Positions 1-64,000 of a stretch of 64,000 bases of DNA are shown one piece after another (positions within the stretch are counted from its first letter, which is position 1; every line of letters starts with the position of its first letter). The notes beneath the pieces were generated by a model. That model was not told where the DNA came from. It did not search any database and worked only from the letters and a program-made list of their open reading frames with translations. Origin of the DNA: Laetmonice hystrix (lineage: Eukaryota); assembly GCA_965235115.1 (NCBI GenBank), contig OZ249436.1, positions 11,098,001-11,162,000 on the forward strand, given 5' to 3'. Made by a program: the position numbers and the translations under genes.

Positions 1-1337
1 AGTAGATAACCATGAAGCGACTATGGGCAATGCATGCCCCCCCCCCCCTCTCCCAATACGTGCACTTTAATCAAACCTTTAAACATCTTTTTCATGGTTT
101 TACCTTTTTTTGCTTTAATATCCCAACCAAGACCAATAATGTGTAAGTATAATTTACCGACTTGATCTCCATCAATGAGATCAGGTGCCATTTACCTGTC
201 TTACACGATTGACAGATGTCCTCAGTCCCTTAGTACCAATGATTCAGGGTTTTTCCCTCAAGGTATGCTGCAGGTGGCCACCCCCGCTGCATGCCACTGT
301 GAAATCTTTGAGTTGCTATGGAGCTGTTGAGGTTGCTATGAATGCTGCCTTAGAAGTAAATGCACCCTAAGCATTCGTAATATTTGTGTTGTTTTGTTTT
401 TGTTTTGTTCTAAACCTTACAGGAAGCATCCTCTGAATGTAAACAAACTTGCACTGACTGCCCCCTGTGTTTTATCACATTTTAGTCTGATTTACTGGTT
501 CAAACTACTCTAAATAATGACAGTTATGGAGCTGGGCCCGGTTTATAAATCACTACCCGTCCCTCCTCAACCCCAGTGAGACTCTGACTACCCCTTCATC
601 TGATGGCTTCACAACATTCTAACGTCCATGAGTGGCCATCTTCACTCGTCTTTCTACAATATAGTCTACCTCTCCCACAACGACACGACCTGGTGTAATA
701 TTATACAACAGAGAGAGAACCCAGGCACAAACTTTCTCAAGTAGCGTATCGGCTACCCGCACACTAATCTACCTGAAGGCAACCTTTACCATTTTCTGAC
801 ACACGATTGAAGCAAGATAGTCACATCGAAATTTCACACCGTGATCAAAGAACCCACTGTACCGTGACGCCTGCCCCTGAGCTGTTCTCGATCTTTTGTT
901 AAACTCTTTTCTACATCGGCCAACATTGGTATCAAATGACTACACGTGACACGTACTGCTCGCTAAATTCTCATCATATTGGTTGCTATGCGTGAATCAT
1001 GCAAGATGAACATGAATTTTAAAATAATTAATTAGAAAGGGATGCTGATTATTCAGTTACCAATTCATTTTAATAAAGACAAAGTTGTTTCGGTTCCCAT
1101 ACTTTCATTGTAAGTAAGTGTATAACAGTTCATTATTTAATCACATTTTGAGCCTCCTTGAGACTGATAATCGTGTGAACATGATTGTTTCTTTCATGCT
1201 GGCTTTTGGTTTTGTATAACAACACTGACAAATAGACAAAGCTCAACTCTCTCAATTTCCTGCTGAGCTACGTTAAAAACCAATTCCAGCGATTCTTACT
1301 GATAAATACTTCACATATTCTAAACATAAACTAGATG

Positions 1338-1600
1338 TTCATGTACATTGGGGTATGTTTATGTCGTTGATGTGGTTAATACCACCATGCCACCAGACAA
1401 GACTTTTCATGTCACACTGAGTGACTGGACCTTCCGACTACTTCTCCATTCCCCGACTGAGCACTGCTAACAGTTGGTCAGCTTTTGGCTGAGGTGACTT
1501 TTCCACCCACAAATAATGCACCTGTATAACCCCCACACGATTGTAGCCATTCATGTACATTGGGGTATGTTTATGTCGTTGATGTGGTCAATACCACCAT
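1338..1600. repeat. 51-bp direct repeat pair (1338-1388 and 1550-1600)
   Basis: ttcatgtacattggggtatgtttatgtcgttgatgtggt(t/c)aataccaccat occurs twice, 50/51 identical, 212 bp apart. Confidence 0.9.
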
Positions 1601-4600
1601 CCCAGCAACGCCAGGCCATTATAATCAATGCAATTATTTACTATATCAGCACTCATGTCCAGGGCAAACCAAAAGTGGATGTGGATACTCGTCGCTTAAT
1701 TTTGTACTCCCCATGCAATGACATATCCATTCCAAGGGAGGACTATAGGCCCTATCGCCCCAGAAAATCAGGTGTCAAAGGTAGCATTGATAATGCCCCA
1801 GAGGATCGAGGGTCCTACTGTTGTTAGTGGGGTTTTCGCGACGGTTAGCCCCCCCCCCCCAAGGAAATCACGGCTCCGTTCATGTCGCGCCAAATACTCC
1901 AGGTACCGGTACCTTTACTGTAAACCGCCCCCTCCAGACCGTTACCGGTACGGTACCAATTGTGACTACCTATGTACTGATTAGACGCTGTCTACATGAC
2001 ACTGCATACACTGCCCAGCTTCCATCAAATTACCACGGTAGTCAGCTTGTATAAGACGACTTATTGAAGCCTTACCGCTAAAGCTTCTACTATAGAAAAC
2101 GGTTTAATTACCTTGTCAACACCTCAGTCTTCCTCAGTGTCTGCCATTGGGAACGATGAAGAACGGGTTGACTACAGGTTGCTACAGCTGCACTTACAAT
2201 ATATTCACATGATGGCCTTGAAATCCCTAATCCGTTTAGCTCACCACGCCTACATCCTAACCCTTCTATCTATCAATGGGAATCTGCCTGTGTCGACCTC
2301 ACTGGTGAAGGGTCTGGCCGGTATCACGTCACGCACTTCGTCTGTTCCCGACCACCTGTCCCACTGAAAGTATTCAATGACCCCCCCCCCCCACCACCAC
2401 CACCACCATCGTTATCAATGGAGCACCTTCAAAGGAGACCGTCTTCGCAACCTGTAGGTGGTAACAAAAACACATCAAGGACTTGCTGCATGACAATACC
2501 CATCATTTCGGATATTACGGTAAGCAGGGCCTCCAGGAGCCAATACAGACCCAGTGGTGGTACCTTTATAATGGGACAACACCCATGGTCCCACTCCGCC
2601 CACCAGTTCATACATTATTCATCCACTGGTATAAATACTAAAAATGTCAATTATTTCTCCGTTAGCTGTATGTACACTTCGATACGTATAAACCATGTGC
2701 AGAGTATCCAATCCCGCCCTTCCATTCTGCCTTTATCAAGCAGTGTCAAATTTCTGGAATATTCCACTTGATTGTGATTCAGCGTTATCATTTTCATAAG
2801 ATGGAGAGCTTGACATAATAATTGACCCTTTTTTCTCTAGCACAGTCTGCACAGCAAAGTTCACTCTACCGGTAAGCCAAGTTTCAGTTTTCACAACCAA
2901 CTTCTTCCTTTCTTTATATCTCATGCACACATACTGACTTCATTTTACATCCGATTTTATTTCTCCTCAAAATATGGGATAGAACCCTAAAACTTGTTGG
3001 ACAAAGTAGGCAATGAATTCAGACTCCCCATCTAGTCTCCATCCTGGACTACAACTTGAGATACGCAATCTTGAGCCATCCACATTTAAATTAAGAAATC
3101 AATATTTTATGGCCCCCGGATAGTGAGACGTTGTCTGTATTCAAGACGCACAAAATGTTGTCAGGAAAAACAATTTCTTGGAACGAAGATCCCGTGTCAC
3201 GCTACACAAACAAGTGTTGAGTTACCGGGAAATTCAGCTATAAAACCCAAGGCACGGTGTGCTTGAGTTTTTAGTTGAAGATTTCAACTATTTCCTTCAG
3301 CTCAGGGAAGTGGTTGCAAAGTTGGTTTGTTTACCTGCGACAATATCGGCGATAGGTTCTGAATACAGAATAGGTTCCTCTGTATTATCCTATGCTTTTT
3401 GCCAATACAAGTATGTGAACAATTCTTGCTGGTGTTGGGGGCAGGCCACTGGTGTAAACACTTACACCAGTAACTCACGGCACTGGCCTACTTACGACTT
3501 CCAATATAACGTACACAATACTAATTTCCCCCCCCTTTAAGTTTAAAACTGTCTTGACGAAAATGACACTTTTTTCTTTCTTCCTTTCGTTTCAGTACCG
3601 TACAAAAAGTCTTAGTCTTACATCCTGCACAGTGAAAATCTTATACTAAGTGACACATCTATGATTGGCTCTAGTTGAGAGGGAAACCTATATTAAATAG
3701 CAGGACCTAAAGTTTACAATCAATCCTTGTATGTCAAAATTCTCAATTCCAGTATTTAGCATAACCAGTTTATCTCCCTTCAGTAAATGCAAAAACAAAA
3801 CTTCTTGACAAACGTTTAAAAAACTCTTTCCGAAGGGAGAATGTCAAGACTTTCCTTCAATAGCGCTCTTTATATATCATCGTTTGTCACTTTTGTAGCT
3901 AGGAGCTGATGAAATGCCCCCCTGAGTAGAACAGCACGACCGGAACGGTTACTGGCCGGTTACATTACCGTTTATCCATGGGGTACTGCTGTTAAACTCA
4001 TTATTTATCCCTTCGCCTAGTCTTCAATAATGTTTTCTGGAATTTTACAACTGTAATCTAGTTATACTTAGACCAGCCTGCAAAACTCAGCAGATATAAA
4101 CTTGGAGATGCTCTTCTGGCTCATTAGTACTATCTGCTGTCCACATTTATCTTTTAACGGATACTAACAATTATCATAATTTTAGTCGACATCCCGTGTC
4201 TTCTCATTCACACATTAATAAATAATTCAACCAAATAATAATCTATCTAGCTGACTACCGGTATGTACCGCTTGGATACTGTAGAGACACTGGTAATGCC
4301 TAAACTCAGGTACAGACCATCCAACACCAATGATATACCATACCGCTAAACCTCAGCACACAGCATTACTTTGTGTTTGTACATTCTAGGTTTCCACCTC
4401 GACTGGAATGGAAGGGTAACGACCCTGACACTAATTTCACCGTCAAAGTTCGACCACTAAGATTAATGATGATTGTTATTTAATGGTGCAAAGATAAAGT
4501 CGACTCATTAACGTCAAGTGTGAGGGGGTGGGGGTGGGGGGGGGGTACACAGGCGGGTCCGACTGGTGCTGCATCGAGCCGACGTGTCTGAAGAAGTCGT

Positions 4601-6015
4601 TAACCCCATGATTACTGAACCAGCGACATATACGTGGATGCACTCCCACCTCACCCCCCCCCATTCCCCCCTCCATTTTTTCTTACATAAATGTAAACCA
4701 TCCAGACACACCGCGGAGATCACGCAGTCACTACAGCCACTCCATCACAATAGGGTCCTTCTTCACAATATGTCTTCGACTTGTCTCGGCTGGAGCGGGG
4801 ACGCTCAGATCACCCGACAACGTACACACTTTTTCTACTCATCTCGGACTTGCTCTGGCTGCGTTGACACCTATCTTTTTATACTCCACATTTCCCTTAC
4901 ACCGACGGCTAAATCTACCCCATGGATAGTATACAGACCCACAGCATCTGGTAATACAATCTAACTTTTATGGAGGTACCTTTAATTTCATCAATTTTTG
5001 GTGTCTGGCAAAAGCAGTAATCTGAAAAATAATAGAGGGGTCTCGCCAAGACATAAAGGAAATGTTGGAATAATTAGTCCCTTAAATGAAGTCTAAATTA
5101 ATAAACAATATACTTAATAAACTTAAACTTTAAAGTCCCTAGCTTTTGCACTCAACTCAGATATTTACTGTCTCAATTTGTAACAACGAAATTCAAAGAG
5201 ATTTCGATATCACAACTTTGCAATGAAACCCTCGGTCTGTCCCAGACTTTATGTTGTAATATCAGTACGATTTATGCTAGTATGAATGATTCATGATGTT
5301 TTAAATGATGCTGTAATAATGCCGATAGTATACACTGTAATTGTAACTAAAGCATGGAGAGTGACGCTCTCTCTTGTCCTGAACCCTGACGGTTCCGACT
5401 TCAGTCCAGAGGTCAGCACGTCCTTGATGACATCACGGGATCCACTGAGGGGTAGGGTCCCGGTCCCGCAGTTACCCCCACCCCCACCCCCAGCGTCACA
5501 CATCTTGACGTACCTTGATGTGCTGGTTAGTGGACGGCTAAGTGGCAGGTTGGAAGGATACCTGGCCGGTTAAATATCAGGCCGGCTGGACGTGATGCTA
5601 TCACTGCCACTATCTGCCACCTATCTGACGGCATCACCCTTTGAAGATGACCTATAAATGGCCCCCGATGATTTCATACACCCCTGGCCGCGTTCTCCCC
5701 TTCCGTGCCCTCAGGGGGACCAACGAGTGACCAACCAACCAGGGAGGTCATATAAAACAGGTCAAACTGAAGTCTTACAGTAAGATAATTACAACCCCAC
5801 TTGATGACAGCCATATGAATGGCATTTGGAACGTAACTATATTTAGAAACATGTACAACATCAGATGCAAACTGTGACCTATGGGGGAAAACCTTTTCAG
5901 TATTGAAGGCATAAGACAAGTTAAATAATAAAATATGAATTGACATGATTCACTTCACATGTACACTTTTGCTAATTTACATACTTGTAAAGATTGTACT
6001 CTCATATACTTCTGG

Positions 6016-6190
6016 GATGCGTTTCTATAAAGCCCAAAAGACTCTTTGACTTTGAGACCCTCGCTGAACCCAAAGAGTCTTTGCGGCGACGTGGTGTTTC
6101 TATAACACTCTATTCTTTAAGACTGGTCCCGAAAAGACGTCTTTTGAAAGACTCTTTGCGCAAAGACATCTTTCCTTACAGAAACGCACC
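6016..6190. mobile_element. MITE-like element with imperfect terminal inverted repeats
   Basis: Left end gatgcgtttctataaa versus reverse complement of the right end ggtgcgtttctgtaag; TGG on both flanks (possible TSD); internal caaaga-N-tctttg hairpins; no real coding capacity. Confidence 0.5.
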
Positions 6191-8816
6191 TGGACTTAAT
6201 GAAGATCTATAGCTCATTTGACTAGGATCTGTATCAGAAGTGCATTGCGAGGCCCTTTTTTCTATGTCCATGCGCACCGTAATGTAACATGACTAATTTA
6301 CATCCAAGGGCAAGTCTCCAAAGGGCACTTTCACTGACACACTAATTTACACTTGCTGCCAGGTGCAAACCTTCCATAACCCCTGCCCTGAACCATTCTG
6401 CCAGCCCGACCTCCCTCAAGGCTGAGTGGAAATACCAGCTGCCAGCCTTCCTGCTCCATCCTGGCGGATCCAACTCTCACGATCATGGTACACGCCTTAC
6501 CGTGCGGCCTAATGATACAAACCTACCAGCCCACTCATGTGGCATGTCATGTATTAATACTGGACAAATTAACATGGATTATACCATCTGAGACTCATAC
6601 ATCATACCAATCCCATCAGAACTCAGACAATCCACAGACAGAGTGTTGCCGTACTTGTAAAAAGGTGCGACTCAGTGCACTGCCATGCCAATATCTGATA
6701 GGTTCAACGTGTCAGGCTTCAGAGTCTGACACCCTTTAGAATTCCGTATTCTACATAGCGACAACAGTATAATGTTTGGGAATTGGCTTTTAGAAGCCAT
6801 TCCCCAAATCCCTCACTTTCATCAAAGGCTGACTGCGGAGAGATGTAAGGTCCCTTGAGGTCTTTAATGGGCAGTCCTCTATCCACTGAACACTGCGGTC
6901 ATTTATAACATGCTGTGATGGTGATGAATGCTGCAACCACTAATTGTCATCTGCCAGACACCCTAAATCTATAAATGAGCCAAGTCTTTAATGAGCATTC
7001 CCTTAATGAGCCATGGAGATAATGAGTAGGGTTGAGACAACAGCAGGCCTGTACACCAACAGAGCTGGTAGACACACATAGGTAATCAACTTACGATTTC
7101 CTTCAATTTTCTCAGATATTTTTTTAACCAGAGAGAATACGATCAACAGTCGGAAACGAACCCGATGGTCTTCCCATTACTGAAGACTATTTTTAGCCAT
7201 ATTAGTACTAGCGGAATTATTTATCCATGTCATACGTTACGGTCAAGTCGTACCTAAACCAAATAAATGAACAGGGGCAAAAACTGATAATAGTTTGGCA
7301 TATCGTTATCTCCGTGTGCAGCTGATACTCCAGGACAATGATTTCTAAAAGTAATCATTATTGGTTTAAGTCATACGGATACTACCTGCTGTTAATCCAT
7401 CTTCTGTCTCCACTAGCTATCTTTTTTTCAGTTTGTAAGTACATTTGTACATTGTACATTTATACAACAGGACTTGGTATTACCGGTACAGTAATTCCTC
7501 TGGAACTTGAATGATGCGGGCCTATTGACCTACAGTGAATTCTTTTGCAGGGCATTCCCGCAGCTACAGCCCTGTTTATGTGAGTTTGTTAATATTCACA
7601 TGTGAATATAAGCTGTTGAAATGTCCTTAATCTTACGGTAACATTTTATCATGCAGAAATGAATGCAACCAGTTTCTGAAGAAACCATCCATCATCATCA
7701 TGGCTGCCATCGTCATCATCTCACATCTTCACGAATCATCATCAAAAAACCGGCAATCCGAGAAAAATATCAACTCATGATATCTCTTTATTGCCATGGC
7801 ACAAGTGACTACATATTTTTTTTAATCCAGGAAACACCAGGAAATCGATGAGCGAGAGGTTTGGAAGAGACAGGGCCACTGATTTCCTGCCACATTACCT
7901 TGCCCTGCCGTGGTGGATTGATCTTCCTCGCTTTATGAAATAATTGGATCAATAAATGAAACTAGAGGTAGGCTAATAACCGTGAGACGGACATGAATGT
8001 AGCCAACCATTTTAATGAGTTCTATAAACACATTCCTCACATTATCCACGCCCACTTAAACCTATAGCAATTGGCAGGCGAGGTAAGTTTTTACCTAAAT
8101 ACACTCTCAACCCCAGACTTTAGCCCCTGAACGAGATCGCTTTTCATTGAAAAGAGAGAAGTTATGATGCCATGAAATCCTTCTGTGGAGATTAACCCAG
8201 TCAAGCTTACACATGAATGAGGGTAAGATGTCTTACCCTAGATTTGCATCATCTCCCTGCAAAAGCTTGACCTTTTTCTGACACTAATTCCCCTGAGGCC
8301 TGTCAATAATCATAGTCTTACAATGAGCCTTGGTCTCTAGAGTAATAAATCACTGTCACCTAGACACGTCCCCCAAACTCTACCCTACCATCATTACTCG
8401 GACTGGTCCTTACTTATCACCTTCTCCCCTGAATTACCCAACACTACTCTAGTTATCTGTCCCAGGATGGCAACCTTCTATTACGGCGGCCAATCTATTC
8501 AGACCTTTCAAATAACTACACAAAACACAATCCTTCGGTCTAGACGGTACATAACAATAGTTTTAAAATGTTTCTGTTGCCTGGCCTCTGCATCAACATA
8601 CCCAACTGACCTTTCAGACACGTAACGCGGCTCTGTTTACATATAATACGGTGATAACGTTGATAGGGAGACGCACAGGCCAACGAAACGTATTGACACT
8701 GGAACAATGTCCCCAGAATCACCTACCACGGCGAATTGTTCCTGGAAAAGGAGTCTCTGAATGCCTGCAAAATACCTCCTGCCATTACAAGAGTATAGAA
8801 CCAATGATTGCCATTT

Positions 8817-8859
8817 AATGAATGAATGAATGAATGAATGAATGAATGAATGAATGAAT
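8817..8859. repeat. (AATG)10 microsatellite
   Basis: Direct reading of the sequence. Confidence 0.97.
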
Positions 8860-9699
8860 AAAGGAATGAAAAGCAAATACTGTACACTAATGTAGCGACT
8901 ACGTGAACGAACAAGAAGGAAAGTAATCCAACAAAGTTGAAATCCTCTTCATTCCTCATTCAACCGTGTCCCTCAATTTTTGAAAGATGCTCTGGTTTAT
9001 CTCCTTTGTGCTACAAACACGCCCCTGCCTTTAAGGCTTCATTTGTTTCATGGTGTCACACAGGAAGTATGAGCCCCATCGCTTGGCAAGAGAATCAACA
9101 TCAACAGAACACAAACAAGAGCGCAACTCACAGTGGGTAGTAGACTGTCGAGTCCGGTCGTCGAAGGACATAGTAGTCTTGATGAATATCTCCTGGTGAC
9201 CCTGGAGGAGACATCTGTCCTAGAGACCCGACATGCAGCGATCCTCCAGCCAGTGGGCCAGTCATCCCATGCTTGGCAGGTTTACATTGTACACTCATCA
9301 TTGCTCACAGTTCATGTTCGATAACAATTCGATAAGAATCACAGGTCAGCCCTGCAGTACTGGCGGTTCAAGTTGATAATAATTTGTAATATATCCAATG
9401 GTAGAAGTCAGTCCTATTTGGCCAGTGTACTGGTAGGAAGGAATTCCTACTGTAACGTAGTGCCTGTGTGAGAGTGCTATGCAATTATTCCTGAGGATAG
9501 CTTATCCTGGAAGCTGGCAGGATCCACCTACCATCTGTAGGTCTCATACCCAAACACCGCAGCTATCAATACAGCACCTTTCTCCATTAAAAAACATATC
9601 CATTAAAAAATACCAAATCTCCAGTTGGAATGCGCACGTATCCACTCAACCGGCCTTCACAAAACACGGCTCAATGTGAATCCTTGCCGTAATCTGGAG

Positions 9700-11000
9700 A
9701 ACAGTGCTGGGTAGTCAGTACTGTAACACTGTATGGCCTGGAGGACTTCTGGAGACAACTGTGTGCATCCAGTCTAACACCCAGGTCCGTGAGGATCTAG
9801 TTAGTATGTAAGACTAGAATCACGAGTAAGCCCTGTTGGTGTTAGTCCAGGTATTCCACTGAGAGGGGTTCTTCCATCACCTACACACTGCTGCAATATC
9901 CTGCCACTGACGGGCACCGCCAAAACCAGGCCATGCAGACCGGCCAGGGGACGAATCCTAGTTGTAACACTAACCACAACCTGTAGACCACCCAGGTCAT
10001 TAGATCAAAAAAACTGTGCACCGGGCAGAACTAGTTCTTGCCACCTTGGGACGACACTATATAATACATGATTCTCATATAGATTTCTGAGCAAGCAGAT
10101 GCGCCCATGCATCAGTCAACAATGTCTCGGTTGGTCATCTGTCATCCCCGTTGAGAATCCACCTTGGCCACATTGCATGTGTTGAATAGCCGATAGGATC
10201 ATTCCCTATAGATTCTGGATGACTACACTCTGTGTGAGCTTCTACATGCACAGGCTGGCAATGTCAATTGGAGGGGTCCAGAAAGGCGTACACCCGTATA
10301 GCTGGGAGCGTTTCTGGCTGCACCCGGTCTAGACTGTTAAACTGGGTGTGGCCTGTCAATATCTGATGTCCCTGCGGGTGGCTGATTTACCCCTATCTCT
10401 CCTACAGGTCATTAGGAGAACGCCGTATATATAGCACTGCCGCTGGCATCCATGGCCTCGCCAGATTCTTGCACTTCACCAGCCAGGCGGAAATCCTGAA
10501 TCACGTCCTGAACAAATTGTTTACAGAAAACATCTTGTCGCATCCACGGGGGTAAATTCTCACGAGTCAGGCGGCCGGTGAGTGTGGTATTGGCAGGGTG
10601 GGTCACTGAGATCTCTGGCTGAAGTGTCTGATCCGTAAACCATCGGACAGGTAGGCTCACAGAGACAGGCAGTTAGACCTGTGGTGGCAGGGGACAGAAC
10701 TGTTGGCACCCTGTCATAACGGCAGCGGCGTTGTCACTGAGTGTCTCCAGGTGAGTCTAGGTGAGTGTACACACTGGAGTGCTCCAGTACGTAAACACAG
10801 TCCCAGCTCCACGGGGTGGCACGATCTGTCACGAGCCTGCACGCTTGCACTGCCGACCAGTTCTGAGAACAGCCGAGTGGTGGCGCGGCAAGCCTCCATG
10901 CCAGTCATGCATGCGTGGAGAACTGATACCCCTGGCAGCCAGGCGAACCAGTGCATTCATTGGTTTATAAAACACCGTTTGGTGGTTGGCTGGCTGGCCA
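9700..11000 (-). mobile_element. Heavily decayed non-LTR retrotransposon (LINE) ORF2 3' fragment
   Basis: Frameshifted minus-strand peptides resemble late RT and C-terminal LINE motifs as I recall them: CQGYQFS (W-x-Y-x-F), VLEHSSVYTHL (YxHLG), PMVYGSDT (LYGxET), RIRPLAGLHGL. Many stops; motif recall only. Confidence 0.42.
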
Positions 11001-13156
11001 GGGTTTGGCGAGATACCAGCGGGTGACCGACCCTCGGGGTGCTGAGGCAGGATGTTTAATTTTAGTGCACAATTTTATCGCACACACACAAAATATTTTA
11101 AAAACAACATTTGTCTAATGAATACATATTTGCATTTCTTGGCCAAGTTTACATAATGAACACGTGTGTCCTCTCTAAAATTAGTAAAAAAAAAGCTATC
11201 TTTGTGTAAAACTTGTCTCCATCCACTGGAACATGTACCTATGGCCTCCCATAAATCTCTACTTAAAAAGGACAACTTCTTGTCCAAGGTTTATATATAT
11301 TCTTATGAGAGTCAATTTTTGCAGTTCTCGAACTAACTACTCAATCCCGCATTTATTGGCGACTTCAGCGGGCATGCATTCCCTGTTATAGGCCTCTTTC
11401 AGAACGGTTAGACGACATGCCCTACCCGACAACCTCGAGCAGCGGAGCTCCTTCCCATTTATTGATGAATTATTGATCGGCTTTCCTTGCGCAACTCTTC
11501 CGGTTAGGTCGGATCTCTGATTTCAGTTGATACAAGCTAACAGAAGACAGCATGTCAATAACTTGTGCGTTTATCACTGGGTTGTAACTTATACTACTGC
11601 TGCACAATGAACAACACTGTCTGCACAAACCAGGCTGGCCCAATCTTAACAGCACACCCGACCACTTGTTCTCTGTATTTAGTTAAGTAGATCTATCCTA
11701 GTCTCAGTTGTTTTTATCCTAACTGTCTGCCATCTATGTACCAAAAGTTTATTGTTTGAACTAGAGTTTTTGCATACATGTATTGCACTTCTCTGACGAT
11801 TCAGTGTTCCCTACCCTCAATGATTACGCGTCTCTTGCTGGGACAAATACACACTATACACCTAAGTGATAAGATACAAAGTGATACTACGTGCCTGGAT
11901 TAAGAGATAATGCTAAAATCCGAGCGTTCTAATTCTTACATAATAAAACGGTGCCTATTATATAATTTCAACCCCTGATAAGTTCGTATAACAAATATAT
12001 AAAAATAGAATTTTCTTTCCTTTTATTTTTGTTTCATTTCCTTTCTGAAAAAAGTGTCTATAATTATATAAGTGTTGATCATCGCTGATCGTCTTGCAAT
12101 GTATCTCATACGGAAGATGCCCCACTCATTTTTAATCCATCATTCTTGTGGGCTATAATGCAGTCAGGCCGAATCAATCAAACGGAGCAGGGGTGTGCTA
12201 GATTAGTAAACCCAAAGACCTATGAATGATGATATAATCTGCTCTTTTCTTCTAATAATATATGAAACTATTACAGTCTGAAGTATTGAACAAAAGGATC
12301 TTGGCGCTCAAGCAGGATGCCCCGAACGGTCCTTTCCTAAATTCTTGTTGAGTAAAAATGTGAAAATAAATTACTACACCTCCAGTCTCCTGGCACAACT
12401 TGTCAAATGAATCATTTCAAAACGATTGGAATAAAATTCATTGCCCAAGTTTGTAATGAATCTTTGCAACTCTCAGAACACAGCATTTATTCTAAAATGT
12501 GTTTGGTACTGATCTAGACACATAAACAATGAATACCACGTGCTTTATCATCACTCTTGTCAAATTCCATAGTAAGTTTTTACTTTGCAGGCAATGACAG
12601 ACTATTATGTATGCTATCATACTGTCCTGTGTATAATTACAAACGTTTCTGGGTTCACTGCCAAGTATTGTTCACAAAACAGTGAGGGAAACAAGAACTA
12701 AGACTGACAGAGGCATCTACTCTATCAGTCAGTGTCAGCCTGAACACTAGATGACTTGCGTCATAAATATACATGAGCCACAAAATTTGGCGTCTCTCTG
12801 ACATAGTGATCACATGTTGGAAGAGTCTCAGCCACAAACAGTGTGGCAAATAATCGTACTGGGTTCTTGATAATGATCCTTTACAGCATGGTTCAGGTTG
12901 TTAGGAACGGTGGAGTACTACTACAATGCAATCCCTCAACCATTCAAAAATACTGGTATATCTGAACAGTTTTTCTGGTCTTCTATAGTACATCAAACTA
13001 AATTCTAACTTCGAATCCTGTGACTTCCCCCACTATTTGGGTTTTATGTGAACTATTCTTTTGCACGTCATACACGCTGCCAATCGTTGAGCAAACGGTG
13101 AAATGTTTGTTGACGGCTATGTATCAGTTCCAGGATACCTCCTGGGTCACTACTAG

Positions 13157-13171
13157 TGCTGCCACCTGGTG
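13157..13171 (-). promoter_or_regulatory. CTCF-like motif (CACCAGGTGGCAGCA)
   Basis: Close to the CTCF core consensus; similar motifs at 22676-22692 (CCGCTAGGTGGCCAGCA) and 61754-61769 (CCGCCAGATGGCAGCA). Motif match only. Confidence 0.3.
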
Positions 13172-14851
13172 TAACCGCAGAATACTAACTCGGTGGCGGT
13201 GTATCATCCGTTCAGCAGTCAAAATGAAGGATTTCGATCCAACTGATCCACGGCCACTTTGCTGGACTTTTTATCATTTCTGAGTCGATATTTAAACGAT
13301 ATTCAATGTACAATGCAATGAGTAACGGTTGAAATCTATTGGTGATAAGAAAAAATGGCACTGGTATTAGGCCTAATATAAATCTTTTTGCGAGATATAA
13401 GTATGGTATGCTGGTATGTAATAAAGTTCTGTCTATAAAATTAAAGGCCATTATTTAATGATTCTTTAGAACTGTTATATATGCCAGAGCTCTCATAGTG
13501 TCACTTTCATATAGTACATGTATCGACATAGAACAGACTTTCCTTAATCTAAATCTCACAATCTGAAAACACGTCCCAGTAACTTTTTTCTAACATTCTC
13601 TATTTAAGATAACTAGGACAGTTATGTTTCACAATCCAGGTTGTGTTTGGATAAACAAGGCCTGACTGTATCATAAGCAACTTCTGTTTACATACTTTGC
13701 TTTACAACTTTAGGTACAGAGTATATCAGCAACAATATGTAGGCCCCTAATTTTACTTTTCTACATAATTCTTTAAAGTATATTAGGCACAATATAACTA
13801 ACATGCATAGTTATCTGGATATGGTCATTGGACAGTGCTGAGAAATGGTTGCAGGCGTAGATCTAGGTCTGTGGGAATATGCCACCAAACTATAACGCCC
13901 CAGGGCCCCACGAAAACAGGCTTAACACATAGACCAAATGTTTGACAACCCCCCCCCCCCCCAAACACACACAGAGCATCTAGCCATTTTGGCATTTAAA
14001 AACACTTGGCCGTCTTGGGGCCCCCCTGCACCACTTTGTGCGCCTTTTGCCCTTTTTGCAATTTTGGATCCGTCAGTGCAGTGGGCGAGTTTCAGAGTAG
14101 ACCCAGCCTAGCCAGGCCCTTGAAGTATTCATGTTCCCCCTGAACATCAAATTGTAACATTATTGGGGCCTAAGTTACCTAGCACTAACACAACATCAGT
14201 ACTAGAGCAGGCCCCATGCTCAGTGATGTGTCTGCCGTTGAATGAAGCACGTTGGCCGCAGACTGTGGCCTCGTGCCGTGGATGATTCATCCCGAGTGGC
14301 ATGGACTCGGATTGGCCGCGTACTTATTCACGTTATTGTGATGAATGTCACTGACACTCTACAGTGAATGTCGCGCTCGCCGCAGCAGCGTCAGTGTGTG
14401 GCTTCAACTGCACAAGTTCAGAAACACGCCGCCAAAGATATCAAAACAAAACAGTGTTGTTAACACGATTGTGACTGACTGACGAGAACGGATTTGGCTC
14501 TACGCCCGGACTTGTTGTGCTGCGTGAACTTGGGCACTGAAACTGAAAGGCAAATGCTCGCGGCACTGACAACTCGTGTGCAATCAATGCATACGCGAAG
14601 AAAACGCGGTTATCTAACCTAACAGAAATATTTCTTTCATAAACAAACATTAGGGAATATCTAAAATTAACAACCGGTCGAATCAAGTGAAAGATATGTT
14701 CATAACCTACCCCATGTTGAGATAATTTCACCGCTTCATGCCCAACAACAACACACGAAAACACACTTCTGTCACCGGAAACACAAAGGATTGTGGGAAG
14801 GTTCAGACTCGCATAATCTCGCAAAAATACAGGGCACATGCGAGACCTTAC

Positions 14852-14893
14852 CATTGTTGATCGAGGAGGCCGCCGCAGGAACGGTGACATCAT
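14852..14893 (-). other. Possible first exon of an unidentified divergently transcribed gene (ATG ATG TCA ... ACA ATG|GTAAGG)
   Basis: On the minus strand, acaATG (14854-14852) is followed directly by the strong donor GTAAGG in CpG-rich sequence, 157 nt from the ARNT 1a ATG. I could not assign downstream exons. Confidence 0.35.
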
Positions 14894-15010
14894 TTAACGC
14901 TTACGTTGTTTAATTTCCTAATTACTGGGCCTCGGATGACCGGTCACATATAACAGAGTAACTCATAATCTTGTGGTTTATGAGAATAGACGGTCAAAAT
15001 CCAGTCTAGT
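14894..15010. promoter_or_regulatory. Putative compact (bidirectional) promoter of ARNT exon 1a
   Basis: Short interval between two opposed start-plus-donor signals; CpG-rich flanks (about 14230-15400); palindrome TGACCGGTCA at 14937-14946. Confidence 0.45.
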
Positions 15011-15053
15011 ATGGCAGCAGCAGCCGCAATGCCTCCCGGAGGATCGCAGACCC
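15011..15053 (+). CDS. ARNT: ARNT candidate first coding exon 1a ([14 protein letters not shown], phase 1)
   Basis: agtATGG strong start context; 43 nt, then donor C|GTAAGT; phase 1 fits exon 2; CpG-rich surroundings; MAA start and phase-1 end resemble vertebrate ARNT exon 1. Confidence 0.68.
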
Positions 15054-18000
15054 GTAAGTTGACATATCTCCATTCTCAGACCCACGGCTGCCTCCGCCTA
15101 CGGCCGCCTACTTCTTCTTGCACTCGCATCGCTTGATTACCGTACACTCGCGCTTCTTTTCCTCTACATGTTTGGGATTGCTACTGCTGAAGACGGAAGG
15201 GTGGTGAATCGGGGGGTGGGAGAAGATGTGGGTACCGTTGTTTGAAGGGGAGGTGACAGTTCGTTGGGAGAGCGGGGCGGGCGGGCAGTCGCGGCGCAGG
15301 GGGCAGAGTGAAGCAGGTTACCGACGACGTTTATGTCCGTTGGCGGCGGTCGTCAGAACAGAAGTGGGACGACAATGCTCTCGTCATAGTAGTAGTCCAC
15401 TAGAGATTGATGTGTATTCGGTACAGGTGAATTCTTCGGCCTGTGAATGTTATGGCGTTGATTTTAAGAATATAAGACTTTTCATTGTAGGCCTAACTGT
15501 GTTCAGCGAATTCGTACGTGTTTTTATTTCTAGAATGTTTCAGAACTGATTTACGTACCGGGGTATCTATTATGTCGGTGAGCATCCTAAGATAACGTAG
15601 ATTTTATTTCCCCTTAGATTTCCAATGCTAGGTAATGCTTAAGACTAAAAGAAAAGAATGTATTAAAAAATAAGAGTTCAGAGGCAGGGGTAATTCTAAA
15701 CGGTTATTTAAAAAGGTGTGCCCAGTGCATTAAATTATAATGTCAGTCATGGACACCCTCGGCTCAAGTTAAGGTATCATATTCATGAAGATTGCTTTGT
15801 TGTATGAGAACTGAAGATGACACCAGTCTGGCATGCAAGGGGTGGGGGGCTTCGTTGAGTGAAAGTCAACAAAATATTGCTATGCATAAGTGTGTGTTTG
15901 AATACATTGTGTGTGCCACTAGGGTCTTCCTAATCCATGATTCTCATTGGGTTCTCATGCACTGCAAAGAAAGGTGCATCAGTTTGTTCATCAGATGAGC
16001 TCATTCCATCAGTCGACATAGCAATAATGTTAACATAAGAAGCATTGTGTTAAAATTGCTATACATGATTCTGCATTCAATAAACATTGCATCAAGTTCA
16101 ACGTGTTCAAGTTCAAGATGTGTATTCTGCTGCTAGATATATTATTGTGACTGATTTATTTTAAAATCATGGCAGATTGCTGCTCATAATGACTTTAGTT
16201 GAGCACATGGGTAATGAATGAGGTTAAATGAAATGTAGTCTAAAGGAATCTTGTAGATTGAGGTACATGTACTTGATGTAGCTTTTGGTCATTGTGTACA
16301 CAGCAATGAGCATGATATTGAACTGATAAAACCCCATGTTGTAGAATGAGTGCACTGACCCAAATCCAATCTTAATGCTTGCAAACATGTTTTCCATCAA
16401 AGGCTGATGAGGTTTCCGGTGACACAGGTTGGTTGGTCACAGGCGAATTGGGAGAATCAATGAAGGGTAAATGACTCATGGCTTTGATGAGTTAAGGGGG
16501 GGGGGGACCTGTCTGGAAGAGGGGAGGGCCCTCAGGAGACCCACCTGACCTATTTGCAGGCCAAGGCAACCGACTAAGGTTGCATGCATGCAAAATAACA
16601 ATGGCACTCAGTTTGCATGTGCTTAATGCACAGTTCCCCCTCTACAGGGAAATGTCAGCCGATGTGGGTCAAAATGGGCTTCATGCAGACACTAGTGGGG
16701 TTGTCAGCTTCTATTGTGGCCATTAACTAGCATACTCAGGCTGCCATGCGCCAGATTCAGGGGGTGAACAATATCCAGGTGCATATTTAAACATATATAC
16801 AGGTACTGGTATATGATTTTAACGACAGCTAAATTGTCCAATCGGTAATACTGTCCCTGTATAAGGCGAATATTGTTGTATCTGTTACCGGCGTAGTTAA
16901 TTTGGTTGATGAAATTGTTACAAGAAACCGTCCAGCCAATGAAGGAACCTTTGCCAAGAGAAAAACGTTTTGCAACAGCTTACAGTATTCACGAAGTGCT
17001 CCTGGTTGCATTGGATTAACAAAACCAAAAAAGATCTTGTGTCGGTTGTTTGCGTGAGAACCGTGTGCTTGATAATGGGGGAGAATAAGATTATATCAGC
17101 CGGTTGTCATCACCATGGAAACTGGGCTATTATAATGGTCTGATAGCATGTCAAGAGACCCTGCTGAAATCCACCGACCATAGTGTCCATGTATCCAGAC
17201 CTATGAGTTAGTACTGATGAGTTAATATTGATGCCGGTTGGGATGGCCAATGTGGGCTATGTCAAAGCTTTCAAGGTCACCACCGTAGTGCTTTATGCAT
17301 CTTTATACTGGCCTGAGCGGCACAGGAGGCCGAGCTGTAGATTGCGCACAATTAGAAATCGATCAATCTGGTCTCATTCGTATGCCGGTCATGCAGGGAG
17401 GCTGGCGGCAATAGTGGGCAGCAGGGCACAGAACTGATCCTCCGCCTTGAGACTCACTATGACTGACTCAGTGACTGCATGCACCAGGGCAAGGCCAGCC
17501 CAGGCATGCAGGCTACAAGCTATCGTAGCTCTTAGCCCAGGTAGCACTTGATCAGTTGTGTATAAATCATATCCCAGGACGTGCTGTCATTCACCAGTAG
17601 GGAATGCCCCCAGTAGTACACATTAAGTCAGGATTTCCCCTCCAGATTATCAACAGCACTGTGGAGGGGGGCAGTGAAGTACGTCCGGTAGTTGTGATAA
17701 GAAAATCATTTCACACGAGTGCTCTTCATTGATAATGTAAATACATGTTACTTGTTAGGGCCCTAGAATGGAGGGGGATATTGTGAGATGTATGCAGCCA
17801 AGTACTCACGTGAATGTAAAGGGGCATATTTGTAACCAGTAATATGAATTAATTTTTAAATTGATTCCCTGTCATCATTTATCAGATATAAACATGATAT
17901 CTGGTAGGCCAGGACCCCGAGAGGAGTGGAGTTAGGAGGGTAGCAAGCAGTTCTATATATAATGTAGAGCAGGGATGATGTGGTGGGCTGTCCCAGCAAG

Positions 18001-21000
18001 GTTCTCTCAGATTGTATGATTTTTAACGGAAGATGATTGTCAACATTCTCACAAGGTGACGTACTGTTGACTCGTGACACTGACGCGGTGCCTTTCCTCT
18101 GACAGCAAATATTAAATATGTCTGACAGAAATACTCTGACATACTGGGGGGGGGGGGGGGGGGGTACACAATTCTCAAGAATATGGGTACTGATTATGTG
18201 TGCCCATGCCCATACATGTGTACATGTATTATAAAATCAGAAATTTCGAATCCCGCAGTCAGCCACTGTTGTTGTGACCTTAGACCAAGTTGTAATAGTG
18301 CGTGAGGTTCCGACTGTTTTTGTCGCAAGACATACCGGTACAAACAATCTTTAAATGTTCTATAATTCTGGTTACTTGGTGCAACATATATGTTGACGTA
18401 AAATAAGGACTAATTTGGGATTGGCCTGATATCCAAACAGAATGGTAGCCAGATGTATTTGCTTCACGTTTACAAGCATGATTTAAGTAAAGGAAAGTAC
18501 TTAATGCCCTCAAGGTTTCCTGCAGGCCTTTTTTCCGGGGGGGGGGGGGCGCAAGACTCCCCCCCATTATTCAGCTCCTACCCCCCCCCCCCCCAAAAAA
18601 GAAATTTCCAAGGGGAAATATTTTGCATTACACTCTCCCCCCCCCCAACTCCCCTCCCAAATGCTCACTGACGTAGACATGGCATGTTAAATCAAATATA
18701 TCCAGATTGATGGTAAGACTATTTGAACAAGCCGTCATTACATAATCGGTAGACTACCAATACATATATATGTAACCTGATTCAGACTCGGGTCACCGTT
18801 TTCAGACTCTTTATTTCCAACCCTGACATTGGTCAGTCTTGGTCTGCTTGTGTAATGTATCCCGGAAACGTTGAGTGATTCTGGGAACTAAGTGCGTCAA
18901 TTGTACCAGCTTGGCAAGTGTCAGAACATCATCTTAACATGTACCTACGTAGTTATGTAGAGGACATCCTGGGTTAGAGTACGGGGTATATATAACTCTG
19001 ACATACTTTGATGCTGGCGTCTGTAATGCATAAGGTTAGGCAACATGGGTCGAGTTAGGCCTAATAATATTATACGTACTGCGGTATAATGTAATGGTGT
19101 AGTCTGTGCTTAGTGTAGACAGTGAATGTACGTGAGGAGGCACGCAGTGTAGGTACGGGTACCTGTACTTGTCTTTGTAAATTACATGTACCTATACTGT
19201 ACCGAGTGACCGACAAAGCAGTCGTTGGCCTCCTCCCAAAATATAGTGTTTGAAATGAATTCATCCAGTTATTTGCAACGATATTAATGTAGAGTATATT
19301 TGTAAAATAAGAATGGTTTATCGTTGGCGTGTCAGTGAGGGATACTGTACCGGATTGGGCTCTTCATATCATCTTTGGAAAGAGGAGATTAGATTCCAGC
19401 AAAGTTTCTGGAAAATCTTCCCTCAGTCACCGATCGTCTGAGCAAGGCGAAAATATAAAACAAGAGGAGATCACGAATGAGAGTAAAATGTCAAAAAGGA
19501 ACACTTGATTCAAAACTAGAAGATAATTAGACGAACGGCCCAGTTTACATAGTTAGAGTTTGAGAATAATCATCAAGGTTCTACTTGTAGACATGATCTT
19601 ACCAGGCTAAGTTAGCAGTACACAATGTTGGGTTTTTATAGTTAGATACATAAGATAGTGCATGTACATGGATGAATTGAAACTCATTGCCACCACATGT
19701 TAATGCCACATGGCTCCAGGCGAAAAACACTTCGATGTATATTTTTTAGCACTGATGTGTCCCATAGACCGCCAACCTCGAGCCTCTGTTATTGCCGCCC
19801 CTTCAGGCGAGCAATACAAGGTTAGCTTGTTCCTCAAACACACACATACCGCTGTCCTTGTATTGACCTTATTATTTAGATGGTTGCCTTGGTGGTTATG
19901 ATAATTGATATATTAAAACATGCTCAATAACGGATAGATCTTTATATTAAAATCTGAACCAACCAGAAGCTATAATGTATGAGTGGTCACCAGTTCTCTC
20001 GAGCTGACATGATCTGATTAAAGAGTTCCTTGGGTGAGGGTGGGCGGGGGGGGGGGGGGGGGCATTTTTTACTTCGTTAACTTTATATTATGGTCTCCAT
20101 GGGAATTGAACCCCATAAGTAAAGATGCTCTGGTTAATAGTAGTATGATTATGACGGAAAAGAGATGCACAGGATATAGGACTAGGAGTAGAATTTGAAG
20201 GCCCAGCCCCAATATATACGACGAAATTGCCCCTACCAATCAGCCCGACCCATTATCTGTAACCTGGAGTTCAAACAATAACCAATTATGAACAAACATA
20301 CCGCACGGAGACACCAGTGGCATCGCATGAGCCTCACCTCGCCACTAATCTTAGACATCTGGTCAACAACGTTATATTCAATGGTTCGTGCTGTTTCAAA
20401 ATGTAACTATGAGCTTCAATGAGAAACCTTTTCCCACAGAGAAATAAGGTTAGATCACACTGACTGTCTTATCAGTGTTGTTTCATTATTAAATTAATCA
20501 TGGATCATTAGTTTGCGACGTTCCGTGTCATAATTTGTTTGTTTGATTCAGGCAGTATCTACATACCATGATAGGTTTGTGCATGGGTAGTATACTTCCC
20601 TTCATGTATATTGGCCCCATCATTATTCTTGCGTATCCGAACTACGTGTGTTGGAAGAGGAGGAAGAGGAAGGACCGTTAGGGCTATTTATAGATTCAGT
20701 GTTTCGGAAGTGACCATGCATGACCGCAGACGTAGCAAACCTGTGACAAGAAGAGTTAGAGAAAAGAGTAGAAAAATGTGGTTCTATGAAAGCTGGACAG
20801 ATGAATTTTTATTTTTATAACACAGACACCCCTGTTACCTTGTGTCCTTCGAAAGACGAAACTTTTGAACGTATGGCGATGTAACCTGAAGAAAGAGCAG
20901 GAAAACAAACGCTTGTTCAGCAGTTATTATATGGTCACGGTATGTGACTGGCATTCCTCTGCCGAGAGGATTGTACGTGGCTGATGGTGGTACTGGTACA

Positions 21001-24000
21001 TGTAGTGTGTTGGCTGGACGGTGGAAGGAGGGAACGCTCATTTTGTATAACTTGTGTGGATGAGGAGCACAAGAGCTGCGATACCAGACTTGGAAACCCT
21101 GTAAATGTCTTGTTCTGCTTGGTTCATGAATACTCAGATCTACTCTTTGTAGTAGTGTTATATCGGACAAGTCTAGATTCATTTCAGAGTCGGTAATGTA
21201 AACCGTGTAGTGTAGGCCAGGTGAGTCTGAGACGGGTCTAGGTTCTCGTATCGTGTGGCAAAGGAAATTACCTGCACTCAGGGAAAATTGCGCGGTCCCT
21301 TGTACGCCACATGGGTGGAGAAAGTGTGCTTGAGCATGCCAAGGGTGCATTAGACGAAGTAATGACTATGTAAATGAGAGGCTGCAGTGACCTTTTAACC
21401 TCTCAAAGGGGGTGCATCTCGGGGACTAGAGGTCACTCCTTCAACTGTCTCTGGCATTACCCAACAAAGGTTCTCGGGAAGTTCTAACGTCAAAGTTTGA
21501 ATAAAAAAAAGAGAAAAAATAGGCACAATGCAGCTCGTTGTGCACACAGTCCAAGAAGTCCAACTCCATTTATGCGACATATTATATGATTGTCATAAAA
21601 TGACATCACCTACTAGCCGGGACAGACCACAGTTCATTGATAGATGTCTATGGTTCAGAGGTTCTTCCGTGACATACTAACAGGTTTTGATGTTCTGCGA
21701 GGTTGTTTTTAGGCAGATTCGCATACAGTTAGAGTTAAGTGACATCTGCTGCAGTCAGTCATGCACGAAGTGACGTCGTTCTGTACCTTCCTGAATAAAG
21801 GCAGACGAGGAAGCTGCACAGCGTCTGACGTATATATCGGAGCCGAGGCATGCTCATGGAAGCTTATCTCCGAGCACGCGGTACGCGCAGCTATTTCCAT
21901 ACATCCTTGAAGTGTTATTTCTAGCATTTAATAACCACGGTTTTGTAGAAATCATGGTCATTTCGCAGTTCGAATTTGTAGAGTCTAGGCCGTGGATGCA
22001 CCAGATTATTGTAGGAGACCCAGGCAGGATCTATATCTTTCGAATATTGATTCCTGATTTGGGATTTATTCACTTACCGACGCTTCATATATCAACCCGT
22101 AATTTTTAATGCAGATGGCGAAAGGTCAGTACTTTTACTTTCATTTGATATCAACGGTTCATTGACCATTGGATGTCGTTAACCGTCCATGCTGCTAGTA
22201 AGATAACTGATGACCGAATTCTGAGAACCACGGTCACAAATACGATATTTTGCTTTCAGTTAATCACGGTACAGCATTTACTGTATCATGGTTGAGGAAA
22301 TGGGCCTGCCAGTCTGAATCAGTGAATGGTCCACAGTTAACTTACACCCTAAAACGACCCACCCCGTTGAAAATCCTCGCTAGGCCTGGCCTATGGCTAT
22401 GGAGCTGTAAGTGTTCCAGAATGAATCGTTGCTGAATTTAAAAATTGTCATTCCTTTCATCATGTCAAAAAAGGAGGTGAAATGGGCGGTAATAATTATA
22501 TTTGCGATCACGTTCAGAAATTCAAAGGCGTAAAAAGAAATATGAAGTCCTTTGATTGCTTTCACCATGAATAAAATTCGATGAATTCAGGAGTAGTTTA
22601 GTGTTGAGAAGAATCGATCACTTGACGCCCTCACTGTCTCGGCGTGGTCGACAAGGCAGACACGTTCTGGAAGTACCGCTAGGTGGCCAGCAAATTGCTG
22701 TCGGAAGCGCGATAGATTGCTTCACTGGTCTCCCGCTAGGGAAGTGAGCCGTGCTCGCGGGTAGGCACACCGGTGGGCCACCTTGTGGAAAACTATAGTA
22801 CTACCACTCGAGCATTTCTCAGAGTTACCACCAGGGGCGGGCAGACGCTACTTCACAGGATATCTGTCAGGGGGCAGCACTAGAGCCTTAGAATCACGCT
22901 TTTTATGGAAAGCTGTGGTAATCATAGTAGTAGGCCTGGACGGTACTCTATATTACAGAAATACTGTAATCCCCCACTTACCTGCCCTATTCCCAAAGTG
23001 GCCGAAAATTGTCTAAGTTCAAAAAGGTACTACATTGGTTGAGGGTAACAACCGATTACAAAACAGCCGTACCAGGTGGTTTATCTGTCCCTAGCGCATG
23101 GCTGTTCCATCCATTTCTCTCCGACCCAGTCAGTATTATAGAGATTTTAGGACTTTGAAATTTTATGCTCTAGGGAATAGGACATCATGTAAGGGGGGGA
23201 TTACAATAAATGTACAGATATATATCTAGTTCGTTCCTCAGTTTTGCAATACTACAATATACATGTGGCTATAATATTTTCTCTTACACAGTAGTTATGA
23301 TGATGAAGACATGTCATGTTTGCTCACCAGGGCAACCTTAATTACACTTAACTCCCGGGGGTCAGGTGGGTTACCATGGTAACCACTTGAACTTTAGACA
23401 TTACAAAAATGCAACCATAGTGAAATTAATGGGCGTAAAAAAATGCCTGCAAACATTTAAAATTAAAGATTATATTATTGCAACAATCTTTAACAATGTA
23501 CCTACATGTATACTTTTTGTCAATAACAACAAATACAAGTCACAGAATATTGTAAATTAGCTTTCCTATTTTCTGCCTTTTCCTGAGGATGGCTTAGTAG
23601 AAATCAGCAGTTACGTATCGGTTTCACCATGTCAAAGTCAGCTTGCCATCCAAACTTGTAATGGTACCGAGTCCGGCTGATCCAGGGGCTTATTGTAACA
23701 CTACTCCGACACAATTAGCCATCAGTGCAAACTTTTCCCCGCAGAAAACAGATTACCATGATAGTATGTTGCTGTAGTAATATAAGTTGTCACCCAAGTA
23801 AGGGGAGTCAACAGTCGCCCATTCGAGTCGGACTTAATATCGTGGACGTCAGGCTACATTGCCTGGCTGTGGGAGTTACTGATTTTAATACCAGTGAAAC
23901 AAAATCTTATCCACATTGGAGCACATATGGCAAAGTTACTGACAAGTTACAGCTCTATGACATGTAGTCGAGCTGACAAGTTTGCAGCAGGTTGATTGGT

Positions 24001-27000
24001 GGGTACAAGTTGAGGTGACATTCCGGGAGGTGGTGGTTGTGAGAGGTTACATCATTCATTAGGCTGCTCCGTATGCAGACAAATTAGACGTGGAAGTGGC
24101 GTCTGCCCTGGCGGGCTGACACCTGATGGTACCCAGGGATGAAGGTCCCCACCTCTACTGGTTTGTTAACGAGCTGGCCGTCATGCCCGCCCACGCTACA
24201 TCCTACAGTATCCGAGATCGGAGACGTGCCCTGGTCACGCCTAAAATCTCTCGTATTGATGGCTCAAGTTTAGGATGGCTAAAAATGATGTCAAATGTTG
24301 GATATAGAATTTAAACCTGATTTCCACGTAACTGTTGCAAGAACGGTCAGGCTATCGGATGGAAAGTGAGAGGTTGTTATTTTTACAATATCCAGGTTAT
24401 CGTGATCTACAATATTAAATTAAAACCATGAATAGAAAAATGATAACACACTTACACATTCTTAGGAGGGTCCATCAGTGACAACTTCATCTAGAAGTTT
24501 AAAGTTGACATAATATGAAATCTGTCCGTTTTAACGTCTGGGAATTGAAGACTACTTCACGGGGCAACAGTCATGTTTTCAGTTACATGACATGATCATT
24601 TATGTAAAATATGAAACATGTAGCGGTGGTAGATACGGAAATCTGTTTGTACTTAAGTCAGTGATGATTTTTGTTGCCATGGTTTTGTGTAGCAGCCGGG
24701 GTAGAGGAAGCTCTAACGTCATCCTTTATTTGGGGTCCAGAGTGTAGAAAGTTCACCAGTTAAACACTTTCAATGGTTCCTGACGTTGTCGGACGTGGCC
24801 AGAGTCAGGCATCAGGGCAGAGTTATGTCAATCAAGTTGTTTCATTTGTCATTGTCATTATACTCAGCACCACGTTCGATGTCAGTAGGGTTTTCCCTGT
24901 CAGTCAGAGGTCCGTGTAATACCGCTTAGTCTTTAAACAATTCGGTGTAATATCACCTAGTCTTTTCCCAGTTATAGGCCAACCCCAGCAGAAGAAACAT
25001 TATAGATTTACCGGGGTCGATCATAACCTTAATTGTGGACTAAATACTCATTGGAGGTGAGCTAAAGATAATGCTGGGTCCAAAAGCAATCCTTAAAGCT
25101 AGGAAGCTGAAATCCCTCTCGCTTCTGTTCTTTTAACTTGGGAATCGGTTCTTTGGATATTGAAATGAAGCTTAGTAGTGTATTGTCAGGTGATAGTTTC
25201 TACCTCCATGTAAAATCCAGGGATAGCGCTTTGAAACAAAGTGGTTCATTGTGTGCTTTTTCAAGTCGTCCCAGAGAGATTGAAATCAAAGCAGGCCATG
25301 TTGCATTGAAGAAACAGCGGCACATTTAGAATTTTCACTGTTCGATTTAGCAACGGATGTATCTCGTGACCTCCTCATTGGAGAAATAAAAACCGAAAAT
25401 TCTTTTCTTATTTCAATCCATCAGTAAGAACGGTAGTAGTGTGCTTTTTTTACGTTTGCAGATTAGCCAAATTAGGTTGAAACGATTGATTGATGAATAA
25501 TATCATGTAGTTTTTCTTTCTGTGATGCTGTGAGGTGGCTATGTATGGGGCTATAGGCACGTAGGCAGATCGGAAGGATTCTGCGCCATACTGCAGACCG
25601 CTCTGGTGGCAAATGTCCTCCGTATCACCCGACACACAATACACGTGACGGCTGCGCTAGACAAAACATGACGATGGACAACTGCTGAAGCCAGAAAGTG
25701 CAGTGTTCCACCGCTATTGGGATTCTCCCCCCCCCCAACCCCAAGGGGCAGAGGCTTCTAATCTACCGTACGTCCGTAGATTTCTCATGTATAGGTCAGA
25801 TTGTATGAAACTTTACAAAATGAGCCGGGATGGCCTGAGGATAATGCACGTCAAATAGATTTGTGATATCATTCAAGTGTAACTCAGACAAAACGATCCT
25901 GACTTCTTTCAGAGTTGGTGCAAAGAAGAAGCGAGGGGCAATAAGCATGCTTATAATGTATGCCATGCCATGCCATGCGGACTTATTATGCAGTCAGCAG
26001 GGTACTCTACCAGATATTCCTTGATACTTAGTATTATAACAATACGTTATTAGTCCAAAAGTACGCCAGGCAAGAGAATTTCCCAACCTTTTCATCGTGG
26101 TGAGATCATTCTTGAGATGGATACAAATCTGTAGAGACAAATGGTATTTGAATGCTGAAAGTCGCGACTGTTGCGAGTGTTTGTGGACCTAGGTCACAAG
26201 ATAATGGGTCAATTTCAAACTTTTTTTTAAATTTTCCAATCTCGTGCCTGGTATGTAACAGAATGCTGTGGTATGTTATTGAAACGTTGACAGCTATTAT
26301 TTGTCTTCTCTTCCATGCCATGGTCAGAGTGTGGACAAACCAGAACGTTGTAGGTAACTTTCTTAGCGATAAAGGACTGGCTCTGATTTTGTTCCGTGTT
26401 TTTGCCGGTGGAACCACGTTAATAAAGGACTGAAGTATTTTTATCCCCTCCAGTGTTGACCCACAGAAATAGAATTGGGATATAGACTAGGGTCTGTCGT
26501 AGTCATAGCCCCGGACTGCGCCCCCTATCGTCCCCTCCCCAACCCGCCCAGATGTTTGATGGGAGTTCCTGAATTGTGCCGTTGGTGGCTCTTTCACGGA
26601 TAGCACATAGAGGCCTGGAATTGTAAGGCAGCTGAAAGTACATTTTGATTGGCATGTTACCAAGGTTACAGCCAACCACAAAGAGACCCTCACCTCCTGC
26701 TGTCAAAGTCAGAAGATCCCGGCACAGGTTACCATGGTGAGGTTGCCATGCCAATTGCCACCACTTCATCACTAACTACACCTAGTTGACAAGTCGTTCG
26801 CCAGTCTATGCATGCTGCTTTCTGGGTGCAAGGAAACATGCGACGCTTGGCGAGCAGAAACTGCAAATTATTCAAAGGCGTCTCATCTTTTCTCTGTTAA
26901 TAAATCCTAGCTCCCATGTCACGTTTGACCATAATTACGTCGGGAATTGGTTGTCATGGAAACAGGTGTTAGAATGTGTGGTCCAACCTGTGGAGTAGGA

Positions 27001-30000
27001 GAGAAGACAAGTGGTAATCACAGGTAGCTGAGTAATGAACACTATTGTCATCCCAGCCATCACCCTTCTCATATTCATATCGGAACTATCGTCACAGAGA
27101 TTCTCCGGCTACTAAACACCACAACCATGGGCGTCACCCAGTTGCAAAAACGTTCCCAACGGCTGACATGTTTATAGAAGAGCGACACATTCAAAAGGTT
27201 TCCACTTTTTTAAATAAATTAGGCACAAACCTAAGAAAATAATTTGAAGAAGCTCAGAAATGCGAGAGGTCCGTATATAGCAATCGGTGATTTATCTATT
27301 CAATTTGAGCAGAGCAGAGCTGAATACTGTTAATGCTTTCCCTAGCCTGTAGTATATTCTATATTTAATTATGTCAAAAAATTACTACTACTACTAGTAA
27401 CACTGCAGTATAAGTTGTGTGCATATTAGTCGATTATTTGTCTATCTCTAGAGTAATACGAGTCGTGTATGGGCCCTGGCCTGTTCTGCGTATTTGTTTA
27501 CTGTATGAGGGTTCAGCAATGAGGGATTTGTGTCGCTTTGTGGGCGGTAAACATATTACGTATTATATGCGCGGCTCACACAAAGGGCGTGAAAACCGCA
27601 TATGAAAGGTATCAATTTGTCAGAAACCTGGCGAATGTAAGACAAAACTGTGAGATGGTAAATCTGTGTGAAATATTATATGGAGAGCTACACCGCGAAC
27701 ATCGAGACCGTGTTTCGGTGGGTCATAGCCGACTTCAGTCCCTGGATTCTACATGAGTGAGATTCCCCGTGTAATAGAAATGTCAGCAACTCGTGTCAAC
27801 CACAAGGGCATCAGGACTGGTTGTGAATGATCCTTGATGTTTTATGCTGCAGGCTGCTCTGCTAAGAAAAGTATGATGGCTCAAGTAGAAGTCATTTGTT
27901 GGCATAACTTGGTAAAGTATATAAAAATACATAATTGAATGATTATAACAAAACTATCACATGTGTATTTTCTGCGAGGTTGGCGGGATGAAAAAATAAT
28001 TATTTATGCTAAATGAAACCAAGGGAGGATCCAGGATTTAGAGACTCTTAAACATGAGTTAATGAGAGTCTATTGACCTTTAGTAGCACGGCAGTCTGAC
28101 TGGTTGAGCCAGGGCGGACAAATATAAGTCTATTGGTCGCGGGTAAAAGGTATGTTTATAAGGACATACTGTATGGAGTTGGCATCTTGTGGTAAGGTAG
28201 TTGATTGATTTAGTGATACCCGTCATAGACGATGGTCGGACAGGGCCATACTGCCGTCCGCAGACGATGGTCGGAGAGGGCCATACTGCCGTCCGTAGAC
28301 GATGGTCGGAGAGGGCCATACTGCCGTCCGCAGACGATGGTCGGAGAGGGCCATACTGCCGTCCGCAGACGATGGTCGGAGAGGGCCATACTGCCGTCCG
28401 TAGACGATGGTCGGAGAGGGCCATACTGCCGTCCGCAGACGATGGTCGGAGAGGGCCATACTGCCGTCCGTAGACGATGGTCGGAGAGGGCCATACTGCC
28501 GTCCGTAGACGATGGTCGGAGAGGGCCATACTGCCGTCCGTAGACGATGGTCGGAGAGGGCCATACTGTCGTCCGTAGACGATGGTCGGGGAGGGCCATA
28601 CTGCCGTCCGTAGACGATGGTCGGAGAGGGCCATACTGCCGTCCGTAGATGATGGTCGGAGAGGGCCATACTGCCGTCCGTAGACGATGGTCGGAGAGGG
28701 CCATACTGCCGTCCGTAGACGATGGTCGGAGAGGGCCATACTGCCGTCCGTAGACGATGGTCGGAGAGGGCCATACTGCCGTCCGTAGACGATGGTCGGA
28801 GAGGGCCATACTGTCGTCCGTAGACGATGGTCGGAGAGACCCATACTGCCGTCCGTAGACGATGGTCGGAGAGGGCCATACTGCCGTCCGTAGACGATGG
28901 TCGGAGAGGGCCATACTGCCGTCCGTAGACGATGATCGGAGAGGGCCATACTGTCGTCCGTAGACGATGGTCGGAGAGGGCCATACTGCCGTCCATAGAC
29001 GATGGTCGGAGAGGGCCATACTGTCGTCCGTAGACGATGGTCGGAGAGACCCATACTGCCGTCCGTAGACGATGGTCGGAGAGGGCCATACTGCCGTCCG
29101 TAGACGATGGTCGGAGAGGGCCATACTGCCGTCCGTAGACGATGGTCGGAGAGGGCCATACTGCCGTCCGTAGACGATGGTCGGAGAGGGCCATACTGCC
29201 GTCCGTAGACGATGGTCGGGGAGGGTCATACTGCCGTCCGTGTACCCCTGGTGTGATGAAGCCACTTGTCTGTGGTGTACGGTATCTAACGTTAACAACC
29301 ATATTGACTCGGATCATTTGTCACCTGTCTCTGACTGGGGTGTTTTTTTGTAATCCGGCCGTGGTGCCGTGCCGGGGCTGCTATGCTGGAGTTGGTGGTC
29401 AGCATCGAGTAGGTGTGGGTACGGTAATGATGCCATTAATTAGTATGCACGGGGGAGGATTGCCCGCAATGAAGCATGATGGCACAACACGTGTTTGCTT
29501 ACTAATGAAGATGGCATAGGGAATAATTGCCGGTTGGGGTTCAGCTGCGGTGAGCTCTAATGTAAAGCAGACAATCTGGTCTTACTGCTAATTCCCGCTG
29601 ATTATATTTGAGTGTCGCTTACTCTTGTATTATCAGCTATCATAAAGATGTCACCGTGTCTTACCATGTAACTTGTCGAGTGTAACTTGTCAGATGTAAC
29701 TCGTCAAGAGAATCCCAGCGGCAGGGTCTTTGATTCTCCTCGGTGTCTATGGTAGATGTCATGCCTGAGAGTGAGGCTGAAAACAGATTGCAAGCCACAG
29801 GTGTGGCCACTTAGCTCAGGGATTGCATATATTTGGATATTTAATACCTTCAGCCTTTGGCCTGAATGAAGAGCAGATCCCTTCCTGCATGGAGAGATTA
29901 ATGTCGATGGAGGACTTCACAGTCACCGTGTGGTGCTTAATCATGCACGGATGGCAATGCCTGGATCTTCGAATGATCTATACAAAATGACATGAATAAC

Positions 30001-33000
30001 TATGATATGTTTTTACCTTTACACCCAGCCGCAAAACATAGCATTAGGCCAGGCATGCTTGAGTATGAATGTGACATATTTTGTCAGTAGTTATAACCTG
30101 GAAAAATATGCTAAAAGACTGTCAATGCGTTCCTGACATTGTTATACATCCAGGCAGGTTTTGTTGAAATTATTTAGGGTAGACTGTGTATGTGAAATTT
30201 GTTTTTCTGCCATGTTAAATCTGTCCATTTTCAAGTTTCGTTTCATCAGCTATGAAAAAACTCAATTCACATATAAACATAAATGTGCCGGCTTGTTTGA
30301 CTTGACAAGTTCAGACCATGTCACAAAAGGTATGAATAAAAATAAATAGGCGGAAGTCATGGGGGGAAAACGCAGTAGGTGGTGATAAAAAAAATATGAA
30401 AAAATGTAGGATCTCCAACTACGTGATTGGGACATCAGGACAAAGTCAGACAAGTCATTGTAAATGTAGCAATAGGCAGAAATTGCGACAGCTAATTTTA
30501 AATGTAATGAGTGATCTTTTTTCTCCAGATAGTGGGTAAAACTGTCAGCAGTCCTGGAAATGTATATTTTCAGACTTTCTCTCTTTCTCTGCCGTCATTT
30601 ACTGTAAGATCAATTTTAAGGGTGAGGCGACAAAATTCATCGTAACTCTTCAATAAAAACGCGACTGCAGATAGATTTGTTGTTCGCATGGTCCTTTCCT
30701 GATTTGTGGACAAGTAGAGTACCAGGTTTTACTGTGCTTTCCCGGATAAGTGTAAGCTGGAATTACCGTTCAGGTTTTACTGTGCTTTCCCGGATAGGTG
30801 TAAGCTGGAATTACCGTTCAGGTTTTACTGTGCTTTCCCGGATAGGTGTAAGCTGGAATTACCGTTTAATTAATTCAAGTCACATCTTCCACTGAACCCA
30901 GAAGCCGCATTTCTTTATTTCAAAAGAAATCCGTAGTCATCTCTTGGTCTTTCATGTTGTACCAAAGAAAAGAACATTGCTCATACATCTTTATTTAAAA
31001 CTAACCAAGAACTGGGTACCGGGATGTGGTCTTAAATCACATCAGTGAGCTTAGGTCCAGTACGTCTGATAACCCAGGACGAGAATAATCTGATAAATGT
31101 ATTGTAGATGATAAAAACTTTAGAATTTACGTGTTACAAATCATTTATAGGCGGTTTGAAAAAGTACATTCACAAGTTCTGTAATTATGTTTTTGTAAAG
31201 CCACATCACAGGACATGACTATGACATGTAGCTTGTTGCCTGTGGACGCGGTTCCTAGGAAGAGATTCTCATAAGTTATCTCTGGTTAATTGATGGTGAA
31301 TTCAGTCGGGGACAGAAACTTCCGCCCGTTGAGAGATCCTCCACCACCACCGAAAATGTAGCCTTTTCACGCCGGTCTTTAATAAAAGCCGTAAAATTGC
31401 CCGGCTATGTTTTGCAGGTCGTGGGCAGATTGGGTGCAGTTTTATGAGGAGACCATCTGACTGAGGAAGGCCGCCACAATGTGCTATCCTCGGAGGTCAA
31501 CCATAGCCTCTAGGCCGACACATTAGCTGACGACCATTTTACCTCCAGGCAGAGTCGCTACCAATTCCCATTACATGGCTTTGCGGATGCTTCAGACTTG
31601 ATACCGGTTACATGAGTTTGCCTCTGTCACTCCTAAATGACATATTTACCATCCATTACTTCGCAGGAGCACTAATAGCCAACCCAGTGGTGGCGACCAA
31701 GGCTCAGCTGGGCAACGCCGAGGAAACATAGATCCTTCATTCCAAGTATTTGCCATCGAGGTCAGCTATAGTCCAAAGTGCCCTTAAAATTATTTAGATT
31801 TCGTCCTGAATAATAGCAATTAATATAATGATGAATTGAATGTGTTATCCGCAGAAATGACTTATGGTAATTAAAATATTAGTAGTATCTGGAGTCAGTA
31901 GCTATAACCTCCTATACATCTAAATCATGTGATTCCATAGAAGAAAAACATAGCATGGCTTAATAAAGGTTGTGAAAAATTAACGATGCCAAAAGGAAAA
32001 AGGTTATGAAATATTAGCTATGCCCAAGTGATAAACGGTGATTTAATTCAAGCAGGCAGTTATTGCTCGGCGTTATCCCACTTGATGTGTTACTGCAGCA
32101 GTTAGAGCTTACAGTTGTAGTATGACGGTCGGTGATTGTTTGACGTGATGTATAGCGTTACGTTAAAACCGGAGTGTGCATCCCTATAGATCGCCACGGT
32201 CCGACGGTCCGACACCGCCACCAAGGCTTGCTTGGAGCTGGACCCGTAGAAGCTAATCATAGGTCCCCTGAGCCTCCCATAACCCCGAGCTCCCACCTCC
32301 ACGCCTCTGGTCCCACCAACACAAAACGTTCACCAGAGTAGTAAACTGTGTAGTGCCGTACTACATGCAGTCAAGGATGGCGGAGCCAAGCGATTCAGTG
32401 ATTGAAGGGAGGCCTTTTTTTGGTTGTTTTTTTTCCATGAGGGCTTCTTAATATCAAAGATTGGCATCCACATTGTGAGTGCCACTCTAGGGAAATCCGC
32501 TATATGCTCCAGCTGCCTACAGCTGCTACTAATGCATCTGTTTGCACACCATATTGCATGAGACTTGCCTAATAAATGAGTAGGTTCTTGCATTGCACTG
32601 TGTTATTTTGCAGGTAAACCACGACTGAGGGCCATTTTGAAGGGCTGATGCAATACGCTCATTTATTATCGTTCATCATTAAGACCAGAGTCATTGAGTT
32701 TGAGCACGGTTCATTTGTAAAATTAATGATTCCGTATTACGAGTAAATCGCCACTGAAGTAACCGCCGGGGGTATATTAAACAGTGGGTATATATCCAGC
32801 CTGGTACACCGATTCAAAATGAAAAGTAGCCGACTTTCGTATTTAGATTATGAAAACAGCACTTGTCACAAAAAATGTTCTCAGAGCGCACCTCGTAACC
32901 AAACTATTTGGGTGGATTCCCGGTAAAAACTTAGTTCCATCCCAGAATGCTTATTCCGCAATTTGGCATTTCCGCGATGGCTGAAATTGGTACTCGCACT

Positions 33001-36000
33001 AATTCGCCATTGACACTTAGTCACTATCAGATAAGAAAGGAGATGACATAGCAATATTCGGCGATGACACGAAACGCAACACCACATCTGTAGATTGTCG
33101 TGTGTGTTAGAAACACGGTCCGGAATTTAACCCTTTGGGCCTACTGTTAGCCGAATGAGGACTAAGGTGGTCAGTATGTGGAGATTGTGCGGATTTTCTT
33201 GGACGAAAAAAACAAATGACTAGCAAAAAAAAGACGCGAGAGTACATAGAATACTAGCCGAATCTAGGTACAGTATTTAGAGATAGGCGCTTTCTAGCAC
33301 ACAAAGCATGAAACTTTACCACCCTGGCATTGTTAAGTGGAAAAAGTAACCCGAGAACTTAATTGTGTTTTCATATTTCAAGATGAGAATAAACAAAATA
33401 AAAGTGTTGACTTACAAAGAAATGCCATTTCCTGTCAAGGCTACTCCAGGCTTGTCGTGCTTGAACGTGTCCGGAGATTGTCTTTGATACTGGTCGATAT
33501 GTGCTGAGACTGTTGGTGAGGTGACACTGCATGGCCTTGAAGTAGTGCTCAGATTACTGGGATAACTCGACTAGGTGTGGGTCAGATCATCTGTAATAGT
33601 GATATGTCTTGGAACCAATGTTCAGATGATCTTTATAATGATGCCTGGTATGTCCTATAACCACTGACAGAACCCGAACCTTTGATGTCTTACAGTGCAA
33701 TTGTTACTTTTCTTCCGCTGATACCATTGACGAGATGCTTCAGTCGCCCAGTACGATTGGTCAGAAGTACATGCCGCTTGTAATATTCCGAGACCATTGA
33801 TCAGAAGTATTGTTTTGCTTTCCAATCACCGTTGGCCAAATCTACGAAATACAACACCCAAGAAGTCTGTGTTTGGTGAATCACGCCCCAAGAGATGTGT
33901 CTGCACACAGCTGGTACGAACAGTAAGAAAAAGAAAGCCGACAGGGGTTGAGATGAATCTTCTTCTCAGCAGGTAACCAGCGTTTATCATCTCCTCTTGC
34001 AGCAGTAGACAACATGGTTGGTGGTACATGATGTCGCCCTGCCCGCCGGCAAGTTACATGTAGTCATGGTGGACACAGCCCCACCGTAAGGCTGGAACCA
34101 AGCCTGGTAGTCGGCTGGCTCACCGTACCCTGCCAGCCGCACTGATTACCTCACGAACAGCCCTAATGACATCGAAGACACACTGGACATCCGATACAAC
34201 TCCAAAGCCAACTCCTGCATGCGCTGTTATGTACTCAATGGATAGCTTGTCATTTCATACATATCGGCTGGCTTTTTATCAGAGGGTTGAGTGGTATGGC
34301 CACGCAGAGTATAGGAGTCAGTGCTCGCAAGCTTTCGTCCGATCGAAGACAAAAGAGTGAGCAACAGTCTTGTCAAACTCGCATCACAAGCCGGCCTCAC
34401 GAAGCGTTCACCTTGGATCTCATACTAAAGTACTAAACTATTGCTGCTGAAAAAAATTCTTCGGTCACATGACTCATTTTATAACCATATGTGAGCCTAT
34501 CCCCAAAACATGTTAAAAAACATGGCACATGTTCTATCGTAATGTTATCACTGGTTAAAGCATTTGAAAGTGTGATCTTTATCATCGATGTTATTTTTAA
34601 ATGTCAGGTGCATGTATTATGGATCTGAAAACAGAATAATTGCTAAACGATACTCAATCACACAGTTTGTGCCTTTATAGATGATGGCGCAATGCTCAAA
34701 TAGCTTGAAACCAGGTTACCAAGGGAATCTACGAGTCAATGTATGGTGGATAGCAGCTGAGATAGAGAGACCACGGACTTTGAAACTTGAGGCAAGCGGG
34801 TTAGCCACAGTACTTGCATCCTTTCTACAACACTGAGTGGTAGTCAGGTAATGGGTTTTTTCACTCAGGCGTGGACGGAGGAGGGGTAGTAGTAGGACCG
34901 CCTGCTCGTTTCTCGTCGGACCTTTGGACGAGGGAAGCGGAGAGAGAGGGAAAGAGAGGGAAAGGGAGAGGGAGAGGGGGAGGGAGGGAGGGAGAGATCG
35001 AGAGCAAAGATCCACCCGCCAGTGATGCCCGGGAGCCCAGTGAGGCGACACAGGGCTGTATTTTTTGTGCTTCTTTATTGAAACCTTGCGTCAAGCGGAG
35101 AGATGGGGGCAGCTGGCGGGACGACGACTGTTCTCCCATGTCTTTCAAAGTCGGCCAGCGAGGACTGACTGAGTGAATGACGCAGGCGGACTCTGTATCC
35201 TTATATACGGCCCAGCATCAGTTGGGCAATAGATTGTCCGAGAGCCGCCGAGTTGGCGTGTATGTCAAGTGTTGACGTCTGACTATAGGAAACCGAGAGC
35301 GGTTAACGCTGAAACTTGTCGGTCCTCACCACAACTCAGGTGGGCTCATCGTGAAGCAGGAAGGTCTGGTCAGTCAAGCCGTACTGTGGCGATGAGGCGT
35401 GCTTACATGATGATGGGGTACGAGTTGCTGCTGTCAGTTGTCGACGAGTTAAGGCGGACCGTCTGAGGTCCCGCCAGTGGGGCGGATCTCGGGGAGCGCC
35501 GACCGTGGCGGTGACAAGGCTGCACACGAGTGCTGCGAGCACGTGTCAAAAAGCGGCACACCGCGCGGATCCTCCTCCTCCTGCCCCTCCTCCTCCTTCT
35601 CCTCCCCATCCGCCACTCACTCTCATCATGAGCGCTGACGCTGTATCCCTACCGGCAGCGACCCACCACTGCGACACAAGTCTAGATGTAGCCGTGTACA
35701 CTGGTACTTTTAGGCTTTAGGCGTGTTGCGGTGGTCTTGTGGGAACGGCCAAGAGAGCTTTTCTAAGGTGTGTCGTCTGGACGGTTGCCATTGGAGGCTG
35801 TGAAACCGCTGACCTGATGGTGCTCGCCTGACTACTGGTAGCCACTCTGTGACCGGTCATTGACTGGACACCTAGCTTGCCATATAGAGTTCTGAACACC
35901 ACCAGTTTGTGACCGGTCAGTGACGGGCTAAGCTGAGCCGGTTTCCCCCAGGTTGACAATTCCCAATTATTGGGAATTGGTTGTCAGCACCTTTTGCTGT

Positions 36001-39000
36001 GTGTCTCCCGGAAAGGTCCGGGAGGAAATCCTTTGGGAGCTCCTTGTCCCCGGTGACCCATCACCCACCCGCGGGACAGTGTCCCACTAAGAGCACTGTG
36101 TCTACATAACGGAATATGACGCGGATCACTAATTGGTCATTAAGGCCGTGAATTGCACGGAGAACAATTGAGTCGTGATTGGTGGCGTTATCTACAGGGA
36201 GTCGTGACGGGTGGGCGGTGGGAGAGAGATGTGTGAAGCATGAGTGTAACTCCCACTGTTACAGCGACGGCTGCTGCCGCTACCACAGACAGCCTCCTGT
36301 TGATGCAGCCGGAGCACATGGACCACGAGACGGGCGTTATCCTATTGTGTTCTGGCTGGCAGGAGCACAGAATGCTTCTGTTTTACCCATCACTGTTGTA
36401 ACCACGTCAGCGCGCCGGTGATAAACTTTTTACAGTGTGGGGGTCGTATTGTCAATAGAAACTGTGGGTGAACCAAAGCACAGGGACTATTCTTGATTAG
36501 ACCGCGGATAGAGTAGAGCCATCAGGAGCCAGGGACGGATATCGGCTCAGACTGAATTTAAAACAAATTGAGCCTCGCCAGCTGAGATCTACCTATGTGA
36601 CCCAGGCCCACCTGGGAGGAACATCGGCGAATAAGGAGGGAAATGTGAGGGAAAGGGAAGACTTGCGACCGACTCTGAGAGGTAGATTGGCTGTCGGCGA
36701 CAGGCTCTTTACGACGGACAAGGTGTGAACAAGCACTGTATTTGTTGATCAGGATATATCTGTCTCACATGAACATGAACTCGGGCCAAAAATCGCCAGC
36801 TGCGTCTGTCTGGCCTGTGATGTCTCCTGCCTTGAACTATCTGTGATGACCCAAGTGGTGATTTTTTGAGGGCCAGCGTTGAGCTTTTTTCCGGGAGCTA
36901 GCTATCGGTTTCAAGCAGTGCGTCTGTTTTGAGTCTGCTACTGCCGTCAGAAATTGCTACACTTCATTTGTATCCGTTGGTGCTAATATTGGATGATGTT
37001 GGACCCGTCAGAACAGCCTTATCTCATGGATTATACAATGGGGCACCACTCTGGATTATCGGTGGCCCACATGGGGTATCCAGCGGCCCACGGTGGCCCA
37101 CCGTCCGGCTACTACCAAACTCTGGACCTCAGCATGCGTCCTCCGCCACTACCCCACACCAGTATGTTACCGCCTTCCAACACATTCTCACATGGTAACT
37201 ATTTTATCTTTTACATCCATGTCTACTGAAATAACACCAGCCAGCCGTCTGGTAACCCTCCCACAGTATGTCACCGACGTTAACAGTATAAGATATGTAC
37301 GTATATGTAGAAATATGGTTGGAGTGTATGGTGGAGGGGTAGATGTTGAGGAGGAGATGAGAATTAGGTCAGTGTGAGTGGAAGGTGATGACATGTAGAA
37401 CCGGGAGGGCTGGAGGGTGATGACTGCAAATTTCACTAACTCCGTGTCATTAGTCATTGGTGGGGGTGGGGGTGGGGGTGAGGCAGTGGGGGTTAAATGG
37501 TCACGATCAGTAAAACTCCAGCCTACTGCTGCAGCTGGACTCTATGAATCAAGGAGACATGTGGGTCTGCCCTCCCTCTCCCTCTCCCTCGCTGTCTCCT
37601 GTACCTGCCGTCGGAGTACCTCAGGACGTATGCCTGTCAGATAGCGTTAGGAATCATTTGTTTCTGAACAATGTGTTCCTTGTCCGGAGATTGGGGACAG
37701 AAAGACAAAATGAAAACTTATAGCAATCTATCCTGATGACCAAGTAGAGAGGCAGAGAAGTTGTGAAAAAAGATTGGTGTGAGTGTGTGTCCACGTGTAC
37801 GTCTGTGAACCGACAGGTGCACTGGCAACTTTACCTCGGGTGAACCTCTCTTCTTCTCCTCGACATCTAAAGTCTCTCCATGTATCAAACTTATTCCTGC
37901 TATATAAGTTATGATCATGAACATTATCGGTTATTGAAATAATGCAGGCCTGTCAAGTTGACTGATAGTACCGACTAGTCCGGAGGTCACTTACCGCTCC
38001 AAGGTCATTTGGATACACTTAACTGTGGTAGCTCTCATTCTAGTATTGCATACATTAACAGGAACGTGTAACGTGAATTATGATTAGACATTTTGTCATT
38101 GCACCCGGAAGTTACTCAGTCTTGGCCCTCCTTGGGGCCGAGTTGGCAGGTCAGGGTTAACTTTTCATAAGGTTCGGATCGGGTTGGCAGGGCGGGGTTT
38201 AGCATTAATCTGTCATTAGGTTCAGATCGGGTTGGCAGGGCAGTCCTTACCGTTGTTAACCTGTCATTAGGTTCAAGTCGAGTTGACAGGGCAGTCCTTA
38301 CCGTTGTTAACCTGTCATTAGGTTCAAGTCTAGTTGGCAGGGCAGTGCTTACCGTTAACCTATCATTAGGTTCAGATCGGGTTGGCAGGGCAGTGCTTAC
38401 CGTTGTTAACCTCTTATTACGTTCAAGTCGAGTTGACAGGGCAGTCCTTACCGTTGTTAACCTGTCATTAGGTTCAGGTCTAGTTGGCAGGGCAGTGCTT
38501 ACCGTTAACCTGTCATTAGGTTCAGATCGGGTTGGCAGGGTAGTGCTTACCGTTGTTAACCTGTCATTAGGTTCAGATCGGGTTGGCAGGGCAGTGCTTA
38601 CCGTTGTTAACCTGTCATTAGGTTCAGATCGGGTTGACAGGGCAGTGCTTACCGTTAACCTGTCATTAGGTTCAGATCGGGTTGGCAGGGCAGTGCTTAC
38701 CGTTGTTAACCTGTCATTAGGTTCAAGTCGAGTTGACAGGGCAGTGCTTACCCTTGTTAACCTGTCATTAGGTTCAGATCGGGTGGCAGGTCAGTGTTGA
38801 TTTAGGTTTATAAAATGTATGATCCTGATCAATTCACCACAGGATATAATTTAACTATACGTGTACACGAACGTGTTCACTCAATATCTGTTTAAGAGAT
38901 GTGTAATTAATTTAAAGGGGGTATATTAGCAAGGGCAGGTTTGAATTCGGGACCATTGCTATAATATTTTTGGACTGAATCACAGGTTTTGAAATAGTGT

Positions 39001-42000
39001 TCAATCATAAGAATACCACCATCAAACAAGTGACATTAAGGAAACGACACGTATGTATTATATTGGGATGGGGGTATTAAGTAATTGTGGGCCAAGCCTT
39101 CCCATCAGGCATTCCAGCATGGCTTCAAAAGTTTGGGGCGTTTTTAAAACAAATGTGTTACAAATGTTAAGTTCCAGGAAATGTTATTTGTCCGTGAAGT
39201 ATTTTCCAGAAAAATGGCAGTTCATTTTGTTACAGCCGTCAAATCATAAAAAAGAACTTTGCTTGTGGCTAGAGACGAAGGAAATTATATTGGGCCCTCC
39301 GGGGAGATCGGCCATTACATTAGGAAACAAATGGGACATATGTCATTGGTGGCCTCACCAGTTCTGTCAACTTCCATTCTATTCATGACAAGTTGATTTT
39401 ATGGGATATGGTCGGCTGTTCAGAAGGTAGGACTGCATGGAATAGCATCACTGTATCCTAACAAACTTATAACACGGGAAATATGCTCTAATATTGATGC
39501 GTACGAACATTTACTGCCCATAGCAGGCTTAATATAATCAGGTGGACACAGTAGGCAGTAGTCGGCCGTAATAATATCTGGTAGTTTGACGTTAAGGATG
39601 GGCGCCCCCCACCCCCACCACCACCACCACCACCATTACCACACTGTAGGCACAGGTGAGACCGATTGTCTACACTGAGCGTTGAGTACCGGTAGTGGTC
39701 AGTGTAGTTTCCAATGGACCTGACCTCAGACAGACATTAAGATTAATGGCCTTCAGGTGAGAGGCATATCCTGCCTGCCTCAGGCCTTAACCTACCCACC
39801 ATGGGCCCGTGGACCCCTAATAACAACAGCCAGCCTCGCTCTACCGGTGTCGTCTTCTACTCTTACCTGGCCTTCAAATCTTCCCGTGTGGTCAGCCACA
39901 CGTAACATTGATGTAATGCTGGGAGGGCGGGGAGAACTACCGTTTGACGTTATGATGGGTTGTCGTGCACGGCATGGGCCAACTGTCTGCCGCAGTCAGG
40001 CCGCAGTCAACCAATTCCCAACCAAGGACATAAGGCCATGACGAGAAGATGTGTGAAACCGCTGCATGACAAAACAGAAAATCTAATTTTCTCATCCGGT
40101 TTTATATCTGCGGCATTGATCTCAAGTTACGGTTGTTGAGGTTGAGCCGCAGGGTCGGGGGAGTCATGTACACGATGGTTAGGTTTTAAACTCTGTGTTT
40201 AAAACAGAGATTGCTGTCTGGTTTAAAGTGTGTTTAAAACGAAACTGGTCCATGTTCAGGGAGAGAACACTAAAGACTGAAGTTACATATGTATTTCGAA
40301 AGTAAAGCAAGAAGGTACATTAGTAGGATTTTGTAAGCGTTGCTGAGTATTGTATTTATACAAGTTTTTAATGCTAGGATAGTCTTCAGCATTCATTGTC
40401 GCACAAGGTAAGTGCCACATTGCGAAGATGTCCGGGCAAGTGATTGCAAATGACTGACGATGATAACCGTCGGAATAACGGCCTACAGTTTCAATGCTCT
40501 AGCAGAAAATGACAAATGATTTAATAATGTTTTATGAATGAATGAGTGCAGAGTTATAGATCGGGCCCGTTTGCTGTGTAAATACAGATTCGCTCTAGGC
40601 CAGGAGAGAATCACATCGGACACAATAACAGTTTGATTTAGTTGTCTGGAAAACGTAAAAGTGATTTCCTAATAAAGGTTGAATACTTGAGGGCACAGCG
40701 AGGCCATCAAGCCCTGACTGTGACGGATGACATGAGCTGTCTTTCTGAGTGGGAAGGGCGTTACAACAAGGCCCCGTGAGTAGAGGATAAATACCTGGGA
40801 AATAATAGAGAATGGCCAAGCAATCTCGCAGCTACTCCAGCCTGCTTGATTAACTGGTCATATCTGTGAGATATCATACCGTCTGATAACCAACCTCATT
40901 TATATCGGATACAATTTGAGGCCAACGATTAAACGTTACACCATTATGTGCCTCATGTCGTACAGTAGCTGACCCGAATTGACATGAGATAATACCATAA
41001 TATCAAATAATAATATCACAATATCAAGTAATGTAGACCTATACAGGTCGAACGTCTGTACATGGCCATTTTTTGCACACTGGAAAAATATAGTTTGACC
41101 TGGAATAACCTCTTACCCCGACCAAAACTAATTGTAATTATCGTTCGTATGTCTACAAGAATACATGTATATTAAAATAATTATGTCTACAGGTAATTGC
41201 TTTTGGGAGAGCCGTCTCATATTTATACCTTTTACAAGCACCCAGACAAGCCTTGAACTTGGCAAGGTAAACGTACACGTTATTAAGCATTAAGATAATG
41301 TTTTAAAAAGTATACAGACGGCTCGTACTGTATGTCAATTCCTAGGACTGACTCCTTTTTAAAATCGTCATGTAAAACGCTACCGGCCCCATCCCAGCGC
41401 AACCAAAGAAATAAAATGGAAATGTCGTGGTGCTGACGTTTGTATTTCCTTAAGGCAATAAAAGGTGAACCATCTACCATATGAAAAAGGTACCGCTGCC
41501 TACCATGGCCTTTTCGGTTAATGACGAAAAAGGAGTGTTGAAAGGTTGTCGAAATTTATAATTGTTGTATTTTATCTAATTGAGGGCAAGGACCATAGTA
41601 TAGCGAGACTGAATGCTGGCTGGCACGACGGCCTTCAGATTTGTCTTTTTCCCAAGTATTAAGTTAGCTTCATTACCTTCCTACATAATAATCATGTTGA
41701 TTTGACCCCTAGAGCAGGTTGAAAATATCGCTGGCCATAGTGGTGATATATTATGTTAAATGGTTTGGAGGAACGAACAACAGAAACCTTTTACGTTAAG
41801 TCCTACTGCCACACCAACGTTAGCAACCAACAGCTTAGATTTTTACGAACGATTTGGCTTATATACGAGTAGAAAAGCAAACATACTTTTGCTGGCCCAG
41901 TTACCATGTTGTCCTATTTTACGGAAATTAAAAACTCGGATTTATCAAAATAGCTATTGTAACTTCATACAGCGATAACGCCTAATCATTCTGTGGGTTA

Positions 42001-45000
42001 CAATCGGGAATTTGAACTCTGTCGCCCACGCTGAGATTCGAAGCTTGATTCTGGTTTGAAAATAATACTAGAATTTGGTATAAAATCTCTTGATGGGAAT
42101 GGGTTTATGAAGATTACATGCTGATATTGATATTTTTGAATTCGGTGTAATAATTAGTGCGGTGTGCAGTGTGATATTGAGCTTTTTAAAATTTTATTTT
42201 GTGCGTTCTTGGAAACTCCGTTCATTTTCCACCAATTATTTGCATGATACAATCGAGTGCAACCCGATACTGATATCGCAATTACAGATGTTGTTTTTAC
42301 CGGTAATTCTGAATCTCCATAAGAAATTCAAGCCTGGCAGAAAGCAATAATAATTCAGGATCAACATGTACTGGCCATCCAGGGTTGACATTGTCAGTAG
42401 CTCGCTTCCATTTACCATGTTATCTCGTCATTCGGCAGTGGCAGATAACTGCTATCGTATCTGTCTCTCCGCTGTAATAGAAATATCTATCGTTGAGGGT
42501 TTACCACAGGAATATGATGCCGGCATTTCATACAAGCCTGTTGTCAAAAACACCATGCAATTGATGTTTTCATGAAGAGAAAACCTACAAGTAGACTCTG
42601 GAATAAAAGTACCGTAAAGGAAGGTATAAATGAACAACAGCCAAAGTTCACCTGCAGTAAAGTCAGGGACGTCTAAATCAGCCACGTTCCTCCAAATGTT
42701 ACTCCATTGATTAAATTCTCGATGGTAGATTTGGCTTAGTGAACATTGGTTTGATGTGATTTTTCTTTTCTCTCTTTTTAGCACCTACCCCAGACAAAGG
42801 TCGCAAAAGGAAAATACCAGGGGCTGGCAGCGGCAGAGAGTGAGTACCAAACAATTGTTTTATTCTTTCAAAAAATACTCGGCTAAATTGTGCCAGGAGT
42901 GCAGTCTGAACCTCGAGGTTGTTTCCGCAGCAATGAGAGTTTTAGACATTATCAAATCAACGAGTATCTCAGTTTCCTTTATTTGGCAAGGTTTTCTGGA
43001 GGTTTTCGGATTTTGAAGGGGAGGGGGGAAATTGGGGGCATTTTTTTTTTTTTTTTTTTTTTGGGGGGGGGGGGGGCTCCCCCTCTAACCAGGCCTCAAG
43101 GAAACCCTGTCTGGGTTATTTGAAGAATATTAAGTTTTAAATATTATTATTTATATCTAAGACCCATCTGAATACTTTTAAATCCCTGAAAGTTTGAGAA
43201 AGCCAGGTCGTCAAGCCTTAAAGTTCGTCAGCAGATTCCTTCCCAATATTTTGACCCTCTTGGAAAAGGTTCAGTTTGCGTCATCTGGCCCACATTGAAG
43301 TATCCAGGGACCAGAGATCCCGGACAGGAAGTCTGCAGTCAGCAGGCTGATGTAGACGTGTTCAGATCGGCCAAGGGTTGGCAACCAATATGGAGTTCTT
43401 CTTTCACACATTTAATAAACGCAAATTTTAAATTACAGGTAAATGTTTATTTTATCACGCCATGGTGTAATAATGCAGTTTAAGTTTGTTGTTGTTTGAG
43501 AGGGTATTGTGGCTTGGGGCCCTATAGCTCGACATTGTGGCAAATCAGTAACAGAAGTTGTTTTTATTACTTTCTACGGAAATGCTTCTTTAAACCCATT
43601 GTAGCATTCTGTAATTCATTTAGAAAACATTCTTGAAATGTCGGGATAAAGCCATGGTTCCACAGTCTGCTAATATGTGCACTACTCGACTACCGGGTAA
43701 TCAATCTCATCCAAGTGTCGGCTAGCCAGTGGCGTAGGAAAAGGGGGGGGGGGAGATAACTTCCTACGCCTTTGTTAGAATGGCGTTGGCATTGAATTAA
43801 CCGGGCCTGATCGTAGTAGTTGAGAGCGGTCATTCACTCGGCTGTTCACATTGTCTCGATAAAAAATGATTTTGTTTGAAAGCACAGTTTTAATGAATGT
43901 TTCGGGAACTCTGTTTCGTAAATAAAGGTTCATTTTTCTATCAAGTCTCTTCATATCAACACGTTCTTTTCTATAGCCAAAAGTCAAAATCAGCAGCAGC
44001 TCTTAGCTATATGGTTTAGGCCTCTTTGTTCGAACACAATGGTCTAATGATAAAATAATCAATTGTGTGAGTCAGTGGGCGCGTCACTTTGTTGAGGGTG
44101 ACGGTTGATGTCATTAGTTACAGGAATCTGGCAGATATCGTGAGGCAACTGTTCATGTCTGTTCTCATTCTGATAGACGGCACATTCCAGTTGGTAGAAG
44201 AAATGGGATACATGATGGTTTGGTCCCAAGTCCTGTCTCTTTGGAATTAATGAGCAAAGCACCACAGGAGCAGATTAAAAAGAAAAGCATGACATATCAG
44301 TGCCAGATCAGGTCAAGGCGACTGACCTTATCGTGTCCAAACTTTTTTAATGCTGAGAAACAAAAATAAGCAGTTTGTAGCTCAACGTCTTCATAAGCAA
44401 ACGTTGAGTTTCCCAATCGTGGTACAAAGAAGAACTGAAAGCATCGCAAGGTTTAGGGATAACGACAATCGTTATCCCCAGCGATAATACAACAGGAGGA
44501 CAGAAACGTATCGTAACCTAAGAAACCCGCTACACACTATACGATTCCCAGTCGGCGGCAAATCACATGCCCCGCACACTGTACGACTCGAGTCATAAGC
44601 CCCCGCACACTATACGACTCGAGTCATAAGCCCCCGCACACTATACGACTCGAGTCATAAGCCCCCGCACACTATACGACTCGAGCCATAAGCCCCCGCA
44701 CACTATACGACTCGAGTCATAAGGCCCCGCACACTATACGACTCGAGTCATAAGCCCCCGCACACTGAGATCCGACTGTGGGTGACTGTGATCCGATTCA
44801 AAATTCGAATCGGCTGTTTGGGGCCTTGCGACCCCTTCCGATCATCGTAGACGAGTCATAAGCATGTCTGAAGTCGTAAGCCCCAGAATGGGATCGGATC
44901 ATAAGAAAATCGTAAAGTGTGCGGCCGTCATTAATATACCGGTATGTCTGCCCATCATATAATATCAAAAATGTTGCTGATATTGTCCAAACAACCGTGG

Positions 45001-48000
45001 TCATCGAATATCTAACCGTTTTAATAAAAACATTGGCCGGTCATGAAGACATTTGATCAGACACAGACTAATCACAGTATTTACCTTCTTGACGTTTTTG
45101 ATTGCCTAGGATTTGTCCATCTCAAGAAGTGTTTACAAGAAGGACTAGACAACCTGTAACGGTTATTTGCAACCAAACCCTGACACGGTGGTGGACAAGA
45201 GAAGAATCCGTGCTCATGAGGCAACCCTATAATACGTGAAATCTAGTGTTAGTATACAGGAAGGGACCGGTTCCTGGGTCACAGTGACAGATAAGAGCTG
45301 GGGCGACGATGTTGCTGGTCTTATGAACAATGATATACAATGTAATTTGCGATACCCCGGAAAACCTGCAAAATGTCGTATGTCACAATGTAGGACCGAA
45401 GGCGGCGCACAAGATGTTATACCCAACTTATTCCTGATCCCTTTTCATATAGATCCCCCTCCCTACATGCCCTCTCCCGAATTCCCAAACTCGCCCCTCT
45501 CCTTTCATGACACTGTAACATTTACTCTAAAGAGATCCGAGTTCTTCATTCATCATAGATGACGTCGGGATTTGTCTCCAGATAAAAGGGACCGGGCAAG
45601 GAGTTTGTGTAAGCATACCTTCGCCAGCAGTGGGTGGATAACCTCAGTACACATGGTGCCTGCTTGCTGGTCCAGCATAAACATAACAGCGACCAGTGCG
45701 GAATATGAACGGGCCATCCTGCCACCGCTGCCTTCAACCAGAGATGCTTCTGGAAATAATGATTACACTTGGTAATGATAACTGTAAACACGAGGAGCTG
45801 ATAACAACGGGAACGTTTATACAGACAATGGTGTGGAGGTGTCCCCAGCCTGCCACCTTCAATGTCCTCGTGCTGTGCGTTTGTGAACATCACATTCGGC
45901 TTTAACACATGGCCGTATTTTCTTTTCTTGGATTATATGGCGACGCCCACCTCAAAACGGACCTTCTCAGCGCTCCGTTCTAGTGCTTGAAATGATTTTT
46001 TAATCAATATTCTAGGAGAGTTCCCGGAAAACGTGGCGTCCGTGTTTTCTCGAGTTCAGTTTGCAGAACCGAAACCTCACAGAGAGGTAGGAAACCATCG
46101 CACATCTTCTTGGTAGTGAGTGCATTTTACTGGAATTGTACAGTGCATGGATCCAGACAGGGAGTCGGTCTGTCCTCCATCCAGGAATGCTGGTGGCGAT
46201 TTCTTTCTGTGGGCTAACAAGGGGAACTAAACTGTTTTTAGCCCCCAACCGAAGGGGTGGCTGCCTCTAATTTGACCTCCGTCCGTACATCTGTCCGTAC
46301 TCAGAAGTGTATGGGTGAATTTACATGAATCTTTACTCAGTGATCAGGGATGGTCTCGAGGAAGATCCACGTCAAATAGATTTTTGATATCATTCACGAT
46401 GGCCGCTTGGCCTATGAGAACCATATGAGGGGCAGTGTATATCCCAGTGTATTCTCTGAGCAAATGTGGCCACGGGTGAGATCAATGATTTTCCTTAAAT
46501 TCTAAAAGGACATGTATATGAGAAATCTGAAATCAAATGAGGGCAACTACGGGCCCAAACTACCTAGGCATATTTCATTTCATAACCCCGTAACAAGTGC
46601 TGTCAGAAACTGGTCAACACAATGCTAGCTTGGCAGTCTTTCTCACTCTTTCCTGTTGATCTCATTGTAATAATGCATTGTGATCTAATATATGGACAGG
46701 AAATTTTAAATCATATCATTTAAATGACTTAATCGTTCCATCTCTTAATGTAGTTACTGCGATACTGTATTCAAAAGTTGCCTCTAACATCTAGATTTTA
46801 TTGTATGGAATCTGCTGAGAGAGAGGTCGGACGGTATCTAGGCCACCACATAAGAACATAATTGCTTACTGTGTTAAGGCGTTGTTGCTTGTCATGACCA
46901 CTATTTTAGTGCTCGTATTAATCTTGGTCTTTCTTTTAGAAGAGGCATCAGCTTAAACTAAGTTGGCTTATTTATGATATTCAACAGTAACAAAAACTAA
47001 AACATTTCATCTCAAGTATGCTATGGTATGAGCTGAACATCATCGTCGTGTGAGCAGACAGGTTACTCCTCGCTATTTGACCATCATTGATCATTGATAG
47101 TCAGGACGACGGAGAGGTCACCTGAAGAGGCCAGCAGCAAAGGTCATTGCCGCAGCGTTGACCTCATTAGCAGCAGGAAATTGAAGGTGGAAGCGTGGAG
47201 CTTCTTGAGTCTCTTCCTGGCGTGATGGACGTGTGCATGACGTTATGGTTCCCGGGCAAGCTCCGGCGGATCGCACCACACCATGGTTGACAAAGGATGG
47301 GCGGCACGTCGATGACGTCATAGTTCCGAGGCTGGGAGAAATACATGTACCATGGATCACACAGGGATGGAATTAATGCACACACTATACATAGGGATTT
47401 ACAAACGGGTTGGGTAACGTTAGAGCTCATAACAACAGGGTTTTGGACACAGCACTGCTCAGCCATCAAAAGCTAGCAAAGCTGGAGTTCACAGAGGAGC
47501 GGGAGTCACAGGTCACAAAGGGGTACCAGGACATGGAATACGGTCCATTCAAAATAAACATCCCTCTTTCAAAGAAACTGATCAGTCCACACACGTGTAA
47601 ATTTAATGAGGTCATTTTGAGAAGAATGTAAATCGAGTTTTTCATCCACAGGAAACTGTCAGAGAGACATCCTGAAACCGATAACGTCCAACTCTCACAC
47701 TTGATGGAGTAAAGTAGCACTGGCTTGTAGGAAGTAATATAATGGTTGAAAAAAGTAACTCATTCAGGAGGAAAGAACCCTTGTCTTTAGTCACCATGGG
47801 CTGTATGGATTTGTTTTATTTTATTCTTAAAATGTTAAATATATTGTATATTTCAATGTTGTGGAGGATAGAGACAGTAAGTCTTCGGAATTTTGGCAAA
47901 TTGGAGTTATTACAAAACTTCATAAATAGCAGTGATCTAAAGTCAAGGGAGAGAAAGAAAACTTTTTACCTGCAGATTTTCATTTCCTGTGACGTCGTTG

Positions 48001-51000
48001 TCGTCTGTTAAAAAAATACTCTGGCCATGGATACTGAATGTAGTGACGTGTAGCAGGGACTAGCATCCTCAGCTACTATTGTCAAGTGAGTGAGTGGATA
48101 ATGGTGGTTTTATGCCGTGTCGGCATCTAAGGCCATCTTCACGGCGAAAACAGAGGTGGAATACTGAATAGTGAAATGGACCTCTTTTATTTTGGGCCCC
48201 AACGGCAGTTAACTACTGAAAAAAAACCACACAAAAGACCTCGTGGACTATTGTCAAGAGATCATGGAAATAAGTCAAGATAACTTACCCAGCGTTTATC
48301 ATTTAAAACGAAAACTTGGCTTATTATGATCTTATTGATTGATATAAGATGATTCGCATAATGATACTTGTACTGAAAAAAGATGTCCGTTTTTTAAGGA
48401 TGGAGGAATGGATAGGCTTTTCATATAATTGGGACATGAAAAGTTTGGACGAGTGCTGTCATCCGTAAATATCAGCTAGCCATAACAATGTCACCATCAA
48501 GGTAATCAACGACACTACATCAGGGAAGGTGGCACCTGGAGGGAAGTCTGCCGGTAATCATAGACACCACGACAAGGACAAAGCTGCTTTAATTACCGGC
48601 GCACATGCCAGCGGCTTCGTTAAGGCACCAGCATGCACTCTGCACACACAAACTCTGGTCTTTGTGAAGTACCCAGTTCTGACATTGATACTTTGTCACA
48701 TGCACCCTCAGCGCCTAATGAGAAGTCTAAACTGTAATCCAACACAATCCCACGTGGAAATACTTTGCCTAATGTCAACTCTCAACTCCTCCCAAACCAG
48801 AAAACGACCCTTGCGAGAAAAAGGGTGAAATAACAGAGAGCGTAACAAAAAGATGGAAATGGATTCCACATTGGTTGACGGGCGGGTGCTCTAGGTTCAG
48901 GATTCCACATTTGTTGACGGGCGGGTGCTCTAGGTTCAGGATTCCACATTGGTAGACAGGCGGGTGCTCTAGGTTCAGGATTCCACATTGGTGGACTGAC
49001 GGGTGTTCAAGGTTCAGGATTCCACATTGGTTGACGGGCGGGTGCTCTAGGTTCAGGATTCCACATTGGTAGACAGGCGGGTGCTCTAGGTTCAGGATTC
49101 CACATTGTTAGACAGGCGGGTGCTCTAGGTTCAGGATTCCACATTGTTAGACAGGCGGGTGCTCTAGGTTCAGGATTCCACATTGGTGGACTGACGGGTG
49201 TTCAAGGTTCAGGATTCCACATTGGTTGACGGGCGGGTGCTCTAGGTTCAGGATTCCACATTGGTAGACAGGCGGGTGCTCTAGGTTCAGGATTCCACAT
49301 TGTTAGACAGGCGGGTGCCCTAGGTTCAGGATTCCACTTTGGTTGACGGGCGGGTGCTCTAGGTTCAGGATTCCACATTGGTAGACAGGCGGGTGCCCTA
49401 GGTTCAGGATTCCACTTTGGTTGACGGGCGGGTGCTCTAGGTTCAGGATTCCACATTGGTAGACAGGCGGCTTGCCCTAGGTTCAGGATTCCACATTGGT
49501 GGACTGACGGGTGCTCTAGTTTCAGGATTCCACATTGGTGGACTGACGGGTGCTCTAGGTTCAGGATTCCACATTGGTTGACGGGCGGGTGCTCTAGGTT
49601 CAGGATTCCACATTGGTAGACAGGCGGCTTGCCCTAGGTTCAGGATTCCACATTGGTGGACTGACGGGTGCTCTAGTTTCAGGATTCCACATTGGTGGAC
49701 TGACGGGTGCTCTAGGTTCAGGATTCCACATTGGTTGACGGGCGGGTGCTCTAGGTTCAGCAGGTTTCTGTCAAGGGTACAAGGTTTGACTCTGTATCTG
49801 CTGTTGCTATGATGACTTTTCTGCAGGTAGCAGGATGCAAGACATGCAATGATGTTTAGATCAGACAATAACAGGATATCACTTATCAAACAACAACATT
49901 GTTGGTTTTCGATGTGAAAAGCTCAAAGGATGTTTGTGGAAACCTATGCACTACGAGTACCAGTCATAAATTTTACACCTTCCGACAATGACGATCCTTT
50001 ACGACGACGACCATATTTGACGACAGAGCACGTCGAGAGCAGTCTGGTCAACTCTCTTCTGACATTCTACAAGCCACCCCTCACCTTTCCCTAAGGTTAA
50101 TGTTCTAATACTCACAGAAATAGATATAAAAAGAGCAAAATAAAGGCCAGTACCATGCATTTATGAACTAAATAAATGGCCTATACAAATTGATATAGTA
50201 CTGTCTGTCTTTAATGTATTGAGACACGCGCAGGTATTCAAAAAACCTGGTTCAACCTATGCAGCTGCTTTGGAATAAATTTGGATGATACTTATTGTGT
50301 AGAGTATCATGAGTCAAACTCTACTGAGGTAAAAAAGGATCCAAATACATCAACTTTTGCAGAGATAACCTGTCCTGTCTACACAGAAGTATATCATATT
50401 ACAACGATCGCCCTCATTATGTGTAGATTTACTTCTAACAATAGCAAAACTGGATGAGCAAACGTGCCATTCTTTGCTTGGGCAGTGAAAAATGTGATCG
50501 CTTTTTTCACTCTGGCTTATTGACATTCCTGCCCGCAAGCACCGGTCCGACTCAACACCGAAACTGACCAAACCCAACCAAAACTGACCGACCTCATTGC
50601 CACCTGGACGTCGGTGACGTTTTGGTGTTTAGTGGCACCCCACAAGCACTACTGCCAAAACCGAAACAATGCACGGCCCCAAGTACCGAATTTCCATGTA
50701 CATGTACATGTATACGACAGGCTACGGGACGATATTCTACCAAACATGATTAGCGTCTGATCTGAGATGAATTTGCAAACATGCAGGTAGCTATATCGGA
50801 AATAGTTGAAAGTTTTCGAACATAAAATGTATTTGGTTCCCTTTAATGGTCCGGAAAAAACGTGCTAGGCCTTGATTGACTGCTGAAAGTAGAGATCAAC
50901 AATTGCGGGAGAGAAATCGAGACTTAACTACGGCTGCTCACAGTATAGCAGAAACCAATCATGACAGGCGGCAGACTTTGATCTCCGGCCAATCGGCCAC

Positions 51001-54000
51001 TACTCTTGCAGAGTCCAGTGGGGTTAAGTCTCCTATAAGATCCTTTGAGCTAGCCGTAATGAGAAGCAACAAAGGTCAAGGCTAAAGAGTTCATGTACAG
51101 TTTGCGATTTCCTGAGATGAGTGTCTGGTGTCAAAGATCAAAGGTAGCAGGTAGACTAAGCCCATCCCTGAGGTCCCTGTAATCCATGAATGCTGTGACC
51201 TGTGGTAGACCAAGCCCATCTCTGAGGTCCCTGTAATCCATGAATGCTGTGACCTGTGGTAGACCAAGCACATCTCTGAGGTCCCTGTAATCCATGAATG
51301 CTGTGACCTGTGGTAGACCAAGCACATCTCTGAGGTCCCTGTAATCCATGAATGCTGTGACCTGTGGTAGACTAAGCACATCTCTGAGGTCCCTGTAATC
51401 CATGAATGCTGTGACCTGTGGTAGACTACGCACATCTCTGAGGTCCCTGTAATCCATGAATGCTGTGACCTGTGGTAGACTAAGCACATTTCTGAGGTCC
51501 CTGTAATCCATGAATGCTGTGACCTGTGGTAGACTAAGCACATCTCTGAGGTCCCTGTAATCCATGAATGCTGTGACCTGTGGTAGACTACGCACATCTC
51601 TGAGGTCCCTGTAATCCATGAATGCTGTGACCTGTGGTAGACTACGCACATCTCTGAGGTCCCTGTAATCCATGAATGCTGTGACCTGTGGTAGACTAAG
51701 CACATCTCTGAGGTCCCTGTAATCCATGAATCCTGTGACCTGTGGTAGACTAAGCACATCTCTGAGGTCCCTGTAATCCATGAATCCTGTGACCTGTGGT
51801 AGACTAAGCACATCTCTGAGGTCCCTGTAATCCATGAATGCTGTGACCTGTGGTAGACTACGCACATCTCTGAGGTCCCTGTAATCCATGAATGCTGTGA
51901 CCTGTGGTAGACTAAGCACATCTCTGAGGTCCCTGTAATCCATGAATCCTGTGACCTGTGGTAGACTAAGCACATCTCTGAGGTCCCTGTAATCCATGAA
52001 TGCTGTGACCTGTGGTAGACTAAGCACATCTCTGAGGTCCCTGTAATCCATGAATGATGTGACCTGTCGGCCCTGCCCCCTGGCCAGACTTTCCTAGTCA
52101 GCCGTACTGTTCTGCAGGTGTTGATTCTTTTTGTTTCATCTTTCAGTTCTGATGATGAGGACACTCAAGGAGGCGGCTACGGTGGGGAAAGTGACCCTAA
52201 TGACAAGGAAAGGTTGGCAAGGTAAGATCTTCTCATAATACCGTATCTTATGTTTGACAACGGGGTATTGGGGTAATCCGCCAAAAGTGTTTTCTCAAAT
52301 GGTCTACCAAATAACCTTTTCTCCTTGCTGAAGTCTTGGTCACCCATCTTGCTTCGAGTACTAGTATTATTATCACACTGTCAATGTGAGATTTGAACGT
52401 CTGCCTCGCCATGAAGATAAAATTGACACTTACTAATGTGTGTGATAAAGGTTTACCGGTAGTCTTCGAATATTATATGGGAATGCTTTAAATGTAAAGG
52501 ATTGCAGTTTAGGATAAGGAGGTTATCTTTTTCTAACATTGCATTAAAATGGACTCAGTATTAAGAAAAAAAAATAGTTATTTCTGACTTGGAGTAAAAC
52601 AAGCTATTGGTTTTTAATGGAAATCTTTGTTTAGTAATGAGACCTAAAAACTAGGAGCACCTTGGTAAAGGTCACCAAAGAACAAACTCCGGTGACCTAC
52701 CAAAACAGAAATATTTCTGCCGGCAAAAAGGCCTGCAAACATGTGAAGTGAGAGTTGTTAGAAAGCCATTCACCAGCCAGAACACAATGGGTTGTTTAAA
52801 GTTATGGAAGCTGACACGGATCTGTTTACAAGGACATCCTTGTGCAGGGGTTTCCCCAGACTGTGCATTTCTCGAGATAAACCATGCATTATTGTTAACC
52901 TGTATTACCATATTGTGATAAGTATTGTACTTATGTGCTTTAAGACAATCCATGTATTTATGTTTAAGAAGAAAAGACTGAAAAATCAACAAAAGTAAAG
53001 AAATTCATCGGGGATTCTCAAAATAATGCATTCGCCCATGCAGTGATGCTTAACCGTTTTGAAGATATATGTTGGGTATAATATTTGGAACTATACTCAA
53101 TAAGGAATGACCTAATAAATCACTTCTGGGTGTAATGAAATTTGCACATTGATGGGTCGTTGTTAAGGTAGTGTCTACGAGTAAAGAGTAGCTCTTCAAC
53201 GTTACCCTGGATGTTTGCACATGTTTCCTGTTCCCCACCTTTGTAGTACATAACTCTGCTAGTTTTGCATCACAATGGCTATTGCCACCATGTCGACAGT
53301 CCCAAAAATTCAACTTGCGAGCATGCCTGAATTGTTGTAAGTTGCACTTGCAGTTGTTTTGTGGGTAACAGTGGTCTCTCTCTTTTGCTCTGAAGCACGA
53401 AGCTATACCAACAACATATTATGTACTGTTGATGTAACCCCCCAAAGTACAGTCATTACTGTCTGCAATAGAGGAAGGATGAAAAAATGGTAACAAAATG
53501 ATATTATTGAAATGTGTGCCGTATTGCAACTGAAAACGCCAGATATGCAGAGATTTGGGTGTCGGTGACAATGAGGGCAATTTATGAGAATTAGATGCTA
53601 CATGGCATTGTCTCCAGTTGTGTCCAAAGGCTGACAGGACTTCGATACAGTTGTCTATCTCCCATATCATCAAAAAGATGATGAAAACCCAACCTGCAGT
53701 TCTCAAATGTAAGGATGTACCGGAATTGTACAACACGTTTCATGTACGTCTTTGTACATGCATTCTGGTTGTTGTCACTTGCAGTATCTTCACTGCTCAC
53801 TACTCTGCGCATATAAATGCCGCAATCAGTAGAATTTTAGCTGGATGAATTTACAGGGAATAGCTGCCCTTACATGGTCGGTCCATATCTAAAACACATA
53901 CCAGCACTTTATTGTGATCTAAACATACCATTTCAAGAAGCTTAAAATTTGGAGCAGTCGTCAAGGCTGCACAACATACGTACCCCCGGTATCCTATCTC

Positions 54001-57000
54001 TACGCCCCTATAGGCTGGTTAACAAATGCTTAACCGTAACTTTGCCCTTTACATTTCATAAATCAAGACAATGGAAATTGTGAGTATGACTTCAGTACCT
54101 TCCTCTAGCAAGCTAAGGAAATGCCCTGTGAGGAACAAATTAAAACCGTTTAGAGAAAGCCTGTACATTAACCGGACAGCATGACATTCTTTCCGACCTG
54201 GGTTTCAGTTTTCAGACATCCTCGGCTCTTGTCAGTATTTTTAAGCAACACTGTCATTCATCCTGGAAAACCCCCCATTGCGATTCCTATTTTAGTTTGG
54301 TGACCTTCCAATCTTTCTTCATCAAGTAAAAGAGGCGAGGAATTTAAAAGGAAGAACTCAAGATAGCATGATTTCAATAATATCATTTTGTGATTATTTT
54401 TTTAACTCTGTCAGTTACCACTTGGTGTTCGGGTTTGTTCACCACGCTGGAAAAAAGTTCTTTTTTCTTTGTTCAAGTTTGGCTGAAGATTACTTTCTCA
54501 TGTATAATATACCTGTCTCTGGAACGAGTTCTATATTGACACGTAATTGTGATCGATATTCGCATATTTTGTAGACTGCTCTCGGGTGTGTGTCCTTGGT
54601 GTGTTGGATGTGTGTTTGTGTGCTTTTTATTATTTTTTAAGGTGGGGGTGCTTGAAACCTCGGTATCAGAAATTCTCAGTTTTTCTACTTAGGCTATGAC
54701 AGTCTTTGGTTTACTGAGAATAAGTAAATGGGTGTTTTTATTCTGTAATATTGAACCCTGGCGTCTTAATATTTACGTCGGAAACGGACAATGAATCTGA
54801 GATTATCAACCGAAGGTTTTAGTTGTTTCTGTGTAACATCCTTGATAAATGATACCTTAAATATGTTTTCCAAAAGCAGACCAAAAACAGAAAAAAAACC
54901 TGCCAGTCTGGTCTAAATGTTTTTGCGTGGTCACCATAGCATGTATGAACGGCTTGGTGGGGTCAATTATCTCTGTCTCTGCTCTCAACAACTAATGTTT
55001 CCTTCTGCCTGTGGACTGTGTGTTGTCGAGTTTTCCGAACTTTTTCACAACCCTGGTGACAAGGATTTAAAATGAGACGAACGGAAGAATTCCTGTCTTT
55101 AGCCAGAATTAGAAGAATCTGATTCAGAAGGTGTGTTTCTTAATGAAGGTCTGCACCATCAAATTCTAGGAACAAACTAAATGAAGAGTCTAACTTTTGT
55201 TTTTTTTAAGGGCTAGATGCCTTTACGTTTTTCGATAAGAAAGCCGTATTTGTAAAGCTTGGACCTTCAATGGAAAATCAGTCGTTTAAAAATAAGAAAC
55301 TATTAAATGGGTAGATTTTTAAAATTTTGTTACTTGATGCAGGAATCTTTCATCGACTCTACCAGGAAAATATGTAGGAAAATTCCATTTGGTAGTGGCA
55401 ATAAGTACATATAGGATAGATGAAGCTTCAGAATACTGGGTACTGGTACTAGAGTAAATGTTGTTCGTGTCATTATACCGACCATATACCAGGGCCGTTT
55501 ACAAAGTGAACCAGAACATTTTACCGTGCGTGGCTTGACTCTGAGTTAAATGTGATGCCGTGTCGTCCAAGTCACCCTCTAAGGTAAGATAGACAACTGG
55601 AATGTCATCTCCCCCAGTTGAAGATTGCTCACTGGAACCATCACGTTCACACCAAGCGGTCACACACTATCCTGACACCTGTCATCTTTACAATCACTAA
55701 ATCCTCAAATAAAACATTTCAAATCAAATCAATATTATTATAGGAAGGGTTTTAGTCTAAGATGTATGCACTAGTAAGGAGTCCAAACGGTTGCAGTGAG
55801 AAGAAACTGCAGCACTTGCAGGGACCCACTACTGGCACCTCTTATTGCAAATATGCCTTAGCAATGGTAGACCCCTCTCAGAGTGGTATAAGCCTCCCCT
55901 GACGAGCAGCCTTATCCCTGCTCGGGTGTGATGTGGGGACGGTAACGTCCCTACCATGCACCCCACTACCCACAGCGTCCTGGAGTGATGGACAGGTCCT
56001 GGAGGACGAACAGGAGGAGCCTCCCGCTCCGGGAGCCACAGTGGGGACCATGTCGCAAAGCCCGTTTATGTATACCTCTCTGACGGGCGTGCGTATCCAT
56101 GGCTAAGACAAATTAGCAAGAGGAGTTACCTGTAGTGAGACCTACAAACCTGGGCTCCTTGCCGGTGCATACACCTGTAGGCGACCTTCAATTTAATAAC
56201 TACAGTGATTTATCGTCACCGGTGACATGTTTTGACCAGTGATGGTGGTGATGAGCAGTTTCGGTTATATATGGACGGATGTTTTATGTGTTCTGTGTGA
56301 CCGACATGGTGATCATTCCCAGGAGTCGTCCCCCCCACCGGCCAGCTGGACGCTATAGGGGACGACCGGACGGTCATAGTGACCTGAAGGCTGTCTCCTC
56401 GTCCAGTGTCGCAGGTCTCTGTCGTGATTTGTCATTGCTGTTCACTATGACGTGTGTGTTTCCATTGTAGAGAGAGCCACTGTGAAATTGAGCGGCGCCG
56501 CCGCAATAAAATGACGGCGTACATAAACGAGCTTTGCGACATGGTCCCCACATGCTCAACTCTCGCCCGAAAACCCGACAAGCTCACTATCCTTCGTATG
56601 GCCGTTTCACATATGAAAAACATGAGAGGTAACGCCATACTGTTGTACTCTAGTGGCGCCATTTTGAACCTGGGTCCACTCTACCATATTACACCCCCTG
56701 CCATCCTGCTGCTTGTTTCCCCCCGTTCTCTTTCTTTCTTCCTTTTTTTTAATTTTTTATATTTTTTTTCTCCAGTGGGACATTTTTTCTAACCCTTGGA
56801 CAGCACTAGAGCCTCCATCGGTCAGTCACTGAGCCAGTAGCAGCCTTAAACGCATGATGCTAGCCGTCGCCTTTCGTTGCCAAGCCTGTTTGCCATTAGC
56901 CATTCAAATGGTCACCTGGTTGTAATGTCGGTGTGAGGATGGAAACAAACATGTTTCATTCAGTGCAGTGCCACTCTGTCAGAACTATGTAGAATTATGC

Positions 57001-60000
57001 TCTGTTATTTTCTCAGAAGTACATCAATAGCTTCCTGGAAACCAAAACGTCTATGTCGAGGTCATTTGGAATCTCCATTTCTTTGCCCAGACATTGCCTT
57101 GAATCTTGATCACAAATACAAACAAAACTGAATACGTTACTCTTCTGTCCTGTTGCCTTGGATGCATTTTGATCGTATTTTTCAAAAGACATGCCTTTTC
57201 TTCTTTTATATTTTTATATTTGACTCTAAAATGGATTCTTGGACGAAACACACGTCGATGTATCCCATATAAACCAGGTGGCCATTTAAGATGGAGGCCA
57301 TTAATTTCGGTGCATCTAATACCTTCTCTCCTGCAGCGGTCTGTTCCACTTTGTATCATCAGTGAAACCACTACCCTCATGGCCCCGTCCTTCCTCCCAC
57401 AAACTATCGCGACCACACGTCTCGGGAGACGAGAGCGAGAGAGAGAGAGAGAGCAGGAGTACCGACCCAGTTGCTGACGCAGTTCTGCGACCTGTTTTCC
57501 TCTTGTAGGGAGAGCCATTGTGAGATTGAAAGGCGTAGACGTAGCAAGATGGCCACTTATGTTAATGAGTTGTGTGACATGGTCCCAGCATGTAGCACGC
57601 TCGCTCGAAAACCAGATAAACTCACGATTCTTCGTCTGGCCAACGCCCATATGAAAGTACTTCAAGGTAATGTAATACGATGTAACGTAACCATGTTTTG
57701 ACTGAATGATCATCGTCATTGATTGCCGCACCGTGTGCCGTCGCAACACGTGATTGGCTGTTTGGTGTTTGGCTCCAGAGCCTCACTTTCAGCTACTGTG
57801 GTTATGACTCTTTCAACTGACTGTCCACGTTGCACCGTCACTGTCTTGACTCTCGCTCTACAAAACTATGGGCAGTGTGCTCAAGAGTTGCCAACGCTTC
57901 CATGCCCACCTGCTTCCACAATATCCGCATTTTACATATTCATTTCTTTATTGAAAGAAAATAAAGTTTGCTTTCCTAGAAAGATGGACCCAGTCAGTTG
58001 GCAGCTCTATGAACTTTCTCAGCTCTCTGCACAGTTCCAACAGCTATTGGGTGCACGCACTCTGGTCTCTGCCCCCTCCCACTCCACCCGAACTCTCAAT
58101 GTGTTTGTGTCACAACACAGTCTTCAAAACACTACTGCCAGCAACTTTACCGAATCCCAGGACGGAAAATTTGCAGTGCCATGTTGGCAGTGGAGAGCCC
58201 TCAAAGGTTTAAAAAGGTCACTGTGCCTCCTATATGCTTTACGTCCCCTGAAGGATTGCCGCCATGCAACGCAAGCTACAATGTATATGTACTATTGATA
58301 GCATAACATTTACGTCGATTCTAAAATATGTATGTCAGATGGAAAAATATAGAGCTCAAAAATAATATAGATGTTTTCCACAAAACAGTTGAGTGCCCAG
58401 CAGTTTAAATAAAGACCGATGAATTGGTTGAAGTCTGAACCCCAACTTTAAAACAGATTTTCAGAGGCCGAAATTGGTTCAGTAAAGTACAATAGGCAGG
58501 TGAATGTATTGATAAGAGAGTATTTCATTGAATCCTTTCCAAGAGGCAGAGTTATAATGCTGTAGCATGTAGATGACTGGTCGGTTGACCGTATCCCCGT
58601 TTAGAAATGTCGTTGTAACTGGATGATGGTGAGAACATATTGTAACCGAAGGACATTCGTGTGAGATTCGTACACCAGGTTAACCTATCAGAAGTTCTCG
58701 CCAATTCTCACGAAATAATATTCAAATGAAGTGCAGATTTCCAAAGCTCATGATCCTCGTAAAGTACAGGGGGCGGGGAATTATGTGGTCACGAAGTTAT
58801 TATATTAAACTAATTAGTGTTGGTCGTAAAATATTTTATGTGATTTTGATCAGCGAGTAGAAGACAATGCTGAGCTATGACTCATCACTTGGGAATGGCT
58901 GAGGGGAGTGATCCTGGTTTCTGATGGTATACGCTATCCTGAGGATAATTTTTATCTTATGTCTCTAGCACATCCTATGGAGGTTGTTTCAGTGTTCATA
59001 TATACTCTCGAACCTTTCTAAATCAGTATAGAAGAAGATAAACCTTGCAATACCTGGGACATCGTGCTTAGTCAACGCTGACATAAAAACAACTCATTAG
59101 GAATTCTGAAGAAATATTAAAGAAACAGTTGGGAAAGCCGTGACGAGTTTTTTTTTAGGAATTATCATCCTGAGTACGGAACCCATAAATGTATTCCTGT
59201 TTGATGTAATGTTTATTTATGTACTTCCCAACTTATTGATATTTGGTCCATCCCCGAGTTTGTAAGAACAGGAAGGACAACGAGATGTAGCAATAATTTA
59301 TGATGCGTCCGTTTTATATGCTGGAATACAGACATGACAGTGGAAGTTACAGGAGAGTTTGAAAAGTAAATATGTCAACCCTTGACCTACCAATGTAAAT
59401 TAGAAACCAGTTTCGTTCTGGCTTCATATTCTGATGTGAATTGGCTCGAGAACTTGACCTTGTTCAGTGTTCTATACTGCTGGGAAAATGAGCTTGGGAG
59501 ATATTTTAGCGAGTGCCAGACATTGTGTAAGATTTGCGAGGGCGTTGTTTCGGAGTTGTGACCATCCGTAATGCTGTCTGTATGAGAAGTGGTGTTGACA
59601 GACCGAGGAGGAACGAATGACGGAATGACAAAGATTCAACACTAACACGTCCCCAGTGAACCTGACCTCCTCAATCCCCGCGTCCGCCATAGCTTTAGTC
59701 GTCCTGTAGTAGACCTCCACTGGTAGCGGTTCCTACTAAACTAGTTGTCGTCGCTTGCCGTCGGCTCCTGCAGCTTGCCACGGTTCCCAGTTGTCGCACC
59801 CAGTAGCAGCACGGCGCTCACCAATGTCTTCACATATCATTGTTACGTAGATATTTCTTTCAGTGTCCGTCCTTGATTTGTTTCCAGGTCATTTGGATGT
59901 TGATGATGCATTGCTGCACCCTGTAAAGGCAGTAGTAGACCGTCTTCCCTGGATCTCCTCTATTTTTTTCCTGCTGTTGCCATTCTGCTTTGTCAGTACT

Positions 60001-63000
60001 TGTAGTTTGTGGGGACTTTCTGGGTGCATTGAATTAACACCTGCCTCGATTTCACTGCCATTGACGCCAGAATAAACAAACATTAACGTGGTGTAAGGAG
60101 ATCCGTCTATACTCCACTGGGACAGGGTTGAACCAAGGATGCTGTTCCATCCCTACCCTCCCTCCCCCACCATCCACAGTATCCCGTTTCTATGAAAAGG
60201 TTCCATTGATGATACAGAATGCAACAAGCACGGTGCCAAAATGTAACGTTACTTCCAAATGACGCGGTTTACCATTCTATGTCTTAACTTCTGTGCATGC
60301 ATTTTGTTTGGTTTCTGATTCACAGCCTGTTTTAATCCAGAATCTGGAACTTTTTCACATCCTACATTTTTATCATCTCCCCCCCCCCTTCTTTTCGCAA
60401 GAATAAGGCATGCATCCATAGTTGTGATTTTACCGCGTCAATCATTTTCGAAAAATTGCCAAACTATATATTTTTTAAGCTTTTTCCCCCTATCTTTTCA
60501 ACATTTGAACGGAAGTGTTTGTCTTAACATGGAAAAAAGGTTTTGTCGCCAACTGTGAAGGAGATAAGCTCTTCTTATCACTTAAATCTTAGTCAGCTAT
60601 TACTTATTTTTACTAAAAAGAATTAATTTTGTTCCACATCGAAATGCGCCGCTTTTAAGTTTTGTATCATTGTCTAGCAAAACTGGAAAGTATGCTGGAA
60701 AGCAACAAAGCGAAACTAAAGATTCTTTTGAAAGATTCTTTTTTTTACCGATTTCTGAAATCAAAACTGTTAAACTCAGCGTCCGATTGTTGAAAAACAA
60801 AAGAGTCTCAGCAAACAATTCCATTTCTGTTGTTTCTGATTAATTCTGAAGATTGAAATCTCTACCTGTTCCATGGTGAAACTAATATAGATTGAGAATC
60901 AGAACCGTCTTTGTGTGAGGGGAAGAAAAGAAAAAGTTGACAAATCATCCACATCACCGCAACTGTATCACGGCTTATTGTGTTTGATAGCCCTGGAAGC
61001 ATGTTATATTGTCCTGGCGATGGCTATTTGGATGGAGCAACTTGAAGCCGTGTTACCATAACGTGTGTCTTTGTTTGCTAATTGCCCCCATTGGATACTT
61101 AGGAACAGGAAACACCAGTACAGATGGTTCATACAAGCCTTCCTTCCTCACTGATCAAGAGCTAAAACACCTCATATTAGAGGTAAGTGCGTCAAAGTTT
61201 GAGGGGAGATATCGAACATGTCAGATGACACTGATTAATTCTATTATTGTTGACACTTTTGTTTTAAACTTCACATCAGAATAAAGCCGCGCATACACTT
61301 TGTTAAATGAAGTTATTCTGAAGACAAAACAAATCTTTAAACATACCAGACAGGTGCAAAAATTGGGCGACTTTTACTTTGAGAACAGGAATGTTGTTTT
61401 TTGAGTAGTCTGTTCCGTTGAGTTACCCATACTCGCCTGGCTTCTTGTAAAATATCAAATGTGACTTCCTTTCAAATAAATAATTGAGCTATATTTTCAG
61501 CCTATGCGTTTTCATTGCCGTTTATATATACTTTACAAAAGTATCTGTAGGATAGTGACAAGTGGCTAGGTGAAGCTAAGGTGGCTTTTAGAACCTTTTA
61601 GGTAAAATAAAAAATCCGTTGGACCAGAATGTTACAAGTGGAGAAATTCATGAGCGAGACTTGTCGAGTGGATGGTGTGCGTCCATATGAAGTACGCACA
61701 CAGGTATCGAGTAATGACAAGATCAGGGTAACACGATCTGAATGCACTGCTCACCGCCAGATGGCAGCACCGGTATTACTCAAACGTCCAGCGGTCTATG
61801 GCATGGGCACCGTAACTCTTGCTTGGCGAGGATTTAAAGAAATAAATTTGAAAACAAAAGAAAAGATTTTTCATACATTTGGCACCCAAATCCTACAAAA
61901 CCAGTTGGCATTATGAAGAGTCAATTAGGTGCCGTATTTTATATTGAGAACTTTAGTACATGTATTTGGTGAACCTGACGATCAGCTTAATGCTGTCTGA
62001 GATTAAACCCATGGGGGAAGGGGTCACAGTGTGTGACACCCAGTGGGTCCCAATGATTGACAGATGTTGTGACCGGTTGCACCTATTTTTGTTTGCAGGC
62101 TGCGGACGGTTTCCTGTTCGTAATCCAGTGTGACACTGGGCGTGTTATTTATGTGTCGGACTCGGTAACACCAGTCCTCAACCAGACACAGGTGGGTAAT
62201 ACAATCAGAGAAACTTCTCAGACGGCTTTATATCTTCGTATGTACAGCAAACAAAGAATGATAACCAATGCTATCTTATTTATTAATTAATATGACAGGA
62301 AATGTGTGAATATTGGAGGGCAAGGTGCTCAGTGACGTGAATGTTGCCTTTTCTCACTGATTAATTACTGATTAATGTGAGGTGTATAGGTTTGGATGAA
62401 AAAGATATTGATCTTTGAGAATTGTTATAGTCATCCTCAGACCTGCATCAGACAGATCCATACGTAACGTGTACAGACAGACATCTAAGAAAAGGACTTT
62501 GAAGGTCAACGTGTGTCGTTTAACTGTTGAGAAACTTGTTTTTCAGTCTGACTGGTTTGGCAACAGCCTTTATGAGCTAGTCCATCCGGATGATATAGAG
62601 AAATTGAGAGAACAGCTCTCTACCTCTGAGTCCCAGAACACGGGTCGGATCCTCGATCTGAAGAGTGAGTGGTCAACCCGTCGGCAACCTGAGCCGAGTA
62701 AAACGGGTTTACAACTATACCTATCTTATTTAAAGTTGTCCACATAGTGATATTTTGTATTCATTGCTTCTCTATGGGAGGGATATGATTTTGATGTTGT
62801 TCTCGTACTGTGTTGTACAAAAACGGGAGGGACGTCCCACTACATGTCAAGAACGATGAACGCACCAAAATTCCACTTGGGGTCGGGGGGAATTAAACAC
62901 TTCCCGTTGTTTGTGAAGATTTGAGCGTGTAAATTGGAATTATATTATTGATTTTTCTCATGCGTTTTTTTTTACCGAGTCAATTTGTTTTGTTGTTGTA

Positions 63001-63863
63001 AAGGTCTATGCTATCTCGGATGGACCACTGTTCATCATTACATAATGAAGTCAACAGCATTCCTAACTGTTTATAAAGATATTTGGTAAATTATGGCGAA
63101 TTTGAGACCTGAGTTCCATAAGTCACGCATGTCTGATTGACTGCTTCAGTAATAGCTTAGAAAATACACCGTAGGCCATCAGGTAGTGGTATGTGATAAT
63201 TTTTATATGATCTGTTTTTCAGCTGGGACAGTAAAAAAGGAGGGTCATCAATGTAAGTATAATGGCTTTTTACATTTGTTCATCTAAATAATAGATACAC
63301 TTCTACACATAGGTAACTGTTTCTAGATTACATCTGTATACAGAAAGACTTGGCCCAACTATCTGACATTGACATAGAAGTATACCGCGACAGTAGTACT
63401 AGTGATATCATATTAGTTAGCTGTCGTTATCAGATTATAGGGGACCAAGATTCAGAATTAGTTTTCCTCGATCTAATGTTTCTTAAAGCGCCTCTTGCTA
63501 TTTCTGTACAATTAATTCCCTTGATACATAATGCTGTCCTTCACCTTTTTTTGATTTTTTTTTTATAAGAATAAGTTTTTTAGTCTTTACACCTCTTCTA
63601 ATGGTCGTTTTAATTTGGCGGTTGCCTCGCCACCCATATTAATGTGGTACGTTGTGTATTACCTACAGCATCCATGCGGTTGTGTATGGGCTCAAGGCGT
63701 GGTTTCATTTGTCGTATGAAGATTGGTAACATGCCAGTCGACCCAATGACTCCAAGCCACACAGTCCGTATCCGAACCCGTAACACGCTGGGGCCGTCCT
63801 CGGACGGGCAGCAGTATGCTGTCGTACATGTCACTGGCTACATCAAGAACTGGCCGCCTTCTG
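15011..63863 (+). CDS. ARNT: ARNT / HIF-1beta (bHLH-PAS) gene, 5' part; spliced CDS join(15011-15053 [or alternative first exons],42782-42839,52147-52221,56471-56628 OR 57509-57666,61103-61182,62099-62191,62547-62664,63223-63252,63669-63863...), 3' incomplete
   Basis: Manual splicing gives one open frame: [236 protein letters not shown]...[15 protein letters not shown]. This matches the ARNT bHLH and PAS-A sequence as I recall it. All introns are GT-AG with matching phases. Confidence 0.97.
25740..25875 (+). repeat. Dispersed repeat, copy 1 (related to 46243-46396)
   Basis: Shares cacgtcaaatagattt(g/t)tgatatcattca and colinear upstream similarity (atgaa-ctttac...gggatgg-ct-gagg) with the copy at 46.3 kb; probably a non-autonomous element, family not determinable. 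Confidence 0.65.
28228..29241. repeat. Minisatellite, 35-bp unit x about 29 (gacgatggtcggagagggccatactgccgtccgta)
   Basis: Direct reading; explains the three overlapping 359-364 aa minus-strand ORFs with a 35-aa period. Confidence 0.98.
30723..30866. repeat. Tandem repeat, 48-bp unit x 3 (caggttttactgtgctttcccggataggtgtaagctggaattaccgtt)
   Basis: Units start at 30723, 30771 and 30819. Confidence 0.96.
33480..34380 (+). mobile_element. Decayed LINE reverse-transcriptase fragment
   Basis: Frameshifted peptides such as VTLHGL..LRLLG, SNHRW...[18 protein letters not shown] and FRPIED are colinear with LINE RT domain order as I recall it; many stops. Confidence 0.33.
34850..35627. promoter_or_regulatory. 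CpG/GC-rich promoter-like region with a pure polypurine tract (34939-34997) upstream of candidate exon 1b
   Basis: High CpG density against the AT-rich intron background; about 59 nt of only A and G; CCT-rich tract just before the ATG at 35628. Confidence 0.4.
35628..35703 (+). CDS. ARNT: ARNT candidate alternative first exon 1b ([25 protein letters not shown], phase 1)
   Basis: atcATGA context after a CpG/GC-rich, promoter-like stretch (about 34850-35620); 76 nt ending G|GTACTT; phase 1 fits exon 2. The donor is weak and there is no homology support. Confidence 0.4.
36993..37194 (+). CDS. ARNT: ARNT candidate alternative first exon 1c ([14 protein letters not shown]...PPSNTFSH, 67 aa His/Pro/Tyr/Gly-rich, phase 1)
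   Basis: In-frame TAA 9 nt upstream of the ATG; 202 nt of protein-like sequence ending G|GTAACT (similar to the GTAACG and GTAATG donors of the bHLH exons); phase 1 fits exon 2. Confidence 0.55.
38171..38796. repeat. Minisatellite, 51/48-bp unit x about 12-13 (ttaccgttgttaacctgtcattaggttcagatcgggttggcagggcagtgc)
   Basis: Direct reading; 48-bp variants lack one gtt; each unit carries an AACCT-N6-AGGTT hairpin; explains the 151-aa ORF. Confidence 0.97.
42782..42839 (+). CDS. ARNT: ARNT exon 2 ([18 protein letters not shown]; basic NLS-like KGRKRK)
   Basis: Very strong acceptor (ttttcttttctctctttttag) and donor GA|GTGAGT; 58 nt, phase 1 to 2, bridging the first exons to exon 3; basic cluster where ARNT has its N-terminal NLS. 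Confidence 0.82.
44570..44766. repeat. Tandem repeat, 31-bp unit x about 6 (cccccgcacactatacgactcgagtcataag)
   Basis: Direct reading; the unit contains the palindrome GACTCGAGTC. Confidence 0.96.
45620..45880 (+). mobile_element. Decayed RTE-like LINE fragment
   Basis: THGACLL...SDQC...[10 protein letters not shown]...NDNCKHEEL resembles the RTE post-RT consensus (VYxACVLSxLLYGxETW...AFxxRCLRxI..W.DxVxNEEV) as I recall it. Confidence 0.35.
46243..46396 (+). repeat. Dispersed repeat, copy 2 (related to 25740-25875)
   Basis: See copy 1; begins tttttagcccccaaccgaagggg and contains ccgtccgt motifs. Confidence 0.65.
48861..49759. repeat. Minisatellite, 39-bp unit x about 23 (ggattccacattggttgacgggcgggtgctctaggttca)
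   Basis: Direct reading; explains the [13 protein letters not shown] ORFs. Confidence 0.98.
51151..52067. repeat. Minisatellite, 54-bp unit x 17 (gtagactaagcacatctctgaggtccctgtaatccatgaatgctgtgacctgtg)
   Basis: Direct reading; explains the 357-aa and 306-aa minus-strand ORFs with an 18-aa period. Confidence 0.98.
52147..52221 (+). CDS. ARNT: ARNT exon 3 ([25 protein letters not shown])
   Basis: Acceptor tttcatctttcag and donor AG|GTAAGA; 75 nt, phase 2 to 2; SDDE...DKERLAR matches the segment just before the ARNT basic region. Confidence 0.92.
56041..56072 (+). promoter_or_regulatory. Intronic element complementary to bHLH exon 4a (putative splicing or editing RNA duplex arm)
   Basis: Its reverse complement tacataaacgGgctttgcgacatggtccccac matches exon 4a 56520-56551 tacataaacgAgctttgcgacatggtccccac at 31/32 positions. 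The match is certain; the function is inferred. Confidence 0.7.
56471..56628 (+). CDS. ARNT: ARNT bHLH exon 4a ([52 protein letters not shown])
   Basis: Acceptor tttccattgtag and donor G|GTAACG; 158 nt, phase 2 to 1; canonical ARNT-type bHLH. Confidence 0.96.
57509..57666 (+). CDS. ARNT: ARNT duplicated bHLH exon 4b ([52 protein letters not shown]), putative mutually exclusive alternative
   Basis: Acceptor ctgttttcctcttgtag, branch-like gctgac at about 57473, donor G|GTAATG; same length (158 nt) and phases as 4a; intact frame; many synonymous differences. Confidence 0.88.
59700..60070 (-). mobile_element. Decayed RTE-clade LINE fragment (end of RT)
   Basis: VNGSEIEA-V...[25 protein letters not shown]...TWKQIK...[16 protein letters not shown] resembles the RTE consensus (NGxEIExVxxFxYLGS..GxSxxEI..RI..AxxAF..IWK...YxTLVxxVLLYGxETW) with frameshifts. 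Confidence 0.5.
61103..61182 (+). CDS. ARNT: ARNT exon 5 ([27 protein letters not shown])
   Basis: ttag acceptor and GAG|GTAAGT donor; 80 nt, phase 1 to 0; essentially identical to the ARNT bHLH-PAS linker. Confidence 0.97.
62099..62191 (+). CDS. ARNT: ARNT exon 6 ([31 protein letters not shown]), PAS-A start
   Basis: tttttgtttgcag acceptor and CAG|GTGGGT donor; 93 nt, phase 0 to 0. Confidence 0.97.
62547..62664 (+). CDS. ARNT: ARNT exon 7 ([39 protein letters not shown]), PAS-A
   Basis: cttgtttttcag acceptor and A|GTGAGT donor; 118 nt, phase 0 to 1; contains the PAS HPDD motif. Confidence 0.97.
63223..63252 (+). CDS. ARNT: ARNT exon 8, 30-nt micro-exon ([10 protein letters not shown])
   Basis: tctgtttttcag acceptor and T|GTAAGT donor; phase 1 to 1; matches ARNT TGTVKKEG. 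Confidence 0.94.
63669..63863 (+). CDS. ARNT: ARNT exon 9 ([18 protein letters not shown]...[14 protein letters not shown]), end of PAS-A
   Basis: cctacag acceptor and G|GTATGA donor; 195 nt, phase 1 to 1; matches ARNT MGSRRxFICRM and VVHxTGYIKxWPP. Confidence 0.96.
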
Positions 63864-64000
63864 GTATGAGTGAGTTTGATTTTATCATTACCAAATGTAA
63901 CAAGAAAGTCAGCATTTCGCACTTGGATTGACAGTTCACTTCTAAAAATGACCTCAGGCAAAAGAAAGACGAAAGAACAGTTACACTCTAACTTTTTATA

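What the first reader, a model, noticed from the sequence alone, without database searches (positions are those of the whole stretch)
56471..57666. Tandemly duplicated, mutually exclusive bHLH exons in ARNT/HIF-1beta
Seen: two intact 158-nt exons, both phase 2 to 1 with their own splice signals, 880 nt apart, each encoding a complete ARNT bHLH (41/52 aa identical, heavy synonymous divergence). Joining 4a+4b shifts frame and hits TGA at 57652-57654. Skipping both shifts frame and hits a TGA in exon 5. Only exactly one of the two gives protein. Established: ARNT is the shared partner of HIF-alpha, AHR, SIM and Trachealess/NPAS proteins, and mutually exclusive bHLH exons are the known mechanism in TCF3 (E12/E47). 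Inference: this gene makes two ARNTs with different DNA-binding/dimerisation modules on the same PAS body, a potential switch across hypoxia, xenobiotic and developmental pathways. I do not know of this being described for ARNT but cannot check the literature.
Basis: partly seen in the sequence, partly recalled or inferred. Interest (0 to 1): 0.92.

Follow-up and report, generated by a model that had tools for sequence, protein, structure and literature searches.

The report
Alternative bHLH exon pair in ARNT
This annelid worm's only ARNT/HIF-1beta gene carries two interchangeable, equally well preserved exons for its DNA-binding and dimerising helix-loop-helix; the pair is shared with other annelids and a brachiopod, so it is an old, apparently undescribed way to make two versions of a hub transcription factor.

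Summary
Exons 56471-56628 (4a) and 57509-57666 (4b) are both 158 nt, AG/GT-flanked and in the same phase. They are 41/52 aa and 109/158 nt identical. Joining both gives TGA at 57652-57654, and skipping both gives TGA at 61152-61154.

It is not an artefact. An independent contig spans both exons, and a sister species has the same layout.

It is old and selected:
- The same A-then-B tandem pair is present in Owenia, Lingula and two further worm-like metagenome contigs.
- B-type exons form one clade inside spiralian ARNT (support 89/82).
- dN/dS is about 0.03 for 4b.

Both forms are used in other species. Lingula RefSeq isoforms X1/X3 carry A and X2/X4 carry B. Four full-length or partial environmental mRNAs carry B alone. 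Dimorphilus and other compact genomes kept only B, while a bivalve has only A.

Use of 4b in this species is not shown. No RNA run exists, and a relative's RNA-like run shows only 3-4a-5 spliced.

Two extras were found. A 32-nt intronic element pairs 31/32 with exon 4a, where that RNA reads AAA as GGG, which may be A-to-I editing. There is also a 12-nt microexon in front of the basic region.

Six paper searches found no description of this pair.

The parts
52147..52221 (+). ARNT exon 3 (..[24 protein letters not shown], ends in phase 2); the 3' splice site at 52146/52147 is provisional
   Evidence: The sister species' spliced contig runs from this exon's sequence (..DPNDKERLA) into 4a (loose end at 56469).
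54068..54079 (+). Alternative 12-nt microexon (AG/GT-flanked). It inserts QWKL between ..LAR and [11 protein letters not shown], directly in front of the basic region, and is compatible with both 4a and 4b.
   Evidence: exact match in intron 3 to the 12 letters that precede exon 4a in a second contig of run X8 (loose end at 56471).
56041..56072 (+). Intronic element reverse-complementary to exon 4a (31/32; the one mismatch is an A:C opposite 56530). It is a candidate editing-site complementary sequence and/or splice-choice structure.
   Evidence: pair I1; the stem is in the MFE and centroid folds, z = -7.2; the only significant minus-strand match of either exon, E = 1.3e-10; score 59 against a shuffle maximum of 27; single copy in the genome.
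56471..56628 (+). Exon 4a, the A-type bHLH (..[30 protein letters not shown]). This is the canonical type found in all bilaterian ARNTs compared.
   Evidence: Spliced 56628>61103 in the sister species' RNA-like contig.
56520..56551 (+). Exonic arm of the 32-bp duplex (codes [12 protein letters not shown]). Positions 56525-56527 read GGG instead of AAA in the spliced contig of run X8, but AAA in the DNA-like contig of the same sample.
57509..57666 (+). Exon 4b, the B-type bHLH (..[30 protein letters not shown]). It belongs to a spiralian B clade.
   Evidence: dN/dS is about 0.03 against L024 and L041. Only synonymous differences to organisms C and D are listed.
57652..57654 (+). TGA reached if 4a and 4b are both included
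61103..61183 (+). Exon 5 (linker to [30 protein letters not shown]). The TGA at 61152-61154 is reached if both bHLH exons are skipped.
62084..63871 (+). Further ARNT exons inside the window (PAS-A; approximate blocks 62084-62194, 62544-62666, 63668-63871). The gene runs on beyond the window.
   Evidence: tblastn

Best explanation
The window holds the single ARNT (HIF-1beta/tango) gene of an annelid.

Origin. Its bHLH exon was duplicated in tandem in a spiralian ancestor, before annelids and brachiopods split. Both copies have been kept as alternative exons ever since.

How exclusivity works. Each exon is 158 nt, which is not a multiple of three. An mRNA with both or with neither runs into a premature TGA and should be removed by nonsense-mediated decay. 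Only mRNAs with exactly one copy encode protein.

Products. The result is two ARNT proteins with the same PAS-A, PAS-B and C-terminus but different bHLH modules. They differ at 11 of 52 residues. Six of those differences are diagnostic of the B clade: N>S/T/G/C just after the last DNA-contacting Arg, T>A and I>V in helix 1, T>A in the loop, and M>L and R>Q in helix 2.

Likely consequence. The H, E and R residues that read the DNA half-site are unchanged. The two forms most likely differ in dimer stability or in preference among class I partners (HIF-alpha, AHR, SIM, TRH/NPAS), not in half-site recognition.

Shown: the exon anatomy, the frame logic, the conservation and purifying selection, and the use of each form in other species. 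Inferred: use of 4b in this species, enforcement by NMD, and the functional difference.

Possible regulator. A 32-bp duplex between intron 3 and exon 4a may affect the choice of exon, may be an ADAR substrate, or both. This is a lead only.
For: Anatomy and frames:
-.

Single gene, not an artefact:
-.

The same A-then-B tandem pair, with the same length (+3 nt in Owenia B) and phase, with AG acceptors throughout and GT donors on reading Owenia B as 161 nt:
- Lingula L011, exons 6603-6758 and 7262-7417.
- Owenia L013, exons 29782-29937 and 30430-30585.
- Metagenome contigs L024 and L041.
- Sister species D.

Phylogeny:
- B-type exons form one clade (UFboot 89 / SH-aLRT 82).
- That clade sits inside a spiralian ARNT clade (100/98).

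Selection:
- Window B versus L024 and L041 B: 24 synonymous and 7 non-synonymous changes by the Nei-Gojobori count, omega about 0.03.
- L024 B versus L041 B: 11 synonymous, 0 non-synonymous.
- A exons are similar, at omega about 0.02.
- The two listed differences between 4b and organisms C and D (57563, 57599) are third-position and synonymous.
- The flanking intron carries 17 mismatches plus indels in 219 nt. Fisher p is about 0.004 if only those two differences lie in the exon.

Use of both forms in other species:
- Lingula XP_013385136 (X1) and X3 carry A. XP_013385137 (X2) and X4 carry B on identical flanks.
- Spliced B-only mRNAs: L009/L037 (722 aa), L010, L040 (full length), P0159 and P0160.
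- B is the sole bHLH exon in Dimorphilus L012, in L020 and in many gutless-worm-type contigs. B is therefore a working ARNT bHLH.

Identity:
- The best solved-structure match of 4b is ARNT itself, E = 2e-19.
Against: There is no direct RNA evidence for 4b in this species. No RNA run holds the locus.

In the RNA-like run X8 of sister species D, the abundant spliced contig (depth 62.8) is 3-4a-5-6. Exon 4b appears only in a low-depth contig that continues into both flanking introns. In that sample, 4b is at best a minor form.

The window's 4b has two lineage-specific changes (V>N and A/T>V in helix 2), one of them at a usually hydrophobic helix-2 position. No non-synonymous difference to species C or D is listed, though the difference table is truncated.

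The difference table is truncated (53 rows not shown). The k-mer share of 0.36 fits 2-3 substitutions in the exon, so one unlisted change is possible.

NMD and any partner preference are untested. The Lingula isoforms are automatic models whose RNA support I could not inspect.
Confidence: 0.8

Rival explanations
1. Exon 4b is kept mainly as a regulatory 'poison' exon. Co-inclusion with 4a (56628>57509) creates a premature stop and tunes ARNT dosage through nonsense-mediated decay. On this reading it is not a coding alternative in this lineage.
For: Double inclusion does give TGA at 57652-57654. In the sister species' RNA-like run, only 4a is seen in the mature contig.
Against: A poison exon needs no protein-level conservation. 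Yet 4b keeps an open ARNT frame with omega of about 0.03 and 49-50/52 identity to B exons of Lingula, Dimorphilus and L024. B-only mRNAs and B-only genes exist in other species. No 56628>57509 joint was seen.
Confidence: 0.08
2. Exon 4b is an unused relic in this species. The pair was functional in ancestors, but here only 4a is spliced, and 4b is intact only because too little time has passed.
For: There is no RNA evidence for 4b here. The window's 4b has an unusual Asn at a core helix-2 position.
Against: Between this species and organisms C and D, the introns beside 4b have diverged by about 8% plus indels. The exon shows only two listed, synonymous changes. Against L024 and L041, synonymous sites are near saturation (pS 0.70) while pN is 0.057. 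The splice signals are intact.
Confidence: 0.07
3. The duplication is an assembly or haplotype artefact.
For: None was found. Tandem near-duplicates are a classic artefact class, which is why I checked.
Against: The copies are only 69% identical at the DNA level. A contig built from run X6 (organism B; possibly the sample the window was assembled from) spans both at even depth, and a sister species' contig holds both. Four other taxa have the same layout.
Confidence: 0.01

Closest known systems
TCF3/E2A E12 and E47
   Same: Tandem duplicated exons each encode a complete bHLH. One is chosen per mRNA, on a common protein body. The gene product is a shared dimerisation partner for many tissue-specific bHLH factors.
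   Different: It is a different bHLH class (no PAS domains), a different lineage (vertebrates against spiralians) and an independent duplication. E12 and E47 are known to differ in homodimer DNA binding. For ARNT-A and ARNT-B, nothing functional is known.
Vertebrate ARNT and ARNT2 paralogues
   Same: Two versions of the common class II bHLH-PAS partner, with slightly different bHLH sequences and overlapping partner sets.
   Different: In vertebrates the two versions are whole genes with separate promoters, and they differ along their whole length. Here only the 52-residue bHLH differs and the PAS body is shared. The B clade arose inside Spiralia and is not orthologous to ARNT2.
Human ARNT alternative exon 5 (isoform 1 versus isoform 3; PMC8944900 was listed; details are from my own knowledge)
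   Same: An optional short exon sits immediately N-terminal to the basic region. The 12-nt microexon at 54068-54079 occupies the same position.
   Different: The human exon is a 15-residue cassette, not a duplicated alternative bHLH. Homology of the two inserts was not tested.
RNA-structure-guided mutually exclusive splicing (docking and selector sites of insect Dscam1, 14-3-3zeta, MRP1) and exon-intron ECS duplexes of ADAR targets such as GluA2 Q/R (own knowledge)
   Same: A long, nearly perfect duplex forms between an intron and one alternative exon, enclosing that exon's 3' splice site. There is an A:C mismatch inside it and clustered A-to-G differences in RNA.
   Different: Only 4a has a strong partner; the same element pairs just 18/23 with 4b. 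There is thus no clear set of competing selectors. The element is absent from Owenia, L024, L041, L018 and Pinctada. Lingula instead has a weaker duplex on its B exon. Editing rests on contigs of a sister species only.
Other old tandem alternative exon pairs noted by this scan in the same genome (NRF1, AP-2, EB1; notes s1-327597, s1-333031, s1-319911)
   Same: Tandem, frame-exclusive exon pairs in the DNA-binding or functional domain of single-copy genes, shared with annelids and brachiopods.
   Different: They are different genes, and those notes are unchecked AI notes that I did not test.

Membership tests
ARNT (class II bHLH-PAS partner) | bHLH with the ARNT-type basic region (H..E...R in ..HCEIERRRR..) followed by PAS-A, PAS-B and a C-terminal region | tested here: met
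   (exons for bHLH, PAS-A, PAS-B and the C-terminus are collinear with Lingula and Owenia ARNT). (best PDB matches are ARNT chains, E = 2e-19, ahead of BMAL1 at 1e-14).
ARNT (class II bHLH-PAS partner) | Orthology to ARNT rather than BMAL/cycle | tested here: met
   both exons sit inside the ARNT clade (100/97), apart from the BMAL-like outgroups; a separate, 58%-identical bHLH exon on contig C11 is the likely BMAL/cycle gene.
Mutually exclusive exons from tandem exon duplication | Adjacent homologous exons of the same length and phase, each with its own splice signals | tested here: met
   158 nt each, phase 2 to 1, TAG|exon|GTAA for both.
Mutually exclusive exons from tandem exon duplication | Including both or neither destroys the reading frame | tested here: met
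   TGA at 57652-57654 when both are included, and TGA at 61152-61154 when neither is.
Mutually exclusive exons from tandem exon duplication | Both copies are under purifying selection and conserved across species | tested here: met
   (omega about 0.02-0.03; the tandem pair is present in Lingula, Owenia, L024, L041 and species D).
Mutually exclusive exons from tandem exon duplication | Transcripts contain one or the other exon, never both | tested here: inconclusive
   Met in orthologues: Lingula X1/X3 against X2/X4, and B-only mRNAs L009, L010 and L040. For this clade, only 3-4a-5 was seen, in contigs of one RNA-like run. No RNA run of the species itself exists.
ADAR editing site with an editing-site complementary sequence | Exon-intron duplex of about 20 bp or more around the edited adenosines | tested here: met
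   32 bp, 31/32 paired, present in the MFE and centroid folds, far beyond the shuffles.
ADAR editing site with an editing-site complementary sequence | A-to-G differences in RNA but not in DNA of the same individual | tested here: inconclusive
   56525-56527 read GGG in the spliced contig of X8 and AAA in the DNA-like contig of X9, which is the same sample. These are contigs of a sister species, the kind of both runs is not on record, and an allele cannot be excluded.
Docking/selector RNA pairing that enforces exclusive exon choice | One docking element with a competing complementary selector at each alternative exon | tested here: not met
   strong pairing only with 4a. Pairing with 4b is 18/23 and not beyond the shuffles (30 of 500 reach it). 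No such element is found in Owenia, L024 or L041.

The most novel reading that the evidence does not exclude
ARNT, the common partner of all class I bHLH-PAS sensors, has carried a second, exchangeable bHLH module in annelids and brachiopods for more than 500 million years. The choice between modules would be steered by an exon-intron RNA duplex. That duplex would also be an ADAR substrate, recoding helix 1 of the A module (I>M, N>G). One gene would then give three or more dimerisation surfaces that route ARNT to different partners (HIF-alpha, AHR, SIM, TRH). Lineages that lost one exon (molluscs kept A; Dimorphilus and gutless oligochaetes kept B) would be natural knock-outs of the switch.
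Probability: 0.15. Interest if true: 0.85.

Novelty: new member of a known kind. Interest (0 to 1): 0.64.

Why it matters
ARNT is the obligatory partner through which the hypoxia (HIF), xenobiotic (AHR) and several developmental (SIM, TRH/NPAS) pathways act. How one partner is shared out between competing pathways is an open question.

Vertebrates have two ARNT genes. This finding shows that a large part of Spiralia reached a comparable duality within one gene, by swapping only the 52-residue bHLH, and kept it under strong selection since before annelids and brachiopods diverged.

That isolates the bHLH as the selected variable. It also offers natural experiments: lineages with A only, B only, or both. 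Testable predictions can be run in laboratory annelids such as Owenia, and in Platynereis or Capitella if they carry the pair (I did not check those two).

The possible RNA duplex and editing site inside the A exon would add a second layer, if confirmed.

It also matters for annotation. Most single-product annelid gene sets, such as the Owenia one, list only the A form.

Tried and rejected
RNA evidence:
- Two run searches found no RNA run of the species. The holders X4-X6 carry the intron as well, so they are DNA.
- Read laying worked on contigs only. It can show presence, not absence or levels.

Sequence look-ups that failed:
- No gene on record for the Lineus and Crassostrea isoforms.
- No DNA available for the P0003 contig.

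Regulatory elements:
- A search for splicing-factor motifs (Rbfox, PTB, Nova, MBNL, CELF) around the pair gave nothing telling.
- A whole-length duplexfold scan (the first attempt, timed out) was too unspecific. I replaced it with local complement alignment against shuffles.
- The 4a-type intronic complement is absent in Owenia, Pinctada, L018, L024 and L041. It is not a conserved part of the switch.
- A docking/selector model was rejected for lack of a selector at 4b.

Contact residues and literature:
- Looking for ARNT contact residues in PMC5111884 and PMC12774657 gave nothing usable. The statement that H, E and R read the DNA rests on my own knowledge.
- Six literature searches (one search was malformed) found no description of alternative bHLH exons in ARNT.

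Not attempted:
- I did not send a complex-prediction job, because no binding claim rests on it.


Full report
**1. Observation**

Positions 56471-56628 and 57509-57666 are each 158 nt. Each follows a pyrimidine-rich stretch ending in TAG and is followed by GTAA.

Only frame 1 is open in each. It gives [52 protein letters not shown] for 4a and [52 protein letters not shown] for 4b. That is 41/52 aa and 109/158 nt identical.

Exon 3 ends at 52221 in phase 2. The first base of either exon completes an Arg codon. Exon 5 starts at 61103 with the ARNT linker [26 protein letters not shown].

A script that joins the exons shows four outcomes:
- 3+4a+5 is open.
- 3+4b+5 is open.
- 3+4a+4b stops at TGA 57652-57654.
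- 3+5 stops at TGA 61152-61154.

**2. A real locus in an intact single-copy gene**

The window is G000:C1:11098001-11162000 of a 627-Mb assembly. A six-frame search of the whole genome with the 4b peptide finds only these two exons (100% and 82%). The next hit is a 58% match on another contig, probably BMAL/cycle.

Collinear matches to Lingula and Owenia ARNT continue through PAS-A, PAS-B and the C-terminus. They end about 5.9 kb past the window.

Contigs built from the reads of run X6 (organism B, which may be the sample the window was assembled from) include a 2,926-nt piece covering 55386-58311 at even depth. A 4,067-nt DNA-like contig of a sister species (organism D, run X9) aligns over 55845-58068 with both exons in order. 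An assembly or haplotype artefact is excluded.

**3. What the two exons are**

An exhaustive search of 1.84 billion cluster representatives with the 4b peptide returned proteins 90-98% identical to 4b. These share a distinctive signature that I call B-type: S/T/G/C after RRRR, KMATYV, VPACS, RLAVAHMK.LQ. The canonical A-type signature is [22 protein letters not shown].

A region-restricted search with a full-length B-type protein classified about 110 named ARNT proteins:
- Molluscs, flatworms, nemerteans, arthropods and vertebrates are all A-type.
- The named B-type proteins are Dimorphilus gyrociliatus, Lingula anatina isoform X2 and Intoshia linei.

**4. The tandem pair is old**

The genomic loci show the following:
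- Lingula has an A exon (L011 6603-6758) followed about 500 nt later by a B exon (7262-7417).
- Owenia fusiformis, an early-branching annelid, has A (L013 29782-29937) followed by B (30430-30585). Its annotation lists only the A product.
- Two further metagenome contigs, L024 and L041, carry A then B about 0.7-0.8 kb apart. These came from a degenerate-pattern scan that returned 45 B-type loci.
- All have AG acceptors and the same phase, and GT donors. The Owenia B exon is 3 nt longer; its GT donor depends on that reading.
- The bivalve Pinctada has only A within its 20-kb gene.
- Dimorphilus has only B, fused to exon 3.
- An unnamed compact genome (L020) has only B.
- Many contigs that look like gutless-oligochaete host DNA have B with no A in the 4-8 kb upstream.

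A maximum-likelihood tree of 43 bHLH segments puts all 18 B rows on one side of a branch (89/82). That branch lies inside a spiralian ARNT clade (100/98), which excludes arthropod and vertebrate ARNT. With only 52 columns the support is moderate, but the test found no conflict.

The simplest history is one duplication in a spiralian ancestor of annelids and brachiopods, followed by losses of A or B in some lineages. Whether molluscs lost B or branched off before the duplication cannot be decided here. Notes from other sessions of this scan call this genome an annelid or polychaete. My comparisons fit that, but I did not establish it independently.

**5. Selection**

Between the window and L024/L041, whose exons are about 80% identical in DNA:
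- B exons have 24 synonymous and 7 non-synonymous changes by the Nei-Gojobori count (omega about 0.03).
- A exons have 25-28 synonymous and 5 non-synonymous changes (omega about 0.02).
- L024 versus L041 shows 11 synonymous and 0 non-synonymous changes in B, and 21 and 0 in A.

Across phyla, synonymous sites are saturated while B exons stay 46-50/52 identical.

Against the close relatives C and D, the only listed differences inside 4b are 57563 T>A and 57599 G>T. Both are third-position and synonymous. The 219 flanking intronic bases of the same contig carry 17 mismatches and several indels. If only those two differences lie in the exon, Fisher p is 0.004.

One caveat applies. That table is truncated, and the k-mer share of 0.36 fits two to three substitutions.

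**6. Are both forms used?**

In Lingula, the RefSeq models X1 and X3 carry the A exon and X2 and X4 carry the B exon. Their flanks are identical.

Spliced mRNAs with only a B exon occur in environmental transcript assemblies:
- L009/L037, 722 aa, found in two samples.
- L010, with exon 3, a 15-nt microexon, B, exon 5 and onward.
- L040, full length.
- The unnamed full-length proteins P0159 and P0160 also carry only B.

For the window's own clade the evidence is one-sided. Run X8 of species D holds a 1,854-nt contig of depth 62.8. It joins 56626/8 to 61101/3 (GT..AG) and continues into exon 3 and exon 6 sequence, so it is a mature 3-4a-5-6 mRNA. Exon 4b lies only in a depth-5 contig that runs into both flanking introns.

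So 4a is the main form in that sample. Use of 4b in this species remains an inference from selection and from orthologues.

**7. Mechanism**

Exclusivity needs no special device. The exons are 158 nt, so double inclusion or double skipping shifts the frame into an early TGA. Such mRNAs should be degraded, which I infer from the general rule for nonsense-mediated decay.

The H, E and R of the basic region are identical in A and B. In mammalian ARNT these contact the half-site (my own knowledge; I could not confirm it in the papers opened).

The differences fall in four places:
- Right after the last Arg.
- On helix 1 (T>A, A>T, I>V).
- In the loop (T>A).
- On helix 2 (M>L, S>A, and the C-terminal R>Q).

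I therefore expect a difference in dimerisation or partner preference rather than in DNA specificity, and I hold this loosely. B is the only bHLH exon in several lineages, so it can carry the essential ARNT functions on its own.

**8. Unexpected extra: an exon-intron duplex on 4a**

Positions 56041-56072 in intron 3 are the reverse complement of 56520-56551 in exon 4a (31/32). The single mismatch is an A:C opposite 56530.
- It is the only significant antisense match of either exon in the region (E = 1e-10).
- It is present in the MFE and centroid folds (z = -7.2).
- It is far beyond the shuffles (score 59 against a maximum of 27).
- It is single-copy in the genome.
- It lies in a block that aligns with species D.

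The stem encloses the 3' splice site of 4a in a 447-nt loop.

Inside the exonic arm, the spliced X8 contig reads GGG at 56525-56527. The DNA-like X9 contig of the same sample reads AAA there. X8 has exactly three more A>G differences than X9 overall. That is the pattern expected of A-to-I editing, which would recode I>M and N>G in helix 1. However, it rests on contigs of a sister species whose library type is not on record, so an allele is not excluded.

In Lingula, the B exon pairs with the A-B intron instead: 7285-7313 with 7031-7061, score 38 against a shuffle maximum of 28. Owenia, Pinctada, L018, L024 and L041 have nothing comparable. Such duplexes are therefore lineage-specific additions, not part of the conserved switch.

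**9. Known or new?**

Mutually exclusive bHLH exons are a known kind; TCF3 E12/E47 is the classic example. Automatic RefSeq models of Lingula already list both ARNT forms. Six full-text searches found no paper describing alternative bHLH exons in ARNT of any animal.

I file it as a new member of a known kind. It is of above-average interest because of the gene involved, the age of the pair and the natural A-only and B-only lineages. Other sessions of this scan noted similar old exon pairs in NRF1, AP-2 and EB1 of the same genome, which suggests a wider spiralian pattern. I did not test those notes.

Noticed in passing
window 56041-56072 with 56520-56551: A 32-bp, 31/32 exon-intron RNA duplex on exon 4a with one A:C mismatch. 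A sister species' spliced contig reads AAA>GGG at 56525-56527 inside it, while the DNA-like contig of the same sample reads AAA. This may be A-to-I recoding (I>M, N>G) and/or a splice-choice structure.
   Followed up: partly
window 54068-54079: A 12-nt AG/GT-flanked microexon (inserts QWKL just before the basic region) is seen joined to exon 4a in run X8. Analogous 4-5-residue inserts occur at the same spot in other worms' mRNAs (NVQGL in L010, RAAM in P0160 and P0280). It recalls human ARNT alternative exon 5.
   Followed up: partly
L011 7285-7313 with 7031-7061, and 7318-7336 with 6948-6966: In Lingula, the B exon (not the A exon) has significant complementarity to the intron upstream of it (score 38 against a shuffle maximum of 28).
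   Followed up: partly
L012, L020, L025, L049 and many others of L021-L065: B-only ARNT genes. In Dimorphilus the B exon is fused to exon 3. An unnamed compact genome also has only B. Many contigs that look like gutless-oligochaete host DNA have no A exon in the 4-8 kb upstream. Unnamed A-type (P0163, P0212) and B-type (P0008, P0160) mRNAs share features (RAAM microexon, GP after the bHLH) but differ in their flanks. Clitellates may therefore carry A and B in separate genes.
   Followed up: no
L019 501-2453: The annotated Tubulanus polymorphus ARNT is a single uninterrupted 650-codon ORF (A-type), so it looks like an intronless, retrogene-like copy.
   Followed up: no
L010 about 539-541: The spliced B-type environmental transcript has TAA where every other B exon has a Lys codon (AHM*ALQ). 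This may be an assembly error or a nonsense allele.
   Followed up: partly
L024 and L041 exons: Synonymous divergence between these two relatives is lower in B (pS 0.32) than in A (pS 0.58). This could reflect extra RNA-level constraint on the alternative exon, but the numbers are small.
   Followed up: no
window 28080-29317, 38345-38800, 48780-49890, 51090-52165: Long minisatellite-like tandem repeats give spurious long ORFs. The last two lie in ARNT introns upstream of exon 3.
   Followed up: no

Follow-up and report, generated by a model that had tools for sequence, protein, structure and literature searches.

Introduction

Mutually exclusive splicing can be governed by competing RNA pairings between a docking site and its selectors, as described for exon 6 of Drosophila Dscam1, for 14-3-3 xi and srp, and for elements R1-R5 of human ATE1 (PMC4691838, PMC7797038, PMC8791459). 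In these systems both partners lie in introns, the alternative pairings are about equally strong and their conservation goes with that of the exon cluster, and pairing usually activates the adjacent exon. Ivanov and Pervouchine have modelled how such structures may originate, with tandem duplication of an exon together with one stem arm leaving two competing selectors (PMC6071210). A second kind of described system pairs an intron with a coding exon, as coding sites of RNA editing are usually defined by pairing with an intronic editing-site complementary sequence (ECS), for example the GRIA2 Q/R and R/G sites and the Gabra3 I/M site edited by ADAR (PMC1920255, PMC3479170). Tandem alternative exons for a DNA-binding/dimerisation domain are known from another bHLH transcription factor, TCF3 (E2A), in which the choice between E12 and E47 has been reported to depend on hnRNPH1 and PTBP1 (PMC6795145).

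The locus examined here lies in a 64-kb window (the whole stretch of DNA that was analysed) and shares some features with each of these systems. As in TCF3, a bHLH transcription factor gene carries two tandem alternative exons for the DNA-binding/dimerisation domain, although the gene family and lineage are different and the feature of interest is an exon-intron helix rather than dependence on hnRNPH1 and PTBP1. As in the docking/selector systems, an intronic element sits upstream of tandem homologous alternative exons and is able to pair with each variant. The first-pass annotation of this DNA proposed that the element chooses between the two exons, and our analysis indicates instead that it probably affects the proximal exon only, either its splicing or its editing, rather than working as a two-way switch.

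Gene structure and the alternative exons

The gene is an annelid-like ARNT homologue, and named ARNT/tango homologues are 80-86% identical to the protein encoded by exon 4a. All features given below are on the plus strand. Exon 3 (52147..52221) has its last R completed by the next exon, and its end agrees with a loose end in the RNA of organism C, a relative. Between exon 3 and exon 4a is a 12-nt microexon (54068..54079; ACAATGGAAATT, preceded by ag and followed by gtgagt) that adds QWKL directly before the basic region. In organism C RNA the loose end ahead of 56471 consists of the end of exon 3 followed by the 12 microexon nucleotides, which have an exact match in the window flanked by splice signals. 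Exon 4a (56471..56628) encodes the ARNT bHLH, with a protein segment ending in MRG, as read from its translation and from a spliced contig of organism C that begins at 56471 and joins 56628 to 61103 with GT..AG. The paralogous bHLH exon 4b (57509..57666), whose protein segment ends in LQG, is intact and has canonical ag/gt signals. Exon 5 (61103..61182) provides the common acceptor for 4a and 4b.

Exons 4a and 4b are both 158 nt long, are in the same phase and have 70% nucleotide identity. The length was previously given as 159 nt, which we correct on the basis of the junction in the relative's RNA contig that fixes the boundaries of 4a, and of the splice signals. Since 158 is not a multiple of 3, inclusion of both exons or of neither shifts the reading frame, and mRNAs of either kind cannot encode ARNT, whatever the RNA structure. 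It follows that exclusivity in the coding mRNA does not require any RNA structure. In addition to this frame incompatibility, intact orthologous pairs are found in other genomes (L004/L005 and L006), where a 4a-type exon is followed by a 4b-type exon 870-1276 nt away.

An intronic antisense copy of the exon 4a interior

The intron upstream of exon 4a contains an antisense arm (56041..56072) that is complementary to the interior of exon 4a (56520..56551) at 31 of 32 positions. The exonic arm encodes 11 residues of bHLH helix 1, and the element matches all of its third codon positions. The only mismatch places C56062 against the second-position A of a GAG codon for Glu (56529-56531). The two arms are 447 nt apart, and the loop enclosed by the duplex (56073..56519) holds the 4a polypyrimidine tract, the acceptor (ag at 56469-70) and the first 49 nt of exon 4a. 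Alignment and a pairing scan thus reproduced what had been described on the first pass, namely complementarity that includes third codon positions and does not continue beyond the 32 nt, as well as a 447-nt loop with the 4a acceptor inside it.

The duplex predicted between the element and 4a (-56.7 to -58.6 kcal/mol) forms in the MFE structure of 56000-56640 and in its centroid structure (z = -6.8). With 3 mismatches allowed, 100 dinucleotide shuffles of the window put the chance expectation of such a match at 0.00, and a scan for arms of at least 24 nt within 3 kb of each other found this to be the only inverted pair in the 64 kb. Coding sequence makes up little of the window, and one arm of this single pair falls in it. 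The region of the element is single-copy in the 627-Mb assembly. An Rfam scan of 53500-58500 at E <= 1 gave no match, and neither did a scan of either arm against metagenomes.

Three simple origins for the pair were considered and set aside. An assembly artefact is unlikely, as an independent Logan contig from the same organism (X1) runs across both arms with 0 differences. A decayed inverted copy of the whole exon was rejected given the lack of similarity beyond the 32 nt, and a repeat family or transposon fragment was rejected given that the element is single-copy in the genome.

The sharp boundaries of the similarity on both sides, with no flanking resemblance, fit a short templated insertion. 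It may be that repair, through a templated insertion or a template switch, placed a copy of 32 nt from exon 4a in the intron 450 nt away, and that this copy is recent enough to retain 31/32 identity and has no selected function. We regard this neutral origin as the second most likely of the readings considered, and somewhat doubtful. Against it, the pair is the only one of its kind in 64 kb and copies the coding sequence of an alternative exon, and in an organism with ADARs a 31-bp helix within a conserved DNA-binding exon would probably have some effect.

Age and conservation of the element

Protein searches with the exon ORFs led to distant species only. Orthologous exons of distant species are 76-81% identical to those of the window, as compared with 70% between the paralogues 4a and 4b, while the introns of those species do not align to the window. 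The antisense element is absent from L004, L005 and L006, in which both exons are present, and also from L010 and L011. As the exon pair occurs in three distant genomes and none of them has the element, the element is young, and the tandem exons predate it by a long way. The absence of the element from all distant species with the same exon pair also fits a neutral micro-duplication.

A closer comparison is available in organism B, for which there is a collinear 4065-nt contig whose aligned intronic islands differ from the window by 11-17%; other intron segments do not align at 80%. The island at 56014-56137 contains 17 differences and, among those listed, seven are at 56079-56101 and none at 56044-56078, a comparison that covers at least 29 of the 32 element nucleotides (56044 onward, with 56041-56043 outside it). 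It is important to note that conservation in organism B is read from a difference table and not from base-level sequence, with rows found only in X4 taken as ordered by position to 57339. In exon 4a of organism B the only differences among those listed are at 56558 and 56606, both of which are synonymous third positions outside the arm. Organism C also aligns across the element (contigs from 56012 onwards and 56053-56190).

At 11-17% divergence a neutral 32-mer would be expected to carry about 4-5 changes. With that said, because alignable islands are found through exact matches, the significance of the unchanged element is nearer 0.01-0.1 than 0.001. Both arms appear unchanged in organism B while the flanking intron has diverged, which suggests selection and makes a role in pre-mRNA processing plausible. 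The first-pass annotation had suggested conservation with compensatory changes in orthologous introns as a check. The arms do appear unchanged among the differences listed for organism B, but with no change listed in either arm there is no compensatory one, and the distant species do not have the element.

These data cut both ways for the neutral origin. The element predates the split from organism B, whose islands differ by 11-17%, and still at least 29 of the 32 nt of the element have no listed difference. On the other hand, synonymous divergence from organism B in exon 4a is low (2 of 158 nt, among the differences listed), and with a local neutral rate closer to 5% than to 15% it would be unsurprising for a 32-mer to stay unchanged.

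Pairing with exon 4b

The segment of exon 4b homologous to the 4a arm (57558..57589) is a weaker potential partner of the element. As reported on the first pass, 28 of 32 positions can pair (22 Watson-Crick and 6 G-U, with 4 mismatches), including an 11-bp perfect core. On these grounds it had been proposed that one intronic arm can bind 4a or 4b and masks the bound exon, so that the coding exons themselves are the selectors. Of 2215 windows across 52223-61200, the 4b segment indeed ranks second as a partner for the element, at -35.7 kcal/mol where the background is -13.3 +/- 4.8. Organisms B and D carry the synonymous change T57563A, by which a U-U mismatch in the pairing with 4b becomes A-U, and an origin of competing structures from duplicated arms has been proposed in general (PMC6071210).

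However, the element pairs equally well with bHLH exons of unrelated species. Against the same bHLH segment of every other species tested, at seven foreign loci of either 4a or 4b type, 26-29 of 32 positions pair (Watson-Crick plus G-U), and the 28 of 32 with its own 4b is therefore the product of shared coding sequence alone, with no signal beyond paralogy. When the energies of the two pairings were compared they proved not to be comparable competitors, as pairing with 4b (-33.9/-35.7 kcal/mol, loop of 1485 nt) is ~23 kcal/mol weaker than pairing with 4a (-56.7/-58.6 kcal/mol), and 4a is in addition transcribed earlier and paired across a shorter loop. The exon pair occurs elsewhere without the element, and the element postdates the exon duplication, which makes the route of Ivanov and Pervouchine inapplicable. 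Their model and this locus do share one arm with two homologous partners that come from exon duplication, but the order is reversed here, with an ancient exon duplication and a docking arm that came later as an inverted copy of one exon.

The comparison with docking/selector systems is similarly partial. The locus has their array of exons of equal length and the same phase, but it does not have selector complementarity beyond that given by ancestry, pairings of comparable stability, or conservation of the element with the cluster. Unlike in those systems, the partner is an exon interior, one pairing is far stronger than the other, the element arose after the exon pair, and paralogy by itself accounts for the second pairing. 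No further docking/selector-like pairing was found in the intronic islands conserved with organism B, besides that of island 56014-56137 with exon 4a. Thus the part of the earlier interpretation that stands is a duplex with 4a that is predicted to be very stable, with a plausible role in the pre-mRNA given the apparently unchanged arms in organism B, and the part that does not is a single arm choosing between 4a and 4b, which we consider highly improbable.

A related proposal is that the locus represents a docking/selector switch at its birth, where templated inverted micro-duplication of a coding exon made a docking arm that would mask 4a strongly and 4b weakly, and where the DNA-binding domain chosen for ARNT could be switched by helicases, by RNA-binding proteins or by ADAR editing of the helix. 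This would be a slightly better prospect than an established two-way switch, though still an improbable one.

Exon use in RNA and a proposed role for the duplex

None of the sequencing runs recorded as RNA contains this stretch. X8 behaves as RNA, since it has spliced contigs, and is informative at the contig level only. In the RNA of organism C, exon 4a is joined to exon 5 at good depth and exon 4b has zero depth in the contigs. The 4a-to-exon-5 junction was the only one seen in these contig data from organism C, and no transcripts containing 4b were found. Given the splicing of 4a to exon 5 at good depth, the helix does not block 4a in organism C. P0050, P0080 and P0117 were examined as evidence for splicing of exon 3 to 4b and were rejected; L020 is a compact gene without 4a in which exon 3 and a 4b-type exon are fused in the genome.

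Our first choice among the explanations, held tentatively, is that the element is a lineage-restricted 32-nt inverted micro-duplication, probably kept by selection, that forms a one-way duplex tuning the use of exon 4a. We place it ahead of the neutral micro-duplication and, after that, of an editing duplex. According to this model the element would have arisen as an inverted micro-duplication of the exon 4a interior and would pair with exon 4a in the pre-mRNA once 4a has been transcribed. The resulting 31-bp helix would cover the centre of the exon and keep the 4a acceptor inside the 447-nt loop, and it would be expected to slow or weaken exon definition of 4a, which as the proximal exon might otherwise win by default. 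The 4a:4b ratio could be tuned in this way, and whatever opens or stabilises the helix could shift it. Complementarity to 4b would be a by-product of 4a/4b paralogy, and exclusivity itself would come from the 158-nt exon length.

Consistent with tuning of 4a are a stable 31/32 duplex of which none is expected by chance, its status as a single-copy element and a unique inverted pair in 64 kb, and its position next to a tandem alternative exon pair conserved over a long time. Weighing against it, the helix (~-57 kcal/mol) is far stronger than a tunable stem requires, the distant species retain the 4a/4b pair without any such element, and the organism C RNA shows 4a in use with 4b at zero depth. 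The lack of a visible effect on 4a use in organism C is also what a neutral copy would predict.

RNA editing as an alternative

The position of the single mismatch led us to consider whether the element is instead an ECS, with the helix between exon 4a and the intron serving as an ADAR substrate in which A-to-I editing recodes 4a and splicing of 4a is normal. The clearest candidate site would be the A facing C56062, where the GAG codon for Glu in bHLH helix 1 would become GIG and be read as Gly; further candidate adenosines in the arm lie in Tyr, Ile, Asn, Asp, Met and Thr codons. We consider editing a rather unlikely explanation, ranked below the neutral one.

The geometry is the classic one, with an intronic sequence complementary to the exon around the target A, a helix of ~30 bp, above the roughly 20 bp expected around a target adenosine, an internal A:C mismatch, and both arms apparently conserved including synonymous sites. 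The mismatch of exon A against intron C is apparently common to organism B, and an A opposite C is the configuration of highest editing efficiency (bioRxiv 10.1101/605972). The genome also has at least two ADAR-like loci (C21 and C5), each with two double-stranded RNA-binding (dsrm) matches upstream of the deaminase (A_deamin) match on the same strand, with A_deamin matches up to 221 bits; C18 and C11 are probably two more. Exact conservation of a helix far stronger than folding needs fits the behaviour of an ECS, and the efficient splicing of 4a to exon 5 in organism C is compatible with editing.

Several points are less favourable. The context of the mismatched A is mixed, as the opposite C and the 3' G are favourable but the 5' neighbour is G, the least favoured (10.1101/605972). 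All 152 relatives retrieved have this Glu, and in none of them does the genome encode Gly there. The organism C RNA contig (depth 60) has no listed A-to-G change in 56520-56551 at the consensus level, which indicates that editing is not above about 50% in that sample, though contigs hide minor variants. Most known ECSs are in the downstream intron (PMC3479170), unlike the upstream position here, and known site-selective ADAR substrates are usually interrupted, unlike this nearly perfect helix. By chance, ~9-14% of single substitutions in the element would yield a mismatch of exon A with C. Editing, which is only proposed here, would also leave the coincidence with an alternative exon pair unexplained.

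Significance

ARNT is the common partner of the AHR, HIF and SIM-type bHLH-PAS factors. An either/or exon for DNA binding and dimerisation would give two ARNT proteins from one gene, and a search of the literature on alternative bHLH exons in ARNT found no paper describing such a choice. If the element is neutral, it serves as a warning that a sequence complementary to one exon will also pair with its paralogue through homology alone. A conserved helix confined to one of the two exons would be an experimental handle, either on exon choice or on the recoding of an invariant bHLH residue. The locus is also a dated example, with the helix in near species and absent from distant ones, and it illustrates how inverted micro-duplication of an exon can give rise to regulatory helices. 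If the locus does represent the birth of a switch, and if other inverted exon copies in this genome act alike, this would be a general route by which exon pairs may come under the control of RNA structure.

Antisense Copy of Exon 4a

The intron ahead of exon 4a carries a 32-nt antisense copy of the exon's interior. Positions 56041-56072 are the reverse complement of 56520-56551 at 31/32 positions with 447 nt separating the arms, and a pair search reproduced both values as first annotated. Similarity stops sharply at both edges of the 32-mer when the reverse complement of 55960-56140 is aligned with both exons, so the earlier statement that it does not extend further also holds. The two arms were the sole matches in a window search allowing up to 3 mismatches, and 100 dinucleotide-preserving shuffles gave no chance match to the element at that threshold. 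The surrounding 161 nt are single-copy in the 627-Mb assembly, and a contig built independently from the same organism (Logan set X1) spans both arms without change.

Across the whole 64-kb window, the element and exon 4a form the only inverted pair ≥24 nt long within 3 kb, unlike direct repeats (minisatellites), which are abundant. These include a 35-nt-unit array at 28224-29225 and a 54-nt-unit array at 51217-52067 ending ~80 nt upstream of ARNT exon 3, and repetitive ORFs at 48.9-49.8 kb suggest a third. A shorter 16-nt inverted repeat (15/16; 56906-56921 and 57272-57287, 350 nt between arms) lies in the intron between 4a and 4b.

Gene Structure and Age of the Exon Pair

Exons 4a (56471-56628) and 4b (57509-57666) both translate to ARNT-type bHLH domains, named relatives are ARNT/tango homologues, and ORFs downstream encode the ARNT PAS-A. 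The 4a borders come from a spliced contig of the related organism C (RNA-like set X8), which has its first base at 56471 and a junction from 56628 to 61103, the start of exon 5 (61103-61182), over a GT..AG gap. Ahead of 56471, a second X8 contig has the end of exon 3 (52147-52221) followed by 12 nt that exactly match 54068-54079 (ag/ACAATGGAAATT/gtgagt). This match, its flanks and the order in the contig identify 54068-54079 as a microexon that follows exon 3 and precedes the bHLH exon; it is used in organism C RNA and adds QWKL immediately ahead of the basic region. In vertebrate ARNT, an alternative exon occupies the corresponding position. Since each bHLH exon is 158 nt, including both or neither in an mRNA shifts the frame.

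Protein searches found 4a-type and 4b-type exons, whose basic regions and helix 2 differ, to be widespread. The order 4a-type, 4b-type, exon 5 recurs in distant loci L004/L005 (two NCBI assemblies) and L006, with the tandem pair at L004:5092-6120, L005:5091-6120 and L006:4686-6120 (window 56471-57666). Orthologous exons are 76-81% identical to those of the window and window 4a and 4b are 70% identical to each other, so the duplication is older than these species. The tandem alternative pair is thereby kept across distant invertebrate genomes. Its arrangement resembles TCF3 E12/E47; we found no paper on tandem alternative bHLH exons in ARNT.

Other species have an ARNT-like gene with a single bHLH type: 4a in L002/L003 (L002:7125-7283), 4b in L007-L009 and L020 (L007:5962-6120; L020:506-1708). 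The L020 gene is compact, its introns are short, and its 4b-type exon is fused to exon 3. Whether the two bHLH versions serve as alternative exons or as a gene's sole version therefore varies by lineage. L010 has two 4a-like exons 29 nt apart (8067-8225 and 8255-8410 within L010:8067-8410), of which the second (…CDIVPMCS…MAGSHMKTFYG) has diverged further; this duplication is independent and more recent, and the exons are too near each other to be spliced together. No antisense copy of the locus's own exon was found in L004/L005, L006, L010 or L011, so the element is much younger than the exon pair.

Conservation in Related Organisms

A 4065-nt contig of organism B (X4) is collinear with the window, aligning at 55845-55927, 56014-56137 (17 differences), 56438-64 around exon 4a (6 differences), 57483-57859 around 4b and 57977-58068, with intervening segments of near-equal length and <80% identity. 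Differences carried by X4 alone were read from those listed, which run in position order as far as 57339 and were taken as full upstream of it and more than ~30 nt from piece ends. Among them, none falls at 56044-56078 and seven fall at 56079-56101, and exon 4a has only 56558 and 56606, both synonymous and outside the arm; the exonic arm and at least 29 of the 32 element nucleotides are thus, on this reading, the same in B. Neutral divergence at the 11-17% of the islands predicts ~4-5 differences per 32-mer (P ~0.01), a value we widened to 0.01-0.1 because alignable islands are found through exact matches. In organism C, two low-depth intronic contigs align across the element. Conservation in relatives appears to hold for both arms in B, among the differences listed, and does not reach L004/L005, L006, L010 or L011.

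At this P, the conservation in B is suggestive of an element kept by selection. A neutral micro-duplication would suit the sharp borders, as expected of templated insertion, but we consider it somewhat unlikely: the element seems conserved in B, and the sole such inverted pair of the 64-kb window duplicates part of an alternative coding exon.

Pairing with Exons 4a and 4b

The first-pass annotation proposed that the intronic arm masks either 4a or 4b. Its pairing with the 4b counterpart (57558-57589) was reproduced (22 Watson-Crick pairs, 6 G-U, 4 mismatches, 11-bp perfect core), and RNAduplex predicted both duplexes, but that with 4a is far stronger (-56.7/-58.6 vs -33.9/-35.7 kcal/mol). The 4a helix is present in the MFE and centroid folds of 56000-56640 (z = -6.8). 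Although the 4b site is the element's second-best partner within 9 kb of pre-mRNA, the element pairs at 26-29/32 with the homologous bHLH segment of seven other loci (L004 4b, 25+4; L002 4a, 25+3), so this rank loses significance and reflects shared coding sequence. At 57563, a synonymous site of exon 4b, the window and L006 4b have T, and organisms B and D, L004 4b and L007 4b have A; T57563A in B and D replaces a U-U mismatch with an A-U pair in the 4b duplex, the one minor result that favors a two-way switch. Thermodynamics and the equal match to foreign exons nonetheless make such a switch very improbable, and no further docking/selector-like pairing was found among islands conserved with B. 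The first-pass interpretation is therefore supported in part: the predicted helix is 4a-specific and has probably been kept by selection, but two-way selection is not supported.

The helix would cover exon 4a nt 50-81 and place the acceptor in the loop, which would weaken proximal exon 4a and so tune it against 4b. The element's position beside the alternative pair favors this one-way tuning, but in organism C RNA 4a is spliced onto exon 5 with depth ~60 and 4b has depth zero. We regard one-way tuning as the leading reading of the four, though short of probable. RNA support for 4b use was found in no species with the tandem pair. Exon 3-to-4b ORFs were rejected as splicing evidence, their source being a gene with fused exons.

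Possible RNA Editing

The helix could instead be an ADAR substrate, with the element as intronic complementary sequence. Such sequences typically specify where coding RNA is edited, and most of them lie downstream (PMC1920255, PMC3479170). The sole mismatch, also in organism B from the differences listed, places an exon A (codon position 2 of a Glu invariant in 152 relatives) opposite an intron C, the most efficiently edited configuration, but the A has a 5′ G, the least favoured neighbour (10.1101/605972). The species' assembly carries two paralogous ADAR-like loci, each with two dsRBD motifs then a deaminase (C21:15856814-15878401 and C5:28038678-28045845), and more A_deamin/dsrm loci on C18 and C11 (in-frame stops in one C11 match). 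Among the differences listed, organism C RNA shows no A-to-G change at consensus level. Overall we consider editing rather unlikely.

The 32-nt copy itself is confirmed. It falls within known kinds of element, helices between exon and intron that act on splicing or editing.
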